This document shows, piece after piece, positions 1 to 32,000 of a stretch of DNA of 32,000 nt (position 1 is the stretch's first letter; every line of letters begins with the position of its first letter). The stretch is from Megasphaera elsdenii DSM 20460. GTDB lineage: Bacteria; Bacillota; Negativicutes; Veillonellales; Megasphaeraceae. Location of the stretch: contig NZ_CP027570.1 in NCBI RefSeq assembly GCF_003010495.1, positions 630,001 through 662,000 of the forward strand. The letters run 5' to 3'. The notes below the pieces were generated by a model that had not been told where the DNA came from, made no database searches, and was given only the letters and a program-made list of their open reading frames with translations. The position numbers were made by a program, and so were the translations under genes.

Positions 1-695
1 AGGGCCTTGACCGCCGTCGACTTGCCCGTCCCGCGGGAGCCCGTCAGGAGGACGTTATTGGCTGACCGGTTGGCCAAAAAGGCCGTCGTATTGGCCAGGA
101 GCTTTTCCTTCTGGGCCGCATAGCCGATGAGGTCATCCCATTCGAGATGCGGGAAGTTTTCGATGCCGATGAGGTTGCCGTCGTCGCCGATACGGAAGGC
201 CATGAACTGAGCCAGTTTGCCCCGACCATAGACTGCATAATGATGCAGTAAAGCCTTGGTCGCTTCTTCCGGTGTCGATGCCGTCATGAGAGCCGTTTCC
301 AAAGTCTGGACATAGCCATAGACTTTGGGGACAGCCGGCTCATAGTTGTCGAGGAAATCGACATCGAGGAAATCCGAAGCGGACTGTTGCAGATACGGCC
401 AGAGTAAGGTCATGTCCAGCAGCAGGGCCTTGGTCATGCCCGTGCCGGCCTTCCCCGACCGTTCGATGGCTTCGGCAGCGACGGTATTGCCTTCCCCCAA
501 GAGGTAGAGGAAATACTGGCGCAGGATGTTGCCGCTGAGGCCCAGCTGTTCAGCCCGTTCCAAAAGGACAGCCGCTGCTTCATGCTTGCCAAAGGGATTA
601 TCCCCCTGTTCCTGGACCGCCAGCAGTGCCTTGATGACGGAATCATTTAAAAAATTGCGGCACACGACGAGGCCGCGCAGACTCTTATTTTCCAT
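1..695 (-). CDS. AAA-type ATPase, DUF815-like (N-terminal part; the 3' end lies beyond the left window edge)
   Basis: Minus-strand ATG at 695..693 behind GGGGAGG. My translation MENKSLRGLVVCRNFLNDSVIKALLAVQEQGDNPFGKHEAAAVLLERAEQLGLSG...NVLLTGSRGTGKSTAVKA stays open to position 1 and ends in a Walker A (GSRGTGKST). It is absent from the ORF track because it runs off the window. Confidence 0.7.
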   Translation of the reverse strand, partial: MENKSLRGLVVCRNFLNDSVIKALLAVQEQGDNPFGKHEAAAVLLERAEQLGLSGNILRQYFLYLLGEGNTVAAEAIERSGKAGTGMTKALLLDMTLLWPYLQQSASDFLDVDFLDNYEPAVPKVYGYVQTLETALMTASTPEEATKALLHHYAVYGRGKLAQFMAFRIGDDGNLIGIENFPHLEWDDLIGYAAQKEKLLANTTAFLANRSANNVLLTGSRGTGKSTAVKA

Positions 696-803
696 ATGAA
701 AACCTCCCCATAACCCTTTACATATTGGGGCTATTATACCGCCGCCAGGCCACGGTGGTCAAGGAAGTTTCGTCATATTTATACGGTAAAAGGTTTTACT
801 CAA

Positions 804-1640
804 CTACTTTTCCGGACGCAGGGCGTCGGCCATCTTGCACATGCGGACGATGGGTTTGACATCGTGGACCCGGACAATGGTGCAGCCTGCCAAAACGCCG
901 GCTACACAGGTCGTCTCAGTCCCTTCCATCCGTTCCGTCACCGGCAGGTCCAGGATCTTGCCGATGAAGCCTTTCCGGCTCGTTCCCAGGAGCATGGGAT
1001 AAGGCAGGGCCGTCAGTTCCTGCAAATGTTTCATAACGTAGACATTCTGGTCAAAATCCTTGCCAAAGCCGATGCCCGGGTCAGTGATGATCTGGTCCTG
1101 GCTCATGCCTGCCTGGTCAGCAATGATGGCCGAGCGGATGAAAAAGCGTTTCATATCTTCGATGATATCGTCGTATTCCGTACCCTCCTGGTTATGCATG
1201 ACGACGACAGGGACGCCGTATTTGGCGGCGACAGCAGCCATCTTCCCCGGTTCCGGCGCGTATTGGAGGCCCCAGATATCATTCATGATATGGGCGCCCG
1301 TACTCATGGCATATTCAGCCGTTTCCGCCTTGTACGTATCGACAGAAATGGGCACTGGGCAGGCTGCGACCAGGCGCGGCAAAATCGTTTCCAGCCGGGC
1401 GATTTCTTCAGCTGCCGAAATCGGCGTAAAGCCGGGACGTGCCGATTCAGCACCGATGTCGATGATATCGGCGCCGTCAGCTACCATCTCTTCCATATGC
1501 TTCAAGGCCACATCGACGTTATTCCATTTCCCGCCATCCGAAAAAGAATCGGGCGTATAATTGAGGACGCCCATGACCAGCGTCCGTTCCCCAACGGTCA
1601 GCGATTTTCCATCTTTCCAATGATAATGACGAACTTCCAT
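804..1640 (-). CDS. folP: dihydropteroate synthase
   Basis: ORF 804..1682 carries pterin-binding DHPS motifs (VMGVLNYTPDSFSDGG, DIGAESARPG, GTSRKGFIG). I trimmed the start to MEVRHY (ATG 1640..1638), which sits behind GGGAGGAA. Confidence 0.9.
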   Translation of the reverse strand: MEVRHYHWKDGKSLTVGERTLVMGVLNYTPDSFSDGGKWNNVDVALKHMEEMVADGADIIDIGAESARPGFTPISAAEEIARLETILPRLVAACPVPISVDTYKAETAEYAMSTGAHIMNDIWGLQYAPEPGKMAAVAAKYGVPVVVMHNQEGTEYDDIIEDMKRFFIRSAIIADQAGMSQDQIITDPGIGFGKDFDQNVYVMKHLQELTALPYPMLLGTSRKGFIGKILDLPVTERMEGTETTCVAGVLAGCTIVRVHDVKPIVRMCKMADALRPEK

Positions 1641-1656
1641 GCTAATTCCTCCCAAC

Positions 1657-1705
1657 AAAAAAGAGATAACGAAGGCGCCCAAAAGGACGCACAGTCGTTA
1701 TCTCT
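1657..1705 (-). terminator. leader hairpin plus U-run directly upstream of the folP RBS (candidate attenuator)
   Basis: On the minus strand the arms AGAGATAACGA (1705..1695) and TCGTTATCTCT (1672..1662) pair over 11 bp. An inner 6-bp stem (GCGTCC/GGGCGC) with a UUUU loop and internal loops lies between them. A TTTTTT run follows, and GGGAGGAA-ATG of folP comes about 16 nt later. Confidence 0.55.
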
Positions 1706-1741
1706 AAAAACTCAAGTCCGTAACCTGTACGTTACCCGTCC

Positions 1742-1770
1742 ATTATAACAAAAGAAGCGTATCCTCACAA
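1742..1770 (-). promoter_or_regulatory. candidate sigma-70 promoter for the folP leader
   Basis: Minus strand reads TTGTGA (1770..1765), a 17-nt spacer, then TATAAT (1747..1742) with an upstream TG (TGTTATAAT). Confidence 0.4.
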
Positions 1771-1815
1771 GTAAACGGAAAATCCTACTACTATACTAGT
1801 TGAAATTATGGAATA

Positions 1816-2054
1816 GAACGCATTATCGGATATGCCCTTAGCAGTATCGGCCACGTTTTCAGTGCTTCTAACATCACAAAATACTTGAAGAGTGAACATC
1901 GAAAAGTTTCTAACGATACCGTAATAAAGACATAAAGGACAATTACCCCAAATACGTCGTTTCTATGGATGAACTCGACTTTAGTCACGATGGAATCCAA
2001 CACTATAACATTCGTAAATTTTTGCAGCTCCCCCATGATTTATTAAATATGTGA
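1816..2054 (+). pseudogene. decayed remnant of a DUF4143-type AAA ATPase gene
   Basis: The plus strand reads ERIIGYALSSIGHVFSASNITKYLKSEHRKVSNDTVIKT, then a stop. In a different frame it continues KDNYPKYVVSMDELDFSHDGIQHYNIRKFLQLPHDLLNM. These resemble the C-terminal parts of DUF4143 ATPases as I remember them. There is no N-terminal ATPase domain, there is a frame break, and the patch is locally AT-rich. Confidence 0.45.
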
Positions 2055-2068
2055 AAAATGGAAGTTTG

Positions 2069-2096
2069 TTGACGTAAAGTAACTTCATGATATACT
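2069..2096 (+). promoter_or_regulatory. candidate sigma-70 promoter with extended -10
   Basis: TTGACG (2069..2074), a 16-nt spacer, then TGATATACT (extended -10, TATACT at 2091..2096), about 50 nt before the ATG at 2145. Confidence 0.45.
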
Positions 2097-2144
2097 AAAG
2101 ATGGTTTTATCTTTATGGTTCTATGCAAAGGGGGATTCATCATA

Positions 2145-2918
2145 ATGAAAAAAACGCCTGTTATCTTCACCGGTCACGGCAGTCCGATGCTGGCTATCGA
2201 TGAAAACGATTTGACGCGTGAAATGCAGCGCGTCGGCGCAGACGTTCTAACCAGCGAAGACAAGCCCAAAGCCATCCTGGCCATCTCGGCCCACTGGTAT
2301 GTCCCGGGCACGTACATCCAAAGTGCCAAAAAGCCGCGGCAAATCTACGACATGTACGGCTTTCCGGAAGAACTCTATCAGCTCCAATACCCGGCCAAGG
2401 GCTGCCCGAAACTGACCCAGGACGTCTGCCAGCTTTTGGGCAACGCCGTTTCCATCGACGATTCCTGGGGCATCGACCACGGAACATGGAGTGTTATGGT
2501 CCATATGTTTCCTAACGCGCCCATCCCAGTCGTCCAGCTTTCCGTAAACAGCCTGTTTACGCCGGACCAATGCTTCGCACTCGGCCAGAAACTCGCCCCG
2601 CTCCGTGAAGAAGGCTATCTCATCTGGGCCAGCGGCAACATCGTCCACAACTTGCGCCGCGTCGAATGGAACAAGCGCGGCGGCTCTGAAGCGGCCAAAC
2701 ATTTCAACCAAGACATCGTCGATAACGTCACAAAGGGCAACCTCGACGCTGTCATCCACTACGAAAACCACGAACACGCAGCCTACGCCGTGCCGACACC
2801 GGAACACTACCTGCCCCTGCTCTATTGCCTGGGCGCAGCCGGAACGGACAAAGCTACGCCATTCAATAATACCTGCACCTTGGGATCCATGGCTATGACC
2901 GGATTCGTCTGGGCGTAA
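2145..2918 (+). CDS. 4,5-DOPA dioxygenase extradiol-like protein (YgiD / class III extradiol dioxygenase family)
   Basis: ORF 2115..2918. The sequence MKKTPVIFTGHGSPMLAI...ISAHW...DHGTWSV...GNIVHNL is typical of the YgiD/LigB-like family. I trimmed the start to MKKTPV behind AAGGGGGA. Confidence 0.8.
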   Translation: MKKTPVIFTGHGSPMLAIDENDLTREMQRVGADVLTSEDKPKAILAISAHWYVPGTYIQSAKKPRQIYDMYGFPEELYQLQYPAKGCPKLTQDVCQLLGNAVSIDDSWGIDHGTWSVMVHMFPNAPIPVVQLSVNSLFTPDQCFALGQKLAPLREEGYLIWASGNIVHNLRRVEWNKRGGSEAAKHFNQDIVDNVTKGNLDAVIHYENHEHAAYAVPTPEHYLPLLYCLGAAGTDKATPFNNTCTLGSMAMTGFVWA

Positions 2919-2952
2919 AAAAAGGGCTTGTCGCATGACGACAGGCCCTTTT
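2917..2952 (+). terminator. rho-independent terminator (A-run / stem / T-run)
   Basis: GGGCTTGTCG (2924..2933) pairs with CGACAGGCCC (2939..2948) with one G-U pair. An A-run precedes it and TTTT follows. Confidence 0.75.
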
Positions 2953-2956
2953 TGAG

Positions 2957-2990
2957 TTGTTAGTGGCTAGTGATTAGGGGTTAGCGGATG
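2957..2990. repeat. 7-nt-periodic TAG tract (GTTAGTG GCTAGTG ATTAGGG GTTAGCG)
   Basis: TAG occurs at 2961, 2968, 2975 and 2982, an exact 7-nt spacing, so all three frames are stopped. Related tracts lie at 9101..9118, 16961..16990, 19520..19545 and 19596..19618. Confidence 0.5.
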
Positions 2991-3341
2991 GTTTTAACTT
3001 TAAAAGCCCTCGGCTCGTGGAAATGGCCGTGGTTCGTAGTTCGTAAAAGCCTGCCATTATACCAGAATGGGCGGTGATGGAATTTCTCAGCGGGCTGCCC
3101 TTTGGGACAGCCCCTACGCACAAGGCCACAGGCCGTGTATTTTTTTGCAGTCTGCAGGACTACAGCGACCGGCCACCTGCGAATTGCGGCTTGCGTTTAT
3201 TTTTCGTCGCCTATATGCGATTCCGTAGGGGATGCCTAAAAGGCGTACCGCCGTGAATCCTGTGCATAGCCGGAATTTAAGTTGAAAATTTGATGTTGAT
3301 GGGGATGGTTTTAATATCAACCCATCACGATGAACGATGAA

Positions 3342-6338
3342 CTACAAACGATTGGCGAGTTCTTTGATGGTCCCCTTTTCGATTTCGAAGAGGTGGATCG
3401 TGTCTGTTTCTCCGGCCAGTTGTTTTTGGACTTCTTCGGCCAGTTTCAAGGTGGCGTCGGAGCAGGTGAACAAGAATATCTGTTCTTTTTTGCCCAGGGA
3501 GGCCAGGAACTGGATGGCTTCTTTCTGGCGTTGTTCGTCGAAGCGGACTAAGATGTCGTCGAGGATGAGCGGCATCGGCTCGATTTGTTTGGAGAAGGCC
3601 ATGGCCAGACTGATGCGGATGGCCAGGTAAATCTGGTCGCCCAAGCCGCTGCTCCACTGTTTTTCCGGGACGCGGCGCTGGCTGCCGTCGACGGCAAAGA
3701 GCTGTTTGCCATCCAGGCTGGCCTGCAACGTATAGCGGCCCTGGGTCATGAGGTTCAGGTATTCGCCGGCCTGGCGGATGACGACGGGCTGACGGACCCG
3801 TTCGTAATATTCCTGGGCTTGTTCCAGCATGTACTGGGTATACATATTGGTCAGCCAGTCGTCGACAGCCCGATCCAGTTCAGCCTTGCGGTTCTGTTTG
3901 GCCTGCAGGAGCTTACCGTATTCGTCGGTCTTGGCCATCTGGCTCAGGCGTTCGATGATGCTGCCCCGTTTTTCAGCGACTTCAGCCAGTTTCTTTTCGG
4001 CATCGGCAATCTTTTTCTGGTAGTAATCGCGTTCGTCCGTCCAAGTCTTCAAAGTGTGTATCTTCAATTCATGGCGCAGTTCGGACAGGTTCTTCGGCGT
4101 CTTGGCGATGAGGCGGATATGGGCTTCGGTCTGGTCATAGACTTCTTTATACTGATGGAACTGACGGAAGCGCAGGACTTTGCTGCGAAATTCCCCTTCC
4201 GACTGGGCTCCCGTCGCCTTGAGCAGTTCCTGCTGCTGCTGGATGCGCTGCTGCCGTTCTTCACCAAGGCTGACAATCTGGCTTTCCCGTTCTTTCTGCT
4301 GGCGGTCCTGTTCTTTCGCCACTTCGGCCTGGACGCGGATATCCTGCCACTGTTTATAAATGGCTTCGACGGCATCCGGTGACACGGTCTGTTTGACGCC
4401 GACTTCGCGGAAAATCTGTTCTGCCGTATCGCTCCAGCGGGAAATGGCTCCTTTTAATTCCATCTTGCGCCGTTTCCAGTCCGATGCAGCCGTCGTCACG
4501 TCATGCCACGTATCCCAGGCTTCTTTCGCCTTGGCCACATCCGTCGTATCGAGCTTGCTGAAACTGGATTTTTGGCGCCAGCCGTCCCAGGCACTTTCAC
4601 AGGCCAGGAGCTGTTTCTTGCAGGTATTGCCATCGGCCTGCCATTTTTCATAGATGGCGTCATACATGACTTTCTGTTCTTTCTGCCAGGCGTTCTTCGT
4701 TTCCCGGGTCTGCCAATCCAGGTACTGTTTGCGGACGGCATCCAGTTCCTGGAGCCAGCGTTCATTCGATTCATCCGTGCTGAGGGTAATTTCCGCTTCC
4801 TTGGCCAGGTCGCCGATTTTCCCGTTGACGCTGGCCAGCCGGCCTTCGATTTCCGCGATTTTACGGGGAATCCGGTCGGCGCCCGTACTCTGGCGGACTA
4901 AAGAAATGACGGAGATGACGACGCAGGCTGCCGCTCCGCCGAGGCCTACAGTCGAATCGAAGTGACCCATGTAGACGGCAGCGACGCACAGGGCGGCCAA
5001 GACCAGGAAGGCGACGCCGACGAAGGTAAAGGCCTTCGACGAACTGGCCGGTTCCGTTTTCAGCCATTCCAGCTGTTCCTGTATCTTCTGGCGTTCCATG
5101 ACGACATTCTGGATTGTCGCCACAGCGGTCCCGATGACTTCCCATTCGTCTTTAGTCTTTTCAGCCGCTCCGTCTTCCCCGTCTTGGGACGAGACGTTCT
5201 TCGGCTTATCGGCCTTCCATTTTTCTAGATCCTGCCGGCTGTGGTCGAGGGCGGCGGCTGCCGAAATCCCCTGGGTCCAGTTGACGGCGGTCGGAATATC
5301 CTTACCATCGGTCCAGGTTTTGAGCAAATCGGCTTGTTTCGTGCCTTCAAACTCCCAGTCCATTTCCTTATCTTCATGGTCCGAGAGTTCGGCCAGGCCT
5401 TGTTTCCATTCGCCGACGTGATGATACATCTCATCGAGCTGGGGGCCGCAGGCCAGCCAGCGGTTCCACGATTTCTGGAAAGCCGGGCCTTTGCGGCTCG
5501 TCGCCTTGAGTTTGCGGACCTGGTCGTCGATGGCTTTGATATTTTGTTCCAGTTCGGCCCACTTTTGAGCGCCATCAGCGGGGAACTGGGAAACGTCTGC
5601 CAGGGCCTGCATGTGCTGCAAGGCATCCTGGCCGCGCTTATAGACATCCCAGGCGGCAATGGGCATGGAAATCCGTTCAATCTGCTGCTTCGATTCTTCG
5701 ATGTCCAGGCGGATGCGGTTTTCGATTTCGTGGGTCGTCTGTTCCGTTTCCTGCAAGCTGGCAAATTCATCTTCATCGTAAGCCATGCCGTTGATGCGGC
5801 GGTCGAAATCTTTCTGTTCATTGAGCAGGGAGTTGATGGGCTTCTTGCCCTGCGGCGAAGCGACCAGGAGATTCCCCATGTGCTTGGTCACTTCACTGCG
5901 GGCCATCCCCATGCTGACGCCACCTTCGATGCTGAAGAAATGGCTGCGCACGGCTTCATTGGATAGGATTTTAAAGCCCTGCAAGTCTTCCAGGCCCATG
6001 GCAAAAATTTTATCATACGTCTGGCGGTCCAGTCCGTGCCACCACAGGTCTGCCGGTTCGTCCTGAACCTTCTGGCTGCCGTCAGACAGGAAATATTCTT
6101 TTTCATTGCGGACGATCCGGTATTCTTTCCCGTCTTCCCGGCGGATACCCATGCTGCCGAAATAGCCTTTCCAGTCTCCGCGCAAATAACCGAAGAACAT
6201 GGACCGGACATATTTCATGAGCGTCGTCTTGCCGCTTTCGTTGCGGCCGTGCATGACGATCAGGCCGTGTTCCGGCGGATTCCAGCTCACACCATGGTAA
6301 ATCCCGAAATCATCCAAATGCATCTCTGTAATCTTCAT
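3342..6338 (-). CDS. SbcC/Rad50-like AAA ATPase with central transmembrane hairpin (YhaN-like)
   Basis: 998 aa. It has an N-terminal Walker A (HGRNESGKTT), long coiled-coil-like Q/E/K-rich arms, two hydrophobic helices in the middle (AFTFVGVAFLVLAALCVAAVY, GGAAACVVISVISLV), and a C-terminal signature/Walker B region (SSGLGDQIYLAIRISL...PLILDDILVRFD). Confidence 0.8.
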   Translation of the reverse strand: MKITEMHLDDFGIYHGVSWNPPEHGLIVMHGRNESGKTTLMKYVRSMFFGYLRGDWKGYFGSMGIRREDGKEYRIVRNEKEYFLSDGSQKVQDEPADLWWHGLDRQTYDKIFAMGLEDLQGFKILSNEAVRSHFFSIEGGVSMGMARSEVTKHMGNLLVASPQGKKPINSLLNEQKDFDRRINGMAYDEDEFASLQETEQTTHEIENRIRLDIEESKQQIERISMPIAAWDVYKRGQDALQHMQALADVSQFPADGAQKWAELEQNIKAIDDQVRKLKATSRKGPAFQKSWNRWLACGPQLDEMYHHVGEWKQGLAELSDHEDKEMDWEFEGTKQADLLKTWTDGKDIPTAVNWTQGISAAAALDHSRQDLEKWKADKPKNVSSQDGEDGAAEKTKDEWEVIGTAVATIQNVVMERQKIQEQLEWLKTEPASSSKAFTFVGVAFLVLAALCVAAVYMGHFDSTVGLGGAAACVVISVISLVRQSTGADRIPRKIAEIEGRLASVNGKIGDLAKEAEITLSTDESNERWLQELDAVRKQYLDWQTRETKNAWQKEQKVMYDAIYEKWQADGNTCKKQLLACESAWDGWRQKSSFSKLDTTDVAKAKEAWDTWHDVTTAASDWKRRKMELKGAISRWSDTAEQIFREVGVKQTVSPDAVEAIYKQWQDIRVQAEVAKEQDRQQKERESQIVSLGEERQQRIQQQQELLKATGAQSEGEFRSKVLRFRQFHQYKEVYDQTEAHIRLIAKTPKNLSELRHELKIHTLKTWTDERDYYQKKIADAEKKLAEVAEKRGSIIERLSQMAKTDEYGKLLQAKQNRKAELDRAVDDWLTNMYTQYMLEQAQEYYERVRQPVVIRQAGEYLNLMTQGRYTLQASLDGKQLFAVDGSQRRVPEKQWSSGLGDQIYLAIRISLAMAFSKQIEPMPLILDDILVRFDEQRQKEAIQFLASLGKKEQIFLFTCSDATLKLAEEVQKQLAGETDTIHLFEIEKGTIKELANRL

Positions 6339-6343
6339 ACTGC

Positions 6344-7609
6344 TTAACCTCTTCTATGTTCCAGCAATTTCTGTACGCCAAGCCATTTGGCTTTCTCGAA
6401 CGTTTCCAGCAGTCGCTCATCCGTCAATGCCCGGCCATACGTGCCGAGGCGCTCAAATTCCGGACGGCTCATAAGGATATCCCGCAAAGCCCTGACTTTC
6501 TCTTCAGGAGCCAGCTTTTCCAGTTTGTCGAAGACGTTCAGATAGTCGCCGACGGAGTCTGGCAATTTGCTCCGTTCACCCAGGTTCATCTTGGGCCGGG
6601 CCAGGTTGCGCAGGCGTTCGACCATGACAAAAGCGTATTTCCCCTGTTCTTCTTCGCGCCAGCTGTCCAGCCAGTACTGCGTCGCTTCGGGATTGTTGAG
6701 GACGTGGTACATGCTGCCGGAGCCGGTGAAATTGACTGTCAGGAAGGTCGGCTTGCCGATATTGCGGCGCACTTTTTCCTTGGCAAAGCGGACAGACTCG
6801 CGCAATTCCGACACCGATTCGATGCCGTCGATAGCAAGGTCAATGCTTTCCCAGCGGACGATGCTCGTATCGATAAATTCCAGGTCCGTCGTCCCATAAG
6901 GGCCGACTTCGACGTAATAGCAGCCCCGCGGCCCCGTTTCGGTACAATCCAGGCCCTGCGGGTTGCCGGCATAGACGATATATGGCTTTTCACAAAGGAT
7001 TTCATGCTTATGGATGTGTCCCAAGGCCCAGTAATCCATGCCGCACTCCTTTAAATCTTCCAAGGTACATGGCGCATACGTCGATTCCCGGCTGCCGACC
7101 TGAGTATGGAGCATACCGATAGAAAAACGGTCACCAGCGGCACGGTTGAATTTCCAGGCCAGGTTTTCCCGCTGTTCGCTCTTAGCATAACTCTGGCCAT
7201 AAATAGCCGCCACTTCTTCGCCATCGACGACGAGGGGCACCCGTTCAACCGATTCCGTCGGGAAGATATGGACATTGGGCGGAAAGGGAATCTTCGCCTT
7301 CCACGCTTCCAGAGGGTCGTGATTGCCCAGGACGGCAAAGACTTGTATATTATTTTGTGCCAATTTATGCAAGAGGCGCACGTAATCGAGCTGTGCCGTC
7401 AAGTTGTGATCGGCACTGGTGTAGACATCACCCGTGATGAGGACAGCGTGGACTCGTTTATCAATGGCCATCTGGACGATTTTCTGGAAGGCCCGGACAG
7501 GCGCTTTCCCGACGATACGCTGCCACCGTTCATCAATGGCGGCAAGGTTATGGAAGGGACTCCCTAAATGAAGATCACCGCATTGAATAAAACGCAAACT
7601 TTTCGCCAT
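6344..7609 (-). CDS. metallophosphoesterase, SbcD/Mre11-like DNA repair exonuclease (YhaO-like)
   Basis: Carries calcineurin-like motifs: CGDLHLG, ITGDVY, GNHD, GHIH. I prefer the start at MAKSLRF (ATG 7609..7607) because it overlaps the upstream stop as TAATG. The track's longer start at 7633 is possible. Confidence 0.8.
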   Translation of the reverse strand: MAKSLRFIQCGDLHLGSPFHNLAAIDERWQRIVGKAPVRAFQKIVQMAIDKRVHAVLITGDVYTSADHNLTAQLDYVRLLHKLAQNNIQVFAVLGNHDPLEAWKAKIPFPPNVHIFPTESVERVPLVVDGEEVAAIYGQSYAKSEQRENLAWKFNRAAGDRFSIGMLHTQVGSRESTYAPCTLEDLKECGMDYWALGHIHKHEILCEKPYIVYAGNPQGLDCTETGPRGCYYVEVGPYGTTDLEFIDTSIVRWESIDLAIDGIESVSELRESVRFAKEKVRRNIGKPTFLTVNFTGSGSMYHVLNNPEATQYWLDSWREEEQGKYAFVMVERLRNLARPKMNLGERSKLPDSVGDYLNVFDKLEKLAPEEKVRALRDILMSRPEFERLGTYGRALTDERLLETFEKAKWLGVQKLLEHRRG

Positions 7610-9009
7610 TAGTATCCTTCTTTCTCTGACCATGCCCCATGCAATGCCGCAACGGCATCGCGGAGCTTGCAGCTGGGAATTTTTGAAAATGACAGGAGAA
7701 ATTCTTTATCCGTTTCCTGCGACGGTGTTTCGTAAAAAGACTTCATGGATAAGACACGACAGCCTTGCTGTTCCGCCCGGCGGCGCAATTCTTCTTCCGG
7801 AAGAGGGCTGTGCAGGCGGATATGGCAGTACACGCCGGAAACCAGGCGCCCTACGACGATGTCGCTGCCAAAGGCTTCGACCAGGAGTTTCCCTAACAGT
7901 TCCCCTTTTTCCTGATACTCCTTGCGCAATCGCCGGACCTGGCGGGAGAGTTCCCCGCTGTCGATATATTCAGCCAGTACGCATTGTTCCGGCACCGAAG
8001 CGCCCTGGCGGAACAGGCCGCGCCGCTGCTCATAGAGGGGCATGAGCGGTGGCGGCAGGACCATATAGCTGAGACGGATAAAAAAGGGCAGTACCTTGGA
8101 CAAGGCGCCCATGTAGACGACGCGGCCCTGACGGTCCAGTCCTTGCAGGGCCGGGACAGGCCGGCCATAGTAGCGCAATTCGCTGTCATAATCGTCTTCG
8201 ATGATCAGGCCGTCCGTCTTTTCCGCCCAGCGCAGCAGGCGGTGGCGGATACCGGCCGGCATGACAGTCCCCGTCGGGAACTGATGGGACGGGCTGACGT
8301 AGACCAGGCGGACGCCGCTGGCTTCCAGGGCATCGACGTGGAGCAGGCCGCCGCTGATGGGAATGGGCACGATGGAATAGCCGCTGTTGCGGAAAATCTC
8401 CCGTCCCAGGCGGAAGCCCGGGTCTTCGACGCCGATGCAGGTATATTTATCATGGAGCAGGTTGGTCAGGACTCCGAGGAGGGAAATCGTCCCGGCGCCG
8501 ATGATGATCTGCGACGGATCGGCATGGACGCCACGCGTTTCGTAGACGTAGCGGCTCAAAGCCCGGCGCAAATCGGGGACGCCCTGGTCATCGTTGGCCG
8601 CCAGCAGGCGGTCTGGTTCTGATAAAATCCGATTCATATATTTCCGCCAGATGTCGAGGGGGAAGCGTTCCAGGGCCATATCGCCGCTGGCAAAATCATA
8701 AGCATAGACGGGACGACGGCTGGCCTCGCACAAGACCGGCGCCGCTGCATCCGCTGGCCGCGGCTCCAAGCCTCCCAGGGAAGCCACTTCATAGCGAGCC
8801 TTATGACGGCGCAGGATATAACCTTCGCTGGCCAGCTGGTAGTAAGCCTTTTCGACGGTCATCTTGCTGATACCCGCTGCCTGAGCCAGTTCGCGGACCG
8901 AATCGAGGCGCATACCGGCTACCATCCGGCGTTCCTCGATTTCCCGGCGATAATACTCATAGATTTGTACATAATAAGGTTTGCTGATAGATTTATCGAG
9001 TTGCAGCAT
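7609..9009 (-). CDS. MocR/PdxR-type regulator (GntR HTH fused to a PLP aminotransferase-like domain)
   Basis: 466 aa. An N-terminal GntR winged helix (KPYYVQIYEYYRREI...LDSVRELAQAAGISKMTVEKAYYQLASEGYI) is followed by a class-I aminotransferase-like domain (YVSPSHQFPTG, GALSKVL). Confidence 0.85.
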   Translation of the reverse strand: MLQLDKSISKPYYVQIYEYYRREIEERRMVAGMRLDSVRELAQAAGISKMTVEKAYYQLASEGYILRRHKARYEVASLGGLEPRPADAAAPVLCEASRRPVYAYDFASGDMALERFPLDIWRKYMNRILSEPDRLLAANDDQGVPDLRRALSRYVYETRGVHADPSQIIIGAGTISLLGVLTNLLHDKYTCIGVEDPGFRLGREIFRNSGYSIVPIPISGGLLHVDALEASGVRLVYVSPSHQFPTGTVMPAGIRHRLLRWAEKTDGLIIEDDYDSELRYYGRPVPALQGLDRQGRVVYMGALSKVLPFFIRLSYMVLPPPLMPLYEQRRGLFRQGASVPEQCVLAEYIDSGELSRQVRRLRKEYQEKGELLGKLLVEAFGSDIVVGRLVSGVYCHIRLHSPLPEEELRRRAEQQGCRVLSMKSFYETPSQETDKEFLLSFSKIPSCKLRDAVAALHGAWSEKEGY

Positions 9010-9114
9010 CGTGACCTGGCGCCGTCTCCTTTCCTTGAACTACAGACATGGTGGAAATATCTCTGCAATATTATATTGTACCGAAAAAAGGGCGTCGTGG
9101 CTAGTGGCTAGTGG

Positions 9115-10383
9115 TTACTGCGCCATGGCCGCTGCGATGGCAGCGCCGACTAAGGGGCCGTCTTGGACCAGGACCGGTTCGACGGGAATCTGATTGTCCC
9201 GGCTCACGCCTTCATTCTGACAAGCCTGCATGGCGTCTTCCATCATGAACAGAGCACCGCGGACGTGTTCCAAAAGGCTGCCGTCGACGGCGACAGACTG
9301 GGCCGGGACGGGCCCCTCGCCATAGAGATGGCGCAGGATGCCGCAGCTGACGGCCCCGGCCAGCTGGGCAGCGCGGACGAAGATGGCCGCACCGATGTTA
9401 CGGATAGGCCGCACCTCATCGATGCGGACGATGCGGTCCCATACCCGGCCCATCGCCAGCTGACCCTGGTGGTCATCGTCATGGCTGATGAGTTCATTCA
9501 TGACGGCTGTCGAAAAGTGCGGCAAATCCTGAGCCTTGAAATAAGATAACAAGGTCTGCCGGAAAATTTCTGCCGCATAGGCCCCGCTGACCGTCTTTTC
9601 CAGCAAATGCTGTCCCGGCTGGGTCGATAAGGCATCAACGGCTTTATCCCAGCGATTGCGCACGAGGCCGCCATAATCACCGGCTTCCAGATTGACGACC
9701 ATATCCCAGGCCGGTTCATAATAGCAGGCGTTGAAGCCCGTACCGCAGACGACTCCCATACGGACGCGTTCCATCGTATACGCCGCCGACAGCAAGAGGG
9801 CCGTCGTATCATTGACCAGGGCTGACGGCTCGATATTTGTCAACCCCTGCCGTGCCAAGGCTTGTTCCAACAGCTGATTGATGAGCTGCCCTTCGACTCC
9901 GGGAACGGCGATTTCTTTAGACCACGACAGGAGCCGGGCATCTTTCAGGCATTCCTGCTGCATGGCAAAGGAAAAAGTATGGCCCAGCTTATAAATCGTA
10001 TCCTTGCCGGCGACCTGGCCGACGAGGCGGGCCAGGAAATCGAAGAGCCCTTCAGCCGTCGCCGCGGGAGACAGGTAGTCGTATTGCCCGGGCAGCCGCA
10101 GCGGCTGGCACACCTTCTTCTCGATGATATAGCAATGGCGGCCTAATAATCGGACCCGTGAAGCCCGCACGTTCGTACCGCCAAAATCCAGGGCCAGATA
10201 GACGCCGCTTTCGTCACCGCCAGGCAGGGACACGTAGGATTTTTCCGCCGATACCGTCGCCTCGTCCTGTCCCTCCAGGGCCCGCTCTATATCGGCAGCA
10301 AAATCACGGGAAATCTGCTGCAGCCGTTCGTCGGTCAAATAAAAATAGCGGGCAATATTCATCCAGTCCATCCGTTCTTTCAT
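9115..10383 (-). CDS. hexokinase-family sugar kinase
   Basis: LALDFGGTNVRASRV (phosphate-1 motif), GHTFSF and the overall ~420-aa layout resemble the hexokinase_1/2 domains. I set the start at MKERMDW (ATG 10383) behind AGAGGTGA. Confidence 0.7.
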   Translation of the reverse strand: MKERMDWMNIARYFYLTDERLQQISRDFAADIERALEGQDEATVSAEKSYVSLPGGDESGVYLALDFGGTNVRASRVRLLGRHCYIIEKKVCQPLRLPGQYDYLSPAATAEGLFDFLARLVGQVAGKDTIYKLGHTFSFAMQQECLKDARLLSWSKEIAVPGVEGQLINQLLEQALARQGLTNIEPSALVNDTTALLLSAAYTMERVRMGVVCGTGFNACYYEPAWDMVVNLEAGDYGGLVRNRWDKAVDALSTQPGQHLLEKTVSGAYAAEIFRQTLLSYFKAQDLPHFSTAVMNELISHDDDHQGQLAMGRVWDRIVRIDEVRPIRNIGAAIFVRAAQLAGAVSCGILRHLYGEGPVPAQSVAVDGSLLEHVRGALFMMEDAMQACQNEGVSRDNQIPVEPVLVQDGPLVGAAIAAAMAQ

Positions 10384-10480
10384 GGCAGTGATCACCTCTT
10401 GTAAAATCGTAAATCTATTATACTATAATCTGCCAGCCTTTGTCGTCGTTCCTCCATGATTTCTATGATATACGTCGATT

Positions 10481-10516
10481 GTCAACGGTTGACTTTTTGT
10501 GACAATAGGCTATAAT
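10481..10516 (+). promoter_or_regulatory. candidate sigma-70 promoter of the thiS operon, with a palindrome over the -35
   Basis: TTGACT (10489..10494), a 16-nt spacer, then TATAAT (10511..10516). The palindrome GTCAAC-G-GTTGAC (10481..10493) overlaps the -35. Confidence 0.5.
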
Positions 10517-10522
10517 CATAGG

Positions 10523-10600
10523 CAGAGTGAGACCGAATCATAAGGGTCGCACGAAGGGGTACACCACCTTGGGTGTAATTCTTCGTGCGACCCTTTTTTT
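10523..10600 (+). ncRNA. terminator-embedded leader upstream of thiS; candidate thiS-motif (HMP-PP) riboswitch
   Basis: GGGTCGCACGAAG (10544..10556) pairs with CTTCGTGCGACCC (10581..10593). An inner stem (TACACC/GGTGTA) and internal loops lie between the arms. Seven Ts follow (10594..10600), then the RBS and thiS. I could not find THI-box elements (CUGAGA, ACCUGAU). Confidence 0.5.
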
Positions 10601-10626
10601 CATTTAGAGAGAAAGGAGGGCCATCC

Positions 10627-10821
10627 ATGGTACGGATCAACGGCAAAGACATCGCAGCAGCCGGCCAGAACCTGCTCGCTTACCTGACCGATCAAGAATA
10701 TCGTACAGACCGCATTGCCATCGAACTGAACGGCACCATCATACCGCGCAGGGATTATGACAAAGTGACCTTGAAAGACGGCGATTCTATGGAAATCGTC
10801 CACTTCGTCGGCGGGGGCTGA
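10627..10821 (+). CDS. thiS: sulfur carrier protein ThiS
   Basis: 64 aa ending in GG (MVRINGKDI...MEIVHFVGGG). The RBS GAAAGGAGGG lies upstream, and thiG follows. Confidence 0.9.
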   Translation: MVRINGKDIAAAGQNLLAYLTDQEYRTDRIAIELNGTIIPRRDYDKVTLKDGDSMEIVHFVGGG

Positions 10822-10882
10822 TTCCTGCTGACCAAGCGAAACAGACAGACCTATCAATCATCATAAAAGGAGTGTTTTCCCA

Positions 10883-11653
10883 ATGGAAAAAAAAGATACC
10901 CTGGTCCTCGGCGGCCACGAATTTACATCGCGCTTCATCTTAGGTTCCGGTAAGTTTTCTGTCGACCTCATCAAGGCCGCTGTCGAACAAGGCGGTGCCC
11001 AGATCGTAACCATGGCCCTGCGCCGCGTCGAAGCCGGTCAGAAAGATAACATCCTCGATTATATCCCGAAAAACGTCACCCTGCTCCCGAACACGTCGAG
11101 CGCCCGCACGGCAGACGAAGCCGTCCGCATCGCCCACTTGTCCCGTGAAATCGGCTGTGGCGACTTCATCAAGATCGAAGTCATGCGCGACTCCAAATAT
11201 CTCCTGCCGGACAACAACGAAACCATCAAAGCCACGGAAATCCTGGCCAAAGAAGGCTTCGTCGTCCTGCCCTATATGTATCCGGACCTCTATGCAGCCC
11301 GTGCCCTGGCTGACGCCGGCGCCGCTGCCATCATGCCCTTAGCTTCGCCGATCGGCACCAACAAAGGCTTGTCGACAAAAGATTTCATCCAGATCCTCAT
11401 CGACGAAGTCGACCTGCCGGTCATCGTCGACGCCGGTATCGGCCGTCCGTCCCAGGCTTGCGAAGCCATGGAAATGGGTGCCGCTGCCATCATGGCCAAT
11501 ACGGCTATCGCTACGGCCGGGGACCTGCCGCTCATGGCCAAAGCCTTTGGTGAAGCCATCCGCGCCGGCCGCAATGCCTACCTCGCCGGCCTGGGCCGCG
11601 TCCGTGAAACGGCTTCGGCATCGGATCCGCTGACAGGCTTCTTAGGCGATTAA
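10883..11653 (+). CDS. thiG: thiazole synthase
   Basis: 256 aa with a typical ThiG sequence ([54 protein letters not shown]). Confidence 0.93.
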
Positions 11654-11665
11654 GGAGGAATGAAC

Positions 11666-12853
11666 ATGACGGAAGAAACCAAAACCATCGACCAAAGCAA
11701 ACTCATCGATCATATGAAATATCTGCCGGGCATGGAAGTCATCGATTCGGACATGCTCGACCAGGTCGTCGCTATCCACGATTCCTTCAACAACGACGAT
11801 TTCACCGAAAAAGATGTCCGCCTGGCCTTGTCCAAAGAACATCTGGACCCGCGGGACTTCATGGCCCTCTTATCGACAGCTGCCGCTCCTTTCCTGGAAG
11901 AAATGGCTCAGAAAGCCCATTTAGTCACACGGCGCCACTTCGGCAACAACATCACCATCCTGACGCCGATCTACTTCGCCAACTACTGCGATAACTACTG
12001 CATCTACTGCGGCTTCAATTCGCACAACAAGATCAAGCGCGCCCGCCTGACCGACGAAGAACTCCACCGCGAATGTAAGAACATCGCCGACACGGGCATC
12101 GAAGAAGTCATCATGCTCACCGGTGAAAGCCCGAAGATGAGCGATATCAAATATATCGGCAACGCCGTCAAGATTGCCCGCCAGTACTTCCGGGTCATCA
12201 ACATGGAAATCTATCCGGTCAATTCGGAAGACTATAAATATCTCCACGAATGTGGCGCCGACTATGTCACGGTCTTCCAGGAAACATACAATTCCGACAA
12301 GTATGCTACCCTCCATCTGGCCGGCCACAAGCGCATCTTCCCATACCGTTTCTATTCCCAGGAACGGGCTATCCTCGGCGGCATGCGCGGCGTCGGCTTC
12401 GCAGCCCTCTTAGGCCTGGACGATTATCAGAAAGACGCTTTGGCTACGGGCATGCACGCATGGCTCATGCAGCGCAAATACCCGCACGCCGAAATTTCCC
12501 TGTCCTGTCCGCGCCTGTGCCCGATCATCAACAACGATAAGATCAACCCGAAGGACGTAGACGAACGGAAATTGACGCAGATTATCTGTGCCTACCGCTT
12601 GTTCATGCCCTATGCCAGCATCGTCGTATCGAGCCGCGAAAGCGCCCGCTATCGTAACGCCATCATGAAGATTGCCGCTACGAAAGTCTCGGCCAGTGTC
12701 TGCGTCGGCATCGGCGGCCACTTGGAAAACGATGGCTCCGAAATGGGCGACGAACAGTTCGAAATCACAGACGGCCGTTCCTTCGACCAGATGTATTCTG
12801 ACATCAAGAGCATGGGCCTGCAGCCGCTTACGAGTGAGTACATCTATTTGTAA
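11666..12853 (+). CDS. thiH: 2-iminoacetate synthase (radical SAM, tyrosine lyase)
   Basis: Has the CDNYCIYCGF radical-SAM cluster motif, the expected length, and the position after thiG. The second ATG (11666) has better spacing from AAGGAGG than 11660. Confidence 0.88.
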   Translation: MTEETKTIDQSKLIDHMKYLPGMEVIDSDMLDQVVAIHDSFNNDDFTEKDVRLALSKEHLDPRDFMALLSTAAAPFLEEMAQKAHLVTRRHFGNNITILTPIYFANYCDNYCIYCGFNSHNKIKRARLTDEELHRECKNIADTGIEEVIMLTGESPKMSDIKYIGNAVKIARQYFRVINMEIYPVNSEDYKYLHECGADYVTVFQETYNSDKYATLHLAGHKRIFPYRFYSQERAILGGMRGVGFAALLGLDDYQKDALATGMHAWLMQRKYPHAEISLSCPRLCPIINNDKINPKDVDERKLTQIICAYRLFMPYASIVVSSRESARYRNAIMKIAATKVSASVCVGIGGHLENDGSEMGDEQFEITDGRSFDQMYSDIKSMGLQPLTSEYIYL

Positions 12854-12900
12854 CCACTAACTTTGCTATCCATCACTATAATCCTATACATGTAGTACCG

Positions 12901-12946
12901 ACAAAAACGGTCCGGGACCCAATCCACCCCGAACCGTTTTTGTTAT
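12901..12946 (+). terminator. hairpin terminator after thiH
   Basis: ACAAAAACGGTCCGGG (12901..12916) pairs with CCCGAACCGTTTTTGT (12929..12944) with one mismatch. The A-run and T-run are part of the stem, so it could act in both directions. Confidence 0.55.
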
Positions 12947-13011
12947 AAATCCTCATGTTTTACAGCGTTTTAGTCATACAGAGCATCTATTATATTCTAT
13001 TAGTATAATTG

Positions 13012-13040
13012 TTGACGTTAGTATGAGATTCATGTATAGT
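13012..13040 (+). promoter_or_regulatory. candidate sigma-70 promoter
   Basis: TTGACG (13012..13017), a 17-nt spacer, then TATAGT (13035..13040), about 40 nt before the GTG start at 13080. Confidence 0.45.
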
Positions 13041-13079
13041 TATAGGTATAAAATACTCTAAATATTCAGGTGATAAATC

Positions 13080-13670
13080 GTGTTAAAAGTAGCTGCAATT
13101 ACAAATCACGAATTAGCCTCGACGAACTACTGGGATCAGCTCGAACAAATCGCCGCTTCCGACGTAGATTTCATCGTCCTTCGTGAAAAGAACCTTACCG
13201 AAGAAGAGTACACAGATTATGCCAAACGGGCGCTGCGCCTCTGCAGCATCCACCAGAAAACATGTGTCCTCCAACATTTCGGCAAGGCTGCCATCCGTCT
13301 CCACATTCCCCGTTTCCAGTGCTCTCTGCCTTATCTGGAAACCCATTCGTCCCTGCTCTACTACATGACGACCCTGGGCGTATCCGTCCACACCGTTGAA
13401 GAAGCCATCAAGGCCGAACAGCTCGGTGCTACATACCTCATGGCCAGCCATGTCTTCCCGACAGCCTGCAAGCCGTCGGACCCGCCCATCGGCGTCGATA
13501 CGGTCGAAGCCATCTGCAAGGCCGTCAAGATTCCCGTCTACGCCTTAGGCGGCGTCACGCCTAAGACCATCTCCCAGCTCCAGGACGTCCCCATCAAGGG
13601 CGTAGCCCTCATGTCAGGACTCATGACCTGCCCGGACGTACCGGAATACCTGAAGGAATTACGTGCCTAA
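13080..13670 (+). CDS. thiamine-phosphate synthase family protein (ThiE/TenI; subtype not resolved)
   Basis: 196 aa with a TIM-barrel ThiE/TenI-like pattern (DFIVLREK, GVSVH, YLMASHVFPT, PVYALGGV). It appears to start at GTG. I cannot separate ThiE from the TenI tautomerase by eye. Confidence 0.7.
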   Translation: MLKVAAITNHELASTNYWDQLEQIAASDVDFIVLREKNLTEEEYTDYAKRALRLCSIHQKTCVLQHFGKAAIRLHIPRFQCSLPYLETHSSLLYYMTTLGVSVHTVEEAIKAEQLGATYLMASHVFPTACKPSDPPIGVDTVEAICKAVKIPVYALGGVTPKTISQLQDVPIKGVALMSGLMTCPDVPEYLKELRA

Positions 13671-13688
13671 GCAGGAGGGATGACCGCA

Positions 13689-14210
13689 ATGACCCAGGCT
13701 TATATCATCATCGATATGCAGAATGATTTCATCGATGGCGCCCTCGGCAACGCCCAGGCACAGGCCATCGTCCCGAAGGTAGAAGCGAAGATCGTCGCCA
13801 GCAAGAAAGATGAAGACCAGGAAACGGACCTCATCTTCACGCAAGATACACACGGCGAAGATTACAGCGAAACCCAGGAAGGCCGAAAACTCCCGATTCC
13901 GCACTGTATCAAAGACACGCGGGGCTGGCGCATCTGCAAACAGCTCCTGCCCTACACCATGTGGGCAACGATACTGGAAAAGCCATCCTTCGGCTGCCCG
14001 ACCCTGGTCGACGAAGTCCGTGACTACGACCGGCTGGTCCTCATGGGCTTGTGCACCGACATTTGCGTCATCGCCAATGCCATGATGCTAAAATCCTTTT
14101 ATCCGGAAAAAGAAATCATCGTCGACAGCACCTGTTGTGCCGGCTCGACACCAGAAAACCACGAAAAAGCATTACAGGCCATGAAAGCCTGCCAAATCGA
14201 TATCCTATGA
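13689..14210 (+). CDS. isochorismatase-family cysteine hydrolase (nicotinamidase/pyrazinamidase-like)
   Basis: Begins YIIIDMQNDFIDGAL and has a catalytic-Cys context (LMGLCTDICV). The ATG at 13689 is better spaced from GGAGGG than 13680. Confidence 0.8.
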   Translation: MTQAYIIIDMQNDFIDGALGNAQAQAIVPKVEAKIVASKKDEDQETDLIFTQDTHGEDYSETQEGRKLPIPHCIKDTRGWRICKQLLPYTMWATILEKPSFGCPTLVDEVRDYDRLVLMGLCTDICVIANAMMLKSFYPEKEIIVDSTCCAGSTPENHEKALQAMKACQIDIL

Positions 14211-14248
14211 AAAAAAGGGCTTGTCGCATGTGCGACAAGCCCTTTTTT
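14210..14248. terminator. bidirectional rho-independent terminator between convergent genes
   Basis: A7, then GGGCTTGTCGCA (14217..14228), TG, TGCGACAAGCCC (14231..14242), then T6. This is a perfect 12-bp stem. Confidence 0.85.
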
Positions 14249-14249
14249 A

Positions 14250-14666
14250 CTACCCACTGATAATCCCTGTGATTTCGGCTTTGGTCTGGTTATTGTTGAT
14301 TTTCTTTTCGTAGCCTTTCAAAATCAGGCATCCCAGGATGCCGCCGACGATCATGCCGGCGAAGGCCGTCATTTCCGGTGCTACCTGCCACGAACCACCC
14401 AGCAGGTAGCCGAGGATGCCGCAGACGATGACCAGCAGCAGCGGCACGCCGAAGCAGATGATACCTTTGACGCCCATGCCGGCATCGGGGATGTTGAACT
14501 GTACGTATTGCCCTTTTTGGGCCCCGATGGGGTTCACAGCGTCGATGACGACATTGTCGGCACACATGCTGTCGCTGCAGGGCGAATATAGATTATTGCG
14601 GTTGGTCTGTATCTTGACCAGCCCGTTCGGGCATACTTCTTCGACGACGCCCGTTCCTGTTCTCAT
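14250..14666 (-). CDS. RseC/MucC-family (SoxR-reducing system) membrane protein
   Basis: 138 aa. An N-terminal beta-rich domain with Cys residues (EVCPNGLVKIQ...CSDSMC) is followed by two hydrophobic helices, the layout of PF04246-type proteins. Confidence 0.7.
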   Translation of the reverse strand: MRTGTGVVEEVCPNGLVKIQTNRNNLYSPCSDSMCADNVVIDAVNPIGAQKGQYVQFNIPDAGMGVKGIICFGVPLLLVIVCGILGYLLGGSWQVAPEMTAFAGMIVGGILGCLILKGYEKKINNNQTKAEITGIISG

Positions 14667-14692
14667 AATAAAGTACCTCTCTTTTTTCAGGA

Positions 14693-15337
14693 CTAAAAGC
14701 CCAGATTTTCCCCAACCAAGATGACCTTGATACGGCCCTGGGGCTTACAGATCCGCGTCCGGACGACTTGGGCACAGACGCTGTCCGGTCGGATGCAGTG
14801 GCCACACATGCCGGTTTTGGCACAAGGCGTGCCGACGCCGGGGAAGCGTCCGATATTCTGCGGCGAAGCGACGGTATGCGCCCGTTCGATGCCCGCTTCG
14901 ACGGTCGGGACGACTTTATTCATACCGACGATGGCGATGACCTGTTTCGGCCCATAGCAAAGGGCGGCGACGCGGTTGCCGTTGCCATCGATATTGATGA
15001 GCTGCCCGTCCTGGACAGCGGCGTTGGTCCCCATGAGGAACGTATCGCAGAGCAGGGCCTTGCGCATCAGTTCGACCCGTTCTTCCGGCGTCTTGGCCGA
15101 ATCGCGGTCGATGACCGGATTGTGTTCCAATACGTAGGGCCGCAAGCCGATTTCATTGATGGATACGGAACCGCCCCAGGACACGACATCCGTTTCGGGA
15201 ATATACGAAATGGCCTGTTTCAAGGCTTCTTCCTTGGTCGGACAGTACACGGCTTCAAAGCCGCGGGCTGCGAATTTCTTGGCCACTAAGGGCCCCTTGA
15301 TGTCATACATGCGGTGCATCATATCTGTTCTATCCAT
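14693..15337 (-). CDS. LUD-domain (YkgG/LutC-like) protein
   Basis: 214 aa. The stretch LMGTNAAVQDGQLINIDGNGNRVAAL...IAIVGMNKVVP is typical of lactate-utilisation LUD/DUF162 domains. The RBS is AAAGGAGGAG. Confidence 0.8.
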   Translation of the reverse strand: MDRTDMMHRMYDIKGPLVAKKFAARGFEAVYCPTKEEALKQAISYIPETDVVSWGGSVSINEIGLRPYVLEHNPVIDRDSAKTPEERVELMRKALLCDTFLMGTNAAVQDGQLINIDGNGNRVAALCYGPKQVIAIVGMNKVVPTVEAGIERAHTVASPQNIGRFPGVGTPCAKTGMCGHCIRPDSVCAQVVRTRICKPQGRIKVILVGENLGF

Positions 15338-15350
15338 AATAACTCCTCCT

Positions 15351-15749
15351 TTACTTTGCCAGCATCATTTCTGCCTTCGCTTCGGCAGCCGGCGTACCAT
15401 CGGCATGGGTGATTTTCCCTTTCATGATGAACAGGCGGCCGCGATGGACTTCCGGCCAGCCTTCGACTTTGACCGTTTCCCCGATGCGGATAGCACTGCG
15501 GAAACGGATTTCCAGCCGCGCCGTATATGCCGGTTTCCCAGCCTTGCGGAACACGTAGTCCCCCATGACTTCATCTAACAGGGTACTCGTCAGGCCGCCA
15601 TGCATGCGGTCTCCGTAACTTTCATGTTCGACTTTCGGCGTAAAATAAGCGACGCAGCGATTGCCGTCCAGCTTCATGTCCAGCTTCAGGCCAATCGGGT
15701 TATCGCGGCCGCAGCCAAAACAATGATTGGTTTCATACGCAGTTTCCAT
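15351..15749 (-). CDS. PaaI-family (hotdog fold) thioesterase
   Basis: 132 aa. It has NHCFGCGRDNPIGL and HGGLTSTLLDEVMG motifs. The RBS is GGAGGGTGA. Confidence 0.8.
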   Translation of the reverse strand: METAYETNHCFGCGRDNPIGLKLDMKLDGNRCVAYFTPKVEHESYGDRMHGGLTSTLLDEVMGDYVFRKAGKPAYTARLEIRFRSAIRIGETVKVEGWPEVHRGRLFIMKGKITHADGTPAAEAKAEMMLAK

Positions 15750-15841
15750 AACATCACCCTCCGTATATTCTTCGTTCTATCCTTATTATACTATACTTGG
15801 CAAGCCCTCCTATGTATTTGAAATTAATTATCATATTATCA

Positions 15842-15870
15842 TTGACAATCAATATCAAATAAGCTATACT
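15842..15870 (+). promoter_or_regulatory. candidate sigma-70 promoter for DUF3793-flavodoxin
   Basis: TTGACA (15842..15847), a 17-nt spacer, then TATACT (15865..15870). Confidence 0.5.
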
Positions 15871-15898
15871 TACAGTATCAAAGCGAAAGGAGCGGCAA

Positions 15899-16462
15899 TT
15901 GGATATGAACCTGGATTACGTCTTAATAACCCATTGTTCGCCTACTCTTGCAGGGCTTAAACAGGCATCCCTTCTCTGTCTGCCCCGCTTAGGCAACGGC
16001 TGCACTTATGATAAAATAATTGAAAAATATAATCATAAATACAACCCTAAAGGCTTGTATTTCCGCATCTTATATGCCTGTCCCCAACGCACCCTGCTGT
16101 ATGTATACCGGCCGGCCAGGGTTCGGACTTATGTACAGCAACGGGACATTTCTTCATTTTTGCAGCAATTCGGTTATCAAGACTGCCAGGACATATCGGC
16201 CCTGCTGGACCGTCTTGCCGCACGCTTTGCAGAAGGCGGCTGTTTCCCTCATGAATCGGGCATTTTCCTCGGCTATCCCCTGGAGGACGTGTGCGGGTTC
16301 ATCGCCAACAAGGGAAACCACGCCAAGCTCTGTGGCGAATGGAAAGTATACGGCGACGCTCATGCTGCCGCCCGCACTTTCCATCGCTATACGTGCTGCC
16401 GGCAAGACTATTTGGACCGCTTTGCCGTTGGGACAACATTAGACTCGCTCATCGTAGCATAA
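15899..16462 (+). CDS. DUF3793-family protein
   Basis: 187 aa. THCSPTLAGLKQASL and PHESGIFLGYPLEDVCGF resemble DUF3793 proteins, which I recall often sit next to flavodoxin genes. The start is ambiguous (TTG 15899 or ATG 15905). Confidence 0.65.
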   Translation: MDMNLDYVLITHCSPTLAGLKQASLLCLPRLGNGCTYDKIIEKYNHKYNPKGLYFRILYACPQRTLLYVYRPARVRTYVQQRDISSFLQQFGYQDCQDISALLDRLAARFAEGGCFPHESGIFLGYPLEDVCGFIANKGNHAKLCGEWKVYGDAHAAARTFHRYTCCRQDYLDRFAVGTTLDSLIVA

Positions 16463-16474
16463 GGAGGATTTATC

Positions 16475-16888
16475 ATGGTAGAAATCGTTTATTGGAGTGG
16501 TACAGGTAATACAGAAGCAATGGCTAATGAAATCGAAGCCGCCGTCAAAGCGGCCGGTGCTGATGTAGAATCAGTCCGCTTTGAAGATACTAACGTCGAT
16601 GACGTAGCCAGCAAAGACGTCATCTTGCTCGGCTGCCCGGCTATGGGTTCGGAAGAATTGGAAGACTCCGTCGTCGAACCGTTCTTTACCGACCTGGCTC
16701 CGAAATTAAAGGGCAAAAAAGTCGGCCTCTTCGGCTCATACGGCTGGGGCTCCGGCGAATGGATGGATGCCTGGAAGCAGCGCACGGAAGATACCGGCGC
16801 CACGGTCATCGGTACGGCTATCGTCAACGAAATGCCGGATAACGCCCCGGAATGCAAAGAATTGGGCGAAGCCGCTGCGAAAGCATAA
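16475..16888 (+). CDS. short-chain flavodoxin
   Basis: 137 aa, MVEIVYWSGTGNTEAMANEIE...NAPECKELGEAAAKA. This matches my memory of the Megasphaera elsdenii flavodoxin protein sequence. The RBS is AAGGAGGA. Confidence 0.95.
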   Translation: MVEIVYWSGTGNTEAMANEIEAAVKAAGADVESVRFEDTNVDDVASKDVILLGCPAMGSEELEDSVVEPFFTDLAPKLKGKKVGLFGSYGWGSGEWMDAWKQRTEDTGATVIGTAIVNEMPDNAPECKELGEAAAKA

Positions 16889-16926
16889 AAATCAGAAAAC
16901 AACTTCACATTCATTCTCCTCTTAAT

Positions 16927-16959
16927 AAAAGGGCTTGTCGCACGACGACAAGCCCTTTT
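16927..16959 (+). terminator. rho-independent terminator
   Basis: AAAA, then GGGCTTGTCG (16931..16940), CACGA, CGACAAGCCC (16946..16955), then TTTT. Confidence 0.8.
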
Positions 16960-16960
16960 A

Positions 16961-16990
16961 CGTGGTTAGTAGCTAGTGGCTAGCTGCTGA
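16961..16990. repeat. 7-nt-periodic TAG/CTAG tract
   Basis: In CGTGGTTAGTAGCTAGTGGCTAGCTGCTGA, TAG occurs at 16967, 16974 and 16981, with an extra one at 16970. Confidence 0.45.
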
Positions 16991-17170
16991 CGGCTTAAAA
17001 GGGCTCGTATTTCGACGATGAACGACCTGCGTTTACTTTCTATCAAGTATATATGCTATATAGGCACGATTAAGCATAACTCTCATCCTTCTCATTTGCC
17101 TAGGGTATGTTAAAATAGGAACGTACTATTTCATCCTTATTTTTTTTCTAATCCTAAAGGAGGATTTTGT

Positions 17171-19342
17171 ATGAAAGACCAAGTCTTTTCGATTTTGCAG
17201 GCTGTCGGCCGCAGTTTCATGCTGCCCGTCGCCATTCTGCCGATTGCCGGCTTACTCCTCGGCATCGGGGCTTCCTTCACCAATGCGACGACCATCCAGA
17301 CCTATGGACTGGAAAGCATCCTCGGAAGCGGCACGATGCTCCATTCACTGCTCACCATCATGAGCGATGCCGGCAATATCATCTTCGGCAACTTACCGAT
17401 TATCTTCGCCGTCGGCGTCGCTATCGGCATGGCCAAGCAGGAAAAAGAAGTCGCTGCCTTATCGGCCATGATTGCCTTTTTCGTCATGCACGCCTCGACC
17501 AACGCCGTCCTCAAATTGACAGGCAAAGTATTGGCCAACAATACCGTAGCTCCCGATGTCCTGGAAGGTACGATTGCCAACGTCTGCGGCATCATGTCCC
17601 TTCAGGAAGGCGTCTTCGGCGGTATCATCGTCGGCATCGGCGTCGCCTACCTGCACAACCGCTATCATAAAATCGTCTTGCCCAACGCCCTGTCTTTCTT
17701 CGGCGGGTCGCGTTTCATCCCCATCATTTCCACCGTCGTCTACATGTTCGTCGGCATCGCCATGTACTTCGTCTGGCCAGTCGTCCAGAATGGTATCTTC
17801 GCCCTCGGCGGCCTGGTCACGGGGACGGGCTATATCGGCACGTTGATTTTCGGTATCATCAAGCGGGCCCTCATCCCCTTCGGCCTGCATCACGTCTTCT
17901 ACCTGCCATTCTGGCAGACCGGCGTCGGCGGCTCGATGATGATCGACGGCAACCTCGTCCAGGGCGGCCAGAACATCTTCTTCGCCCAGCTTGCATCGCC
18001 TAACGTCACCCACTTCAGTGCCGATGCCACCCGGTATTTCTCGGGTGAATTTATCTTCATGATCTTCGGCCTGCCCGGCGCTGCCCTGGCCATGTACCGC
18101 ACGGCTAAACCGGAAAAACGGAAAGTCGCCGGTGGCCTGCTCTTGTCGGCAGCCCTGACTTCCATGTTCACAGGAATCACGGAACCGATTGAATTTTCCT
18201 TCCTCTTCGTCGCTCCGATGCTTTTCTACGTCCAGGTCATCCTGGCCGGTGCGGCTTACATGATTGCCCACATGCTGAACATCGCCGTCGGCCTGACCTT
18301 CTCTGGCGGCCTCCTGGACTTGTTCATCTTCGGCATCCTGCAAGGGGAAGCCAAGACCAACTGGATGTACATCATCCCGGTCGGCATCATCTATTTCTTC
18401 CTCTACTACTTCATCTTCACCTTCCTCATCAAGAAGTTCGACCTCAAGACACCGGGCCGTGAAGACGATGACGTAGAAACGAAACTCTACACCAAAGCCG
18501 ACGTCAAAGCCCGCGATGCCGCTGCCAAAGCCGGCGACGGCGAAGCTACTACCGACGTCGTCAGCCAGGCCATCACCCGCGCCCTCGGCGGTACCCGGAA
18601 CATCACCTCCGTCGACTGCTGTGCTACGCGCCTGCGCTGCTCCGTAGCCGATTCGGCCTTAGTCAACGATGCCGCCTTGAAAGCGACCGGTGCTGTCGGC
18701 GTCATCAAGAAAGGCCAGGGTGTCCAGGTCGTCTATGGCCCGCAAGTCGCCGTCATCAAAGCCAACCTGGAAAGCTATCTGGCAACCAACCCGGCAGACG
18801 GCCCCATCGAAGCCGCACCGGCTGCAGAACCGTCTCCAGCAGCTGAAACCCTGAACGCTTCGGAAACGCCAGCTGAACCGGAAACAGCCGCAGAAAAACA
18901 CTACTTCAATTCTCCCTTCACGGGCAGCCTCCATCCCATTACGGAAGCCCCGGACGAAGCTTTTGCCAGCAAGATGACCGGCGACGGCTTCTTCGTCACC
19001 CCGACCGACGGCACGGTCTATGCACCGGAAGACGGGACGGTCACCTTCGTCTTCGACACAAAACATGCCATGGGCATGACCACAGCCGACGGCGTAGAAT
19101 ACCTCCTGCACATCGGCATCGATACGGTCAAGCTCGAAGGCAAGGGCTTCAAAGTCTTTGTCGAAAACGGCCAGGACGTCAAGAAAGGCGATAAACTGAT
19201 GGAATTCGACGACGAATACATCAAAGCCAACGCCCCGTCCGACGCCTGCCTGTGCATCTTCACCGACCTCGAAGAAGGCAAAGAAGTACACCTGGCAGCC
19301 GAAGGCAACGTAAAAGCCGGCGACCAGGCCGTCTGGTTCTAA
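17171..19342 (+). CDS. PTS glucose-family transporter, fused EIIC-EIIB-EIIA
   Basis: 723 aa. An EIIC membrane domain (GRSFMLPVAILPIAG..., GITEPIEF) is followed by EIIB (CCATRLRC), an Ala/Pro/Glu linker, and an EIIA-Glc domain (HAMGMTT..., LLHIGIDTVKLEG). The sugar specificity (Glc or GlcNAc) is not resolved. Confidence 0.88.
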   Translation: MKDQVFSILQAVGRSFMLPVAILPIAGLLLGIGASFTNATTIQTYGLESILGSGTMLHSLLTIMSDAGNIIFGNLPIIFAVGVAIGMAKQEKEVAALSAMIAFFVMHASTNAVLKLTGKVLANNTVAPDVLEGTIANVCGIMSLQEGVFGGIIVGIGVAYLHNRYHKIVLPNALSFFGGSRFIPIISTVVYMFVGIAMYFVWPVVQNGIFALGGLVTGTGYIGTLIFGIIKRALIPFGLHHVFYLPFWQTGVGGSMMIDGNLVQGGQNIFFAQLASPNVTHFSADATRYFSGEFIFMIFGLPGAALAMYRTAKPEKRKVAGGLLLSAALTSMFTGITEPIEFSFLFVAPMLFYVQVILAGAAYMIAHMLNIAVGLTFSGGLLDLFIFGILQGEAKTNWMYIIPVGIIYFFLYYFIFTFLIKKFDLKTPGREDDDVETKLYTKADVKARDAAAKAGDGEATTDVVSQAITRALGGTRNITSVDCCATRLRCSVADSALVNDAALKATGAVGVIKKGQGVQVVYGPQVAVIKANLESYLATNPADGPIEAAPAAEPSPAAETLNASETPAEPETAAEKHYFNSPFTGSLHPITEAPDEAFASKMTGDGFFVTPTDGTVYAPEDGTVTFVFDTKHAMGMTTADGVEYLLHIGIDTVKLEGKGFKVFVENGQDVKKGDKLMEFDDEYIKANAPSDACLCIFTDLEEGKEVHLAAEGNVKAGDQAVWF

Positions 19343-19368
19343 TGGTAAAACCGCAGACCGCAGGTAAG

Positions 19369-19455
19369 CCTCTCCTGATAGGAGAGGTGCCCCGCAGGGC
19401 CGAAGAGGTTGAACCCCTCAGTCACCTTTGCTGACAGCTCTCCTGATAGGAGAGC
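19369..19455. repeat. two copies of the hairpin module CTCTCCTGATAGGAGAG
   Basis: CCTCTCCTGATAGGAGAGG (19369..19387) and GCTCTCCTGATAGGAGAGC (19437..19455). Each has an 8-bp stem and a 3-nt loop. Confidence 0.6.
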
Positions 19456-19483
19456 CAACGGGCCGTGAGCCACGAACCCTTAC

Positions 19484-19520
19484 AAAAAAAGCGCTGTCGC
19501 GATGCGACAGCGCTTTTTTT
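19484..19520. terminator. bidirectional terminator shared by the PTS gene and 4hbD
   Basis: A7, then GCGCTGTCGC (19491..19500), GAT, GCGACAGCGC (19504..19513), then T7. Confidence 0.8.
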
Positions 19521-19615
19521 AGCAGGCAGCAGCTAGCGGCTAATGGCTCTCCGGGATTCCCGCATGGCCCGGGACGGGCCGCCCACGTGCGGCCCCTACG
19601 ACGAGCCACGAGCCA

Positions 19616-20728
19616 CTAATACAACTTCTTATAAATGCCGTACACCTTATCGTAATCGAGGGGCACAAAACTGTGCTTCATGAGACGCTGCTGATTTTCG
19701 ATGACCGACTTAGCAAATTCCGGCAATTCTTCTTCTTTGACGCCGTATTCATGGAGCGCTTTTTTGGGCAGGATGACGTTGAGCAGTTTTTCCAGTTCTG
19801 CATAGACATTTTCCGGTTCGCAGCCCAGGATATCGGCAATGAAGCGATTCAACTTAGCGATTTCCCCATCTGATTTGATGGACATGTAGCAGTTCATGAC
19901 GCCTGTGAACATGGCGTAGTTCGATTCCCCATGAGGAACATGATATTTCGCCCCTAAGGGATAGCTCATGGCGTGAACCGCAGCGCAACCCGGGACGCTG
20001 AAGGCGATGCCGGCCCAGTTGCTGGCCAGGAGAAAATCTTTCATGAGCGGAATACGGGCTTCCGGACCGTGGTCGCGGATCTGCAAGTACCCTTTGAGGA
20101 TGAGTTCGATGGCGTTATAACTGAAGACGCGGAAGCTGGCGCTGGAATCCGGAGACAAGGCCGATTCGACAGCGTGAACCAGGGCGTCGATGGAGCTGGT
20201 CGCAAAGACCTTGAACGGCAGGGTCTTCAAGAGCTGCGAAATGAGGACAGCCTTGTCGGCATACAGGGCGTTGTCGGCAAGGCCCTTCTTCGTATTGCGG
20301 CTGACCAGGGCCATGACCGATACATTGGTGACTTCGCTGCCCGTCCCGCATGTCGTCGGGATGAGGATGAGTTCCTTTTCTTTTTCCACAGGAATCTTGC
20401 CATCGAATAAATCGAGGACCGGGCTGACCTGCTTCAAGACGAACAACTTGCACAAGTCCATGACCGTGCCGCCGCCGATACCGATGATGCGCTTCACATC
20501 TTTCGGCATATCTTTATAAATGGCTTCGGCCATTTCATCAGACGGTTCACCCATACCATACTTTTCCTGGAACAAGACGTGGCACGTAAGGCCTAAGTCC
20601 TTAAAATTCGGGTCGAAGATGTACTGATTGGTAATAATCAAATCATCCGCCCCAACCTGCAAATCTTCCACAAACTCCCGGCATGTATCATAAGAGTAAA
20701 TCGTCGGTTTCAACTGTAATTCAATCAT
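19616..20728 (-). CDS. 4hbD: NAD-dependent 4-hydroxybutyrate dehydrogenase (iron-containing alcohol dehydrogenase family)
   Basis: 370 aa. LFQEKYGMGEPSDEM, GIGGGTVMD, PTTCGTGSEVTN, YHVPHGE and the C-terminal YKKLY closely parallel my memory of Clostridium kluyveri 4HbD. Confidence 0.8.
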   Translation of the reverse strand: MIELQLKPTIYSYDTCREFVEDLQVGADDLIITNQYIFDPNFKDLGLTCHVLFQEKYGMGEPSDEMAEAIYKDMPKDVKRIIGIGGGTVMDLCKLFVLKQVSPVLDLFDGKIPVEKEKELILIPTTCGTGSEVTNVSVMALVSRNTKKGLADNALYADKAVLISQLLKTLPFKVFATSSIDALVHAVESALSPDSSASFRVFSYNAIELILKGYLQIRDHGPEARIPLMKDFLLASNWAGIAFSVPGCAAVHAMSYPLGAKYHVPHGESNYAMFTGVMNCYMSIKSDGEIAKLNRFIADILGCEPENVYAELEKLLNVILPKKALHEYGVKEEELPEFAKSVIENQQRLMKHSFVPLDYDKVYGIYKKLY

Positions 20729-20793
20729 GTAGATACCCCTTTCTGTTGGTTAATGGATTCATCGCCTCTAGTGTAACAAAGACCGAAACATTT

Positions 20794-20823
20794 TTGCAAG
20801 AGCCCGGTTGACCGTGATATAAT
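20794..20823 (+). promoter_or_regulatory. candidate promoter of tRNA-Sec
   Basis: TTGCAA (20794..20799), an 18-nt spacer, then TATAAT (20818..20823), about 12 nt before the mature tRNA 5' end. The palindromic TTGCAA could also act as a -35 for the divergent 4hbD. Confidence 0.4.
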
Positions 20824-20834
20824 AAACCTGTCCT

Positions 20835-20931
20835 GGGGGAGGATGGGTTCTGGTGTTCCCTCTGGTCTTCAAAACCAGCATGAGGGGTTAAGAGCTTCTC
20901 AGGTGGGTTCGATTCCCACACTTCCCCGCCA
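20835..20931 (+). tRNA. selC: tRNA-Sec (anticodon UCA)
   Basis: The anticodon stem CTGGT/ACCAG encloses the loop CT-TCA-AA. The D-arm has a 6-nt/4-nt/6-nt layout (GGGTTC TGGT GTTCCC). A long extra arm (TGAGGGG/CTTCTCA, 7 bp) is present, as is the T-arm GTGGG-TTCGATT-CCCAC. The acceptor GGGGGAG pairs with CTTCCCC, followed by discriminator G and an encoded CCA. The 5' end is accurate to within 1 nt. Confidence 0.8.
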
Positions 20932-20967
20932 AAAAAAGGCGCTGTCACACGAAGACAGCGCCTTTTT
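20931..20967 (+). terminator. rho-independent terminator after tRNA-Sec
   Basis: A7, then GGCGCTGTC (20938..20946), ACACGAA, GACAGCGCC (20954..20962), then T5. Confidence 0.8.
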
Positions 20968-21042
20968 GAGTTTTAAGTTTGAAGTTGAAAGTTTGATGTG
21001 GATGGGAAAAAATTTAAAAGCCATTGTCTCAAACATCATACA

Positions 21043-21234
21043 TCAAACATTCTTACTTGATTTTTCATCCGTCTTGTCTGCTATCTCCTTCGTTTCATCG
21101 GTATTGACAGCTTCCTTGAATTCACGGAGACTCTTGCCCAAAGCCCGGCCGATCGTCGGCAGTTTCCCCGGTCCAAACACAATTAGGGCAATAATTAAAA
21201 TGAGCAGTAATTCCGGTGCACCTAAGCCAAACAT
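21043..21234 (-). CDS. tatA: twin-arginine translocase subunit TatA/E
   Basis: [42 protein letters not shown] is a canonical TatA. I prefer the second ATG (21234), which is 7 nt after GGGGGA. Confidence 0.85.
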
Positions 21235-21276
21235 CGTCATTCCCCCTATAATACCATTACTTCCTTACATGACTTC

Positions 21277-21305
21277 ATGATACCCTTATCCAGGCAGGCT
21301 GTCAA
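21277..21305 (-). promoter_or_regulatory. candidate sigma-70 promoter of tatA
   Basis: Minus strand reads TTGACA (21305..21300), a 17-nt spacer, then TATCAT (21282..21277). Confidence 0.45.
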
Positions 21306-21396
21306 TGAAGGCGCGCGGGTAGGAAAATTATGTCGCCAAAATATAATATATCTATCGTCCGTCCATAAAAAACGAAATTGTATACAGGAAATATAT

Positions 21397-21447
21397 AAAA
21401 GATAAGCTGTCTTACAAAGGGTATCTTCATAAGACAGCTTATCTTTT
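21397..21447. terminator. long perfect hairpin terminator at the end of the low-GC minus-strand operon
   Basis: AAAAGATAAGCTGTCTTA (21397..21414) pairs with TAAGACAGCTTATCTTTT (21430..21447). It begins 2 nt after the TAA of the UGA-containing ORF, and both sides are A/T-rich. Confidence 0.65.
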
Positions 21448-21448
21448 G

Positions 21449-21787
21449 TTATTCAAAACCTTTTTCACGCGTTATGGCCATTCCCTGAGCTCCTTCTATT
21501 GTCAGCCATTGATGGAATAAAAATCGCTTCACATGGATAACAATAGATTGATATCCTTGTTGAATCTGTAATTTAGGATGATACCAAATAATAATATCAT
21601 CAACTAGCTCAAAAGGATATTCCATTTGTTGACCCGGCTTACCTAAGCCGATTTCTGGAACGTAACTGCCCCAGATTAAATCACCTTTTCAACAACTCCC
21701 TCCAGATGGTTCAAAGGCCAAGGTAACGATGACATTTCCACCATGAGACTGAATATATTGTTTTGCTTGTTCCGTGATAGTAAACAT
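21449..21787 (-). CDS. candidate selenoprotein, 112 codons with in-frame UGA at codon 33 (C-U motif); possibly a 'CC/Se motif family (seleno)protein'
   Basis: ATG 21787..21785 lies 7 nt after GAGGG and 15 nt after the GldA-like stop. Translation gives MFTITEQAKQYIQSHGGNVIVTLAFEPSGGSC, then TGA (21691..21689), then KGDLIWGSYVPEIGLGKPGQQMEYPFELVDDIIIWYHPKLQIQQGYQSIVIHVKRFLFHQWLTIEGAQGMAITREKGFE, then TAA (21451..21449). That is 79 stop-free codons after the TGA in roughly 40% GC DNA, followed by a hairpin. tRNA-Sec is about 0.75 kb away. Both halves are under 60 aa from an ATG, so the ORF track misses it. Confidence 0.55.
21654..21675 (-). other. candidate bacterial SECIS hairpin
   Basis: On the mRNA, UCUGGGGC-AGUUAC-GUUCCAGA forms an 8-bp stem (two G-U pairs) with a 6-nt loop containing GU. 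It starts 13 nt after the UGA, so the apical loop begins about 21 nt downstream. Confidence 0.35.
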
Positions 21788-21802
21788 CTTGTTTCCCTCA
21801 CT

Positions 21803-22888
21803 TTATTTTCCTAATGCATCAGCCTTCATAATGGCATCATACACTTCATCTGCTGTAATGTCAGCACGCACATTTTTTGTAAACTGAGTTGGTACAGTAG
21901 CTGCTTCCGCAACCAGACGGATTTCTTCTTCTTTTACATCCTTAATCCCTAAATCAGCTAAGCATGAAGGAAGTCCTACCGATTTTATATAGTGTAATAC
22001 TGTGTCCCACTCATCTTTTGGTGCTTTTTCTAAAATAAGCTGCGCGAGTAATCCAAAAGCAACTTTTTCACCATGGGAAGCTCCGTGGGCCTGTGGGACA
22101 TGGGCAAAACCATCATTGATAGCATGAGCTGCCGCAAGGCCTCCCGACTCAAACCCGACACCACTAAGATAGACGCAGGCTTCAATGACCCGTTCCAAAG
22201 CAGAATTTACCTCCTGTTTTTCAACGGCATTGAGCGCTTCCAGTGAATCATTTAATAAAGTTTTATAACATAATGCAGCCAAGGCTAATGCCGTTGCTGA
22301 ACAAGCTCCACGAGCCATGGTTTTAGCCCCACTACGTTGGCAAGCACGTGCTTCAAAATAGGTAGATAAGGCATCCCCCATACCAGAGACCAAATATTTT
22401 TTAGGCGCTTGAGCGATAATCCCAGTATCGACTAAAACGAGATCCGGATTATGTTTCATCATTAAAGCCTTGATAACGACGCCCTGTTCATTGTAAATAA
22501 CAGCTACACTGCTGCACGGTGCATCATTAGAAGCAATAGTAGGGATAATAATCGTCGGCAAATCACCTAAATTAGTAGCCACGGCTTTAGCCGTATCCAG
22601 AGCTTTACCTCCACCTACGCCAATGATAGCATCACAGCCGTGCTGATAAGCTATATCTTGTGCATCAGCGATTGCCTTTTTAGAACATTCACCTTGAAAT
22701 TCAGCATAAAATACGGATTTATTCGCACTATTCAGAGCCTTGTCAATGCGTTCACCAATTCTTCGCTTATTATTAGGTGACAGCAAGACTAAAAAGCTAT
22801 TGCCCATTTTCTTAACATACTTCCCTAATTTATCCAACTCTCCATTGCCTTGCACATAATATCCCGGGGCTTTAATTCCAATCGTCAT
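21803..22888 (-). CDS. glycerol dehydrogenase-family (GldA-like) iron/zinc alcohol dehydrogenase
   Basis: 361 aa with GVGGGKALDTAK, PTIASNDAP, GMGDALSTYFEA, AAHAINDGF and HGEKVAFG. The physiological substrate is not deducible. Confidence 0.82.
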   Translation of the reverse strand: MTIGIKAPGYYVQGNGELDKLGKYVKKMGNSFLVLLSPNNKRRIGERIDKALNSANKSVFYAEFQGECSKKAIADAQDIAYQHGCDAIIGVGGGKALDTAKAVATNLGDLPTIIIPTIASNDAPCSSVAVIYNEQGVVIKALMMKHNPDLVLVDTGIIAQAPKKYLVSGMGDALSTYFEARACQRSGAKTMARGACSATALALAALCYKTLLNDSLEALNAVEKQEVNSALERVIEACVYLSGVGFESGGLAAAHAINDGFAHVPQAHGASHGEKVAFGLLAQLILEKAPKDEWDTVLHYIKSVGLPSCLADLGIKDVKEEEIRLVAEAATVPTQFTKNVRADITADEVYDAIMKADALGK

Positions 22889-22907
22889 GACTCAATACCA
22901 CCTTTCT

Positions 22908-22958
22908 AAAAAAACCTCTCCCAGCCGGGGTACTAGGCTACCCTTACCAAGAGAGGTT
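22908..22958 (-). terminator. hairpin plus U-run between the orphan ORF and the GldA-like gene (internal terminator/attenuator)
   Basis: Minus strand has AACCTCTC (22958..22951) pairing with GAGAGGTT (22920..22913). An inner stem (TACCC/GGGTA) and internal loops lie between, then TTTTTTT. The RBS (AAAGGTGG) of the GldA-like gene follows within about 5 nt, and its ATG is about 20 nt after the U-run. Confidence 0.5.
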
Positions 22959-22976
22959 CCACACAATTAGTAATAC

Positions 22977-23591
22977 CTATGAACAGAAATCAGGCATTTC
23001 TTGAAGACGGCAAACCAATGTGTATACATCTTCTCCGACCCGATAAACGAGTAAATCACGATTTTCGTCGGTACAGGGAATATTCGATTCCTCCCCACCA
23101 TTCAGGTTATCATGACAAATACTGTTCAGGTCTTCAAAAATTTCCATGACGCCCTCTTCTCCTTTGCGGACAATCCGTAAAAGATCATTAAAGTAGAGTT
23201 TATCTTCATCATCATATTTAAAAATAGTACACCAACGGCTTAACAACTCTTCTTCATTCATACCCGTTTTTTGAGAAATCAAAGTCTTTTGAGAAGCTAA
23301 TAAAAGCAGCATGCATGATAAATAAGATTTTACGACCAGTGGGATATGATCCTTAACCTTAGCAAAATACCGGCGATGCGACCAATAGCCATCAAAAGTC
23401 AAATCATTCTTTTCCAAAAACTCTTTGATTCCATCATTGGCCGATACCCCGCAAATCATGAAAAAACGCTTCATTGATTCATTCGTCGACTTGCTTTTCG
23501 CATTCATCAAGCATTTTTTTACGAAGAATTCGCAGACCTCTGTCGTATTCGATTTTGTCAGTTTGCGCAATAAATCACCATAATACTGCAT
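22977..23591 (-). CDS. hypothetical protein, 204 aa (no family recognised)
   Basis: A clean ORF with the RBS CCGGAGG 7 nt upstream, on the same strand as and tightly packed within the abfD operon. The sequence MQYYGDLLRKLTKSNTTEVCEFF...LQEMPDFCS has no motif I recognise. Confidence 0.55.
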   Translation of the reverse strand: MQYYGDLLRKLTKSNTTEVCEFFVKKCLMNAKSKSTNESMKRFFMICGVSANDGIKEFLEKNDLTFDGYWSHRRYFAKVKDHIPLVVKSYLSCMLLLLASQKTLISQKTGMNEEELLSRWCTIFKYDDEDKLYFNDLLRIVRKGEEGVMEIFEDLNSICHDNLNGGEESNIPCTDENRDLLVYRVGEDVYTLVCRLQEMPDFCS

Positions 23592-23625
23592 AGCTCAACC
23601 TCCGGTTGTCAAGAGTCTTCTCTGT

Positions 23626-25074
23626 TTATTTTTCTGCGCCTTCCTTTTCAGCATTCAGTTCTTTTAAAGCTGCAACATTGAAAATCGGGTCAGATTTCGT
23701 ATTGTACAGAGACATTTTACGTTTAAAGAAGTTTTTACCAAATACGAGCAGGCAAAGGACAATGCCAACACCCAGAGCCATAGCAGCCCCACGAGATACG
23801 AGGACGCCACCAATAACACCGGCAACGCCGAGGTCATTAAAAGTCTTGGAACGGAGTACACCGACACGAACGGCAACATAGCCTTGAATCAACATGGTCA
23901 ATGCCAAAGCAATCGGCAGAACCGGCTTAACAAAGCTTACGATAGGAGATAACCAATAGCCAGTGAATGTACCTAAACGGAAAGATGCAACGCCGCCAAT
24001 CAGGCTATCCATCGCTTCACGACCATGTTTATAACGTTCACAAATAACGACCTGCATAGCTGCCCATAACGGACCGCACATGGAAAGGTCAGGGCCTAAC
24101 AAGGACATAACCATATTACGGACACCAACAATAACGTTATTTCTGTTAGCATCGAAATGGATATTTTCATCACCATGACGGAATTCACGAGCTTCATCGA
24201 TCAAGGCGTCGGCCTGAATCAATTCACCAAAGAGTACAACGTAAGTTGCAATGACCAACGGAGCAGCTTGGATATAATAAGTCATACCTGGGAAGCCAAT
24301 GCGTTCAGCAAAAGGACTCCACTGGGTAAAGACTTCAATGAAGTGGGGATGAGTAAAGCCCATTTCAATAGTCGGCCAAGGCAATTCGCCCACCAACGGA
24401 GCAATAATGACGGCCAGAACCATCGCCGGCAATAACCCCAAGTCAGAAATAACCTGAAAAACTTTATTTTTATTCATGATACTCTTGAAATGGTTACTAA
24501 AAGAGCAATAAAAAGCAAAGCCTACAGCAATAGCGATGGTAAATGGATATTTATCAAAGTTACCGCCCGTATTGAATACCAGGCGTACAGCAGCAATACC
24601 GGCGCCGATAAGAATCCCGGATTTCAAAGCATCAGGAACTAAATCGACAACGCGTTTAGCAAGACCCGTAGCACCTAATAAGAACGTGAGTAACCCGAGT
24701 TCAAATTCAAAAGCGATAAGTGCATGCATACGTTCTGCTGTATCATTAGGAAATTCTCCCAACCACAGCAATAACAGCGGAATAGCCGGAGTGATCCAGC
24801 CAGGGACAACAGGGTCCCCTAAGTGAGCATGCCAAGTATATAAGAACCCGTTCATGATAACAATAGTAATAGCGATTTCAAAAGGCATCCCTAAATATTC
24901 TTGCAATACTGGGATGATGCCGAGACAAACGGCACATAACAGCAGCCCTTGAACATAATCAGGCCATTCAAAGCGATAATGAATGAAAGGTAAACGCAGG
25001 ACTAAGTTAAATACGTGTAAATTAATCCCCGGTTGTATTTCGCCTTCTTTTCGTTTATAAACAGGACCAAACAT
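23626..25074 (-). CDS. polytopic membrane permease (family unresolved; possibly NCS2/SulP-like)
   Basis: 482 aa with at least 10 hydrophobic helices and a hydrophilic C-terminal tail. The RBS is AGAGGGG. The substrate is unknown; its neighbours suggest a 4-hydroxybutyrate- or GABA-related solute. Confidence 0.7.
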   Translation of the reverse strand: MFGPVYKRKEGEIQPGINLHVFNLVLRLPFIHYRFEWPDYVQGLLLCAVCLGIIPVLQEYLGMPFEIAITIVIMNGFLYTWHAHLGDPVVPGWITPAIPLLLLWLGEFPNDTAERMHALIAFEFELGLLTFLLGATGLAKRVVDLVPDALKSGILIGAGIAAVRLVFNTGGNFDKYPFTIAIAVGFAFYCSFSNHFKSIMNKNKVFQVISDLGLLPAMVLAVIIAPLVGELPWPTIEMGFTHPHFIEVFTQWSPFAERIGFPGMTYYIQAAPLVIATYVVLFGELIQADALIDEAREFRHGDENIHFDANRNNVIVGVRNMVMSLLGPDLSMCGPLWAAMQVVICERYKHGREAMDSLIGGVASFRLGTFTGYWLSPIVSFVKPVLPIALALTMLIQGYVAVRVGVLRSKTFNDLGVAGVIGGVLVSRGAAMALGVGIVLCLLVFGKNFFKRKMSLYNTKSDPIFNVAALKELNAEKEGAEK

Positions 25075-25132
25075 ATTTTGTCCCCTCTTTCTTTATGAAT
25101 TTAAAAATCAACAGAAAATTTAGATAAAAATA

Positions 25133-25192
25133 GCGCCATGGCCAAGCTATTCGATATGTAATTATCTACGAATAGAACAGCCGCCATGGCGC
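25133..25192 (-). terminator. long intercistronic hairpin after abfT (terminator-like or stabiliser)
   Basis: GCGCCATGGC (25133..25142) pairs with GCCATGGCGC (25183..25192), and the inner arms CTATTCG/CGAATAG also pair. On the minus strand it is followed by TATTTTTAT. Confidence 0.45.
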
Positions 25193-25215
25193 ATGCGTAT
25201 TAAAAACCGCTATTT

Positions 25216-26520
25216 TTATCCTTCAAACTTACAATGGAAGCGTTTTTCAAATTCTGCAATCAATCCTTCTCTAAAATCAGGATGGGCAATCTTAATGAGA
25301 GCAATAGCACGCTGCCGCAAAGTACGTCCTTTAAGAGGAGCGATACCAAATTCCGTAATAATATAGTCTACATCATTGCGGGAGGTCGTAACAGCAGCCC
25401 CTTCATCTAAGAGCGGCACAATCTTAGAAATCTTACCATGACCAGCAGTCGAAGGCATAGCAATAATGGCTTTACCACCCTTTGCACGAGATGCACCACG
25501 AACGAAGTCAACCTGACCGCCGACGCCGCTGAATTGTTTATAGCCAATCATTTCGGCATTGACCTGTCCCATCAAATCGACTTGCATAGCCGAGTTGATA
25601 GAGATGATATTGTCAATTTTAGCTACGACAAAGGGATCATTAGTGTAATCGACACGTTCCATTAATACATCGGGATTGTTATTTACAAAATCATACAGTT
25701 TCTTTGTCCCCATAAGGAAGCAAGAGACAAATTTCCCCTGGTCAATCGTCTTTTTCTTGTTCGTGATAACGCCTTTACGAGCCAAGTCGACAACGCCATC
25801 AGAGAACATTTCGGAATGAATCCCTAAATCCTTTTTATCTCCGAGGAAGGACAAGACAGCATCCGGAATAGCACCGATACCAAGCTGCAGCGTATCACCA
25901 TCATGAATCAGTGATGCTACATATTCCCCAATTTTATGTTCCGTTTCCCCAATTTTAGGCGGTTGCAATTCAATAAGGGGTTCATCTTTTTCGACGATAT
26001 AATCGATATCTTTTAAATTAATGCCATTCCCATAGGTATAGGGCATATTTTTGTTAATCTGTGCAATAACCAGCTTGGCAGCTTCTGCAGCCGGCTGTGT
26101 ATAGTCAACAGAAACCCCATAAGAGCAAATGCCATTTTCATCGGGTTCACTGAGCTGTAAAAAAGCGACGTCAACAGGTAAGGTACCATCTGTAAAGAGC
26201 TTGGGAATTTCATGGAAGAAGCACGGTGTATAATCTCCACGGCCTTCTTCTACGGCTTTGCGAGTTGAGCCACCTACGAACAGGGCATTATGGCGAAAAT
26301 GTTTTTCCATCCCCGGTTGGCAATAAGGAGCTTTCCCCATAGCAACCATATGAACAATTTCAACATTTTCAAGGCGATCTGCCTGGCGAACTAATTCATC
26401 TGTCAAAGCCTGCGCTTCACCACAAGCATGGGTGAAAACAATACGATTGCCGGATTGGACATGGCTTACAGCTTCTTCAACAGATACAATTTTTTCTGCA
26501 TATTCTTTTCTCCAATCCAT
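25216..26520 (-). CDS. abfT: 4-hydroxybutyrate CoA-transferase (acetyl-CoA hydrolase/transferase family)
   Basis: About 434 aa. MDWRKEYAEKIVSVEEAVSHVQSGNRIV, GEAQ, and GGQVDFVRGA near the C-terminal domain fit the Cat2/AbfT type, and it is adjacent to abfD. I trimmed the start to the ATG at 26520. Confidence 0.82.
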   Translation of the reverse strand: MDWRKEYAEKIVSVEEAVSHVQSGNRIVFTHACGEAQALTDELVRQADRLENVEIVHMVAMGKAPYCQPGMEKHFRHNALFVGGSTRKAVEEGRGDYTPCFFHEIPKLFTDGTLPVDVAFLQLSEPDENGICSYGVSVDYTQPAAEAAKLVIAQINKNMPYTYGNGINLKDIDYIVEKDEPLIELQPPKIGETEHKIGEYVASLIHDGDTLQLGIGAIPDAVLSFLGDKKDLGIHSEMFSDGVVDLARKGVITNKKKTIDQGKFVSCFLMGTKKLYDFVNNNPDVLMERVDYTNDPFVVAKIDNIISINSAMQVDLMGQVNAEMIGYKQFSGVGGQVDFVRGASRAKGGKAIIAMPSTAGHGKISKIVPLLDEGAAVTTSRNDVDYIITEFGIAPLKGRTLRQRAIALIKIAHPDFREGLIAEFEKRFHCKFEG

Positions 26521-26543
26521 TACACACACCTACTTTCGTATAA

Positions 26544-26598
26544 CTGACTGACGGCCTGCAACGGAGGAGGAGCAGCCTAGTTGCAGGCATCAGTCAAA
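26544..26598 (-). other. intercistronic stem-loop between abfD and abfT
   Basis: TGACTGACGGCCTGCAAC pairs with GTTGCAGGCATCAGTCA in an imperfect stem of about 15 bp with a 17-nt loop. No U-run follows on the minus strand, so it is probably not a strong terminator. Confidence 0.4.
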
Positions 26599-26679
26599 AT
26601 CACGTCTATATACTCATACTATATTTACTCTGCTCTATTTCATTACGTGAAGGATAGTGATTCCCAGTGTAATATCAAC

Positions 26680-28131
26680 TTATTCTTCAATGTGTGCAAT
26701 AGCTTTAGCCAAGGCTTTCTTCATACGCAAGTTGCCCTGACGGGAAATCATGATACGCTGTGCCTGCGGCGAACCTGCACCGTGCATGGATTCTGTACGA
26801 TAACCAACAGCTGCCGTGCCGAGGCTGAGGTTTTCGATGAGGCGTAAGATTTTGAGACGATTTTCTGTCGATACATTATTAACGCCGCGGAGGTATTTAT
26901 CAATGTACGGCCCAATCTTCGGATCACGGAGGTCTTTTTCAGACGGTGCTGTAACCATCAAGCCACCAGCAATATCTTCGGCTAAACGGACGATTTCATA
27001 GGGGAAGCGCGTAACATTCTGTTTGCAGACGTTTGCCAGGAGCAAATCGATGAGATAGTTGCCTGATTCCGTTTTCGTACCCAATGCCGAGCAAGCAATA
27101 CCGCAAGCATACAGGGTTTCGTTGAGGTGCTGCATTTCAATGATTTTATCTTTAATATGGGAAGCTTTCGGACAGCCATTATAGTCAGCAGCAACCGCAG
27201 CAGCACCGATAAGGACGTCACCTACGCCAACTTTGCAGCCGCCATAGGACTGACGATGATAACCCGCGAAGCGTTCAACGAGGACGCCGGCAAATTCATA
27301 TTCTCCATTCAGATAAATATTTTCGTTCGGGATGAAGACATTATCAAAGATAACCAGAGCTTCCGTACCACCAAATTCAGGGTTGCCCGTATCCATCGGA
27401 GCGCCTTCCATTTTACGAGTATCGCAAGACTGACGGCCAACAATCATGAAAATACCTTCAGCATCTGTCGAGCAGGAGAAGCAGACTGCGTAGTCTTTGT
27501 CATCTTCGCCCATAGAGATGGTCGGCATGACGATGACTTCATGAGAGTTAATGAAACCAGTTTGGTGAGCTTTTGCCCCACGGACTACGATGCCGTCCGG
27601 ACGACGTTCTACAACATGGAGATAGAGGTCCGGATCTGCCTGTGCATGCGGAGCCAAACCACGGTCACCTTTCGGGTCTGTCATAGCGCCGTCAACGGTA
27701 AGGTCTTCCATCTGTACCCGTTTGAGGAATTTCATGAAGTTTTCATGGTATTTCGTGCCATATTTTTTATCCGTATCATACGTCGTGGAGAATACCGCAT
27801 TAAAAGCATCCATGCCAACGCAACGCTGGAAGCAGGAAGCCGTTTTCTGACCACACAGACGCTGCATTTTTACTTTATTCATCAAGTCCGTCGTGCTCTG
27901 ATGAATATGGGTGAAGCGGTTAACACGTTCGCCAGTGTACGGAGAGATTGCTGTCATCAGGTCCTGATATTCAGGCTGCTGAGCCAGATCATACGTCATG
28001 CGGACGGAGTTCATGGACGGACGGAGAATCGGATCATCTGCCGGACACGGAACTTTTTTACCAAACATGTAGACTTGTAAATTTTTCTTTCTCATGCTTT
28101 CGATGTACTGTTCGCCTGTCATTAATGCCAT
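26680..28131 (-). CDS. abfD: 4-hydroxybutyryl-CoA dehydratase / vinylacetyl-CoA delta-isomerase
   Basis: 483 aa. MALMTGEQYIESMRKKNLQVYMFGKKV... parallels the N-terminus of Clostridium aminobutyricum AbfD as I recall it. The size and the abfT neighbour both fit. Confidence 0.88.
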   Translation of the reverse strand: MALMTGEQYIESMRKKNLQVYMFGKKVPCPADDPILRPSMNSVRMTYDLAQQPEYQDLMTAISPYTGERVNRFTHIHQSTTDLMNKVKMQRLCGQKTASCFQRCVGMDAFNAVFSTTYDTDKKYGTKYHENFMKFLKRVQMEDLTVDGAMTDPKGDRGLAPHAQADPDLYLHVVERRPDGIVVRGAKAHQTGFINSHEVIVMPTISMGEDDKDYAVCFSCSTDAEGIFMIVGRQSCDTRKMEGAPMDTGNPEFGGTEALVIFDNVFIPNENIYLNGEYEFAGVLVERFAGYHRQSYGGCKVGVGDVLIGAAAVAADYNGCPKASHIKDKIIEMQHLNETLYACGIACSALGTKTESGNYLIDLLLANVCKQNVTRFPYEIVRLAEDIAGGLMVTAPSEKDLRDPKIGPYIDKYLRGVNNVSTENRLKILRLIENLSLGTAAVGYRTESMHGAGSPQAQRIMISRQGNLRMKKALAKAIAHIEE

Positions 28132-28211
28132 AATGAATCATCCTTTCTTCTTATCATATAATAAAGTTTTGACAGTAGGTTCACACGTTAGTGTGTTTTG
28201 CCTATAGTAAG

Positions 28212-28227
28212 AGCAAAAATCATGCCA
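28212..28227 (-). promoter_or_regulatory. candidate sigma-54 (-24/-12) promoter of the abfD operon
   Basis: Minus strand reads CTTGGCATG-ATTT-TTGCT-C, with TGGCAT at 28227..28222 and TTGCT at 28216..28212. Compared with the consensus TGGCACG-N4-TTGCW it has one mismatch. The predicted start is about 70 nt before ATG 28131. Confidence 0.5.
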
Positions 28228-28409
28228 AGTAGTGCCTTTAATATTTTTATTTTAATTTCTTCCGTGAAAAGCATAGCAACTATCCCATCTTTGAAACTTA
28301 AAAAAATTTTCTCCCTTATTTTGTGCTATATTTCACGTTATTTTTGTTATGTTTATAACGTTTTCCCGTTCCATTTTTGGCTCAAATATTTTGGTTTTTC
28401 GTTCCATAT

Positions 28410-28435
28410 ATGAAACAAATTACCATTTGTTTCAT
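28410..28435. promoter_or_regulatory. perfect 10-bp inverted repeat (candidate activator/operator site)
   Basis: ATGAAACAAA (28410..28419), TTACCA, TTTGTTTCAT (28426..28435). It lies about 185 bp upstream of the minus-strand -24 box and about 220 bp upstream of the plus-strand one. Confidence 0.4.
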
Positions 28436-28656
28436 TTTTAAAACAGTATACATCCTTATATTCGGGGATATTTTCTTTATTCCATCTCGTTTCTTGATAA
28501 AAAATATTCGTAAATCAATATATTTAAAAATATTATTTCATTTATCCTTTTACCCCAACTCTTTATATTTAAAACGTTTATGTAGCACTTTCGTCTTTCA
28601 TCACAGTTTAATTTGTGAATAACAGAACAAATAAATTCAGGCATTTCTTCCAATTT

Positions 28657-28672
28657 TGGCACGATAATTTCA
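28657..28672 (+). promoter_or_regulatory. weaker sigma-54-like -24/-12 element before the Nfu-like gene
   Basis: TGGCACG (28657..28663), ATAA, TTTCA (28668..28672). The -24 box is perfect, but the -12 box has TTTC instead of TTGC. It sits 41 nt before ATG 28713. A sigma-70 -10 (TATAAT, 28676..28681) is an alternative reading. Confidence 0.3.
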
Positions 28673-28712
28673 TATATATAATTAACTACTATAAGTAAGG
28701 ATGTGAATTACC

Positions 28713-29012
28713 ATGACTCTATCAATTCGAGAACAAATCGAAAAAGTCTTAGAAAAAGATGTCCGCCCTTCGCTTGCAGAACATCAAGGCGACGTCGTCA
28801 TTGTCGATTATGCTGATCACATTTTACGAATCCGTTTAACCGGTCAATGCAGCGGCTGTCCTTCAGCACAGCTGACGACAGAAGAATTAATCAGTGCAAA
28901 AGTCCGCGAAGCCATCGAAGACGTCCATGATGTCATTCTCGTCAGTGGCGTCAGCGATACACTGATTGCACAGGCTAAAGCCATTTTAAGAGAACGCCAT
29001 ACACAGAGGTGA
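28713..29012 (+). CDS. NifU C-terminal-domain (Nfu-like) Fe-S scaffold/carrier protein
   Basis: 99 aa. VRPSLAEHQGDV...RLTGQCSGCPSAQLT is the Nfu/NifU_C CxxC motif. Confidence 0.8.
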   Translation: MTLSIREQIEKVLEKDVRPSLAEHQGDVVIVDYADHILRIRLTGQCSGCPSAQLTTEELISAKVREAIEDVHDVILVSGVSDTLIAQAKAILRERHTQR

Positions 29013-29016
29013 ATCT

Positions 29017-29748
29017 ATGAAAATAGGGATAAAATACTGCGGCGGCTGTAATCCACGCTATGATCGCAGCCATGAAGTAGACAAACTAAAAAAAAGATTC
29101 CCCCAACACACGTTTACCTATGAAATAGAAAATACAGTTTGCGACATCTGCCTCCTCGTCTGTGGCTGCATGACGGCCTGTGCCGAGGAAACAGGGCTTG
29201 CCGCTCGAAAATTCAAAAAACTTTGTACACCACAACAATTTGCGGCTTTCGCCAAAGAATTAAAAGACGCACCTCAAGAAATGCCTGATACGAAGAAGTC
29301 TATTTACTTGGGAGCTGTTGCTACCATGGAAAAGACTTTCACAGAAGAAGATATCCAACAATTTGCAAAGCTAACCGGTGATTATGGAAAACTACATACA
29401 GATGCCGCATTTGCTGCAAAATATGGATTTGGTCGTCCTGTCGTCCACGGCATTTTGACAGGAAGTTTACTATCTTCGATTATGGGCACCACTTTGCCAG
29501 GAGCCGGAACCATTTTAATGGATGAACAATTGACATTTACAGCCCCGGTTTATGCAGGTGACACCATCACAGCTTCTATAAAACTAGTCCATGTCGAAGA
29601 AAAAAAACGCTGGTACATCGGAAAATTCACAGGCACCTGCAAAAAGTCAGATGGAACAGTAGCTGTAGAAGGTACGATTCACCAATTAATGATGAAGACC
29701 TTATTCACATACTGTAGAAACATTCAAAATAATCAATCATTAGAATAG
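29017..29748 (+). CDS. fusion protein: Cys-rich CGGC-like N-terminal module plus MaoC-like (R)-hydratase/dehydratase hotdog domain
   Basis: The first 56 residues hold 8 Cys (KYCGGCNPRYDR...VCDICLLVCGCMTAC). The C-terminal part has FAKLTGDYGKLHTDAAFAAKYGFGRPVVHGIL, the typical MaoC signature. Confidence 0.72.
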   Translation: MKIGIKYCGGCNPRYDRSHEVDKLKKRFPQHTFTYEIENTVCDICLLVCGCMTACAEETGLAARKFKKLCTPQQFAAFAKELKDAPQEMPDTKKSIYLGAVATMEKTFTEEDIQQFAKLTGDYGKLHTDAAFAAKYGFGRPVVHGILTGSLLSSIMGTTLPGAGTILMDEQLTFTAPVYAGDTITASIKLVHVEEKKRWYIGKFTGTCKKSDGTVAVEGTIHQLMMKTLFTYCRNIQNNQSLE

Positions 29749-29758
29749 GAGTATTATC

Positions 29759-29995
29759 ATGACAAATTTAGAAAAATACGACAACCTTTTTATGAACAGC
29801 TTCAAATTGAAAAAAGAAGATCTTCCCGGTTTAAAATATCGCAGCATAAAGTTGTGGGATTCAATGGGCCATATGAATTTGATGGAAGAAATGGAAGATA
29901 CTTTCGATATCTCTATTGATACCCCTGATGTCTTAGCATTCAGCTCTTATGAAAAAGGAATGGATATTTTGCGGAAATACGGAGTTGATATCTAA
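29759..29995 (+). CDS. acyl/peptidyl carrier protein-like (phosphopantetheine attachment)
   Basis: 78 aa. LWDSMGHMNLMEEMEDTF fits the D-S-(L/M) attachment motif and the helix II context. The RBS is AGGAG. Confidence 0.68.
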   Translation: MTNLEKYDNLFMNSFKLKKEDLPGLKYRSIKLWDSMGHMNLMEEMEDTFDISIDTPDVLAFSSYEKGMDILRKYGVDI

Positions 29996-29996
29996 T

Positions 29997-30665
29997 ATGC
30001 CTGTGGATATACACCTTCACTGCATCACAGATCCACTGACCCATAGTAATTGTTACATTCTCTCAGAAAAATCCCGCACACTTATCATTGATCCAAACTG
30101 TTACCAAGAAATCCATTCCTATCTTACGACTCATCAACTTGTTCCCGAGTATATCATTTTGACGCATGAGCACTGCGATCACATCGCAGCGCTCAATGAT
30201 ATGCGTAAGTATTATAGCTTAAAAGTACTTTGTAGTGCGGCATGCAGTCAAGGGATTCAAAGCACGACACTAAATATGACCCGTATCATGGAGACCTATT
30301 TATACTTTAAGAGCCAAGGGGAGCTCCAGGTCTCCTATCCCCCTTTTACTTGCCAAGCTGCCGATATCATTTTTGACAATACTTACTTAGCTACTTGGCA
30401 AAACCATACTATCTTTTGTATTACAGCACCCGGCCATACTCCAGGCAGCACCTGCATCATCATAGATGAAAAGATGTTATTTTCTGGCGACTACTTTATT
30501 CCTGGCGAAGAAGTCATCACCCGTCTTCCTGGTGGAGACGAAGAAACTTATGAGCAACAAGGAAAAGCCACTTTGCGTTGTCTGCCAACACCGATATTAA
30601 CTTATCCGGGCCATGGTGAACCATTTATATTGACACAGGAGGTGAAAAAAAAATATGGACTATAG
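29997..30665 (+). CDS. MBL-fold metallo-hydrolase
   Basis: Has the THEHCDH (HxHxDH) motif, a later PGHTPGS and a terminal GHG. I set the start at ATG 29997 (MPVDIHL), immediately after the carrier-protein stop. Confidence 0.78.
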   Translation: MPVDIHLHCITDPLTHSNCYILSEKSRTLIIDPNCYQEIHSYLTTHQLVPEYIILTHEHCDHIAALNDMRKYYSLKVLCSAACSQGIQSTTLNMTRIMETYLYFKSQGELQVSYPPFTCQAADIIFDNTYLATWQNHTIFCITAPGHTPGSTCIIIDEKMLFSGDYFIPGEEVITRLPGGDEETYEQQGKATLRCLPTPILTYPGHGEPFILTQEVKKKYGL

Positions 30666-31722
30666 TAATTGGTTGATGCAACCGCCTTACCATTGGACAC
30701 AGGACGAAAAAGAAGCCCATTACGTGCCTCTCTTATTCGAATTGACTTCTCACCACTGTCATTGCTGTCAACCTTATGGTCAAGCGATACAAACGCTGTA
30801 TGAGAAAAATAAAAGATATGACTCTTCCAACCAAATCCCAATGCTTCCTATTTCTTTATTTAAAACAGAAGAACTAAAAAGCATCCCTGATTCCGAAATT
30901 TTTAAAGTAATCACTTCGTCGGGAACATCGGGAGTGGCATCTCATTTATACCTCGACGCCTTTAACGCACAAAATCAACAATTGGCCTTATATAACATCG
31001 TGAAAGACTTTATTGGCTCCTCGCGACTCCCCATGTTGATTGTCGATACGCCGGATATATTAAAAAATCGAGACGCCTTTAATGCCCGCGGGGCAGCGGT
31101 CTTGGGCTTTTCCATCTTTGCTAAACGAAAATATTACGCATTAAAACCAGATCTATCCGTTGATTTGGAAAGCATCCGCACATTCATTCAGACATATCGT
31201 AATCAACCGGTCTTAATCTTTGGCTTTACTTTTATGATTTGGCAGTATCTTTGTGAAGCGCTGGCAAACTATCCAGGTTTAATTGATTTATCCAATGCAA
31301 TTTTAATCCACGGCGGAGGCTGGAAAAAAATGCAGGACCGCGCGGTTTCACCTCACGAGTATAAGAAACGGCTATATGAACAGTTCCAGATCCATAAAGT
31401 CCACAATTATTATGGCATGGCTGAACAAACAGGATGTATTTATATGGAATGTGAACAAGGCCATCTTCATGCCAGCATATTCTCCGATATTATCATTCGC
31501 AATCCAGAAAACTTTTCAGTCTGTCCCGTAGGAGAAACGGGCATTGTCCAAGTATTGACTCCACTGGCCACGTCCTATCCGGGTCATTCTATCCTGACAG
31601 AAGATATGGGCACCCTGTTAGGAATCGATGACTGCCCTTGTGGCCGTTTAGGAAAATATTTCCGCATTGATGGCCGCATGGCAAAAGCCGAAATAAGGGG
31701 GTGTAGTGATGCGCACAACTAA
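30655..31722 (+). CDS. LuxE-like acyl-protein synthetase (adenylate-forming)
   Basis: 355 aa. The N-terminus is followed by SSGTSG, and the length fits the LuxE/PaaK-like fold. The RBS is GGAGGTGA. It overlaps the MBL gene by 11 nt. Confidence 0.7.
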   Translation: MDYSNWLMQPPYHWTQDEKEAHYVPLLFELTSHHCHCCQPYGQAIQTLYEKNKRYDSSNQIPMLPISLFKTEELKSIPDSEIFKVITSSGTSGVASHLYLDAFNAQNQQLALYNIVKDFIGSSRLPMLIVDTPDILKNRDAFNARGAAVLGFSIFAKRKYYALKPDLSVDLESIRTFIQTYRNQPVLIFGFTFMIWQYLCEALANYPGLIDLSNAILIHGGGWKKMQDRAVSPHEYKKRLYEQFQIHKVHNYYGMAEQTGCIYMECEQGHLHASIFSDIIIRNPENFSVCPVGETGIVQVLTPLATSYPGHSILTEDMGTLLGIDDCPCGRLGKYFRIDGRMAKAEIRGCSDAHN

Positions 31723-32000
31723 AAGCTTCACGATACTTGCCGGTTCGATTCCAGAAAAAATTATGCCCCAACAACCTTTTTCTCCGCTAACCTTGCAGTT
31801 TTGCCAAGATTTCGCGCACCAATTACAACAACGGCCTATCGCCAAAGAAGAGCCTGACTGGGCCGCTTTCAGTTTTTGGCTGCGCCCGCGAAAATTAGAA
31901 AGTTATAGAAAACTACTCACTTTTCCTGAAAAAAGATTAGGCCGAGGATTGACCTTTCATATAGCGCCAGCGAATATGCCTACCATGTTTTTATATAGTT
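31709..32000 (+). CDS. LuxC-like acyl-CoA/acyl-protein reductase (N-terminal part; continues beyond the window)
   Basis: My translation from ATG 31709 is MRTTKSFTILAGSIPEKIMPQQPFSPLTLQFCQDFAHQLQQRPIAKEEPDWAAFSFWLRPRKLESYRKLLTFPEKRLGRGLTFHIAPANMPTMFLYS. It stays open to position 32000. HIAPANMP...F.YS resembles the LuxC family. It overlaps the LuxE-like gene by 14 nt. Confidence 0.6.
   Translation, partial: MRTTKSFTILAGSIPEKIMPQQPFSPLTLQFCQDFAHQLQQRPIAKEEPDWAAFSFWLRPRKLESYRKLLTFPEKRLGRGLTFHIAPANMPTMFLYS

What the first reader, a model, noticed from the sequence alone, without database searches (positions are those of the whole stretch)
20835..20931. tRNA-Sec (selC) sits at the junction between high-GC chromosome and the low-GC block
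The 97-nt gene has a UCA anticodon in a canonical 7-nt loop, a 6/4/6 D-arm, a 7-bp extra arm, discriminator G and an encoded CCA. In other bacteria selC is a classical integration site for genomic islands. Here the composition drops from about 55% to about 40% GC within roughly 400 bp downstream, after tatA. The first gene of the low-GC block appears to need this very tRNA. The window contains no integrase and no direct repeat of the tRNA 3' end, so this may be an old or degraded island, or one whose integrase lies beyond 32 kb.
Basis: partly seen in the sequence, partly recalled or inferred. Interest (0 to 1): 0.65.

Follow-up and report, generated by a model that had tools for sequence, protein, structure and literature searches.

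The report
Real selC beside an integrase-less variable block
The selenocysteine tRNA gene of Megasphaera elsdenii is genuine and does sit next to a 17-kb low-GC block that some strains lack, but the block was not inserted into the tRNA by an integrase, so this is an ordinary gene-swapping hotspot.

Summary
ARAGORN and Rfam both call tRNA-Sec at 20835..20931(+). GC falls from about 0.55 to about 0.40 and stays low to the window end. The first low-GC gene is a CC/Se-family selenoprotein with an in-frame UGA.

The window is M. elsdenii DSM 20460. The low-GC block is about 16.9 kb (window about 21327 to the equivalent of about 38250). It encodes the selenoprotein, GldA, a permease, AbfT/AbfD, NifU, MaoC, an ACP-like protein, LuxE/LuxC, an acyl-AMP ligase, its own sigma-54 with an activator, and an FMN dehydrogenase.

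Conspecific contigs carry at least three other cargoes between the same flanks, so the block is accessory. It is not a classical selC island:
- The junction lies 395 bp from the tRNA, upstream of the promoter of the conserved tatA gene.
- The complete block has no integrase or transposase.
- There is no repeat of the tRNA 3' end.

The same block lies near tatA/selC in at least two other Megasphaera lineages, at core-like divergence (72-79% against about 80%). tatA alleles are only about 85% identical between strains whose flanks are 98% identical.

Best reading: selC-tatA anchors a hotspot where cargo is swapped by homologous recombination and deletion. This is a new member of a known kind, of modest interest.

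The parts
19616..20728 (-). Fe-dependent alcohol dehydrogenase, the core left flank. It is divergent from selC and may be a 4-hydroxybutyrate dehydrogenase.
   Evidence: Pfam Fe-ADH and ADH_Fe_C. It is collinear with selC in 8 Megasphaera lineages. A paralogue sits inside the abfD/abfT/gabT cluster in L035 and L040.
20794..20823 (+). Sigma-70-like promoter for selC (TTGCAA-18-TATAAT, with TG before the -10 box).
   Evidence: Consensus scan. The -10 box and its spacing to the tRNA 5' end are conserved in 9 lineages.
20835..20931 (+). tRNA-Sec gene (selC): anticodon UCA, CCA encoded.
   Evidence: ARAGORN. Rfam RF01852 at 71.7 bits. No broken pairs in 9 lineages.
20932..20967 (.). Bidirectional intrinsic terminator shared by selC and the convergent tatA (A7-GGCGCTGTC-ACACGAA-GACAGCGCC-T5).
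   Evidence: Read from the sequence. Between-strain and between-species similarity ends at or within a few nt of this hairpin.
21043..21240 (-). tatA, here an orphan with no tatC beside it. It is a conserved gene lying between selC and the variable block.
   Evidence: NCBIfam and Pfam TatA. At least three alleles are about 85% identical in strains whose flanks are 98% identical. tatC lies between tatA and selC in L031 and L107. No tatC remnant is found in the window.
21277..21305 (-). tatA promoter (TTGACA-17-TATCAT).
   Evidence: Match of 11/12 in the consensus scan. Conserved in all cargo types.
21312..21327 (.). Left junction of the variable block. Similarity to strains with other cargo ends here.
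   Evidence: blastn end points at 21312, 21318, 21326 and 21327 for L014, L015, L008 and L017. Alignment.
21399..21445 (-). Intrinsic terminator of the CC/Se gene.
   Evidence: 20-bp stem followed by a T-run.
21452..21787 (-). CC/Se-motif family selenoprotein gene with UGA at 21689-21691. It is the first gene of the block.
   Evidence: NCBIfam NF041239 at 43.7 bits against a cutoff of 40, spanning both sides of the UGA. Pfam PF28096 on homologues. Cys sits at this position in the Megasphaera sp. DISK 18 homologue. The UGA and the downstream frame are conserved in 21 loci and in a 90%-identical lineage.
21654..21675 (-). SECIS-like hairpin 13 nt after the UGA (8-bp stem, loop AGUUAC).
   Evidence: MFE -22.9 kcal/mol for the 70-nt stretch, z = -4.06. 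A similar hairpin partly persists in the Cys homologue, so this is supportive only.
21803..25074 (-). gldA (21803-22888), a 204-aa protein of unknown family (22977-23591) and a 482-aa permease (23626-25074).
   Evidence: NCBIfam glycerol dehydrogenase at 475 bits. No family found for the 204-aa protein. Weak permease hits only for the 482-aa protein.
25216..28131 (-). abfT-like 4-hydroxybutyrate CoA-transferase (25216-26529) and abfD-like 4-hydroxybutyryl-CoA dehydratase / vinylacetyl-CoA isomerase (26680-28131).
   Evidence: PDB 3eh7 and 3gk7, E 1e-167. PDB 1u8v, E 3e-234.
28212..28227 (-). Sigma-54-type -24/-12 element 81 nt upstream of abfD.
   Evidence: TGGCATGATTTTTGCT. Same position in 5 lineages within an otherwise poorly conserved spacer of 25-30% GC.
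28657..28672 (+). Sigma-54-type -24/-12 element 41 nt upstream of the nifU-like gene.
   Evidence: TGGCACGATAATTTCA. Conserved in 5 lineages.
28713..32000 (+). Plus-strand operon: NifU-like, AF_0334/MaoC, ACP-like 78 aa, MBL-fold, LuxE, and the start of LuxC at 31709. Beyond the window it continues with an AMP-binding ligase, RpoN, a PAS/sigma-54 activator and an FMN dehydrogenase. It ends at the window equivalent of about 38250.
   Evidence: Pfam. Gene list of L024, which is HE576794.1. Right junction at L024 17564-17633.

Best explanation
selC here is a normal, functional, core tRNA-Sec gene with its own promoter and terminator. Its 3' side, together with the small tatA unit, is the fixed edge of a recombination hotspot in Megasphaera.

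In M. elsdenii DSM 20460 the hotspot holds a block of about 16.9 kb at about 41% GC. The block is a self-contained metabolic module with these parts:
- a CC/Se selenoprotein;
- glycerol dehydrogenase and a permease;
- the 4-hydroxybutyrate enzymes AbfT and AbfD;
- a NifU/MaoC/ACP/LuxE/LuxC/acyl-AMP-ligase set;
- its own sigma-54 factor, an enhancer-binding activator and two sigma-54 promoters.

The block encodes no integrase or transposase and has no att-like repeats. I infer that it is gained, lost and replaced by homologous recombination in the conserved flanks and by deletion. The flanks are selC/tatA/ADH on one side and SDR/SDH-alpha on the other. Site-specific integration into the tRNA is not involved.

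selC is next to the block for two reasons. tRNA genes are highly conserved anchors for recombination. This neighbourhood is also an old selenium-gene neighbourhood in the genus.

Shown: the identity of the tRNA, the extent and content of the block, its variable presence, the junction positions, and the absence of integrase and repeats. Inferred: recombination as the mechanism of exchange, and Sec insertion in the CC/Se protein.
For: **The tRNA.**

**Source and extent.** The window matches HE576794.1 at 99.995% identity. Block limits are window 21312-21327 and L024 17564-17633. GC is 0.36-0.48 throughout.

**Variable cargo.** Contigs that are 97-99% identical in the left flank carry three other cargoes between tatA and the SDR gene:
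- L008 and L014: HAD, PALP, Na/Ala symporter, phosphodiesterase, DeoR and MFS genes.
- L015: an autotransporter and a UPF0236 gene.
- L017: only a UPF0236 remnant.

The window-like type makes up about 14 of 19 and 21 of 22 of the contigs read in the two look-ups.

**No mobility machinery.**
- No recombinase domain in any block gene.
- No tRNA-end repeat or flanking repeat.
- No integrase among 45 ORFs from the selC flanks of 6 other lineages.

**Signs of recombination.**
- The tatA segment is about 85% identical where the flanks are 98% identical.
- The L015 cargo plus tatA segment is 94.8% identical to sister lineage L028. The adjoining core is 89.5% identical.
- Types B and C keep the last 57 and 25 nt of the block's FMN-dehydrogenase gene.

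**Same block near selC elsewhere.**
- It lies 6.5 kb from selC, via tatA-tatC, in L107 and L109.
- It lies next to the 3HCDH gene that abuts selC in L108 and L037.
- Identity to M. elsdenii is 72-79%, against about 80% for core DNA.
- A CC/Se-to-tatA linkage is also seen in an M. intestinihominis-like lineage.

**Cross-species synteny.** Synteny ends within 0-6 nt of the tRNA CCA end.
Against: No recombination event was observed directly. The history is inferred from a few dozen contigs, most of them metagenomic.

The left end points of two independent alternative cargoes fall within about 15 bp of each other (21312-21327). That is tighter than random deletion or recombination end points would predict. 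It could hint at a specific site, or at selection to keep the tatA promoter.

The block keeps about 41-44% GC in hosts of 45-55% GC, despite core-like divergence. Neither simple vertical descent nor a single old transfer explains this easily.

Only about 10 kb on each side of selC was seen in the other species.
Confidence: 0.68

Rival explanations
1. This is a classical selC-targeted genomic island. An integrase-bearing element once integrated into the 3' end of selC and has since lost its integrase and att repeats. tatA would be part of that element.
For: The block has four island-like properties:
- It has a tRNA next to it.
- It has deviant GC.
- It is 17 kb long.
- Its presence is variable.

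In L015, L027 and four other species, similarity ends within a few nt of the tRNA CCA or its terminator. General island features are listed in PMC2704930.
Against: - No integrase, even a degraded one, lies in the whole block or in 10 kb of right flank.
- There is no repeat of the tRNA end.
- tatA is present with or without the block, and with tatC in L031 and L107, so it is resident DNA rather than cargo.
- The junction lies upstream of the tatA promoter.
- The block is as diverged between species as core DNA.
Confidence: 0.08
2. The block is ancestral Megasphaera DNA inherited vertically beside selC/tatA. Strains and species without it have simply lost or overwritten it. Low GC is an intrinsic property of the cluster and not a sign of transfer.
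For: - Core-like or greater divergence of the block between M. elsdenii, L035, L107 and L108.
- The same neighbourhood in three lineages.
- Types B and C keep remnants of the block's last gene.
- The block is the majority state in M. elsdenii.
- Block GC is about 0.41-0.44 in every host.
Against: - The block is absent from this site in the closest relatives: M. intestinihominis CLA-AA-H81, WILCCON 0056, UMGS1114 and the MSK.21.52 lineage.
- It has a different location and partners in UMGS111 (L035).
- The modules differ widely in divergence: AbfD is 97% identical at the protein level but LuxC only 70%.
- tatA alleles are discordant.
- Unameliorated GC over that time span is hard to explain without repeated exchange.
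Confidence: 0.2
3. The adjacency is a coincidence. selC merely happens to lie near a compositional boundary and plays no role as an anchor.
For: The junction is 395 bp from the tRNA, with a separate gene in between. The GC decline starts inside the ADH gene for reasons intrinsic to that gene.
Against: It is the only tRNA in 32 kb, and it lies within 0.4 kb of the boundary. In five other lineages collinearity stops within 0-6 nt of the tRNA 3' end. selC is again at the edge of the block-containing segment in L107, where the 5' flank is different.
Confidence: 0.04

Closest known systems
selC-integrated pathogenicity and genomic islands of Enterobacteria (LEE, SHI-2 and others)
   Same: A block of deviant GC, larger than 10 kb and strain-variable, lies on the 3' side of the tRNA-Sec gene (PMC6174562 and PMC2704930).
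   Different: No P4-like integrase lies next to the tRNA, and there is no duplicated tRNA 3' end. The junction is 395 bp away, beyond a resident gene. The cargo is metabolic. Exchange appears to rely on flanking homology.
Integrase-less regions of genomic plasticity, or hotspots, flanked by core genes
   Same: Identical core flanks carry different cargo in conspecific strains. There is no mobility gene. Flank alleles are mosaic and more diverged. Nested remnants of the previous cargo remain.
   Different: The anchor here is specifically selC-tatA, and the same module recurs at this neighbourhood across species. This comparison rests on general knowledge of bacterial genome hotspots. It was not tested against a curated family.
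CC/Se motif family (seleno)protein (NCBIfam NF041239, Pfam PF28096)
   Same: The score is above the curated cutoff. U sits at the position of the second Cys. Cys-form homologues occur in the same genus.
   Different: None of substance. This is a Sec-form member. The family's function is unknown.
4-aminobutyrate / 4-hydroxybutyrate fermentation genes of Clostridium aminobutyricum (abfD, abfT, abfH)
   Same: AbfD (PDB 1u8v, E 3e-234) and AbfT (E 1e-146 to 1e-167) are adjacent. An Fe-ADH lies nearby. GabT is present in the L035 version.
   Different: In M. elsdenii the ADH is separated from abfT by selC, tatA and four other genes. No gabT lies in the block. The cluster is coupled to a LuxC/LuxE/ACP set and its own sigma-54 system.

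Membership tests
tRNA-Sec (Rfam RF01852) | Covariance-model score above the gathering threshold, with a UCA anticodon in a 7-nt loop | tested here: met
   71.7 bits against 47. ARAGORN reports SeC with anticodon tca.
tRNA-Sec (Rfam RF01852) | Bacterial 8/5 acceptor/T-stem geometry, a 6-bp D-stem with a 4-nt loop, and a long extra arm | tested here: met
   - T-stem: 5 bp.
- D-arm: 6/4/6, with two U-U mismatches.
- Extra arm: 7 bp.
- Acceptor: 7 pairs plus a G-A at the eighth position.
- All pairs are kept in 9 lineages.
tRNA-Sec (Rfam RF01852) | Charged with Ser, converted by SelA and delivered by SelB | not testable with these tools
   The positions of selA, selB and selD in M. elsdenii were not determined. 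A SelB gene lies 7 kb from selC in L037.
tRNA-integrated genomic island (GEI/ICE; features as listed in PMC2704930) | 10-200 kb, variable among close relatives, and of deviant composition | tested here: met
   About 16.9 kb at GC 0.41 against 0.55. Four cargo types occur in conspecific contigs.
tRNA-integrated genomic island (GEI/ICE; features as listed in PMC2704930) | Inserted within the 3' end of the tRNA gene | tested here: not met
   The junction is at 21312-21327. That is 381-396 bp beyond the CCA end and upstream of the tatA promoter.
tRNA-integrated genomic island (GEI/ICE; features as listed in PMC2704930) | Flanked by 16-20-bp direct repeats derived from the tRNA end | tested here: not met
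   The last 24 nt of the tRNA have no second copy within 3 mismatches in the window or in L024. No repeat brackets the junctions.
tRNA-integrated genomic island (GEI/ICE; features as listed in PMC2704930) | Encodes an integrase or other mobility functions | tested here: not met
   No recombinase domain in any of the 17 block genes or the flank genes. None in 45 ORFs from the selC flanks of other lineages.
CC/Se motif family (seleno)protein (NF041239 / PF28096) | Profile match above the curated cutoff, spanning the CC/CU motif | tested here: met
   43.7 bits against 40, residues 2-99. Homologues carry PF28096.
CC/Se motif family (seleno)protein (NF041239 / PF28096) | UGA aligned with Cys of homologues, and the frame conserved downstream | tested here: met
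   GGSC-U-KGD here against GGCC-C-KGD in P0002. The 90%-identical lineage keeps the TGA and has 5 conservative changes in the 79 downstream codons.
CC/Se motif family (seleno)protein (NF041239 / PF28096) | Functional bacterial SECIS and actual Sec insertion | tested here: inconclusive
   A hairpin 13 nt after the UGA has z = -4.06. A similar hairpin partly forms in the Cys homologue. Sec incorporation itself cannot be tested here.
Homologous-recombination hotspot (region of genomic plasticity) | The same core flanks carry different cargo in one species, with mosaic flank alleles | tested here: met
Homologous-recombination hotspot (region of genomic plasticity) | Exchange demonstrably occurs by homologous recombination | not testable with these tools
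   Inferred from discordant identity: tatA at 85% against flanks at 98%, and the L015 segment at 94.8% to L028 against 89.5% for the adjoining core.

The most novel reading that the evidence does not exclude
The selC-tatA edge is a genus-wide, integrase-independent docking site. A fixed metabolic module with its own sigma-54 regulon circulates among Megasphaera lineages by flank homology. The module combines 4-hydroxybutyrate and LuxCE-type acyl reduction genes. Its leading gene is a Sec-dependent CC/Se protein, which is kept physically linked to selC and to selenium-handling genes (yedE, tusA, csd, selB). Decoding capacity and client would then travel or persist together.
Probability: 0.2. 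Interest if true: 0.5.

Novelty: new member of a known kind. Interest (0 to 1): 0.3.

Why it matters
The result separates two things that composition-based reading tends to merge. One is a tRNA gene acting as an integrase target. The other is a tRNA gene acting as a conserved edge of a recombination hotspot.

For M. elsdenii, a rumen and gut lactate user and a probiotic candidate, it defines a strain-variable 17-kb module. The module encodes 4-hydroxybutyrate enzymes, a LuxC/LuxE acyl-reduction set and what may be a private sigma-54 regulon. These could affect butyrate-related metabolism and differ between strains.

It also adds a well-supported Sec-form member to the uncharacterised CC/Se family. 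That gene sits in a neighbourhood rich in selenium-handling genes.

Tried and rejected
**1. Repeat of the tRNA 3' end.** I searched for it with up to 3 mismatches, and for any direct or inverted repeat bracketing the block, in the window and in L024. Nothing was found.

**2. Integrase search.**
- Pfam and NCBIfam on the window ORFs, plus the precomputed Pfam annotation of all block and flank genes.
- A PHROGs scan of 45 ORFs from the selC flanks of six other lineages.

These found only two single transposase hits and a weak 'excisionase' hit. That hit is probably the HTH of a Fic protein. No integrase turned up.

**3. A truly empty site in M. elsdenii.** L017 looked empty, but it holds a UPF0236 transposase remnant shared with L015. 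The real empty arrangement, selC-tatC-tatA-SDH_alpha, is in sister species UMGS1114.

**4. Low GC at the 5' end of the ADH gene as a recombination tract.** The idea was that the tract came from the low-GC ADH paralogue of L035. I rejected it because all orthologues share the same GC profile and identity to L035 is flat along the gene.

**5. Recent transfer from UMGS111-like donors.** I rejected this because block DNA identity is 72-83%, no higher than core identity of about 80%.

**6. The Trp at the Sec position in homologue P0001.** It is a gene-calling artefact. The DNA has TGA.

**7. tatC remnants between selC and tatA.** None were found.

**8. Literature.** Nothing was found on this locus in Megasphaera.

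Full report
**1. Observation**

ARAGORN finds one tRNA in the window, tRNA-SeC (anticodon tca), at exactly 20835..20931 on the + strand. Rfam's tRNA-Sec model matches 20835..20927 at 71.7 bits against a gathering score of 47.

- a 7-nt anticodon loop;
- a 6/4/6 D-arm, two of whose pairs are U-U mismatches;
- a 7-bp extra arm, two of whose pairs are G-U;
- a 5-bp T-stem;
- discriminator G and an encoded CCA.

The eighth acceptor pair is a G-A mismatch. Across nine Megasphaera lineages every substitution in a stem keeps the pair, and none of 29 pairs is broken.

A sigma-70-like promoter (TTGCAA-18-TATAAT) ends 11 nt before the tRNA. A strong bidirectional terminator follows the CCA directly.

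The GC drop is real. At finer scale it starts at about 20.5 kb, inside the 5' end of the neighbouring alcohol dehydrogenase gene, and bottoms out at 0.34-0.40 around 21.3-21.6 kb. The low-GC 5' end of that gene is shared by all its orthologues and is not part of any junction.

**2. What the window is**

The window is 99.995% identical to Megasphaera elsdenii DSM 20460 (HE576794.1, locus L013).

To the left of selC lie core genes:
- sbcCD-like genes;
- a hexokinase;
- thiSGHE;
- a PTS transporter;
- an Fe-alcohol dehydrogenase that is divergent from selC.

To the right lies a convergent 65-aa tatA with its own promoter. The low-GC block follows.

**3. The block**

Walking right with the LuxE protein gave L024, where window position equals L024 position plus 20654. 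Comparison with strains that lack the block sets its limits at window 21312-21327 and L024 17564-17633. The right limit corresponds to a window position of about 38250. The block is therefore about 16.9 kb, with GC of 0.36-0.48 throughout.

Minus-strand genes:
- a CC/Se selenoprotein;
- glycerol dehydrogenase;
- a 204-aa protein of unknown family;
- a 482-aa permease;
- 4-hydroxybutyrate CoA-transferase (PDB 3eh7, E 1e-167);
- 4-hydroxybutyryl-CoA dehydratase / vinylacetyl-CoA isomerase (PDB 1u8v, E 3e-234).

Plus-strand genes:
- NifU-like;
- AF_0334/MaoC;
- a 78-aa ACP-like protein;
- an MBL-fold protein;
- LuxE and LuxC;
- an AMP-binding ligase;
- RpoN;
- a PAS/sigma-54 activator;
- an FMN-dependent dehydrogenase.

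The 580-bp spacer between the two operons has 27% GC. It carries one sigma-54-type -24/-12 element in front of each operon. Both elements are conserved in position in five lineages, although the rest of the spacer is not.

No block gene has a recombinase or transposase domain.

**4. Is it variable?**

Yes. Contigs encoding the identical ADH or TatA protein are 97-99% identical to the window on the left. Between tatA and a conserved SDR gene they carry one of four contents:
- this block, which is the majority (roughly 14 of 19 and 21 of 22 of the contigs read);
- a HAD/PALP/symporter/phosphodiesterase/DeoR/MFS set (L008 and L014);
- an autotransporter plus a UPF0236 transposase (L015);
- only a remnant of that transposase (L017).

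The block is absent from this position in M. intestinihominis, strain WILCCON 0056, UMGS1114 and the MSK.21.52 lineage. UMGS1114 shows the simplest arrangement: ADH, selC, tatC, tatA, SDH-alpha.

**5. Is it a selC-integrated island?**

The defining features listed in the review PMC2704930 were tested one by one.
- Size, composition and variability are met.
- Insertion in the tRNA 3' end is not met. All alternative cargoes diverge from the window at 21312-21327. That is 381-396 bp past the CCA and just upstream of the -35 box of the tatA promoter.
- Direct repeats are not met.
- An integrase is not met. The whole block and about 10 kb of right flank are annotated and contain none. This refutes the suggestion that the integrase lies beyond 32 kb.
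- 45 ORFs from the selC flanks of six other lineages also contain no integrase.

**6. What selC does mark**

Across species, collinearity with M. elsdenii on the ADH side runs up to the tRNA. It ends within 0-6 nt of its CCA end in L027, L031, L034, L036 and L037.

Within M. elsdenii the stretch from the selC terminator to the tatA promoter exists in at least three forms. They are about 85% identical, although the DNA to the left is 98% identical. In L015 the divergence starts right after the tRNA.

The L015 form, cargo edge plus tatA, is 94.8% identical to sister lineage L028. The adjoining core is only 89.5% identical.

Types B and C retain the last 57 and 25 nt of the block's FMN-dehydrogenase gene. 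The block, or at least its right end, was therefore there before those cargoes.

These are the marks of replacement by homologous recombination and deletion between conserved anchors.

**7. The block is old and recurs in the same neighbourhood**

A Cys-form homologue of the selenoprotein (Megasphaera sp. DISK 18, 74% identical) led to contigs with the same gene order, from LuxC through AbfD/AbfT, the permease and GldA to CC/Se.
- In L107 and L109 the block is followed by tusA, yedE, an SBP/ferredoxin/radical-SAM set, a cysteine desulfurase, tatA, tatC and then selC. Glycine-reductase genes lie on the other side of selC.
- In L108 it is followed by tusA, yedE, csd and a run ending in the 3-hydroxyacyl-CoA dehydrogenase gene. 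That gene abuts selC in the 92.8%-identical L037.
- An M. intestinihominis-like lineage has a UGA-containing CC/Se gene about 1 kb from tatA.
- In UMGS111 and UW_MP_MEG1_1 the abfD/abfT and lux parts are joined instead to an MFS transporter, a class-III aminotransferase (GabT-like) and a paralogue of the ADH.

Block DNA identity between M. elsdenii and these lineages is 72-83%, close to the roughly 80% of core DNA. Block GC is 0.41-0.44 in every host. This is therefore not a recent arrival at the M. elsdenii selC.

**8. The selenoprotein**

The ORF at 21452..21787(-) has one in-frame TGA after Cys (GGSC-U-KGD). With U replaced by C it matches NCBIfam NF041239, 'CC/Se motif family (seleno)protein', above its cutoff and across the UGA.
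- The DISK 18 homologue has Cys at that position.
- The gene, including the TGA, is identical in 21 loci.
- A 90%-identical lineage keeps the TGA and shows only five conservative changes in the 79 codons after it. The downstream part is therefore translated.
- A hairpin 13 nt after the UGA is unusually stable (z = -4.06). A similar hairpin partly forms in the Cys homologue, so it is only supportive evidence.

selC is present in strains and species without the block, so it must also serve other clients.

**9. Verdict**

The tRNA is an ordinary, functional selC. The neighbouring block is a real accessory module, but it lacks all the machinery and scars of tRNA-targeted integration.

The best explanation (confidence about 0.68) is a selC-tatA-anchored hotspot where cargo is exchanged by homologous recombination and deletion.

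The rivals are:
- pure vertical descent with losses (about 0.20);
- a fully decayed classical island (about 0.08);
- coincidence (about 0.04).

No paper on this locus was found. This is a new member of a known kind, and interest is modest.

Noticed in passing
window 28131-28713; L024 13681-16581: The block carries its own rpoN and a PAS/sigma-54 enhancer-binding protein. Two sigma-54 -24/-12 boxes face the two divergent operons. Both boxes are conserved in five Megasphaera lineages inside an otherwise unconserved spacer of 25-30% GC. A palindrome, TGAAACAAA-N-TTTGTTTCA, in the spacer (L024 7747-7790) could be the activator site. Whether M. elsdenii has another rpoN is unknown.
   Followed up: partly
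window 21043-21240: tatA stands alone, with no tatC beside it. In UMGS1114 (L031) and the DISK 18-like lineage (L107), tatC lies between tatA and selC. No tatC remnant is left in the window. TatA length varies from 56 to 74 aa between strains at its C-terminal tail.
   Followed up: partly
L036 1018-4850; L037 844-2766; L107 10696-15858: In other Megasphaera species the 3' side of selC holds selenium-handling genes: a yedE-like transporter, tusA, a cysteine desulfurase / selenocysteine-lyase-like gene, and selB. Glycine-reductase genes lie on the 5' side in L107. M. elsdenii has lost these from this position.
   Followed up: partly
L035 7140-11113; L040: In two other Megasphaera lineages abfD-abfT is followed by an MFS transporter, a class-III aminotransferase (GabT-like) and a paralogue of the selC-adjacent ADH. 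Together these form a complete 4-aminobutyrate fermentation set. This suggests that the ADH left of selC in M. elsdenii is the 4-hydroxybutyrate dehydrogenase partner of the block enzymes.
   Followed up: partly
P0001; L111 69-407: A database protein shows Trp at the Sec position, but the DNA has TGA. The gene was apparently called with a code that reads TGA as Trp. In DSM 20460-type contigs, gene callers split the selenoprotein into 32-aa and 58-aa ORFs.
   Followed up: yes
window 20968-21040; L029, L030 and L027 at the equivalent position: The DNA just after the selC terminator consists of short imperfect repeats of about 7 nt, for example GTTTTAA GTTTGAA GTTGAAA GTTTGAT. The repeats differ between lineages. 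A 62-nt stretch that is 79% similar to window 20933-20994 lies about 9.6 kb away in L017, after a ParA-like gene.
   Followed up: no
L011 11233-12438: One M. elsdenii assembly (GCA_024436295.1) has an IS (rve-family transposase, 401 aa) inserted between the ADH and PTS genes, 0.5 kb left of selC.
   Followed up: no
window 22977-23591: A 204-aa protein between gldA and the permease matches no Pfam or NCBIfam family. It is conserved at the same position in the block of other Megasphaera lineages.
   Followed up: no
L024 18654-19937; L014 and L015: The AAA-ATPase-like / PDDEXK_9 gene on the right flank is 553 aa in some strains, 427 aa in DSM 20460, and split into 301 and 101 aa in L017. It appears to be decaying.
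   Followed up: no

Follow-up and report, generated by a model that had tools for sequence, protein, structure and literature searches.

The 32,000-nucleotide window of Megasphaera elsdenii DSM 20460 analyzed here very probably (about 85%) contains, on the minus strand at 21449..21787, a genuine selenoprotein gene, missed or truncated by gene callers. Its product would be a CC/Se-motif protein of 112 amino acids with selenocysteine (Sec) as residue 33, and the gene is placed at the end of an operon, as sixth cistron after abfD, a CoA-transferase gene, mem482, h204 and a gldA-like gene. The evidence comes from the reading frame itself, from a candidate SECIS hairpin behind an in-frame UGA, from homologs that carry Cys at the UGA column, and from a gene neighborhood that recurs across about 20 lineages.

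The frame and start context proposed in an earlier sequence-only reading are all found in the sequence. The TAA of the GldA-like gene (21805..21803) is followed after 15 nt by an ATG at 21787, preceded by a ribosome binding site (GAGGG, 21795..21799, minus strand, read from the sequence) at a spacing of 7 nt; 32 codons ending in ...GGSC lead to the TGA at 21691..21689 on the minus strand, and 79 further open codons to a TAA at 21451..21449. The motif around the TGA is G-G-S-C-U-K-G-D, and the stretch across residue 33 reads SC-U-KGDLIWGSYVPEIGLGK. The earlier estimate that such an open stretch would arise by chance with a probability of a few percent proves conservative, as the computed value is 0.7% at the local base composition and only 0.15% of in-frame shuffles of the downstream segment remain open. 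The strong hairpin said to lie right behind the TAA is an intrinsic terminator (21397..21447, minus strand) with a 23-bp stem and a U-tract (dG -30.6 kcal/mol, z -9.4); it begins 2 nt past the TAA and is thus located after this codon and not after the TGA.

In the four independent assemblies with the exact ORF, the gene is either uncalled or split into fragments of 32 and 58 amino acids, a record that would suit a pseudogene or nonsense allele in which the TGA is a true stop, the 32-residue peptide is the only product and the rest of the open frame a relic in decay. This is extremely unlikely in view of several lines of evidence. The ORF including the TGA is nucleotide-identical across the four assemblies, which speaks against a sequencing error or a strain-specific nonsense mutation, and its terminator follows the TAA. 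An identical copy of the ORF and of the GldA-like protein, in unchanged gene order, is found in HE576794.1, presumably also a M. elsdenii record. Downstream of the UGA, comparison of the window with lineage L005, both of them Sec forms, gives 18 synonymous and 5 nonsynonymous differences and a dN/dS of 0.05 (comparisons with L012, which are saturated and possibly misaligned, were left out), that is, strong purifying selection on a frame for which conservation had been only a prediction. The TGA is moreover kept in at least four divergent lineages with Sec at the second Cys column (C2) of the C-x-C loop of the family, the column of the window UGA, as well as in dozens of metagenomic lineages with Sec at the first (C1), and a SECIS hairpin specifically accompanies it. 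On this comparative evidence the frame downstream of the UGA is translated.

An 8-bp hairpin with GU in its loop, claimed to start 13 nt past the UGA, is indeed present at 21654..21675 (minus strand) and fits the published bSECIS model. Its stem is UCUGGGGC/GUUCCAGA and its loop AGUUAC, with G at position 2 followed by U (z -3.5 to -4.1). The bSECIS criteria (PMC13188914) are an apical loop of 3-9 nt (here 6), an upper stem of 4-16 bp (here 8), a G at loop position 1 or 2 (here G2), a distance of 16-37 nt from UGA to loop (here 21) and an MFE of at most -7.5 kcal/mol (here -16.3), and the window hairpin lies within every one of them. Hairpins of this type occur in 28 of 33 unique Sec forms vs 2 of 14 Cys forms, numbers that are counts of related sequences rather than of independent events. 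In a clade whose UGA lies two codons further 3', the hairpin has also moved about two codons 3'. Among five Sec-form sequences 97.5% of the cells of the SECIS stem are paired, the changes being wobble-compatible.

Just 3' of the SECIS candidate is a second hairpin, CGGCUU-AGGU-AAGCCG (21635..21650, minus strand), that is 100% paired, carries two compensatory exchanges (C-G<->U-A), both at synonymous third positions, and is broken up in Cys forms; it may assist recoding as an auxiliary element. Helix 1 of a three-way RNA structure, which contains the UGA, is only 83% paired with one compensatory pair and is not claimed.

The tRNA-Sec gene said to lie about 750 bp away is found 758 nt from the UGA (20835..20931, plus strand, anticodon UCA); ARAGORN and Rfam RF01852 agree on it, the latter with a score of 71.7 bits vs a gathering score of 47. 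A specific tie of this tRNA gene to the CC/Se gene was considered and rejected, since it adjoins the tat genes in a Cys-form lineage too. The genes selA, selB and selD are absent from the 32-kb window, and a literature search on the Sec machinery of M. elsdenii returned nothing usable.

Near-cognate decoding or a variant code could instead place Trp, Cys or Gly at the UGA, which might be suspected from the relatives P0001 and P0015, which show W at the UGA column; the W comes from gene callers that used a table with TGA=Trp. Such readthrough is very unlikely: in the window, tatA and the nifU-like gene end at ordinary TGA stops, each at full family length; every Cys form has Cys where the UGA stands, the classic Sec/Cys pair; and a SECIS-type hairpin stands at the canonical distance in a region with a tRNA-Sec gene. 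Together with the dN/dS of 0.05, these observations bear out the earlier interpretation of the UGA, and we strongly infer insertion of Sec and not another form of readthrough. Recoding would then proceed as follows: a ribosome starting at the ATG would meet the UGA, the hairpin 13 nt downstream would recruit SelB with Sec-tRNA(Sec), and after insertion of Sec translation would run on to the TAA.

The family assignment made in the sequence-only reading holds up. With U33 entered as C, the protein scores 43.7 bits (E = 2.2e-11) against NCBIfam NF041239, above the curated cutoff of 40, and the match of residues 2-99 to profile positions 3-90 of 91 spans the UGA. The same Cys/Sec loop, the same size of about 110 amino acids and the motifs GSYVP and WL(E/T)xEGA are shared with NF041239 "Moor_selen_rel" / PF28096 CC_Se_fam. 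A Pfam search of the U33C protein with a release older than PF28096 gave only a noise match (Cu-oxidase_3, E = 0.027). PF28096 is carried by P0001 (90% identical) and P0002 (74%), and WP_255304176.1 and WP_230198144.1 bear the NCBI name "CC/Se motif family (seleno)protein". The closest named relative, from Megasphaera sp. DISK 18 / M. massiliensis, is a Cys form with 74% identity. By these comparisons the window protein belongs to the CC/Se motif family, and nothing excludes its membership. The family itself already has entries in NCBIfam and Pfam (PF28096) and is listed in a 2026 review (PMC13188914); nothing on its function came from the papers of 2008 and 2016 that are cited for it.

Alignments of homologs run across the TGA and show Cys in its column, as had been predicted; examples are P0002, P0010 and P0011. 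This also bears on the notion that the locus holds two independent small genes, one for a 32-residue peptide and one for a protein of 58-76 amino acids started from an internal codon. Such a protein is on record: the roughly 90% identical Sec form of close relatives appears in RefSeq only as a 76-residue "hypothetical protein [Megasphaera]" (WP_288641615.1). These 76-residue entries begin at an internal TTG that is absent from the window, where TTA stands at that place. The Cys-form orthologs are single proteins of 111-116 residues covering both parts (the nearest with the loop motifs C-C-C, C-S-C and C-Q-C), the NF041239 match crosses the UGA, and the predicted fold requires strands from both halves, so that the two-gene arrangement is, like the pseudogene, extremely unlikely.

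Use of the single protein P0002 to find homologous loci gave four genome loci, all Megasphaera or spurious, and an alignment on WLELEGA[KR] gave 56 metagenome loci. The position of Sec differs between clades: the Megasphaera clade of the window protein has it at C2 (S-C-U), whereas in the majority of metagenomic Sec forms it occupies C1 (U-x-C). This alternation within the C-x-C loop, recognized here in sequence alignments, is to our reading new; the motif given for the family in PMC13188914, CxxU, is not matched by the sequences found here. Only one loop chalcogen, Sec at C1 or C2, is common to all Sec forms. The second loop Cys is, on these alignments, dispensable, as Sec is found with no partner Cys in the loops G-T-U (L012/L014), U-K-S (L056) and U-K-T (L070, L075 and L077). 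Movement of Sec between two Cys columns with the hairpin following it represents a small case of Sec/SECIS co-evolution.

The fold was modeled with AF2 on the Cys form P0002, 74% identical to the window protein (pLDDT 91.8), and it is in this model that strands from both sides of the UGA column are needed. In a Foldseek search of the PDB the best eight matches are IscA, SufA and HesB-like proteins, with probabilities of 0.91-1.00, TM-scores of 0.32-0.55 and E values from 2e-3. The predicted CC/Se fold thus resembles that of IscA/HesB, a likeness that appears to be new, and shares its order of secondary structure with the A-type carriers IscA/SufA/HesB (PF01521; PDB 1X0G, 1R94, 1S98, 2D2A), which like the CC/Se proteins are small and single-domain with about 110 residues. 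In the model the reactive residue would lie in a flexible loop after strand 2, roughly at the first cluster-ligand Cys of IscA (Cys35).

The similarity is at the level of fold only, with a TM-score of about 0.5, and sequence similarity is not detectable: the U33C protein has no match to PF01521 (Fe-S_biosyn) at E <= 1, the CC/Se family profile has none to PDB chains at E <= 10, and hhalign of the family against IscA gives a probability of 0.1%. The C-terminal C-G-C that completes cluster ligation in IscA is missing, the WLELEGA motif being conserved there instead, and a C-terminal Cys pair is found nowhere in the family alignment. Membership in the A-type carriers (PF01521) is therefore rejected on account of both the missing Cys pair and the lack of sequence or profile similarity. 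The HesB-like selenoproteins of anaerobes (Zhang et al. 2006, PMC1794560) also have the IscA fold and in some members Sec in place of a ligand Cys; unlike the CC/Se family, they belong to PF01521 and keep the positions of the IscA Cys triad.

The operon context in 4-hydroxybutyrate metabolism that had been proposed is real. The first gene (26680..28131, minus strand) encodes AbfD, a 4-hydroxybutyryl-CoA dehydratase / vinylacetyl-CoA isomerase that matches PDB 1U8V with E = 3e-234 (781 bits), and the second (25216..26529, minus strand) a 4-hydroxybutyrate-type CoA-transferase of the AcetylCoA_hydro family. Next comes mem482 (23626..25074, minus strand), a conserved orphan of the cluster; this polytopic membrane protein has no Pfam or NCBIfam match and is possibly a substrate transporter. 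The conserved partner of CC/Se, h204 (22977..23591, minus strand), is an orphan all-helical protein of 204 amino acids that likewise has no Pfam or NCBIfam match; its AF2 model (pLDDT 86) finds no meaningful match in the PDB (best E = 0.26, TM-score about 0.2), and its conserved residues are C27, Y90, S92, K102, W120, F124, Y126, F134 and D188, with one nearly invariant Cys among its features. The fifth gene (21803..22888, minus strand) encodes a GldA-like Fe-dependent alcohol/glycerol dehydrogenase above its subfamily cutoff (NF006941, 475 bits vs 336). Divergent from abfD is the gene of a NifU-like (Nfu-type) protein of 99 amino acids (28713..29012, plus strand), and 29017..29748 (plus strand) encodes a MaoC dehydratase with a fused Cys-rich AF_0334-like domain; in other CC/Se clusters the Cys-rich domain is a separate protein of 120 amino acids. 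AbfD, CoA-transferase and Fe-dependent alcohol dehydrogenase, here in one operon, are likewise the components of the abfD/abfT/4-hydroxybutyrate dehydrogenase set of Clostridium aminobutyricum, the source compared through 1U8V. A small selenoprotein, h204 and mem482 are, to our knowledge, no part of the 4-aminobutyrate fermentation pathway as described.

Gene neighborhoods were counted in the 22 lineages whose locus spans 6 kb or more. AbfD and CoA-transferase are each found in 14 of these, mem482 in 16, h204 in 13, and the NifU-like and AF_0334-like proteins in 11 each; at least one of AbfD, CoA-transferase and mem482 is present in 20 of the 22. In about 30 loci the h204 gene, on the same strand, stops some 10 nt short of the CC/Se gene, and in most lineages other than that of the window it directly precedes it across this gap. 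It is missing from peat-bog Cys forms, from the Sec forms L012/L014 and from the Sec-form loci L037, L040 and L041, and at some loci an aldehyde:ferredoxin oxidoreductase takes the place of AbfD, so that neither partner nor client is universal. The neighbor clusters c9, c11, c14, c16 and c52, probably antisense ORF artifacts of h204, CoA-transferase and AbfD in high-GC contigs, were discarded. These genomic comparisons newly link the CC/Se gene to AbfD, CoA-transferase, mem482 and h204 across about 20 lineages; what a gene neighborhood establishes is linkage to a pathway and not a mechanism.

AbfD is a key enzyme in the GABA/succinate fermentation of gut anaerobes and in archaeal CO2-fixation cycles, and we know of no accessory factor for it; a full-text literature search found no paper connecting it with a selenoprotein. 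From the linkage, CC/Se probably assists the 4-hydroxybutyryl-CoA dehydratase pathway as a selenol/thiol accessory factor and would, usually together with h204, serve the conversion of 4-hydroxybutyrate to crotonyl-CoA. Its specific role can be proposed more tentatively, at somewhat less than even odds: CC/Se may keep the oxygen-labile [4Fe-4S]/FAD radical enzyme AbfD active, by delivering or repairing its Fe-S cluster or by redox poising. The wider suggestion that CC/Se and h204 form a previously unrecognized accessory system for AbfD, often with mem482, the NifU-like and the AF_0334-like proteins, and selenium-dependent in many lineages, is more speculative still and, taken as a whole, rather unlikely; in it, an IscA-fold protein would use a single selenol to deliver, repair or redox-poise the cluster of the enzyme.

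A different activity has nearly as much to recommend it as the upkeep of AbfD, and is a possible if somewhat doubtful explanation: CC/Se could be a stand-alone thiol/selenol oxidoreductase, with a Cys-Sec selenenylsulfide or a strained C-x-C disulfide and no Fe-S role, that would pass electrons or detoxify the reactive aldehydes or enoyl-CoA of the pathway. The vicinal C-U of the window protein and the U-x-C or C-x-C of most relatives suit such chemistry, redox proteins make up the majority of known bacterial selenoproteins (PMC13188914), and the absence of the C-terminal IscA ligands and of sequence similarity to A-type carriers also counts in its favor. The Gly-Cys-Sec-Gly of mammalian thioredoxin reductase similarly sets a vicinal Cys-Sec among small residues, as does G-S-C-U-K-G here; that motif is C-terminal, whereas the CC/Se motif is internal and comes without a flavoprotein disulfide-reductase domain. 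Moreover, the Cys beside Sec is unconserved even in close relatives (G-T-U in L012), and several lineages with Sec have no partner Cys in the loop; therefore an intramolecular redox pair is not required. The predicted fold is IscA-like rather than thioredoxin-like, and NifU-like and Cys-rich proteins co-occur with CC/Se, both of which count against this reading.

It is also conceivable, and quite unlikely, that CC/Se carries sulfur, selenium or a metal for another gene of the cluster, mem482 or the CoA-transferase, instead of AbfD. mem482 is its commonest neighbor (16 of 22 lineages), TusA and YeeE-like genes adjoin in M. massiliensis, and the loci L024, L025, L027, L028 and L040 have mem482 or CoA-transferase and no AbfD in the fetched flanks, an absence that is weak evidence because these flanks are short (at most 6 kb). 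Against this, L012/L014 have just AbfD, GldA and CC/Se, with neither CoA-transferase nor mem482.

Public records thus appear to omit or truncate a real gene of a much-studied bacterium of rumen and gut, and dozens of metagenomic lineages are hit by the same annotation error. The CC/Se family, previously without a functional lead, now has three that are testable: a genomic link to 4-hydroxybutyrate / 4-hydroxybutyryl-CoA metabolism, the adjacent h204, and a predicted IscA-like fold with a single essential chalcogen. Since M. elsdenii is culturable, the selenium dependence of the pathway can be tested directly. If the wider suggestion of an accessory system is true, the AbfD enzyme class would gain its first described factor dedicated to maturation or maintenance, and the selenol of CC/Se would represent a new biochemical role of selenocysteine.

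The reading frame at 21787..21449 (-) accords exactly with its description in the sequence-only reading, in which a hidden UGA-containing gene had been proposed. Its ATG (21787) lies 15 nt after the TAA (21805..21803 (-)) of the upstream GldA-like gene, with GAGGG and a 7-nt spacer in between; 32 codons ending in GGSC precede the in-frame TGA (21691..21689), and 79 open codons follow it before a TAA (21451..21449). The chance of 79 open codons, judged from local composition, is 0.7%, and an in-frame shuffled segment is still open in 0.15% of cases. A 23-bp hairpin with a U-tract (dG -30.6 kcal/mol, z -9.4) starts 2 nt past the TAA and thus places the operon terminator after this codon, not after the TGA. 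The ORF, TGA included, is nucleotide-identical in four independent assemblies, among them HE576794.1 of GCA_000283495.2, which we take to be Megasphaera elsdenii DSM 20460. Comparison with a second lineage having the selenocysteine (Sec) form (L005) over 78 codons past the UGA gives 18 synonymous and 5 nonsynonymous differences, a dN/dS of 0.05, so that the downstream frame is translated. In this same sister lineage (L005 9839..10363; also L006-L010) the TAA stop has been lost (GAATAA to GATAAA), extending the ORF by 62 codons to 174 across the terminator region. A truncated Cys-form remnant (…FLCGTCKGVRIWGSYVPELEAGRKFE, then a stop) in an uncultured Megasphaera MAG (L015 10001..10168) is probably a pseudogene.

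Past the UGA by 13 nt is an 8-bp hairpin, UCUGGGGC-AGUUAC-GUUCCAGA, that had been put forward as a SECIS element and agrees with the published bacterial model on all four of its criteria (PMC13188914), having a 6-nt loop 21 nt from the UGA, an 8-bp stem, G at loop position 2 and a folding energy of -16.3 kcal/mol. A hairpin satisfying these criteria is present in 28 of 33 unique Sec-form sequences vs 2 of 14 Cys forms, counts of phylogenetically related, not independent, sequences; the direction of the contrast is clear and supports the SECIS reading. In a clade whose UGA lies two codons further 3' the hairpin is also displaced by about two codons, keeping the UGA-to-loop distance at 21-26 nt, and in the window's clade the stem is 97.5% paired, with wobble-compatible changes. 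Directly 3' lies a second hairpin, CGGCUU-AGGU-AAGCCG (21650..21635 (-)), which retains pairing among Sec forms by way of two compensatory changes (C-G<->U-A, both at synonymous third positions) and is broken up in Cys forms. At 45 nt from the UGA, its loop is beyond the usual SECIS range.

The CC/Se gene is real, is translated through its UGA and carries a SECIS-type element. The observation made from the sequence is confirmed and its selenoprotein interpretation supported; the residue inserted is very probably Sec. TGA also serves as the normal stop of tatA and of the nifU-like gene in the window. No selA, selB or selD is found within the 32-kb window, and a tRNA-Sec gene (20835..20931 (+), ARAGORN and Rfam) has a second Fe-dependent alcohol dehydrogenase gene (19616..20728 (-)) on one side and tatA on the other. 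Since tRNA-Sec (16828..16920) again adjoins tatA/tatC in the Cys-form lineage L001, where a glycine-reductase gene is nearby, its synteny is with tat and not with the selenoprotein gene.

The family is already known, being catalogued in NCBIfam and Pfam. When Cys is put in place of U33, the protein falls into NF041239, "CC/Se motif family (seleno)protein", as had been suggested, scoring 43.7 bits (curated cutoff 40) over residues 2-99, i.e. across the UGA, and PF28096 is present in its nearest database relatives. A 74%-identical protein of Megasphaera sp. DISK 18 / M. massiliensis bears the CC/Se family name at NCBI and has C-C-C at the S-C-U of the window protein. When 1.84 billion representatives were searched exhaustively with phmmer, only 47 relatives were found, about a third of them 60-80-aa fragments that start directly past the motif, a hallmark of truncated Sec forms. 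Public annotation of the gene is wrong: on the four contigs with the identical ORF, no more than 32-aa or 58-aa pieces are called, or nothing at all, and Megasphaera Sec forms of ~90% identity stand in RefSeq (WP_288641615.1, WP_292296974.1) as 76-aa "hypothetical protein [Megasphaera]" entries beginning at an internal TTG directly past the UGA, while Cys forms bear the family name.

Taking the conserved GSYVP as the anchor of the alignment, we read the reactive loop as C1-x-C2. Cys forms have C-x-C; metagenomic Sec forms mostly have U-x-C, some having U-K-S or U-K-T with the second Cys missing; the window's clade has S-C-U, and its relatives L012 and L014 have G-T-U with no Cys. The conserved feature is therefore a single chalcogen, at C1 or C2. 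The main functional rival, in which the protein would act on its own as a Cys-Sec or C-x-C oxidoreductase, is to us only slightly less probable than the model that we prefer (below); the lineages that retain Sec alone weaken it. The selenoprotein table of a review gives the NF041239 motif as "CxxU" (PMC13188914), whereas the sequences examined show C-U, U-x-C or lone U, and none CxxU.

An AlphaFold2 model of the 74%-identical Cys form, used in place of the window's Sec protein, has a pLDDT of 91.8 and a pTM of 0.82, the motif loop being its least certain part. Every one of its best fold matches in the PDB is an A-type Fe-S carrier (IscA 1X0G, 1R94 and 1S98; SufA 2D2A; HesB-like 2APN and 1NWB), at probabilities of 0.91-1.00 and TM ~0.5. 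Identity as an A-type carrier was rejected, because sequence similarity of the family to these carriers is not demonstrable and, unlike IscA, the CC/Se protein does not have C-terminal C-G-C ligands; on the model, the protein is best described as IscA-fold.

CC/Se is the last gene of a minus-strand operon that encodes, in order, 4-hydroxybutyryl-CoA dehydratase (AbfD; 1U8V, E = 3e-234), a 4-hydroxybutyrate-type CoA-transferase, a 482-aa polytopic membrane protein without a Pfam or NCBIfam family (mem482, 23626..25074 (-)), a family-less 204-aa protein (h204, 22977..23591 (-)), the GldA-like dehydrogenase and CC/Se; divergent and upstream are genes for a NifU-like protein and a Cys-rich AF_0334-MaoC fusion. 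This gene set recurs with Sec and Cys forms alike in other Megasphaera lineages and in peat, wetland and freshwater metagenomes. Loci of 6 kb or more are available for 22 lineages: AbfD and the CoA-transferase are each found in 14 of these, mem482 in 16 (from gut to peat metagenomes), h204 in 13, and the NifU-like and AF_0334-like proteins in 11 each; 20 of 22 have at least one of AbfD, CoA-transferase and mem482. The last is a candidate for a new transporter family, whose substrate may be 4-hydroxybutyrate.

The divergent cluster (28713..31722 (+)), kept beside the AbfD operon across Megasphaera, comprises the NifU-like and fusion genes, a 78-aa ACP-like ORF, a metallo-beta-lactamase-fold protein and a LuxE acyl-protein synthetase, followed in related contigs by LuxC and an AMP-binding enzyme. 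Both clusters lie in the low-G+C right-hand 11 kb (0.35-0.48 in 21000..32000, vs 0.50-0.60 in 1..21000), a block whose synteny in several Megasphaera species points to old acquisition or compositional constraint.

The gene nearly always directly upstream of CC/Se is h204, which in ~30 loci recovered by an h204 HMM search is on the same strand and ends ~10 nt before it; the window's clade has the gldA-like gene inserted between them. The h204 protein is predicted to be all-helical (pLDDT 86), with no fold match in the PDB, and has one nearly invariant Cys and invariant Y90, S92, K102, W120, F124, Y126, F134 and D188. Two lineages have aldehyde:ferredoxin oxidoreductase (AFOR) together with h204 and CC/Se. 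Peat-bog metagenomes (L024-L032) have Cys-form CC/Se without h204; a CoA-transferase gene lies to one side of it, and to the other are genes for a Zn-dependent alcohol dehydrogenase, a succinate-semialdehyde-like aldehyde dehydrogenase and an IclR regulator. All these contexts are consistent with a route that leads from succinate semialdehyde via 4-hydroxybutyrate to 4-hydroxybutyryl-CoA.

From fold and context we infer that CC/Se is a selenol/thiol accessory factor of the 4-hydroxybutyrate pathway, usually together with h204. In the specific model that we prefer, to which we give a probability of roughly 0.35, CC/Se would deliver or repair the Fe-S cluster of AbfD, or would redox-poise the enzyme, as suggested by the predicted IscA-like fold, the [4Fe-4S] clients (AbfD and AFOR) and the NifU-like and Cys-rich proteins encoded alongside. 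No report was found in the searchable literature of the AbfD-cluster link, the h204 partner, the IscA-like fold or the switch of Sec between C1 and C2 that the SECIS hairpin follows, all of which appear to be unreported. The selenoprotein by itself is unsurprising to a specialist; the comparative results provide the first testable functional hypothesis for an orphan selenoprotein family, in a culturable organism.

Follow-up and report, generated by a model that had tools for sequence, protein, structure and literature searches.

What controls the genes through which Megasphaera elsdenii can turn 4-hydroxybutyrate into butyrate? This bacterium is a major lactate consumer of the rumen and gut, a producer of butyrate and caproate, and a candidate production strain. 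In strain DSM 20460, a spacer of 580 bp separates abfD and its operon on the minus strand from a nifU-like gene heading a LuxE/LuxC cluster on the plus strand. A sequence-only reading of the surrounding 32,000 nucleotides (the window) had noticed four features in this spacer: a sigma-54-type promoter facing each operon, a perfect inverted repeat, and a short direct repeat. All four are present, at the positions given. Do they amount to one regulon, as was then proposed? Very probably, the spacer consists of two back-to-back sigma-54 promoters with a common array of activator sites, co-switching the 4-hydroxybutyrate-to-butyrate and LuxE/LuxC operons. Three lines of evidence support this prediction: genes for RpoN and for a GAFTGA activator lie nearby, the elements are conserved, and the same regulon has been published independently, under the name XanR, for Clostridium. 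The result is solid, yet largely expected because of that earlier prediction (Nie, Dong & Yang 2019, BMC Genomics 20:565, PMC6615313). The features discussed below are collected in Table 1.

Table 1. Features of the abfD-nifU locus, in window coordinates; positions above 32,000 are window-equivalent and lie beyond the window.
Feature	Position	Strand	Basis and remarks
Strong intrinsic terminator closing the abfD operon	21400..21444	-	Terminator scan; 20-bp stem and T run
Iron-containing alcohol dehydrogenase, final gene in the abfD operon	21803..22888	-	Pfam
Hypothetical protein, 204 aa	22977..23591	-	ORF; family search without match
Putative permease, 482 aa	23626..25074	-	Weak Pfam match to Xan_ur_permease
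CoA-transferase, acetyl-CoA hydrolase/transferase family (4-hydroxybutyrate or butyryl-CoA transferase type)	25216..26529	-	Pfam, NCBIfam
abfD-like, 4-hydroxybutyryl-CoA dehydratase family (HpaB_N/HpaB), first gene	26680..28131	-	Pfam
Predicted sigma-54 (-24/-12) promoter, abfD operon	28212..28227	-	TGGCATGATTTTTGCT; exact TGGCAY-N5-TTGCW
Putative activator site 0	28368..28383	.	GTTCCATTTTTGGCTC; right half degenerate; conserved alignment block
Putative activator site A	28401..28416	.	GTTCCATATATGAAAC; 16-bp imperfect palindrome; exact GTTNCA-N4-TNNAAC
Perfect palindrome of the sequence-only reading	28410..28435	.	ATGAAACAAA-N6-TTTGTTTCAT; composite of site A right half and site B left half
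Putative activator site B	28429..28444	.	GTTTCATTTTTAAAAC; exact GTTNCA-N4-TNNAAC; conservation peak
Predicted sigma-54-type promoter, nifU...rpoN operon	28657..28672	+	TGGCACGATAATTTCA; -24 perfect, -12 TTTC (T for G at -13)
NifU/Nfu-like, first gene of the plus-strand operon	28713..29012	+	Pfam PF01106
AF_0334/MaoC-dehydratase fusion	29017..29748	+	Pfam
Acyl-carrier-like protein, 78 aa (the acp of acp-caiC-luxEC)	29759..29995	+	Weak PP-binding match, DSM serine motif
Metallo-beta-lactamase-fold (MBL) protein	29949..30665	+	Pfam
LuxE-type acyl-protein synthetase	30655..31722	+	Pfam PF04443
LuxC-type acyl-CoA reductase, truncated where the window stops	31709..32000	+	
AMP ligase	32911-34329	+	
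rpoN	34335-35612	+	TIGR02395
PAS/AAA+/HTH activator	35772-37235	+	GAFTGA, Walker A

The promoter facing abfD is the firmer of the two. The -24/-12 match CTTGGCATGATTTTTGCTC (28229..28211) contains a core that agrees exactly with the consensus and points at its gene, its GG (28226/28225) and GC (28214/28213) doublets standing exactly 10 bp apart. Transcription is predicted to start near 28201, leaving a leader of about 70 nt. An exact TGGCAY-N5-TTGCW occurs once in the 32 kb, at this very site, against 0.09 expected. When all positions on both strands were scanned with a weight matrix built from 22 published Clostridiales sigma-54 promoters, the two proposed sites ranked first (abfD side, 21.3 bits) and second (nifU side, 16.2 bits); the next-best score in the window was 13.1, and the best in shuffled windows 12.2 +/- 2.5. 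Conservation, the lack of which at orthologous loci would have spoken against the proposal, was followed in 16 related spacers, mostly from Megasphaera, and both the promoters and the central sites are kept across them. In 14 of these spacers, the promoter facing abfD agrees exactly with the consensus at the corresponding position, and it forms a conservation peak in the alignments. Altogether the 16 spacers hold 24 exact-consensus sites, while only 2 occur elsewhere in 310 kb of these loci, one of them serving a second abfD copy. Elsewhere in the island of DSM 20460 (locus L004 of the comparison), for instance before the FMN dehydrogenase, SDR or permease genes, no sigma-54 promoter was found at one mismatch or fewer.

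The element facing nifU is more delicate to interpret. As described, its -24 box is perfect and its -12 box degenerate, the only mismatch being TTTC for TTGC, and its predicted start near 28683 leaves a leader of about 30 nt. It conforms only in part to the sigma-54 pattern, keeping the GG and the -12 C with a T in place of the almost invariant G at -13, and its score, second in the window, is under the lowest training score of 20.4. In M. elsdenii, the proposed sigma-54 dependence is less certain for the nifU side, with its missing -13 G and a score below threshold, than for the abfD side. Could this element be a decayed relic, only the abfD side being sigma-54-dependent and the nifU operon being read by the housekeeping polymerase? 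The promoter would then be the sigma-70-like pair TTGGCA (28656-61) and TATAAT (28677-82), which overlaps the element, or another AT-rich promoter. Besides the missing G and a score under that of every training promoter, a conserved block, ATATATATAATTA, which follows the -12 element, speaks for such a reading, and this reading would solve the bootstrap problem of an rpoN gene lying behind a sigma-54 promoter. Yet the sigma-70-like pair has a poor spacer of 15 bp, and a scan allowing 16-18 bp finds no such promoter on the plus strand. Sister clades also carry the exact consensus at the orthologous position, as in TGGCACGTTTATTGCT (10 of the 16 spacers). TTTC is fixed in the elsdenii/massiliensis clade, where the element is otherwise intact: its substitutions (for instance TGGCATGATAATTTCA and TGGCACAATTATTTCA) fall on unconstrained N or Y positions, with the single exception of a first-position T-to-C in locus L020, and this is the pattern expected under selection on a sigma-54 site. 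A relic is therefore unlikely, and a sigma-54 promoter weakened at -13 is preferred in what follows.

Between the two promoters lie three putative activator sites, centred at about 28376, 28409 and 28437, with the centres of A and B 28 bp apart. A and B are the only exact matches to GTTNCA-N4-TNNAAC in the window, where 0.14 would be expected. Site 0 resembles the published XanR motif GTTGCA-N4-TGCAAC, and its ortholog in the L017 clade reads GTTGCATTTTTGCACC/GCATC. The direct repeat CGTTCCAT noticed at 28367 and 28400 proves to be the left halves of two of these array sites. Positions GTT..A....T..AACA of site A are invariant across four species, and the second abfD copy of L020 is preceded by a sequence identical to site B. 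The centres of the 16 related spacers likewise carry two or three sites of this 16-bp form, among them GTTGCATTTTTGCACC and GTTGCGAAAATGCAAC; in M. elsdenii, the half-sites are relaxed at their central G/C. The spacers contain 30 matches to the pattern (2.3 +/- 1.4 when shuffled), that is, 3.4 per kb against 0.19 per kb outside. Measured to the -24 GG, the sites lie 150-210 bp upstream on the abfD side, a distance typical for activators as had been claimed, but 220-285 bp upstream on the nifU side, which reaches or exceeds the upper limit of the published range of 100-250 bp.

What of the perfect palindrome ATGAAACAAA-N6-TTTGTTTCAT, which had been proposed as the binding site? It is present, and as its two 10-bp arms are perfect inverted copies that do not vary among the 16 M. 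elsdenii loci compared first, it might well seem to be a single 26-bp functional site for one activator dimer. However, it is not a conserved unit: found in 16 of 16 M. elsdenii loci, it is absent from all 86 others compared (L017-L102). In the other species aligned, only the AACA...TGTT cores persist, and these are equally explained by sites A and B. The 16-bp register, moreover, is the one strongly enriched in the spacers, and it fits the motif published for XanR as well as the sites of distant phyla, so that the single-palindrome reading is very improbable. From these comparisons, the predicted functional unit is an array of 16-bp GTTNCA-N4-TNNAAC sites, not the 10-N6-10 palindrome.

The array might also bind a regulator other than a sigma-54 activator, such as a catabolite regulator or Rex. 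Rex is a redox repressor that controls butyrate pathways in clostridia, and the TGTT...AACA cores do resemble its operator TTGTTAANNNNTTAACAA, a string that occurs together with Rex in seven papers, most of them about Clostridia. The Rex operator TTGTTAA-N4-TTAACAA does not fit sites A and B, though: TGTT (or CGTT) and AACA are 10 nt apart here, against 8 nt in the operator. Since the motif also accompanies the activator gene in several phyla and equals the one assigned to XanR, binding by another regulator is hardly credible.

Other possible contents of the spacer were searched for as well. An Rfam scan of 27900-28900 with E values up to 1 gave no match to a structured RNA. Protein coding was dismissed for an 81-aa ORF starting with TTG (28377-28622) and for a 63-aa ORF called on some contigs, large indels running across both in the alignment. 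A standard scan found no sigma-70 promoter for abfD or nifU on the correct strand, its two matches pointing the wrong way, and a cre-like stretch at 28264-28277, judged by eye, has three mismatches that include the central CG.

Such promoters call for RpoN and an activator. No enhancer-binding protein is encoded inside the window, as had rightly been stated, and the suggestion to look just beyond it was borne out. The downstream genes were read from contigs encoding identical LuxE and AbfD, including HE576794.1 from DSM 20460 itself, which has an identical spacer. Counted from the end of the window, the same contig encodes a 425-aa RpoN after 2.3 kb and a 487-aa PAS/Sigma54_activat/HTH protein after 3.8 kb. 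RpoN passes the sigma-54 equivalog TIGR02395 (314 bits for a cut-off of 277), has all three Pfam domains, and can be aligned with sigma-54 proteins of solved structure, also across the RpoN box. The activator carries GETGVGKE (Walker A) as well as GAFTGA; it reaches no NCBIfam equivalog, the best being PrdR with 422 bits against a cut-off of 795.

The plus-strand cluster reads nifU-maoC-acp-MBL-luxE-luxC-AMP ligase-rpoN, followed by the activator gene, and sits in a low-GC region of roughly 18-20 kb. The corresponding clusters of M. hutchinsoni and M. lornae lack rpoN. The PP-binding matches of the acp-like protein (E 0.017-0.034) stay under the Pfam cut-offs. From nifU to rpoN the genes overlap or are separated by at most 11 bp, and no convincing terminator was found between nifU and the end of rpoN, which is the last gene of the predicted operon and so would lie inside its own target. 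In a search for a basal rpoN promoter, the gap before the gene was 5 bp, and the only sigma-70-like match was a 9-of-12 one within the AMP-ligase gene (L004 13164-13192), no better than chance. The spacer between rpoN and the activator gene contains a conserved sigma-70-type promoter, from which the activator gene would be expressed on its own.

The linkage of activator, abfD and nifU reaches other phyla. The abfD product is 90-97% identical across the Megasphaera-type loci; further away, in Evtepia, Bilophila and a betaproteobacterium, homologues 43-52% identical to the activator are encoded beside abfD-nifU, and abfD is preceded there by both the GTTNCA-N4-TNNAAC motif and a sigma-54 promoter. 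In the betaproteobacterial locus (L042), a 70% identical homologue of the permease precedes abfD. There is next to no chance that the promoter motifs are accidental matches in AT-rich DNA: the two sites are the window's only matches with one mismatch or fewer and their number is about that expected (2.77), but both fall in a single 580-bp divergent spacer, each pointing at its own gene, and their weight-matrix ranks, their conservation over 16 spacers and several phyla, and the adjoining rpoN and activator genes all speak against this explanation, which the comparative data already effectively refute.

How does this locus compare with known systems? The XanR group of activators was predicted in Clostridium by comparative genomics, with Cbei_2099, CKL_3021 and CTK_RS03630 as members, abfD-nifU... 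and acp-caiC-luxEC as predicted targets (Table 1 and Table S3 of PMC6615313), and GTTGCA-N4-TGCAAC-like sites that lie between -123 and -287 relative to the start codons (PMC6615313). Judged by gene content and site motif, the Megasphaera system matches the XanR regulon. Operons of both target types, abfD-nifU-CoA transferase and acp-caiC (AMP ligase)-luxE-luxC, adjoin the activator gene. Several 16-bp palindromic sites precede the promoter in both, here GTTCCATATATGAAAC, GTTTCATTTTTAAAAC and the degenerate GTTCCATTTTTGGCTC. The promoter type is also shared, the C. kluyveri luxEC promoter GTGGCATGATAATTGCTTT even having the same GATAA spacer. In Megasphaera, the two operons diverge around one site array. 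The differences are that the host is a Negativicute, outside the coverage of Nie et al.; that the half-sites are relaxed to GTTYCA/TRAAAC; that nifU heads the luxEC operon in Megasphaera, whereas it follows abfD in Clostridium; and that rpoN is embedded in a predicted target operon.

For this last trait, the nifU2-rpoN superoperon of Rhodobacter capsulatus offers a parallel (Cullen et al., 1994, as summarised in PMC6925177). According to that summary, a nifU-type gene precedes rpoN there too, and the promoter that reads into rpoN depends on an activator and on sigma-54, whereby the sigma factor amplifies itself; there, however, the activator is NifA and the regulon nitrogen fixation, and a weak constitutive promoter is described directly upstream of rpoN (PMC6925177), the like of which was not identified in Megasphaera. 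Seven genes, moreover, separate promoter and rpoN in Megasphaera. The layout of the spacer itself recalls zraP and zraSR of Escherichia coli, which have divergent sigma-54 promoters with central ZraR sites. As predicted for Megasphaera, one central array there serves two divergent promoters, one of which drives regulatory genes, but ZraR is a metal-responsive two-component response regulator while the activator in Megasphaera is a PAS protein of one-component type. Autoregulation by ZraR is mentioned in PMC12316311, whereas the feedback in Megasphaera would act on rpoN, not on the activator.

The following mechanism may be proposed. Sigma-54 polymerase would bind the consensus promoter facing abfD and the second one, weakened at -13, facing nifU. 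The activator encoded downstream in the nifU-side cluster would occupy the three central sites and use its PAS domain to sense a small molecule; our guesses are 4-hydroxybutyrate, succinate semialdehyde or an acid related to these. Once assembled on the array, it would loop the AT-rich DNA both ways and use ATP to open both promoters. This would co-induce abfD-CoA transferase-permease-hypothetical protein-alcohol dehydrogenase, for the route from 4-hydroxybutyrate via crotonyl-CoA to butyrate, together with nifU-maoC-acp-MBL-luxE-luxC-AMP ligase-rpoN. As rpoN is part of the co-induced operon, induction should therefore also increase the level of sigma-54; such positive feedback would require some basal rpoN expression.

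A bolder and more doubtful idea is that the whole low-GC region of about 18-20 kb is a self-sufficient sigma-54 cassette acquired horizontally, holding the sole rpoN of M. elsdenii, one activator and two promoters, self-amplifying from the nifU side, and switched off in part of the population by changes in poly-C length followed by rpoN decay. If this were true, sigma-54 would act as a dedicated, mobile and phase-variable pathway regulator instead of a global alternative sigma factor.

A literature search turned up no paper on sigma-54, rpoN or mutants thereof in Megasphaera. With the 4-hydroxybutyrate route and the LuxE/LuxC cluster probably forming one inducible sigma-54 unit, there is now a testable handle on use of the butyrate route, and the compact, tight promoter/activator pair is offered for engineering. 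The uncharacterised acp-ligase-LuxE-LuxC pathway would be linked physiologically to 4-hydroxybutyrate metabolism. A regulon predicted only in Clostridium is thereby extended to the Negativicutes, and gene linkage together with the motif carries it further, to Desulfovibrionaceae and one betaproteobacterium. The spread and decay of small sigma-54 modules, finally, may be followed up from two starting points, the rpoN inside the cluster and the activator prone to frameshifts. On some M. elsdenii contigs the activator gene is frameshifted, and some of these also have a broken rpoN, for which a nonsense allele is known, while the target genes remain intact; in such strains the targets would be either silent or expressed in another way. 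A poly-C tract in the activator linker varies as well, being C7, C11 or C13-14 as opposed to an interrupted CCCTCCCCC.

The 580-bp control region at 28132-28712 separates two divergent operons whose genes match those described in the sequence-only reading. Gaps between genes from nifU to rpoN are at most 11 bp on the plus operon, which also holds a weakly ACP-like 78-aa ORF (29759-29995). Inspection of the sequence from 28000 to 28900 located both sigma-54 promoter elements proposed there, CTTGGCATGATTTTTGCTC on the minus strand (28229-28211) and TGGCACGATAATTTCA on the plus strand (28657-28672). An exact TGGCAY-N5-TTGCW occurs once in the window (0.09 expected), and with up to one mismatch allowed, the abfD-side and nifU-side sites are the only matches. 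In the weight-matrix scan suggested by that reading, carried out with a matrix trained on 22 Clostridiales sigma-54 promoters (Nie et al., 2019), the same two sites rank first and second among all positions of both strands. They score 21.3 bits (abfD side) and 16.2 bits (nifU side), against 13.1 for the next best in the window and a top score averaging 12.2 +/- 2.5 bits in shuffled windows. The abfD-side site lies within the training range of 20.4-29.7 bits and the nifU-side site under it; as a speculation, the T at -13 of the latter would make it a weaker or leakier promoter.

Activator homologues were fetched at 87, 84, and 76% identity and one genome per species was then scanned, which together with DSM 20460 gave 16 distinct loci, all with abfD diverging from nifU...activator. 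Most are from Megasphaera (M. massiliensis, M. cerevisiae, M. hutchinsoni, M. lornae, and several uncultured lineages), with one MAG labelled Pelosinus and one labelled Lachnospiraceae. The motifs, on whose conservation in orthologous loci the earlier proposal depended, are kept across these spacers. The abfD-side promoter has the exact consensus in 14 of 16 and one mismatch in another, abfD being truncated in the last locus, while the nifU-side promoter is exact in 10 of 16 (for example TGGCACGTTTATTGCT). Exact-consensus sites number 24 within the spacers (8.8 kb in total) versus 2 outside them (310 kb), and one of these 2 belongs to a second abfD copy, in tandem with the first, in locus L020. 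Alignments show little conservation and many insertions and deletions across the spacer, apart from sharp peaks where the two promoters and the ribosome-binding sites lie and over a central block (about 28364-28446).

In the elsdenii/massiliensis clade the nifU-side promoter carries TTTC. With the -13 G lost and a TTGGCA-15-TATAAT overlapping it, this element could be a relic that is now read by sigma-70. We consider this quite improbable, since sister clades have the exact consensus at this promoter and substitutions within the TTTC clade fall at unconstrained or Y positions, except for one first-position T-to-C in L020, a pattern that speaks for continued selection on the element.

As had been noted, the window encodes no enhancer-binding protein. 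Its LuxE and AbfD proteins, however, recur unchanged on many contigs, among them that of M. elsdenii DSM 20460 (HE576794.1, locus L004), and the DSM 20460 spacer matches that of the window exactly, as do those of 12 of the 14 other M. elsdenii loci fetched by then. On the contigs with unchanged LuxE and AbfD, the plus-strand cluster continues past the window with luxC, an AMP-dependent ligase, rpoN, the activator, an FMN-dependent dehydrogenase, and an SDR. Both rpoN and an enhancer-binding protein, which the sequence-only reading had advised seeking just past 32 kb, are thus in the cluster, and the objections that either might be missing are settled in favor of the sigma-54 hypothesis. RpoN scores 314 bits against a cut-off of 277 for the NCBI sigma-54 equivalog and can be aligned along its length to sigma-54 proteins of solved structure (RpoN box SRRLIQKYR versus ARRTVAKYR). 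The activator has a Walker A motif (GETGVGKE) and GAFTGA. The activator gene is preceded by a conserved sigma-70-type promoter of its own, in the spacer that follows rpoN (L004 14959-15117), where two other clades have TTGACA-17-GATACT instead of the extended -10.

Features of the control region, its flanking operons, and related loci (window or window-equivalent coordinates unless a locus is named)
Feature	Coordinates	Strand	Remarks
abfD-type gene	26680-28131	minus	first of a run with CoA transferase, permease, hypothetical, iron alcohol dehydrogenase
Strong terminator	21444-21400	minus	closes the minus operon
Predicted abfD leader hairpin	28182-28195		CACAC-GTTA-GTGTG, +7 to +20 of the leader
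Putative activator site 0	28368-28383		GTTCCATTTTTGGCTC, 16-bp unit
Putative activator site A	28401-28416		GTTCCATATATGAAAC, 16-bp unit
Putative activator site B	28429-28444		GTTTCATTTTTAAAAC, 16-bp unit
NifU-like gene	from 28713	plus	first of a run with MaoC fusion, MBL-fold protein, LuxE, LuxC start
rpoN	34335-35612	plus	425 aa
Activator gene	35772-37235	plus	487 aa, PAS / sigma-54-interaction / HTH; 160-bp gap after rpoN
Extended -10	L004 15022-15030		TGTTATAAT, rpoN-activator spacer, conserved in the elsdenii clade
GC-rich hairpin	L004 15067-15084		after the extended -10, just ahead of the activator start codon
Two tandem abfD copies	L020 1-2617		second copy with its own exact sigma-54 promoter at 730-745 and two exact-pattern activator sites upstream

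Between the promoters, the perfect inverted repeat ATGAAACAAA-N6-TTTGTTTCAT (28410-28435) and the direct repeat CGTTCCAT (at 28367 and 28400) are both present. The former had been proposed as the activator site, and although the feature is real, its register is not that of the predicted sites, which are 16-bp units spaced centre to centre by 33 bp (0 to A) and 28 bp (A to B). The palindrome consists of the right half of site A and the left half of site B, and the CGTTCCAT repeat corresponds to the left halves of sites 0 and A. Exact GTTNCA-N4-TNNAAC is found in the whole window at sites A and B only (0.14 expected). With up to one mismatch its density reaches 3.4 per kb in the 16 spacers versus 0.19 per kb elsewhere, the 30 spacer matches comparing with 2.3 +/- 1.4 in shuffled spacers. 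Measured from the -24 GG of each promoter, the predicted sites are 150-210 bp away on the abfD side and 220-285 bp away on the nifU side. The palindrome register is disfavored as the functional site by conservation, the exact palindrome being restricted to M. elsdenii while other species retain just AACA...TGTT cores, and by the published motif of XanR, an activator regulon predicted for Clostridium. A Rex operator at the central sites is excluded by half-site spacing (10 nt versus 8), and a chance origin of the motifs by the comparative data.

XanR promoters include TTGGCACGCTTATTGCTTT and GTGGCATGATAATTGCTTT, and its sites, located -123 to -287 from the start codons, include GTTGCGTTTTTGCAAC, GTTGCATTAATGCAAT, and TATGCAAAATTGCAAC (Nie et al., 2019, BMC Genomics 20:565, PMC6615313). 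The Megasphaera region has the same target set, its AMP ligase being the counterpart of caiC, and the same 16-bp palindrome, but in M. elsdenii the middle base of each half-site is relaxed. A 2025 survey found the AbfD orthologous group to be sigma-54-regulated in Clostridia; together with the XanR prediction, this means that the one-regulon idea was already published for Clostridium. A literature search for sigma-54 in Megasphaera found nothing. The region is a Negativicutes member of the regulon predicted in Clostridium, and what is new in Megasphaera is the shared divergent control region and the embedded rpoN. Activator homologues also adjoin abfD-nifU with the same motif and promoter arrangement in three distant MAGs, from a betaproteobacterium (GTTGCGTATTTGCAAC, GTTGCATTAGTGCAAC, and GTCGCATTATCGCAAC, with TGGCATGAATCTTGAT), Bilophila (GTTTCAAACTTGAAAC and GTTTCATAAATAAAAC, with TGGCATTGAATTTGCT), and Evtepia (GTTTCATTTTTCCAAC, with TGGTACAATAATTGCT).

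The original observation is confirmed, and its sigma-54 interpretation is supported, with the site register corrected and the caveat on the nifU-side promoter. Support extends to the idea of one regulon for the 4-hydroxybutyrate genes and LuxE/LuxC; the promoters, the site array, a cognate-type activator, and rpoN stand in one cluster. The PAS activator, made constitutively, would bind the central array, sense some metabolite of the 4-hydroxybutyrate route, oligomerise, and loop the AT-rich DNA both ways, opening both promoters. Induction would then raise rpoN as well, as in the nifU2-rpoN superoperon of Rhodobacter capsulatus, where a weak constitutive promoter gives the first sigma-54 (Cullen et al., 1994, as summarised in PMC6925177). 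A basal rpoN promoter of this kind was looked for in the Megasphaera cluster and not found. In the 2025 survey, rpoN genes behind sigma-54 promoters are enriched in several classes.

From 20.8 kb of the window onwards the GC content is about 42%, down from about 55%, and it stays low until about 18-20 kb of L004, spanning abfD/luxEC/rpoN/activator, so that the whole cluster is in a low-GC region of about 18-20 kb, which suggests a horizontally acquired island. Transposase or integrase genes adjoin it in some strains (L008 18639-19844, L013 17007-17615), and a preprint describes one M. elsdenii strain without abfD and cat1. RpoN diverges faster than its partner proteins: identities to the window in L023, L029, and L035 are 71, 59, and 52% for RpoN, 87, 76, and 70% for the activator, and 97, 92, and 93% for AbfD. 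Three lineages, L033, M. hutchinsoni (L034), and M. lornae (L058), keep the activator and both exact-consensus promoters, with no rpoN between AMP ligase and activator or elsewhere in the cluster; these genomes must encode sigma-54 elsewhere. In a Megasphaera MAG (L041 1-12000), unrelated genes replace abfD...luxC. All that is left of the cluster is the 3' part of the AMP-ligase gene, an rpoN that is intact, and a split activator, and neither a sigma-54 promoter nor an activator site lies near them. Two Clostridia MAGs (L038 8495-11419, L039 8484-11428) have a distant rpoN (26% identity) divergent beside a 48%-identical activator homologue, so that the adjacency is not confined to Megasphaera; at the thresholds used, these loci gave no match to the promoter or to the site pattern.

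A C tract (L004 16389-16400, window-equivalent about 37043-37054) lies in the part of the activator gene for the linker that joins AAA+ domain and HTH; it is CCCTCCCCC in the reference and in 15 loci in all. M. elsdenii contigs L103-L114 have uninterrupted variants (C7 in 8 loci, C11 in 3, C13-14 in 1), each of which shifts the HTH out of frame, leaving a 432- or 449-aa protein and a 42-aa HTH ORF. On some of these contigs rpoN is also broken, around codons 114-120, by an A8-to-A7 frameshift (L105) or a GAA-to-TAA nonsense change (L106, L108, L113). In the full-length contigs with a frameshifted activator and intact rpoN (L111, L112, L114), nothing is disrupted in abfD, nifU...luxEC, either promoter, or any of the three sites, and the control region of the two full-length C7 contigs with intact rpoN differs at only 2/581 positions. 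Phase variation or pseudogenisation could explain the tract variation, as could homopolymer assembly error in the case of the longest tracts. Taken with the other observations on this island and its relatives, it suggests a regulatory pair that is dispensable and may serve this cluster alone, and may point to phase variation. It is conceivable, if rather unlikely, that the cluster forms a mobile, self-contained sigma-54 cassette that has a dedicated rpoN and may be phase-variable.

Two moderately conserved blocks also lie in the spacer, GAAAAGCATAGCAACTATCCCATC (28258-28290), between the abfD promoter and the activator sites, and TTATATTTAAAACGTTTAT (28563-28580), which lies some 80 bp ahead of the nifU promoter and repeats 28347-28363 in the same orientation; they could be sites for a bending protein or a second regulator. 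The short hairpin in the predicted abfD leader may be a 5' stabilising stem, and locus L022 has a different one, CACG-ATAA-CGTG, at the same place.

Follow-up and report, generated by a model that had tools for sequence, protein, structure and literature searches.

A divergent sigma-54-controlled operon pair of Megasphaera elsdenii joins the AbfD pathway to a putative acid-reducing carrier cassette

The operon pair and its described relatives

A described counterpart of the locus is a predicted regulon of Clostridium kluyveri, in which Nie et al. 2019 (PMC6615313) placed two operons, listed as abfD-nifU-... and acp-caiC-luxEC, under the activator XanR and the label 'Butyrate/Butanol synthesis'. 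The operon pair is therefore already known as a predicted 'XanR' regulon, and the gene set is not wholly without a name, as it was in the original prediction; that listing is purely computational, however, and does not turn the set into a characterised biosynthetic locus. For the chemistry, the tetronate genes of Vibrio cholerae are a fair analogue, from which the M. elsdenii locus differs in having neither a transferase nor glycan genes.

The analysed window comprises 32,000 nucleotides of the M. elsdenii chromosome. The six predicted plus-strand open reading frames, which run from position 28713 to beyond 32000, are all present at the coordinates first given and are tightly packed, with gaps of 4, 10 and 1 nt and overlaps of 11 and 14 nt. 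Because the window is identical to M. elsdenii DSM 20460 (HE576794.1, locus L004; 11346 of 11346 bases), the genes further downstream are also known. As anticipated, the cluster continues past 32 kb, with the complete LuxC, an AMP-binding ligase (472 aa), rpoN, a PAS sigma-54 activator, an FMN dehydrogenase and an SDR; rpoN ends the operon and the activator gene next to it is of the XanR type. The block forms the right-hand side of a divergent sigma-54-controlled operon pair, which is located on a low-GC island of approximately 18 kb. The island carries the whole locus and has its left edge at a tRNA-Sec gene (20835-20931, plus strand; Rfam RF01852, 71.7 bits; ARAGORN anticodon tca), across which the GC content falls, from left to right, from 0.54 to 0.42.

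The left operon, on the minus strand, encodes the route from 4-hydroxybutyrate to crotonyl-CoA, consisting of a permease, AbfT, AbfD and a GldA-type alcohol dehydrogenase (ADH). AbfD (26680-28131) was correctly identified in the original prediction and matches PDB 1u8v over its full length (781 bits). AbfT (25216-26529) matches two 4-hydroxybutyrate CoA-transferases, PDB 3eh7 (561 bits) and 3gk7 (490 bits). The following 482-aa membrane protein (23626-25074), a putative permease for the pathway substrate, has sub-threshold Pfam matches only (Xan_ur_permease, E=5e-4, 19 bits against a 27-bit cut-off); it is kept beside abfT/abfD in seven genome loci and many metagenome loci, and in Roseburia a GntP permease occupies the equivalent position. 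A 204-aa protein (22977-23591) has no match in Pfam or NCBIfam and was seen in Megasphaera-type loci only (L007 and cluster members). The last gene encodes an Fe-ADH of the GldA-type glycerol dehydrogenase family (21803-22888; NCBIfam PRK09423, 475 bits, cut-off 336), whose homologues in loci of Megasphaera and Flavonifractor are 56-82% identical; its family and its place in the operon make it the probable counterpart of 'golB' in the abfD-nifU-hyp-ach-golB operon of Nie et al. A second Fe-ADH, of the 4-hydroxybutyrate dehydrogenase type (19616-20728, minus strand; PF00465 and PF25137), is encoded just outside the island. It shares 52-62% identity with ADHs within or beside the abfD operons of Christensenella, Lacrimispora-type loci and T. 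vincentii, and its membership in the locus is uncertain.

Sigma-54 promoters and the link to abfD

Both operons have predicted -24/-12 promoters, arranged around shared repeats that resemble activator sites. The abfD operon is preceded by an exact consensus match, TGGCATGATTTTTGCT (28212-28227, minus strand), approximately 80 nt upstream of the abfD start, which is conserved in a Megasphaera MAG and has an exact match at the equivalent position in nine other loci. The candidate promoter of the nifU-to-rpoN operon, TGGCACGATAATTTCA (28657-28672, plus strand), is located 41 nt upstream of the nifU ATG and is identical in six M. elsdenii contigs. It contains one mismatch, a TTTC instead of TTGC in the -12 element, and this non-consensus element counts against our reading of the locus; the MAG carries a perfect TGGCACGTTTATTGCT at this position. 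Between the two promoters are the direct repeats D1, GTTCCATTTTTGGCTC and GTTCCATATATGAAAC (28368-28416), which are 33 bp apart and align with GTTGCATTTTTGCATC and GTTGCAATTTTAAAAC of the MAG. The MAG copies match the published XanR site GTTGCAnnnnTGCAAC, whereas those of M. elsdenii have diverged.

By count, matches to the promoter pattern in the window do not exceed chance (2 found, 2.8 expected), and the argument rests instead on position, orientation and conservation. Exact facing TGGCA[CT]-N5-TTGC[TA] promoters occur in loci L007, L009, L011, L018, L022, L028, L067 and L068, and in L071 the promoter facing the cassette deviates at one position. Sites similar to GTTGCA-N4-TGCAAC are present between the facing promoters in most such loci; in L022, none was detected between the promoters. 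M. elsdenii has the same facing-promoter layout.

In a sample of 80 LuxE loci from a species-representative genome collection, abfD (77-92% identity) adjoins the cassette in 21, 20 of which also contain abfT. A NifU or AF_0334 domain is likewise encoded in 20 of these 21 loci. Loci combining the cassette with abfD/abfT span Negativicutes, Clostridia, a Treponema and a Paludibacteraceae genome, and the divergent arrangement recurs in many metagenome loci with abfD. The suspected functional connection with the abfD operon is borne out, more strongly than the window by itself could show, by synteny conserved across phyla and by common control through sigma-54 and its enhancer-binding protein.

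AbfD-side helpers and the carrier cassette

The six genes belong to two modules. The original prediction described a single carrier cluster with 'two unusual companions', a view that does not hold, because NifU and the AF_0334 domain also accompany abfD in genomes that lack ACP, LuxE and LuxC genes and are therefore assigned to the AbfD side. The adjacency of abfD and nifU is found in genomes without the cassette and in published operon lists. The Nfu-type NifU domain protein (28713-29012; PF01106, E=2e-21) contains the CxxC motif 'CSGC' and is likely an Fe-S cluster carrier for AbfD.

The second helper (29017-29748) is a fusion of a Cys4 AF_0334 domain (PF27236; residues 1 to approximately 90) with a PhaJ-like MaoC hydratase (PF01575, E=2e-19; residues approximately 95 to 243). 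C8, C11, C51 and C55 are invariant, and D122 and H127 nearly so. In the predicted model (pLDDT 93), the top fold match of the MaoC domain is PhaJ (1iq6, TM 0.90), and its identity to PhaJ of Aeromonas caviae, an (R)-specific enoyl-CoA hydratase, is 36-37%. The domain is accordingly predicted to be a PhaJ-like (R)-specific enoyl-thioester hydratase. Other genomes have a FabZ-type domain in place of MaoC fused to AF_0334, and standalone MaoC genes are found directly upstream of abfD in loci without the cassette. These genes and the PhaJ-like fold fit the earlier suggestion that MaoC could hydrate a crotonyl thioester.

The cassette comprises five genes, encoding an ACP, a glyoxalase-II-like metallo-beta-lactamase (MBL) protein, LuxE, LuxC and the AMP-ligase. 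The 78-aa carrier protein (29759-29995, plus strand) has no Pfam match on its own; a profile of 12 sequences, however, matched more than 40 acyl carrier proteins in the PDB (best E=1.6e-4), with the invariant Ser35 in the WDSxGH motif aligned with their phosphopantetheine serine. Public annotation also names it 'acyl carrier protein'. The MBL-fold hydrolase (29997-30665, plus strand; PF00753, HEHCDH motif) likely starts at ATG 29997, with GGAG 12 nt upstream, and not at 29949; this gives the 222-aa form of the public annotation. Hydroxyacylglutathione hydrolases, a group of thioester-cleaving enzymes, are nearest to it by both family and structure, and it is a putative acyl-ACP thioesterase. 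In three loci without the MBL gene (L067, L068, L071), a PaaI hot-dog thioesterase gene is located just after the ligase.

LuxE (30655-31722, plus strand; PF04443, E=3e-51) is an adenylating acyl-protein synthetase that aligns over its full length with Photobacterium phosphoreum LuxE (7xc6_E), including the C-terminal acyl-cysteine GCS; its SSGTxG and RGCSD motifs are invariant in 21 homologues. LuxC, the acyl-thioester reductase, begins with ATG 31709, and the window contains its first 97 residues (31709-32000, plus strand), a fragment without any HMM match. The full gene, which ends 1190 nt beyond its start, encodes 396 aa that match PF05893 (E=3e-24). The LuxC profile matches 7xc6_A, with DQNACSSP aligned to DQQACFST and C232 invariant. 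All domain assignments of the original prediction (PF01106, PF01575, the ACP profile, PF00753, PF04443 and, for the full protein, PF05893) were thereby confirmed. In L028, LuxE and LuxC form one ORF of 758 aa and therefore appear to be a self-contained reductase. The closest solved relatives of the ligase activate oxalate, succinylbenzoate and malonate.

A putative route of succinate reduction and its alternatives

We tentatively favour, at somewhat less than even confidence, a reading in which a carrier-bound C4 dicarboxylate (succinate) is reduced by the putative cassette with ATP and NAD(P)H, so that AbfT/AbfD would receive 4-oxo- or 4-hydroxybutyrate. The ligase would adenylate one carboxyl of the dicarboxylate, most simply succinate, and load the ACP; LuxE would adenylate the distal free carboxyl and hand it via its C-terminal cysteine to LuxC, which with NAD(P)H would yield the aldehyde, 4-oxobutanoyl-ACP. 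An Fe-ADH would give the 4-hydroxy compound before or after release from the carrier by the MBL protein, or by the PaaI-type thioesterase in other genomes. AbfT and AbfD would then produce crotonyl-CoA, to be processed by the fused hydratase or by Bcd/Etf.

A dicarboxylate substrate is suggested by the presence of two independent adenylating enzymes and one carrier only, by the LuxE-LuxC fusion and by the relatives of the ligase, and hydrolytic release by the resemblance of the MBL protein to thioester hydrolases and by the PaaI genes. A gap in the pathway is suggested because a CoA-acylating aldehyde dehydrogenase occurs only in the seven Lacrimispora-type loci among the 21 genome loci with abfD, and a published M. 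elsdenii model requires a route from succinate via succinate semialdehyde to crotonyl-CoA. On the other hand, two ATP-to-AMP activations per C4 unit are costly for a fermenter. C. kluyveri and the Lacrimispora-type loci already encode SucD, so that a succinate feeder looks redundant there, and some have two CoA-transferases beside the cassette. Some loci, such as Paludibacteraceae L028 (cassette, permease, AbfT and AbfD), have no ADH within 10 kb, and imported 4-hydroxybutyrate would need no cassette. T. vincentii retains ACP, MBL and LuxE without LuxC and ligase, and the operon ADH of M. elsdenii is of the GldA type, a family typical of vicinal diol or hydroxy-carbonyl substrates.

Alternatively, the cassette might build an ACP-bound C4 hydroxyacyl unit (e.g. 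4-hydroxybutyryl, 3-hydroxybutyryl or dihydroxybutyryl) from pathway intermediates, and a transferase whose gene lies at another site would then place this unit on a glycan of the cell surface, a lipid or a small molecule. Cassettes of flagellin glycosylation islands and O-antigen-type loci contain homologues of the four core genes (LuxE 47-54% identity), V. cholerae wbeK-O (VC0248-VC0252) has an assigned role in N-acyl group synthesis, and a free-standing ACP normally passes its cargo to a transferase. Such a biosynthetic role is nevertheless unlikely: no abfD-type locus contains an acyltransferase, glycosyltransferase or condensing enzyme, the cassette lies within catabolic operons with thl, crt, hbd, bcd and etf and shares one catabolic activator with abfD, and the operon includes a thioesterase-like gene. 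In a neighbour-joining tree, moreover, one split separates the LuxE proteins of abfD-type loci from those of glycan-type loci.

In a sequential scheme, LuxE/LuxC would make succinate semialdehyde from free succinate, to be turned into 4-hydroxybutyrate by an ADH; with ATP, the AMP-ligase would load this or (R)-3-hydroxybutyrate on the ACP, either to prime the CoA-transferase loop of AbfT or to provide a thioester carrier as an alternative to it. Priming of such loops by AMP-ligases occurs in other anaerobic pathways, e.g. caffeate respiration, and LuxE/LuxC of the Lux system use free acids without a carrier. The fusion in L028 and the constant presence of an (R)-specific hydratase also speak for this scheme. 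The scheme is improbable, because the MBL or PaaI protein of the same operon would undo the loading, AbfT already activates 4-hydroxybutyrate, and AbfD is no more diverged in cassette loci than in cassette-less loci (77-92% against 73-80% identity), with no sign of a substrate switch from CoA to ACP.

Malate or fumarate is a decidedly doubtful substrate. Here, the ligase would load L-malate via its C4 carboxyl, LuxE/LuxC would reductively convert its C1 carboxyl into an alpha-hydroxy aldehyde, from which 3,4-dihydroxybutanoyl-ACP would be formed by the GldA-type ADH, and an (R)-specific hot-dog dehydratase would remove the 3-hydroxyl, with a product at the 4-hydroxycrotonyl or 4-oxobutanoyl level passing to 4HbD, AbfT and AbfD. 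This would use every conserved part, including both ADH types of M. elsdenii and an obligatory MaoC or FabZ dehydratase; GldA-family enzymes work on hydroxy-carbonyl/diol pairs, L-malyl thioesters should be geometrically right for (R)-type hydratases, and tetronate, the product of the V. cholerae analogue, has been proposed to originate from malate. It would require, however, an additional double-bond isomerisation or enoyl reduction for which the locus has no obvious gene, and the GldA-type ADH and standalone MaoC also occur in cassette-less abfD loci and hence do not speak for any chemistry of the cassette. PhaJ, the nearest match of the MaoC domain, prefers short-chain substrates such as crotonyl-CoA. 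Least probable is an electron sink in which LuxE/LuxC, jointly a carboxylic acid reductase, and the often neighbouring ADHs turn pathway acids (4-hydroxybutyrate, butyrate or crotonate) into aldehydes and alcohols, since this agrees with the regulon label of Nie et al. (PMC6615313) but leaves ACP, ligase and thioesterase without a role, spends ATP unattractively on electron disposal and meets loci without an ADH.

If the succinate reading is true, the cassette would be an ATP-driven, CoA-independent entry branch that replaces or supplements succinyl-CoA transferase and SucD. In gut anaerobes of several phyla, this putative acid-reducing cassette has a sigma-54 switch in common with the AbfD pathway.

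Gene content and control of the locus

The original prediction read the six plus-strand ORFs at 28713-32000 as a single carrier-protein cluster that runs past the window. All six are present as described, and HMM searches matched PF01106, PF01575, PF00753 and PF04443, as well as PF05893 for full-length LuxC; gene identities also agree with the public annotation, in which the protein names of the locus are those of Megasphaera elsdenii. The continuation is found in the genome record HE576794.1 (GCA_000283495.2, 2.47 Mb), which encodes an exact copy of the LuxE protein and is identical to the window at 11346 of 11346 overlapping bases. In this record (locus L004), the rest of luxC is followed by a gene for a 472-aa AMP-binding ligase and by rpoN (TIGR02395, 314 bits; L004 13681-14958, approximately 2.3-3.6 kb beyond the window end), which is the final gene of the operon and is also present in the comparison loci L007, L018 and L068. 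A terminator-like hairpin (L004 15067-15084) lies 3' of rpoN and precedes genes for a PAS/AAA+/HTH sigma-54 activator (L004 15118-16581; top NCBIfam match PrdR), an FMN-dependent dehydrogenase (PF01070; L004 16587-17621) and an SDR. The dehydrogenase gene, recorded as overlapping the end of the activator gene, encodes an N-terminal Cys-rich stretch (CYVCPDCDGNAC); no counterpart occurs among the other 80 loci, so this gene probably does not belong to the system.

The divergent minus-strand operon encodes AbfD (781 bits to 1u8v) and the 4-hydroxybutyrate CoA-transferase AbfT (561 bits to 3eh7; AbfT range 490-561 bits), together with a 482-aa membrane protein, a 204-aa protein of unknown function and a GldA-type Fe-ADH. 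A gene for a 4-hydroxybutyrate dehydrogenase (4HbD)-like Fe-ADH sits just past the tRNA-Sec gene (selC; window 20835-20931, plus strand), which marks the exact point where the GC content falls from 0.54 to 0.42. Because GC stays low for approximately 18 kb (window 20.9-32 kb and L004 1-18600), the 4-hydroxybutyrate genes, the cassette, rpoN and the activator gene look like an island that entered the genome at selC. A preprint that describes one M. elsdenii strain without cat1 and abfD fits this reading. Segments of tRNA-Sec of at least 12 nt have no second copy elsewhere in the 41.7 kb examined, a flanking tRNA-end repeat was not found, and we noticed no integrase among the genes listed for the locus. 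An apparent deletion of the gene for the Cys-rich MaoC protein in contig L006 was rejected, as the scaffold has a stretch of N at this point.

The upstream genes of the window are unrelated and concern thiamine synthesis, a PTS, flavodoxin and hexokinase. The thiamine genes thiG, a thiH-like radical SAM gene and thiE occupy 10883-14210, and the Rfam scan of the window at gathering thresholds found no TPP riboswitch upstream of them. A 426-aa protein encoded at 9115-10395 on the minus strand carries the eukaryote-type hexokinase pair PF00349 and PF03727 (E=2e-43 and 9e-36), a family that is uncommon in bacteria.

The two operons are separated by a 581-nt intergenic region with an exact TGGCAT-N5-TTGCT approximately 80 nt upstream of abfD (minus strand) and a TGGCAC-N5-TTTCA 41 nt upstream of nifU (plus strand), which has one mismatch, at the -12 GC. 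Each match faces its own operon. A Megasphaera MAG retains both promoters, the plus-strand copy being perfect there; in M. elsdenii, the plus-strand -12 TTTC, instead of TTGC, is identical across six contigs. Eight other loci from four phyla carry facing pairs of exact promoters in the corresponding place, and most of these loci have GTTGCA-N4-TGCAAC-like sites in between. Over the whole window, the number of pattern matches is not above shuffled expectation; the case for sigma-54 control rests on the position, orientation and conservation of the promoters and not on their count. Two activator-site-like copies of M. elsdenii, GTTCCATTTTTGGCTC and GTTCCATATATGAAAC, 33 bp apart, have diverged, one by 2 mismatches from the GTTGCA-N4-TGCAAC consensus and the other further, and good sites are found at the same position in the sister Megasphaera and in most other loci. 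The activator of L004 is 52-53% identical to activators that adjoin abfD in genomes lacking the cassette. As rpoN ends an operon with a sigma-54-type promoter, it would drive its own transcription. The Rfam scan of the window detected no riboswitch in the intergenic region, and tRNA-Sec was its only hit.

This arrangement resembles the XanR sigma-54 regulon that was predicted for Clostridium by Nie et al. 2019 (BMC Genomics, PMC6615313), comprising abfD-nifU-hyp-ach-golB and acp-caiC-luxEC. The families in common with M. elsdenii are abfD, nifU, a CoA-transferase, acp, an AMP-ligase, luxE and luxC; by position and size, the small hypothetical hyp is probably AF_0334, and golB, as a candidate match, probably corresponds to the GldA-type ADH. 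The type of control is also the same, with an adjoining PAS-AAA+ activator, TGGCA-N5-TTGC promoters and candidate sites of the GTTGCA-N4-TGCAAC type, although the activator sites and the -12 element have diverged in M. elsdenii. M. elsdenii differs further by the addition of a metallo-beta-lactamase-type hydrolase (MBL), by the fusion of AF_0334 to MaoC, by an rpoN gene inside the operon, and by the gene order ACP-MBL-LuxE-LuxC-ligase in place of acp-caiC-luxE-luxC. The published regulon is a computational listing restricted to Clostridium and silent on cassette chemistry, and our likening of C. kluyveri relies on the gene list, whose table and supplement include CKL_3020 and CKL_3027 under the label 'butyrate/butanol synthesis'. 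The association of abfD with the cassette has therefore already been recorded computationally, without a proposal for cassette function. Besides that table, our literature search found no paper linking AbfD with LuxE, LuxC or ACP, and nothing on the C. kluyveri locus tags CKL_3025-3030.

Proteins of the AbfD side and of the carrier cassette

The view of a single six-gene carrier cluster did not hold, since NifU and AF_0334 accompany abfD in loci without ACP, LuxE and LuxC. The NifU protein (PF01106, 76 bits versus a 27-bit cut-off) contains the CxxC motif as GQCSGCP; judged by gene adjacency, it would hand an Fe-S cluster to AbfD. The next protein is a fusion of an N-terminal PF27236 'AF_0334' domain with a MaoC domain (PF01575). 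Standalone AF_0334 proteins of approximately 90 aa are encoded in abfD-nifU-AF_0334(-abfT-ADH) operons of Clostridium bovifaecis and Christensenella, next to a PAS sigma-54 activator, and on a third contig AF_0334 directly follows abfD-nifU; none of these three loci contains ACP, LuxE or LuxC genes, and many metagenome abfD loci show the same make-up. AF_0334 contains four invariant cysteines (CxxC...GCxxxC). A profile search of the PDB returned no match for this domain, and its separate AlphaFold model (pLDDT 82) had no significant fold match, the best being generic small alpha/beta folds (E=0.09). From the cysteines and the genomic context, we infer that AF_0334 and the Nfu-type protein may work as a pair in maturing or repairing AbfD, a [4Fe-4S]/FAD enzyme; the recurrent abfD-nifU-AF_0334 trio points to dedicated maturation factors for this oxygen-sensitive radical enzyme.

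In cassette loci, AF_0334 forms a fusion with a hot-dog (de)hydratase, which is of the MaoC type in 15 loci and of the FabZ type in Treponema vincentii, Flavonifractor and Pseudoflavonifractor. The MaoC domain of M. elsdenii (PF01575, 70 bits) contains the hydratase 2 motif LTGDYGKLHTD, of which D122 and H127 are kept in at least 90% of 43 fusions. The top match of its model (pLDDT 93) is PhaJ of Aeromonas caviae, an (R)-specific enoyl-CoA hydratase (1iq6; E=2e-15, TM 0.90, 36-37% identity). Because another lineage of cassette-less loci has consecutive bcd-like, standalone MaoC and abfD genes, we place the hydratase at the AbfD/crotonyl-CoA node, which agrees with the link between MaoC and a crotonyl or enoyl thioester envisaged in the original prediction. 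A role for the hot-dog domain as a cassette part that acts on ACP cargo had been considered, as AF_0334-MaoC/FabZ fusions occur only in cassette loci; it was dropped in view of the PhaJ match and of these bcd-maoC-abfD operons. In L126 (8310-11452) and the similar cassette-less metagenome loci L120-L130 and L136, genes for an IclR regulator, a bcd-like acyl-CoA dehydrogenase, a 138-aa MaoC, AbfD and a 1174-aa PFOR are found, and nifU/AF_0334 and a GldA-type ADH lie approximately 5 kb off on the opposite strand.

The cassette proper comprises ACP, MBL, LuxE, LuxC and the AMP-ligase, i.e., two adenylating enzymes and a single carrier. As a single sequence, the 78-aa ORF for the putative ACP had no Pfam match, reached only E=3e-3 with NCBIfam ACP models and only E of approximately 0.6-1 against the PDB. 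A profile of 12 homologues retrieved more than 40 ACPs and D-alanyl carrier proteins from the PDB, almost exclusively carrier proteins (best E=1.6e-4), and in its W33-D34-S35 sequence the invariant Ser35 is aligned to the phosphopantetheine DSL serine of 2fq0. MBL, which most likely starts at 29997 and comprises 222 aa, matches PF00753 (45.5 bits) and contains the HxHxDH-type metal motif as THEHCDH. Its nearest models and structures, all below equivalog cut-offs, are hydroxyacylglutathione hydrolases (glyoxalase II thioester hydrolases), which suggests a putative acyl-ACP thioesterase; in three loci without MBL, a PaaI thioesterase gene immediately follows the ligase gene. The closest solved relatives of the AMP-ligase activate dicarboxylates, namely oxalate, succinylbenzoate and malonate.

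LuxE (PF04443, 175 bits versus a 24.9-bit cut-off, residues 10-353) aligns over its full length to 7xc6_E. Its motifs SSGTSG (88-93) and RGCSD (348-352) are invariant in 21 homologues, and the GCS lines up with the GCS of 7xc6_E, the site of the C-terminal acyl-cysteine, for which the motif TRxxKGCxLS was defined in P. phosphoreum LuxE (PMC9157457). The luxC ORF begins with an ATG at 31709 and encodes 396 aa in the genome record. The 97-aa fragment inside the window had no HMM match, and the full protein reaches 86 bits to PF05893 (21-bit cut-off), limited to residues 72-240. Because it scores 28 bits against the NCBIfam LuxC equivalog model with its cut-off of 750, this LuxC is not an orthologue of the luminescence protein. 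The search of the PDB with the single LuxC sequence gave no match and a family profile was needed; Cys232, located in DQNACSSP, does not vary among 11 homologues, and the alignment pairs this stretch with DQQACFST of Photobacterium LuxC (7xc6_A). In a Paludibacteraceae genome (L028 10001-12277, CAVIYT010000175.1), one ORF of 758 aa encodes both LuxE and LuxC. A fusion of this kind in nature favours a direct passage of the acyl group between LuxE and LuxC, which would together constitute a self-contained acid reductase, and is consistent with an ATP-dependent self-acylation of LuxE followed by transfer to LuxC.

Distribution and relatives of the cassette

LuxE homologues with at least 50% identity number in the thousands. 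We surveyed 80 LuxE loci from species-representative genomes and counted neighbours within 10 kb. The ACP/ligase/LuxE/LuxC quartet is almost always complete, and approximately 26 of the 80 loci have an abfD-type context. abfD itself (77-92% identical) lies within 10 kb in 21 loci, accompanied by abfT in 20 of these and by NifU or an AF_0334 domain likewise in 20. Identities of AbfD overlap between cassette and cassette-less loci, and a specialisation of AbfD for ACP substrates was therefore rejected. Cassettes of the abfD type are found in Megasphaera, Hungatella, Anaerostipes, Lacrimispora, Lachnotalea and Roseburia, in Flavonifractor, in Treponema vincentii and in the Paludibacteraceae genome, with Lachnospiraceae among the carriers; according to Nie et al. 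2019 (PMC6615313), C. kluyveri has the cassette as well. In Flavonifractor, one operon encodes a permease, AbfD, NifU, AF_0334-FabZ, a GldA-like protein, AbfT, ACP, MBL, LuxE, LuxC and the ligase. Two gene groups flank the cassette in Lacrimispora-type loci, sucD-like, 4hbD, abfD and CoA-transferase genes at one end and thl, crt, hbd, bcd and etfBA at the opposite end, under a LysR regulator; among the 21 abfD genome loci, a CoA-acylating aldehyde dehydrogenase gene is limited to the seven of this type. T. vincentii OMZ 806 (L022, NZ_CP050497.1, 6281-11077) has nifU, AF_0334-FabZ, abfT, ACP, MBL and LuxE genes but lacks LuxC and the AMP-ligase within 10 kb downstream, and this cassette may be partial or decaying.

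The rest of the 80 loci have a glycan-type context, most with an SDR-like gene and none with abfD, and a neighbour-joining tree of LuxE parts the two types by one split. The glycan-type loci agree with the 'fatty-acid-synthesis-like' genes published for flagellin glycosylation islands. In these islands (Aeromonas group II, Enterobacteriaceae), an ACP/FabG/AMP-ligase/LuxE/LuxC cassette, which is uncharacterised there too, shares four homologous core genes with M. elsdenii (LuxE 47-54% identity), but it carries an SDR (FabG), sits amid pse and glycosyltransferase genes, lacks abfD, nifU and AF_0334, and its LuxE belongs to a separate branch. By analogy to V. cholerae O1, the ACP/ligase/LuxE/LuxC cassettes of glycan-type loci (e.g., L051 and L061) may make a tetronate-like acyl group (compare the flagellin glycan of Aeromonas piscicola AH-3, PMC7874193).

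The tetronate genes of V. cholerae O1, wbeK-O/rfbK-O (VC0248-VC0252), are likened here by description. WbeL has 471 aa and a putative ATP-binding domain, compared with 472 aa for the ligase of M. elsdenii, and, in addition to this ligase, the set presumably provides an ACP, an Fe-ADH and reductase functions of the LuxE/LuxC kind. These genes are part of an O-antigen locus that includes a transferase, and their product is an N-acyl decoration, whereas M. elsdenii has no glycan or transferase genes, catabolic neighbours and a thioesterase-like MBL. With the luciferase-associated LuxC-LuxE(-LuxD) system, M. elsdenii shares the LuxE adenylation motifs, the C-terminal acyl-cysteine and the active-site cysteine motif of LuxC. 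Its LuxC is however a distant relative that is approximately 80 residues shorter, the gene lists of L001-L006 contain neither luciferase genes (luxA/luxB) nor one for the acyltransferase LuxD, and by context a short C4 acid is expected as substrate instead of myristate.

A possible role of the cassette in butyrate formation

In C. kluyveri and C. aminobutyricum, succinate or 4-aminobutyrate is converted to butyrate via Cat1, SucD, 4HbD, AbfT/Cat2 and AbfD. The AbfD and AbfT proteins of M. elsdenii are close orthologues and a 4HbD-like ADH is adjacent, but genes for SucD, Cat1 and an aminotransferase are missing from the locus, and the cassette is found where the entry step would be expected. 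We tentatively propose, with a likelihood somewhat short of even, that the cassette reduces an ACP-tethered C4 dicarboxylate, most simply succinate, and thereby feeds AbfT and AbfD. The ligase would tether the dicarboxylate to ACP, LuxE and LuxC would reduce the free carboxyl group to the aldehyde, an Fe-ADH would yield the alcohol, and the thioesterase would free 4-hydroxybutyrate or succinate semialdehyde, on which AbfT and AbfD would then act. This proposal is derived from the presence of two adenylating enzymes and one carrier, the intact LuxE and LuxC residues and the L028 fusion, the dicarboxylate-type relatives of the ligase, the thioesterase-like MBL or PaaI, and the small number of loci with a CoA-acylating aldehyde dehydrogenase. 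It equals the chemistry long proposed for the tetronate genes of V. cholerae O1, minus the transfer to a sugar. Several observations argue against it: the cost of two ATP-to-AMP activations per C4 unit, the redundancy with SucD where both occur, the lack of an ADH in some loci and the GldA-type nature of the ADH in the M. elsdenii operon.

In one rival to the proposed succinate-on-ACP route, reduction comes first and the product is then loaded onto ACP. Alternatively, the cassette product would be an ACP-bound acyl donor for biosynthesis, as may apply to the glycan-type cassettes; no acyl- or glycosyltransferase genes lie within 10 kb of any abfD-type locus. A malate route via 3,4-dihydroxybutyryl-ACP would likewise start from a C4 dicarboxylate. 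Finally, the cassette could serve as an electron sink that reduces an acid to an alcohol.

The 4-hydroxybutyrate route is one of four recognised bacterial routes to butyrate, and microbiome surveys count it by the marker genes abfD and abfT. To our knowledge, no role has ever been assigned to the five-gene cassette, which is conserved and shares its regulation with these genes. The regulon pairing (Nie et al.) and the occurrence of the ACP/ligase/LuxE/LuxC quartet as a widespread module were already known. New are the recognition of abfD-linked cassettes as a distinct LuxE branch over several phyla, the removal of NifU, AF_0334 and the hydratase from the cassette to the AbfD side, the fusion of two hot-dog families, MaoC-type and FabZ-type, to AF_0334, the island with its own rpoN in some genomes, and a concrete biochemical hypothesis for the cassette.

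In its widest form, this hypothesis posits an unrecognised, ATP-driven and CoA-free butyrate entry on a carrier protein in many gut, oral and rumen anaerobes including C. kluyveri, in which a C4 dicarboxylate on a dedicated ACP would be brought by LuxE and LuxC to the level of succinate semialdehyde or 4-hydroxybutyrate, and which would move across phyla as a self-contained island with its own sigma-54 factor and activator; we regard this as doubtful at present. Models that treat M. elsdenii as a host for chain elongation already assume that succinate is turned into crotonyl-CoA. If succinate or another C4 dicarboxylate enters the pathway through the cassette, a further entry step would have to be added to pathway maps and to metabolic models. 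It would also be a rare catabolic role for a LuxC/LuxE acid reductase and an ACP, and the enzymes would be of interest for the production of 4-hydroxybutyrate or 1,4-butanediol precursors.
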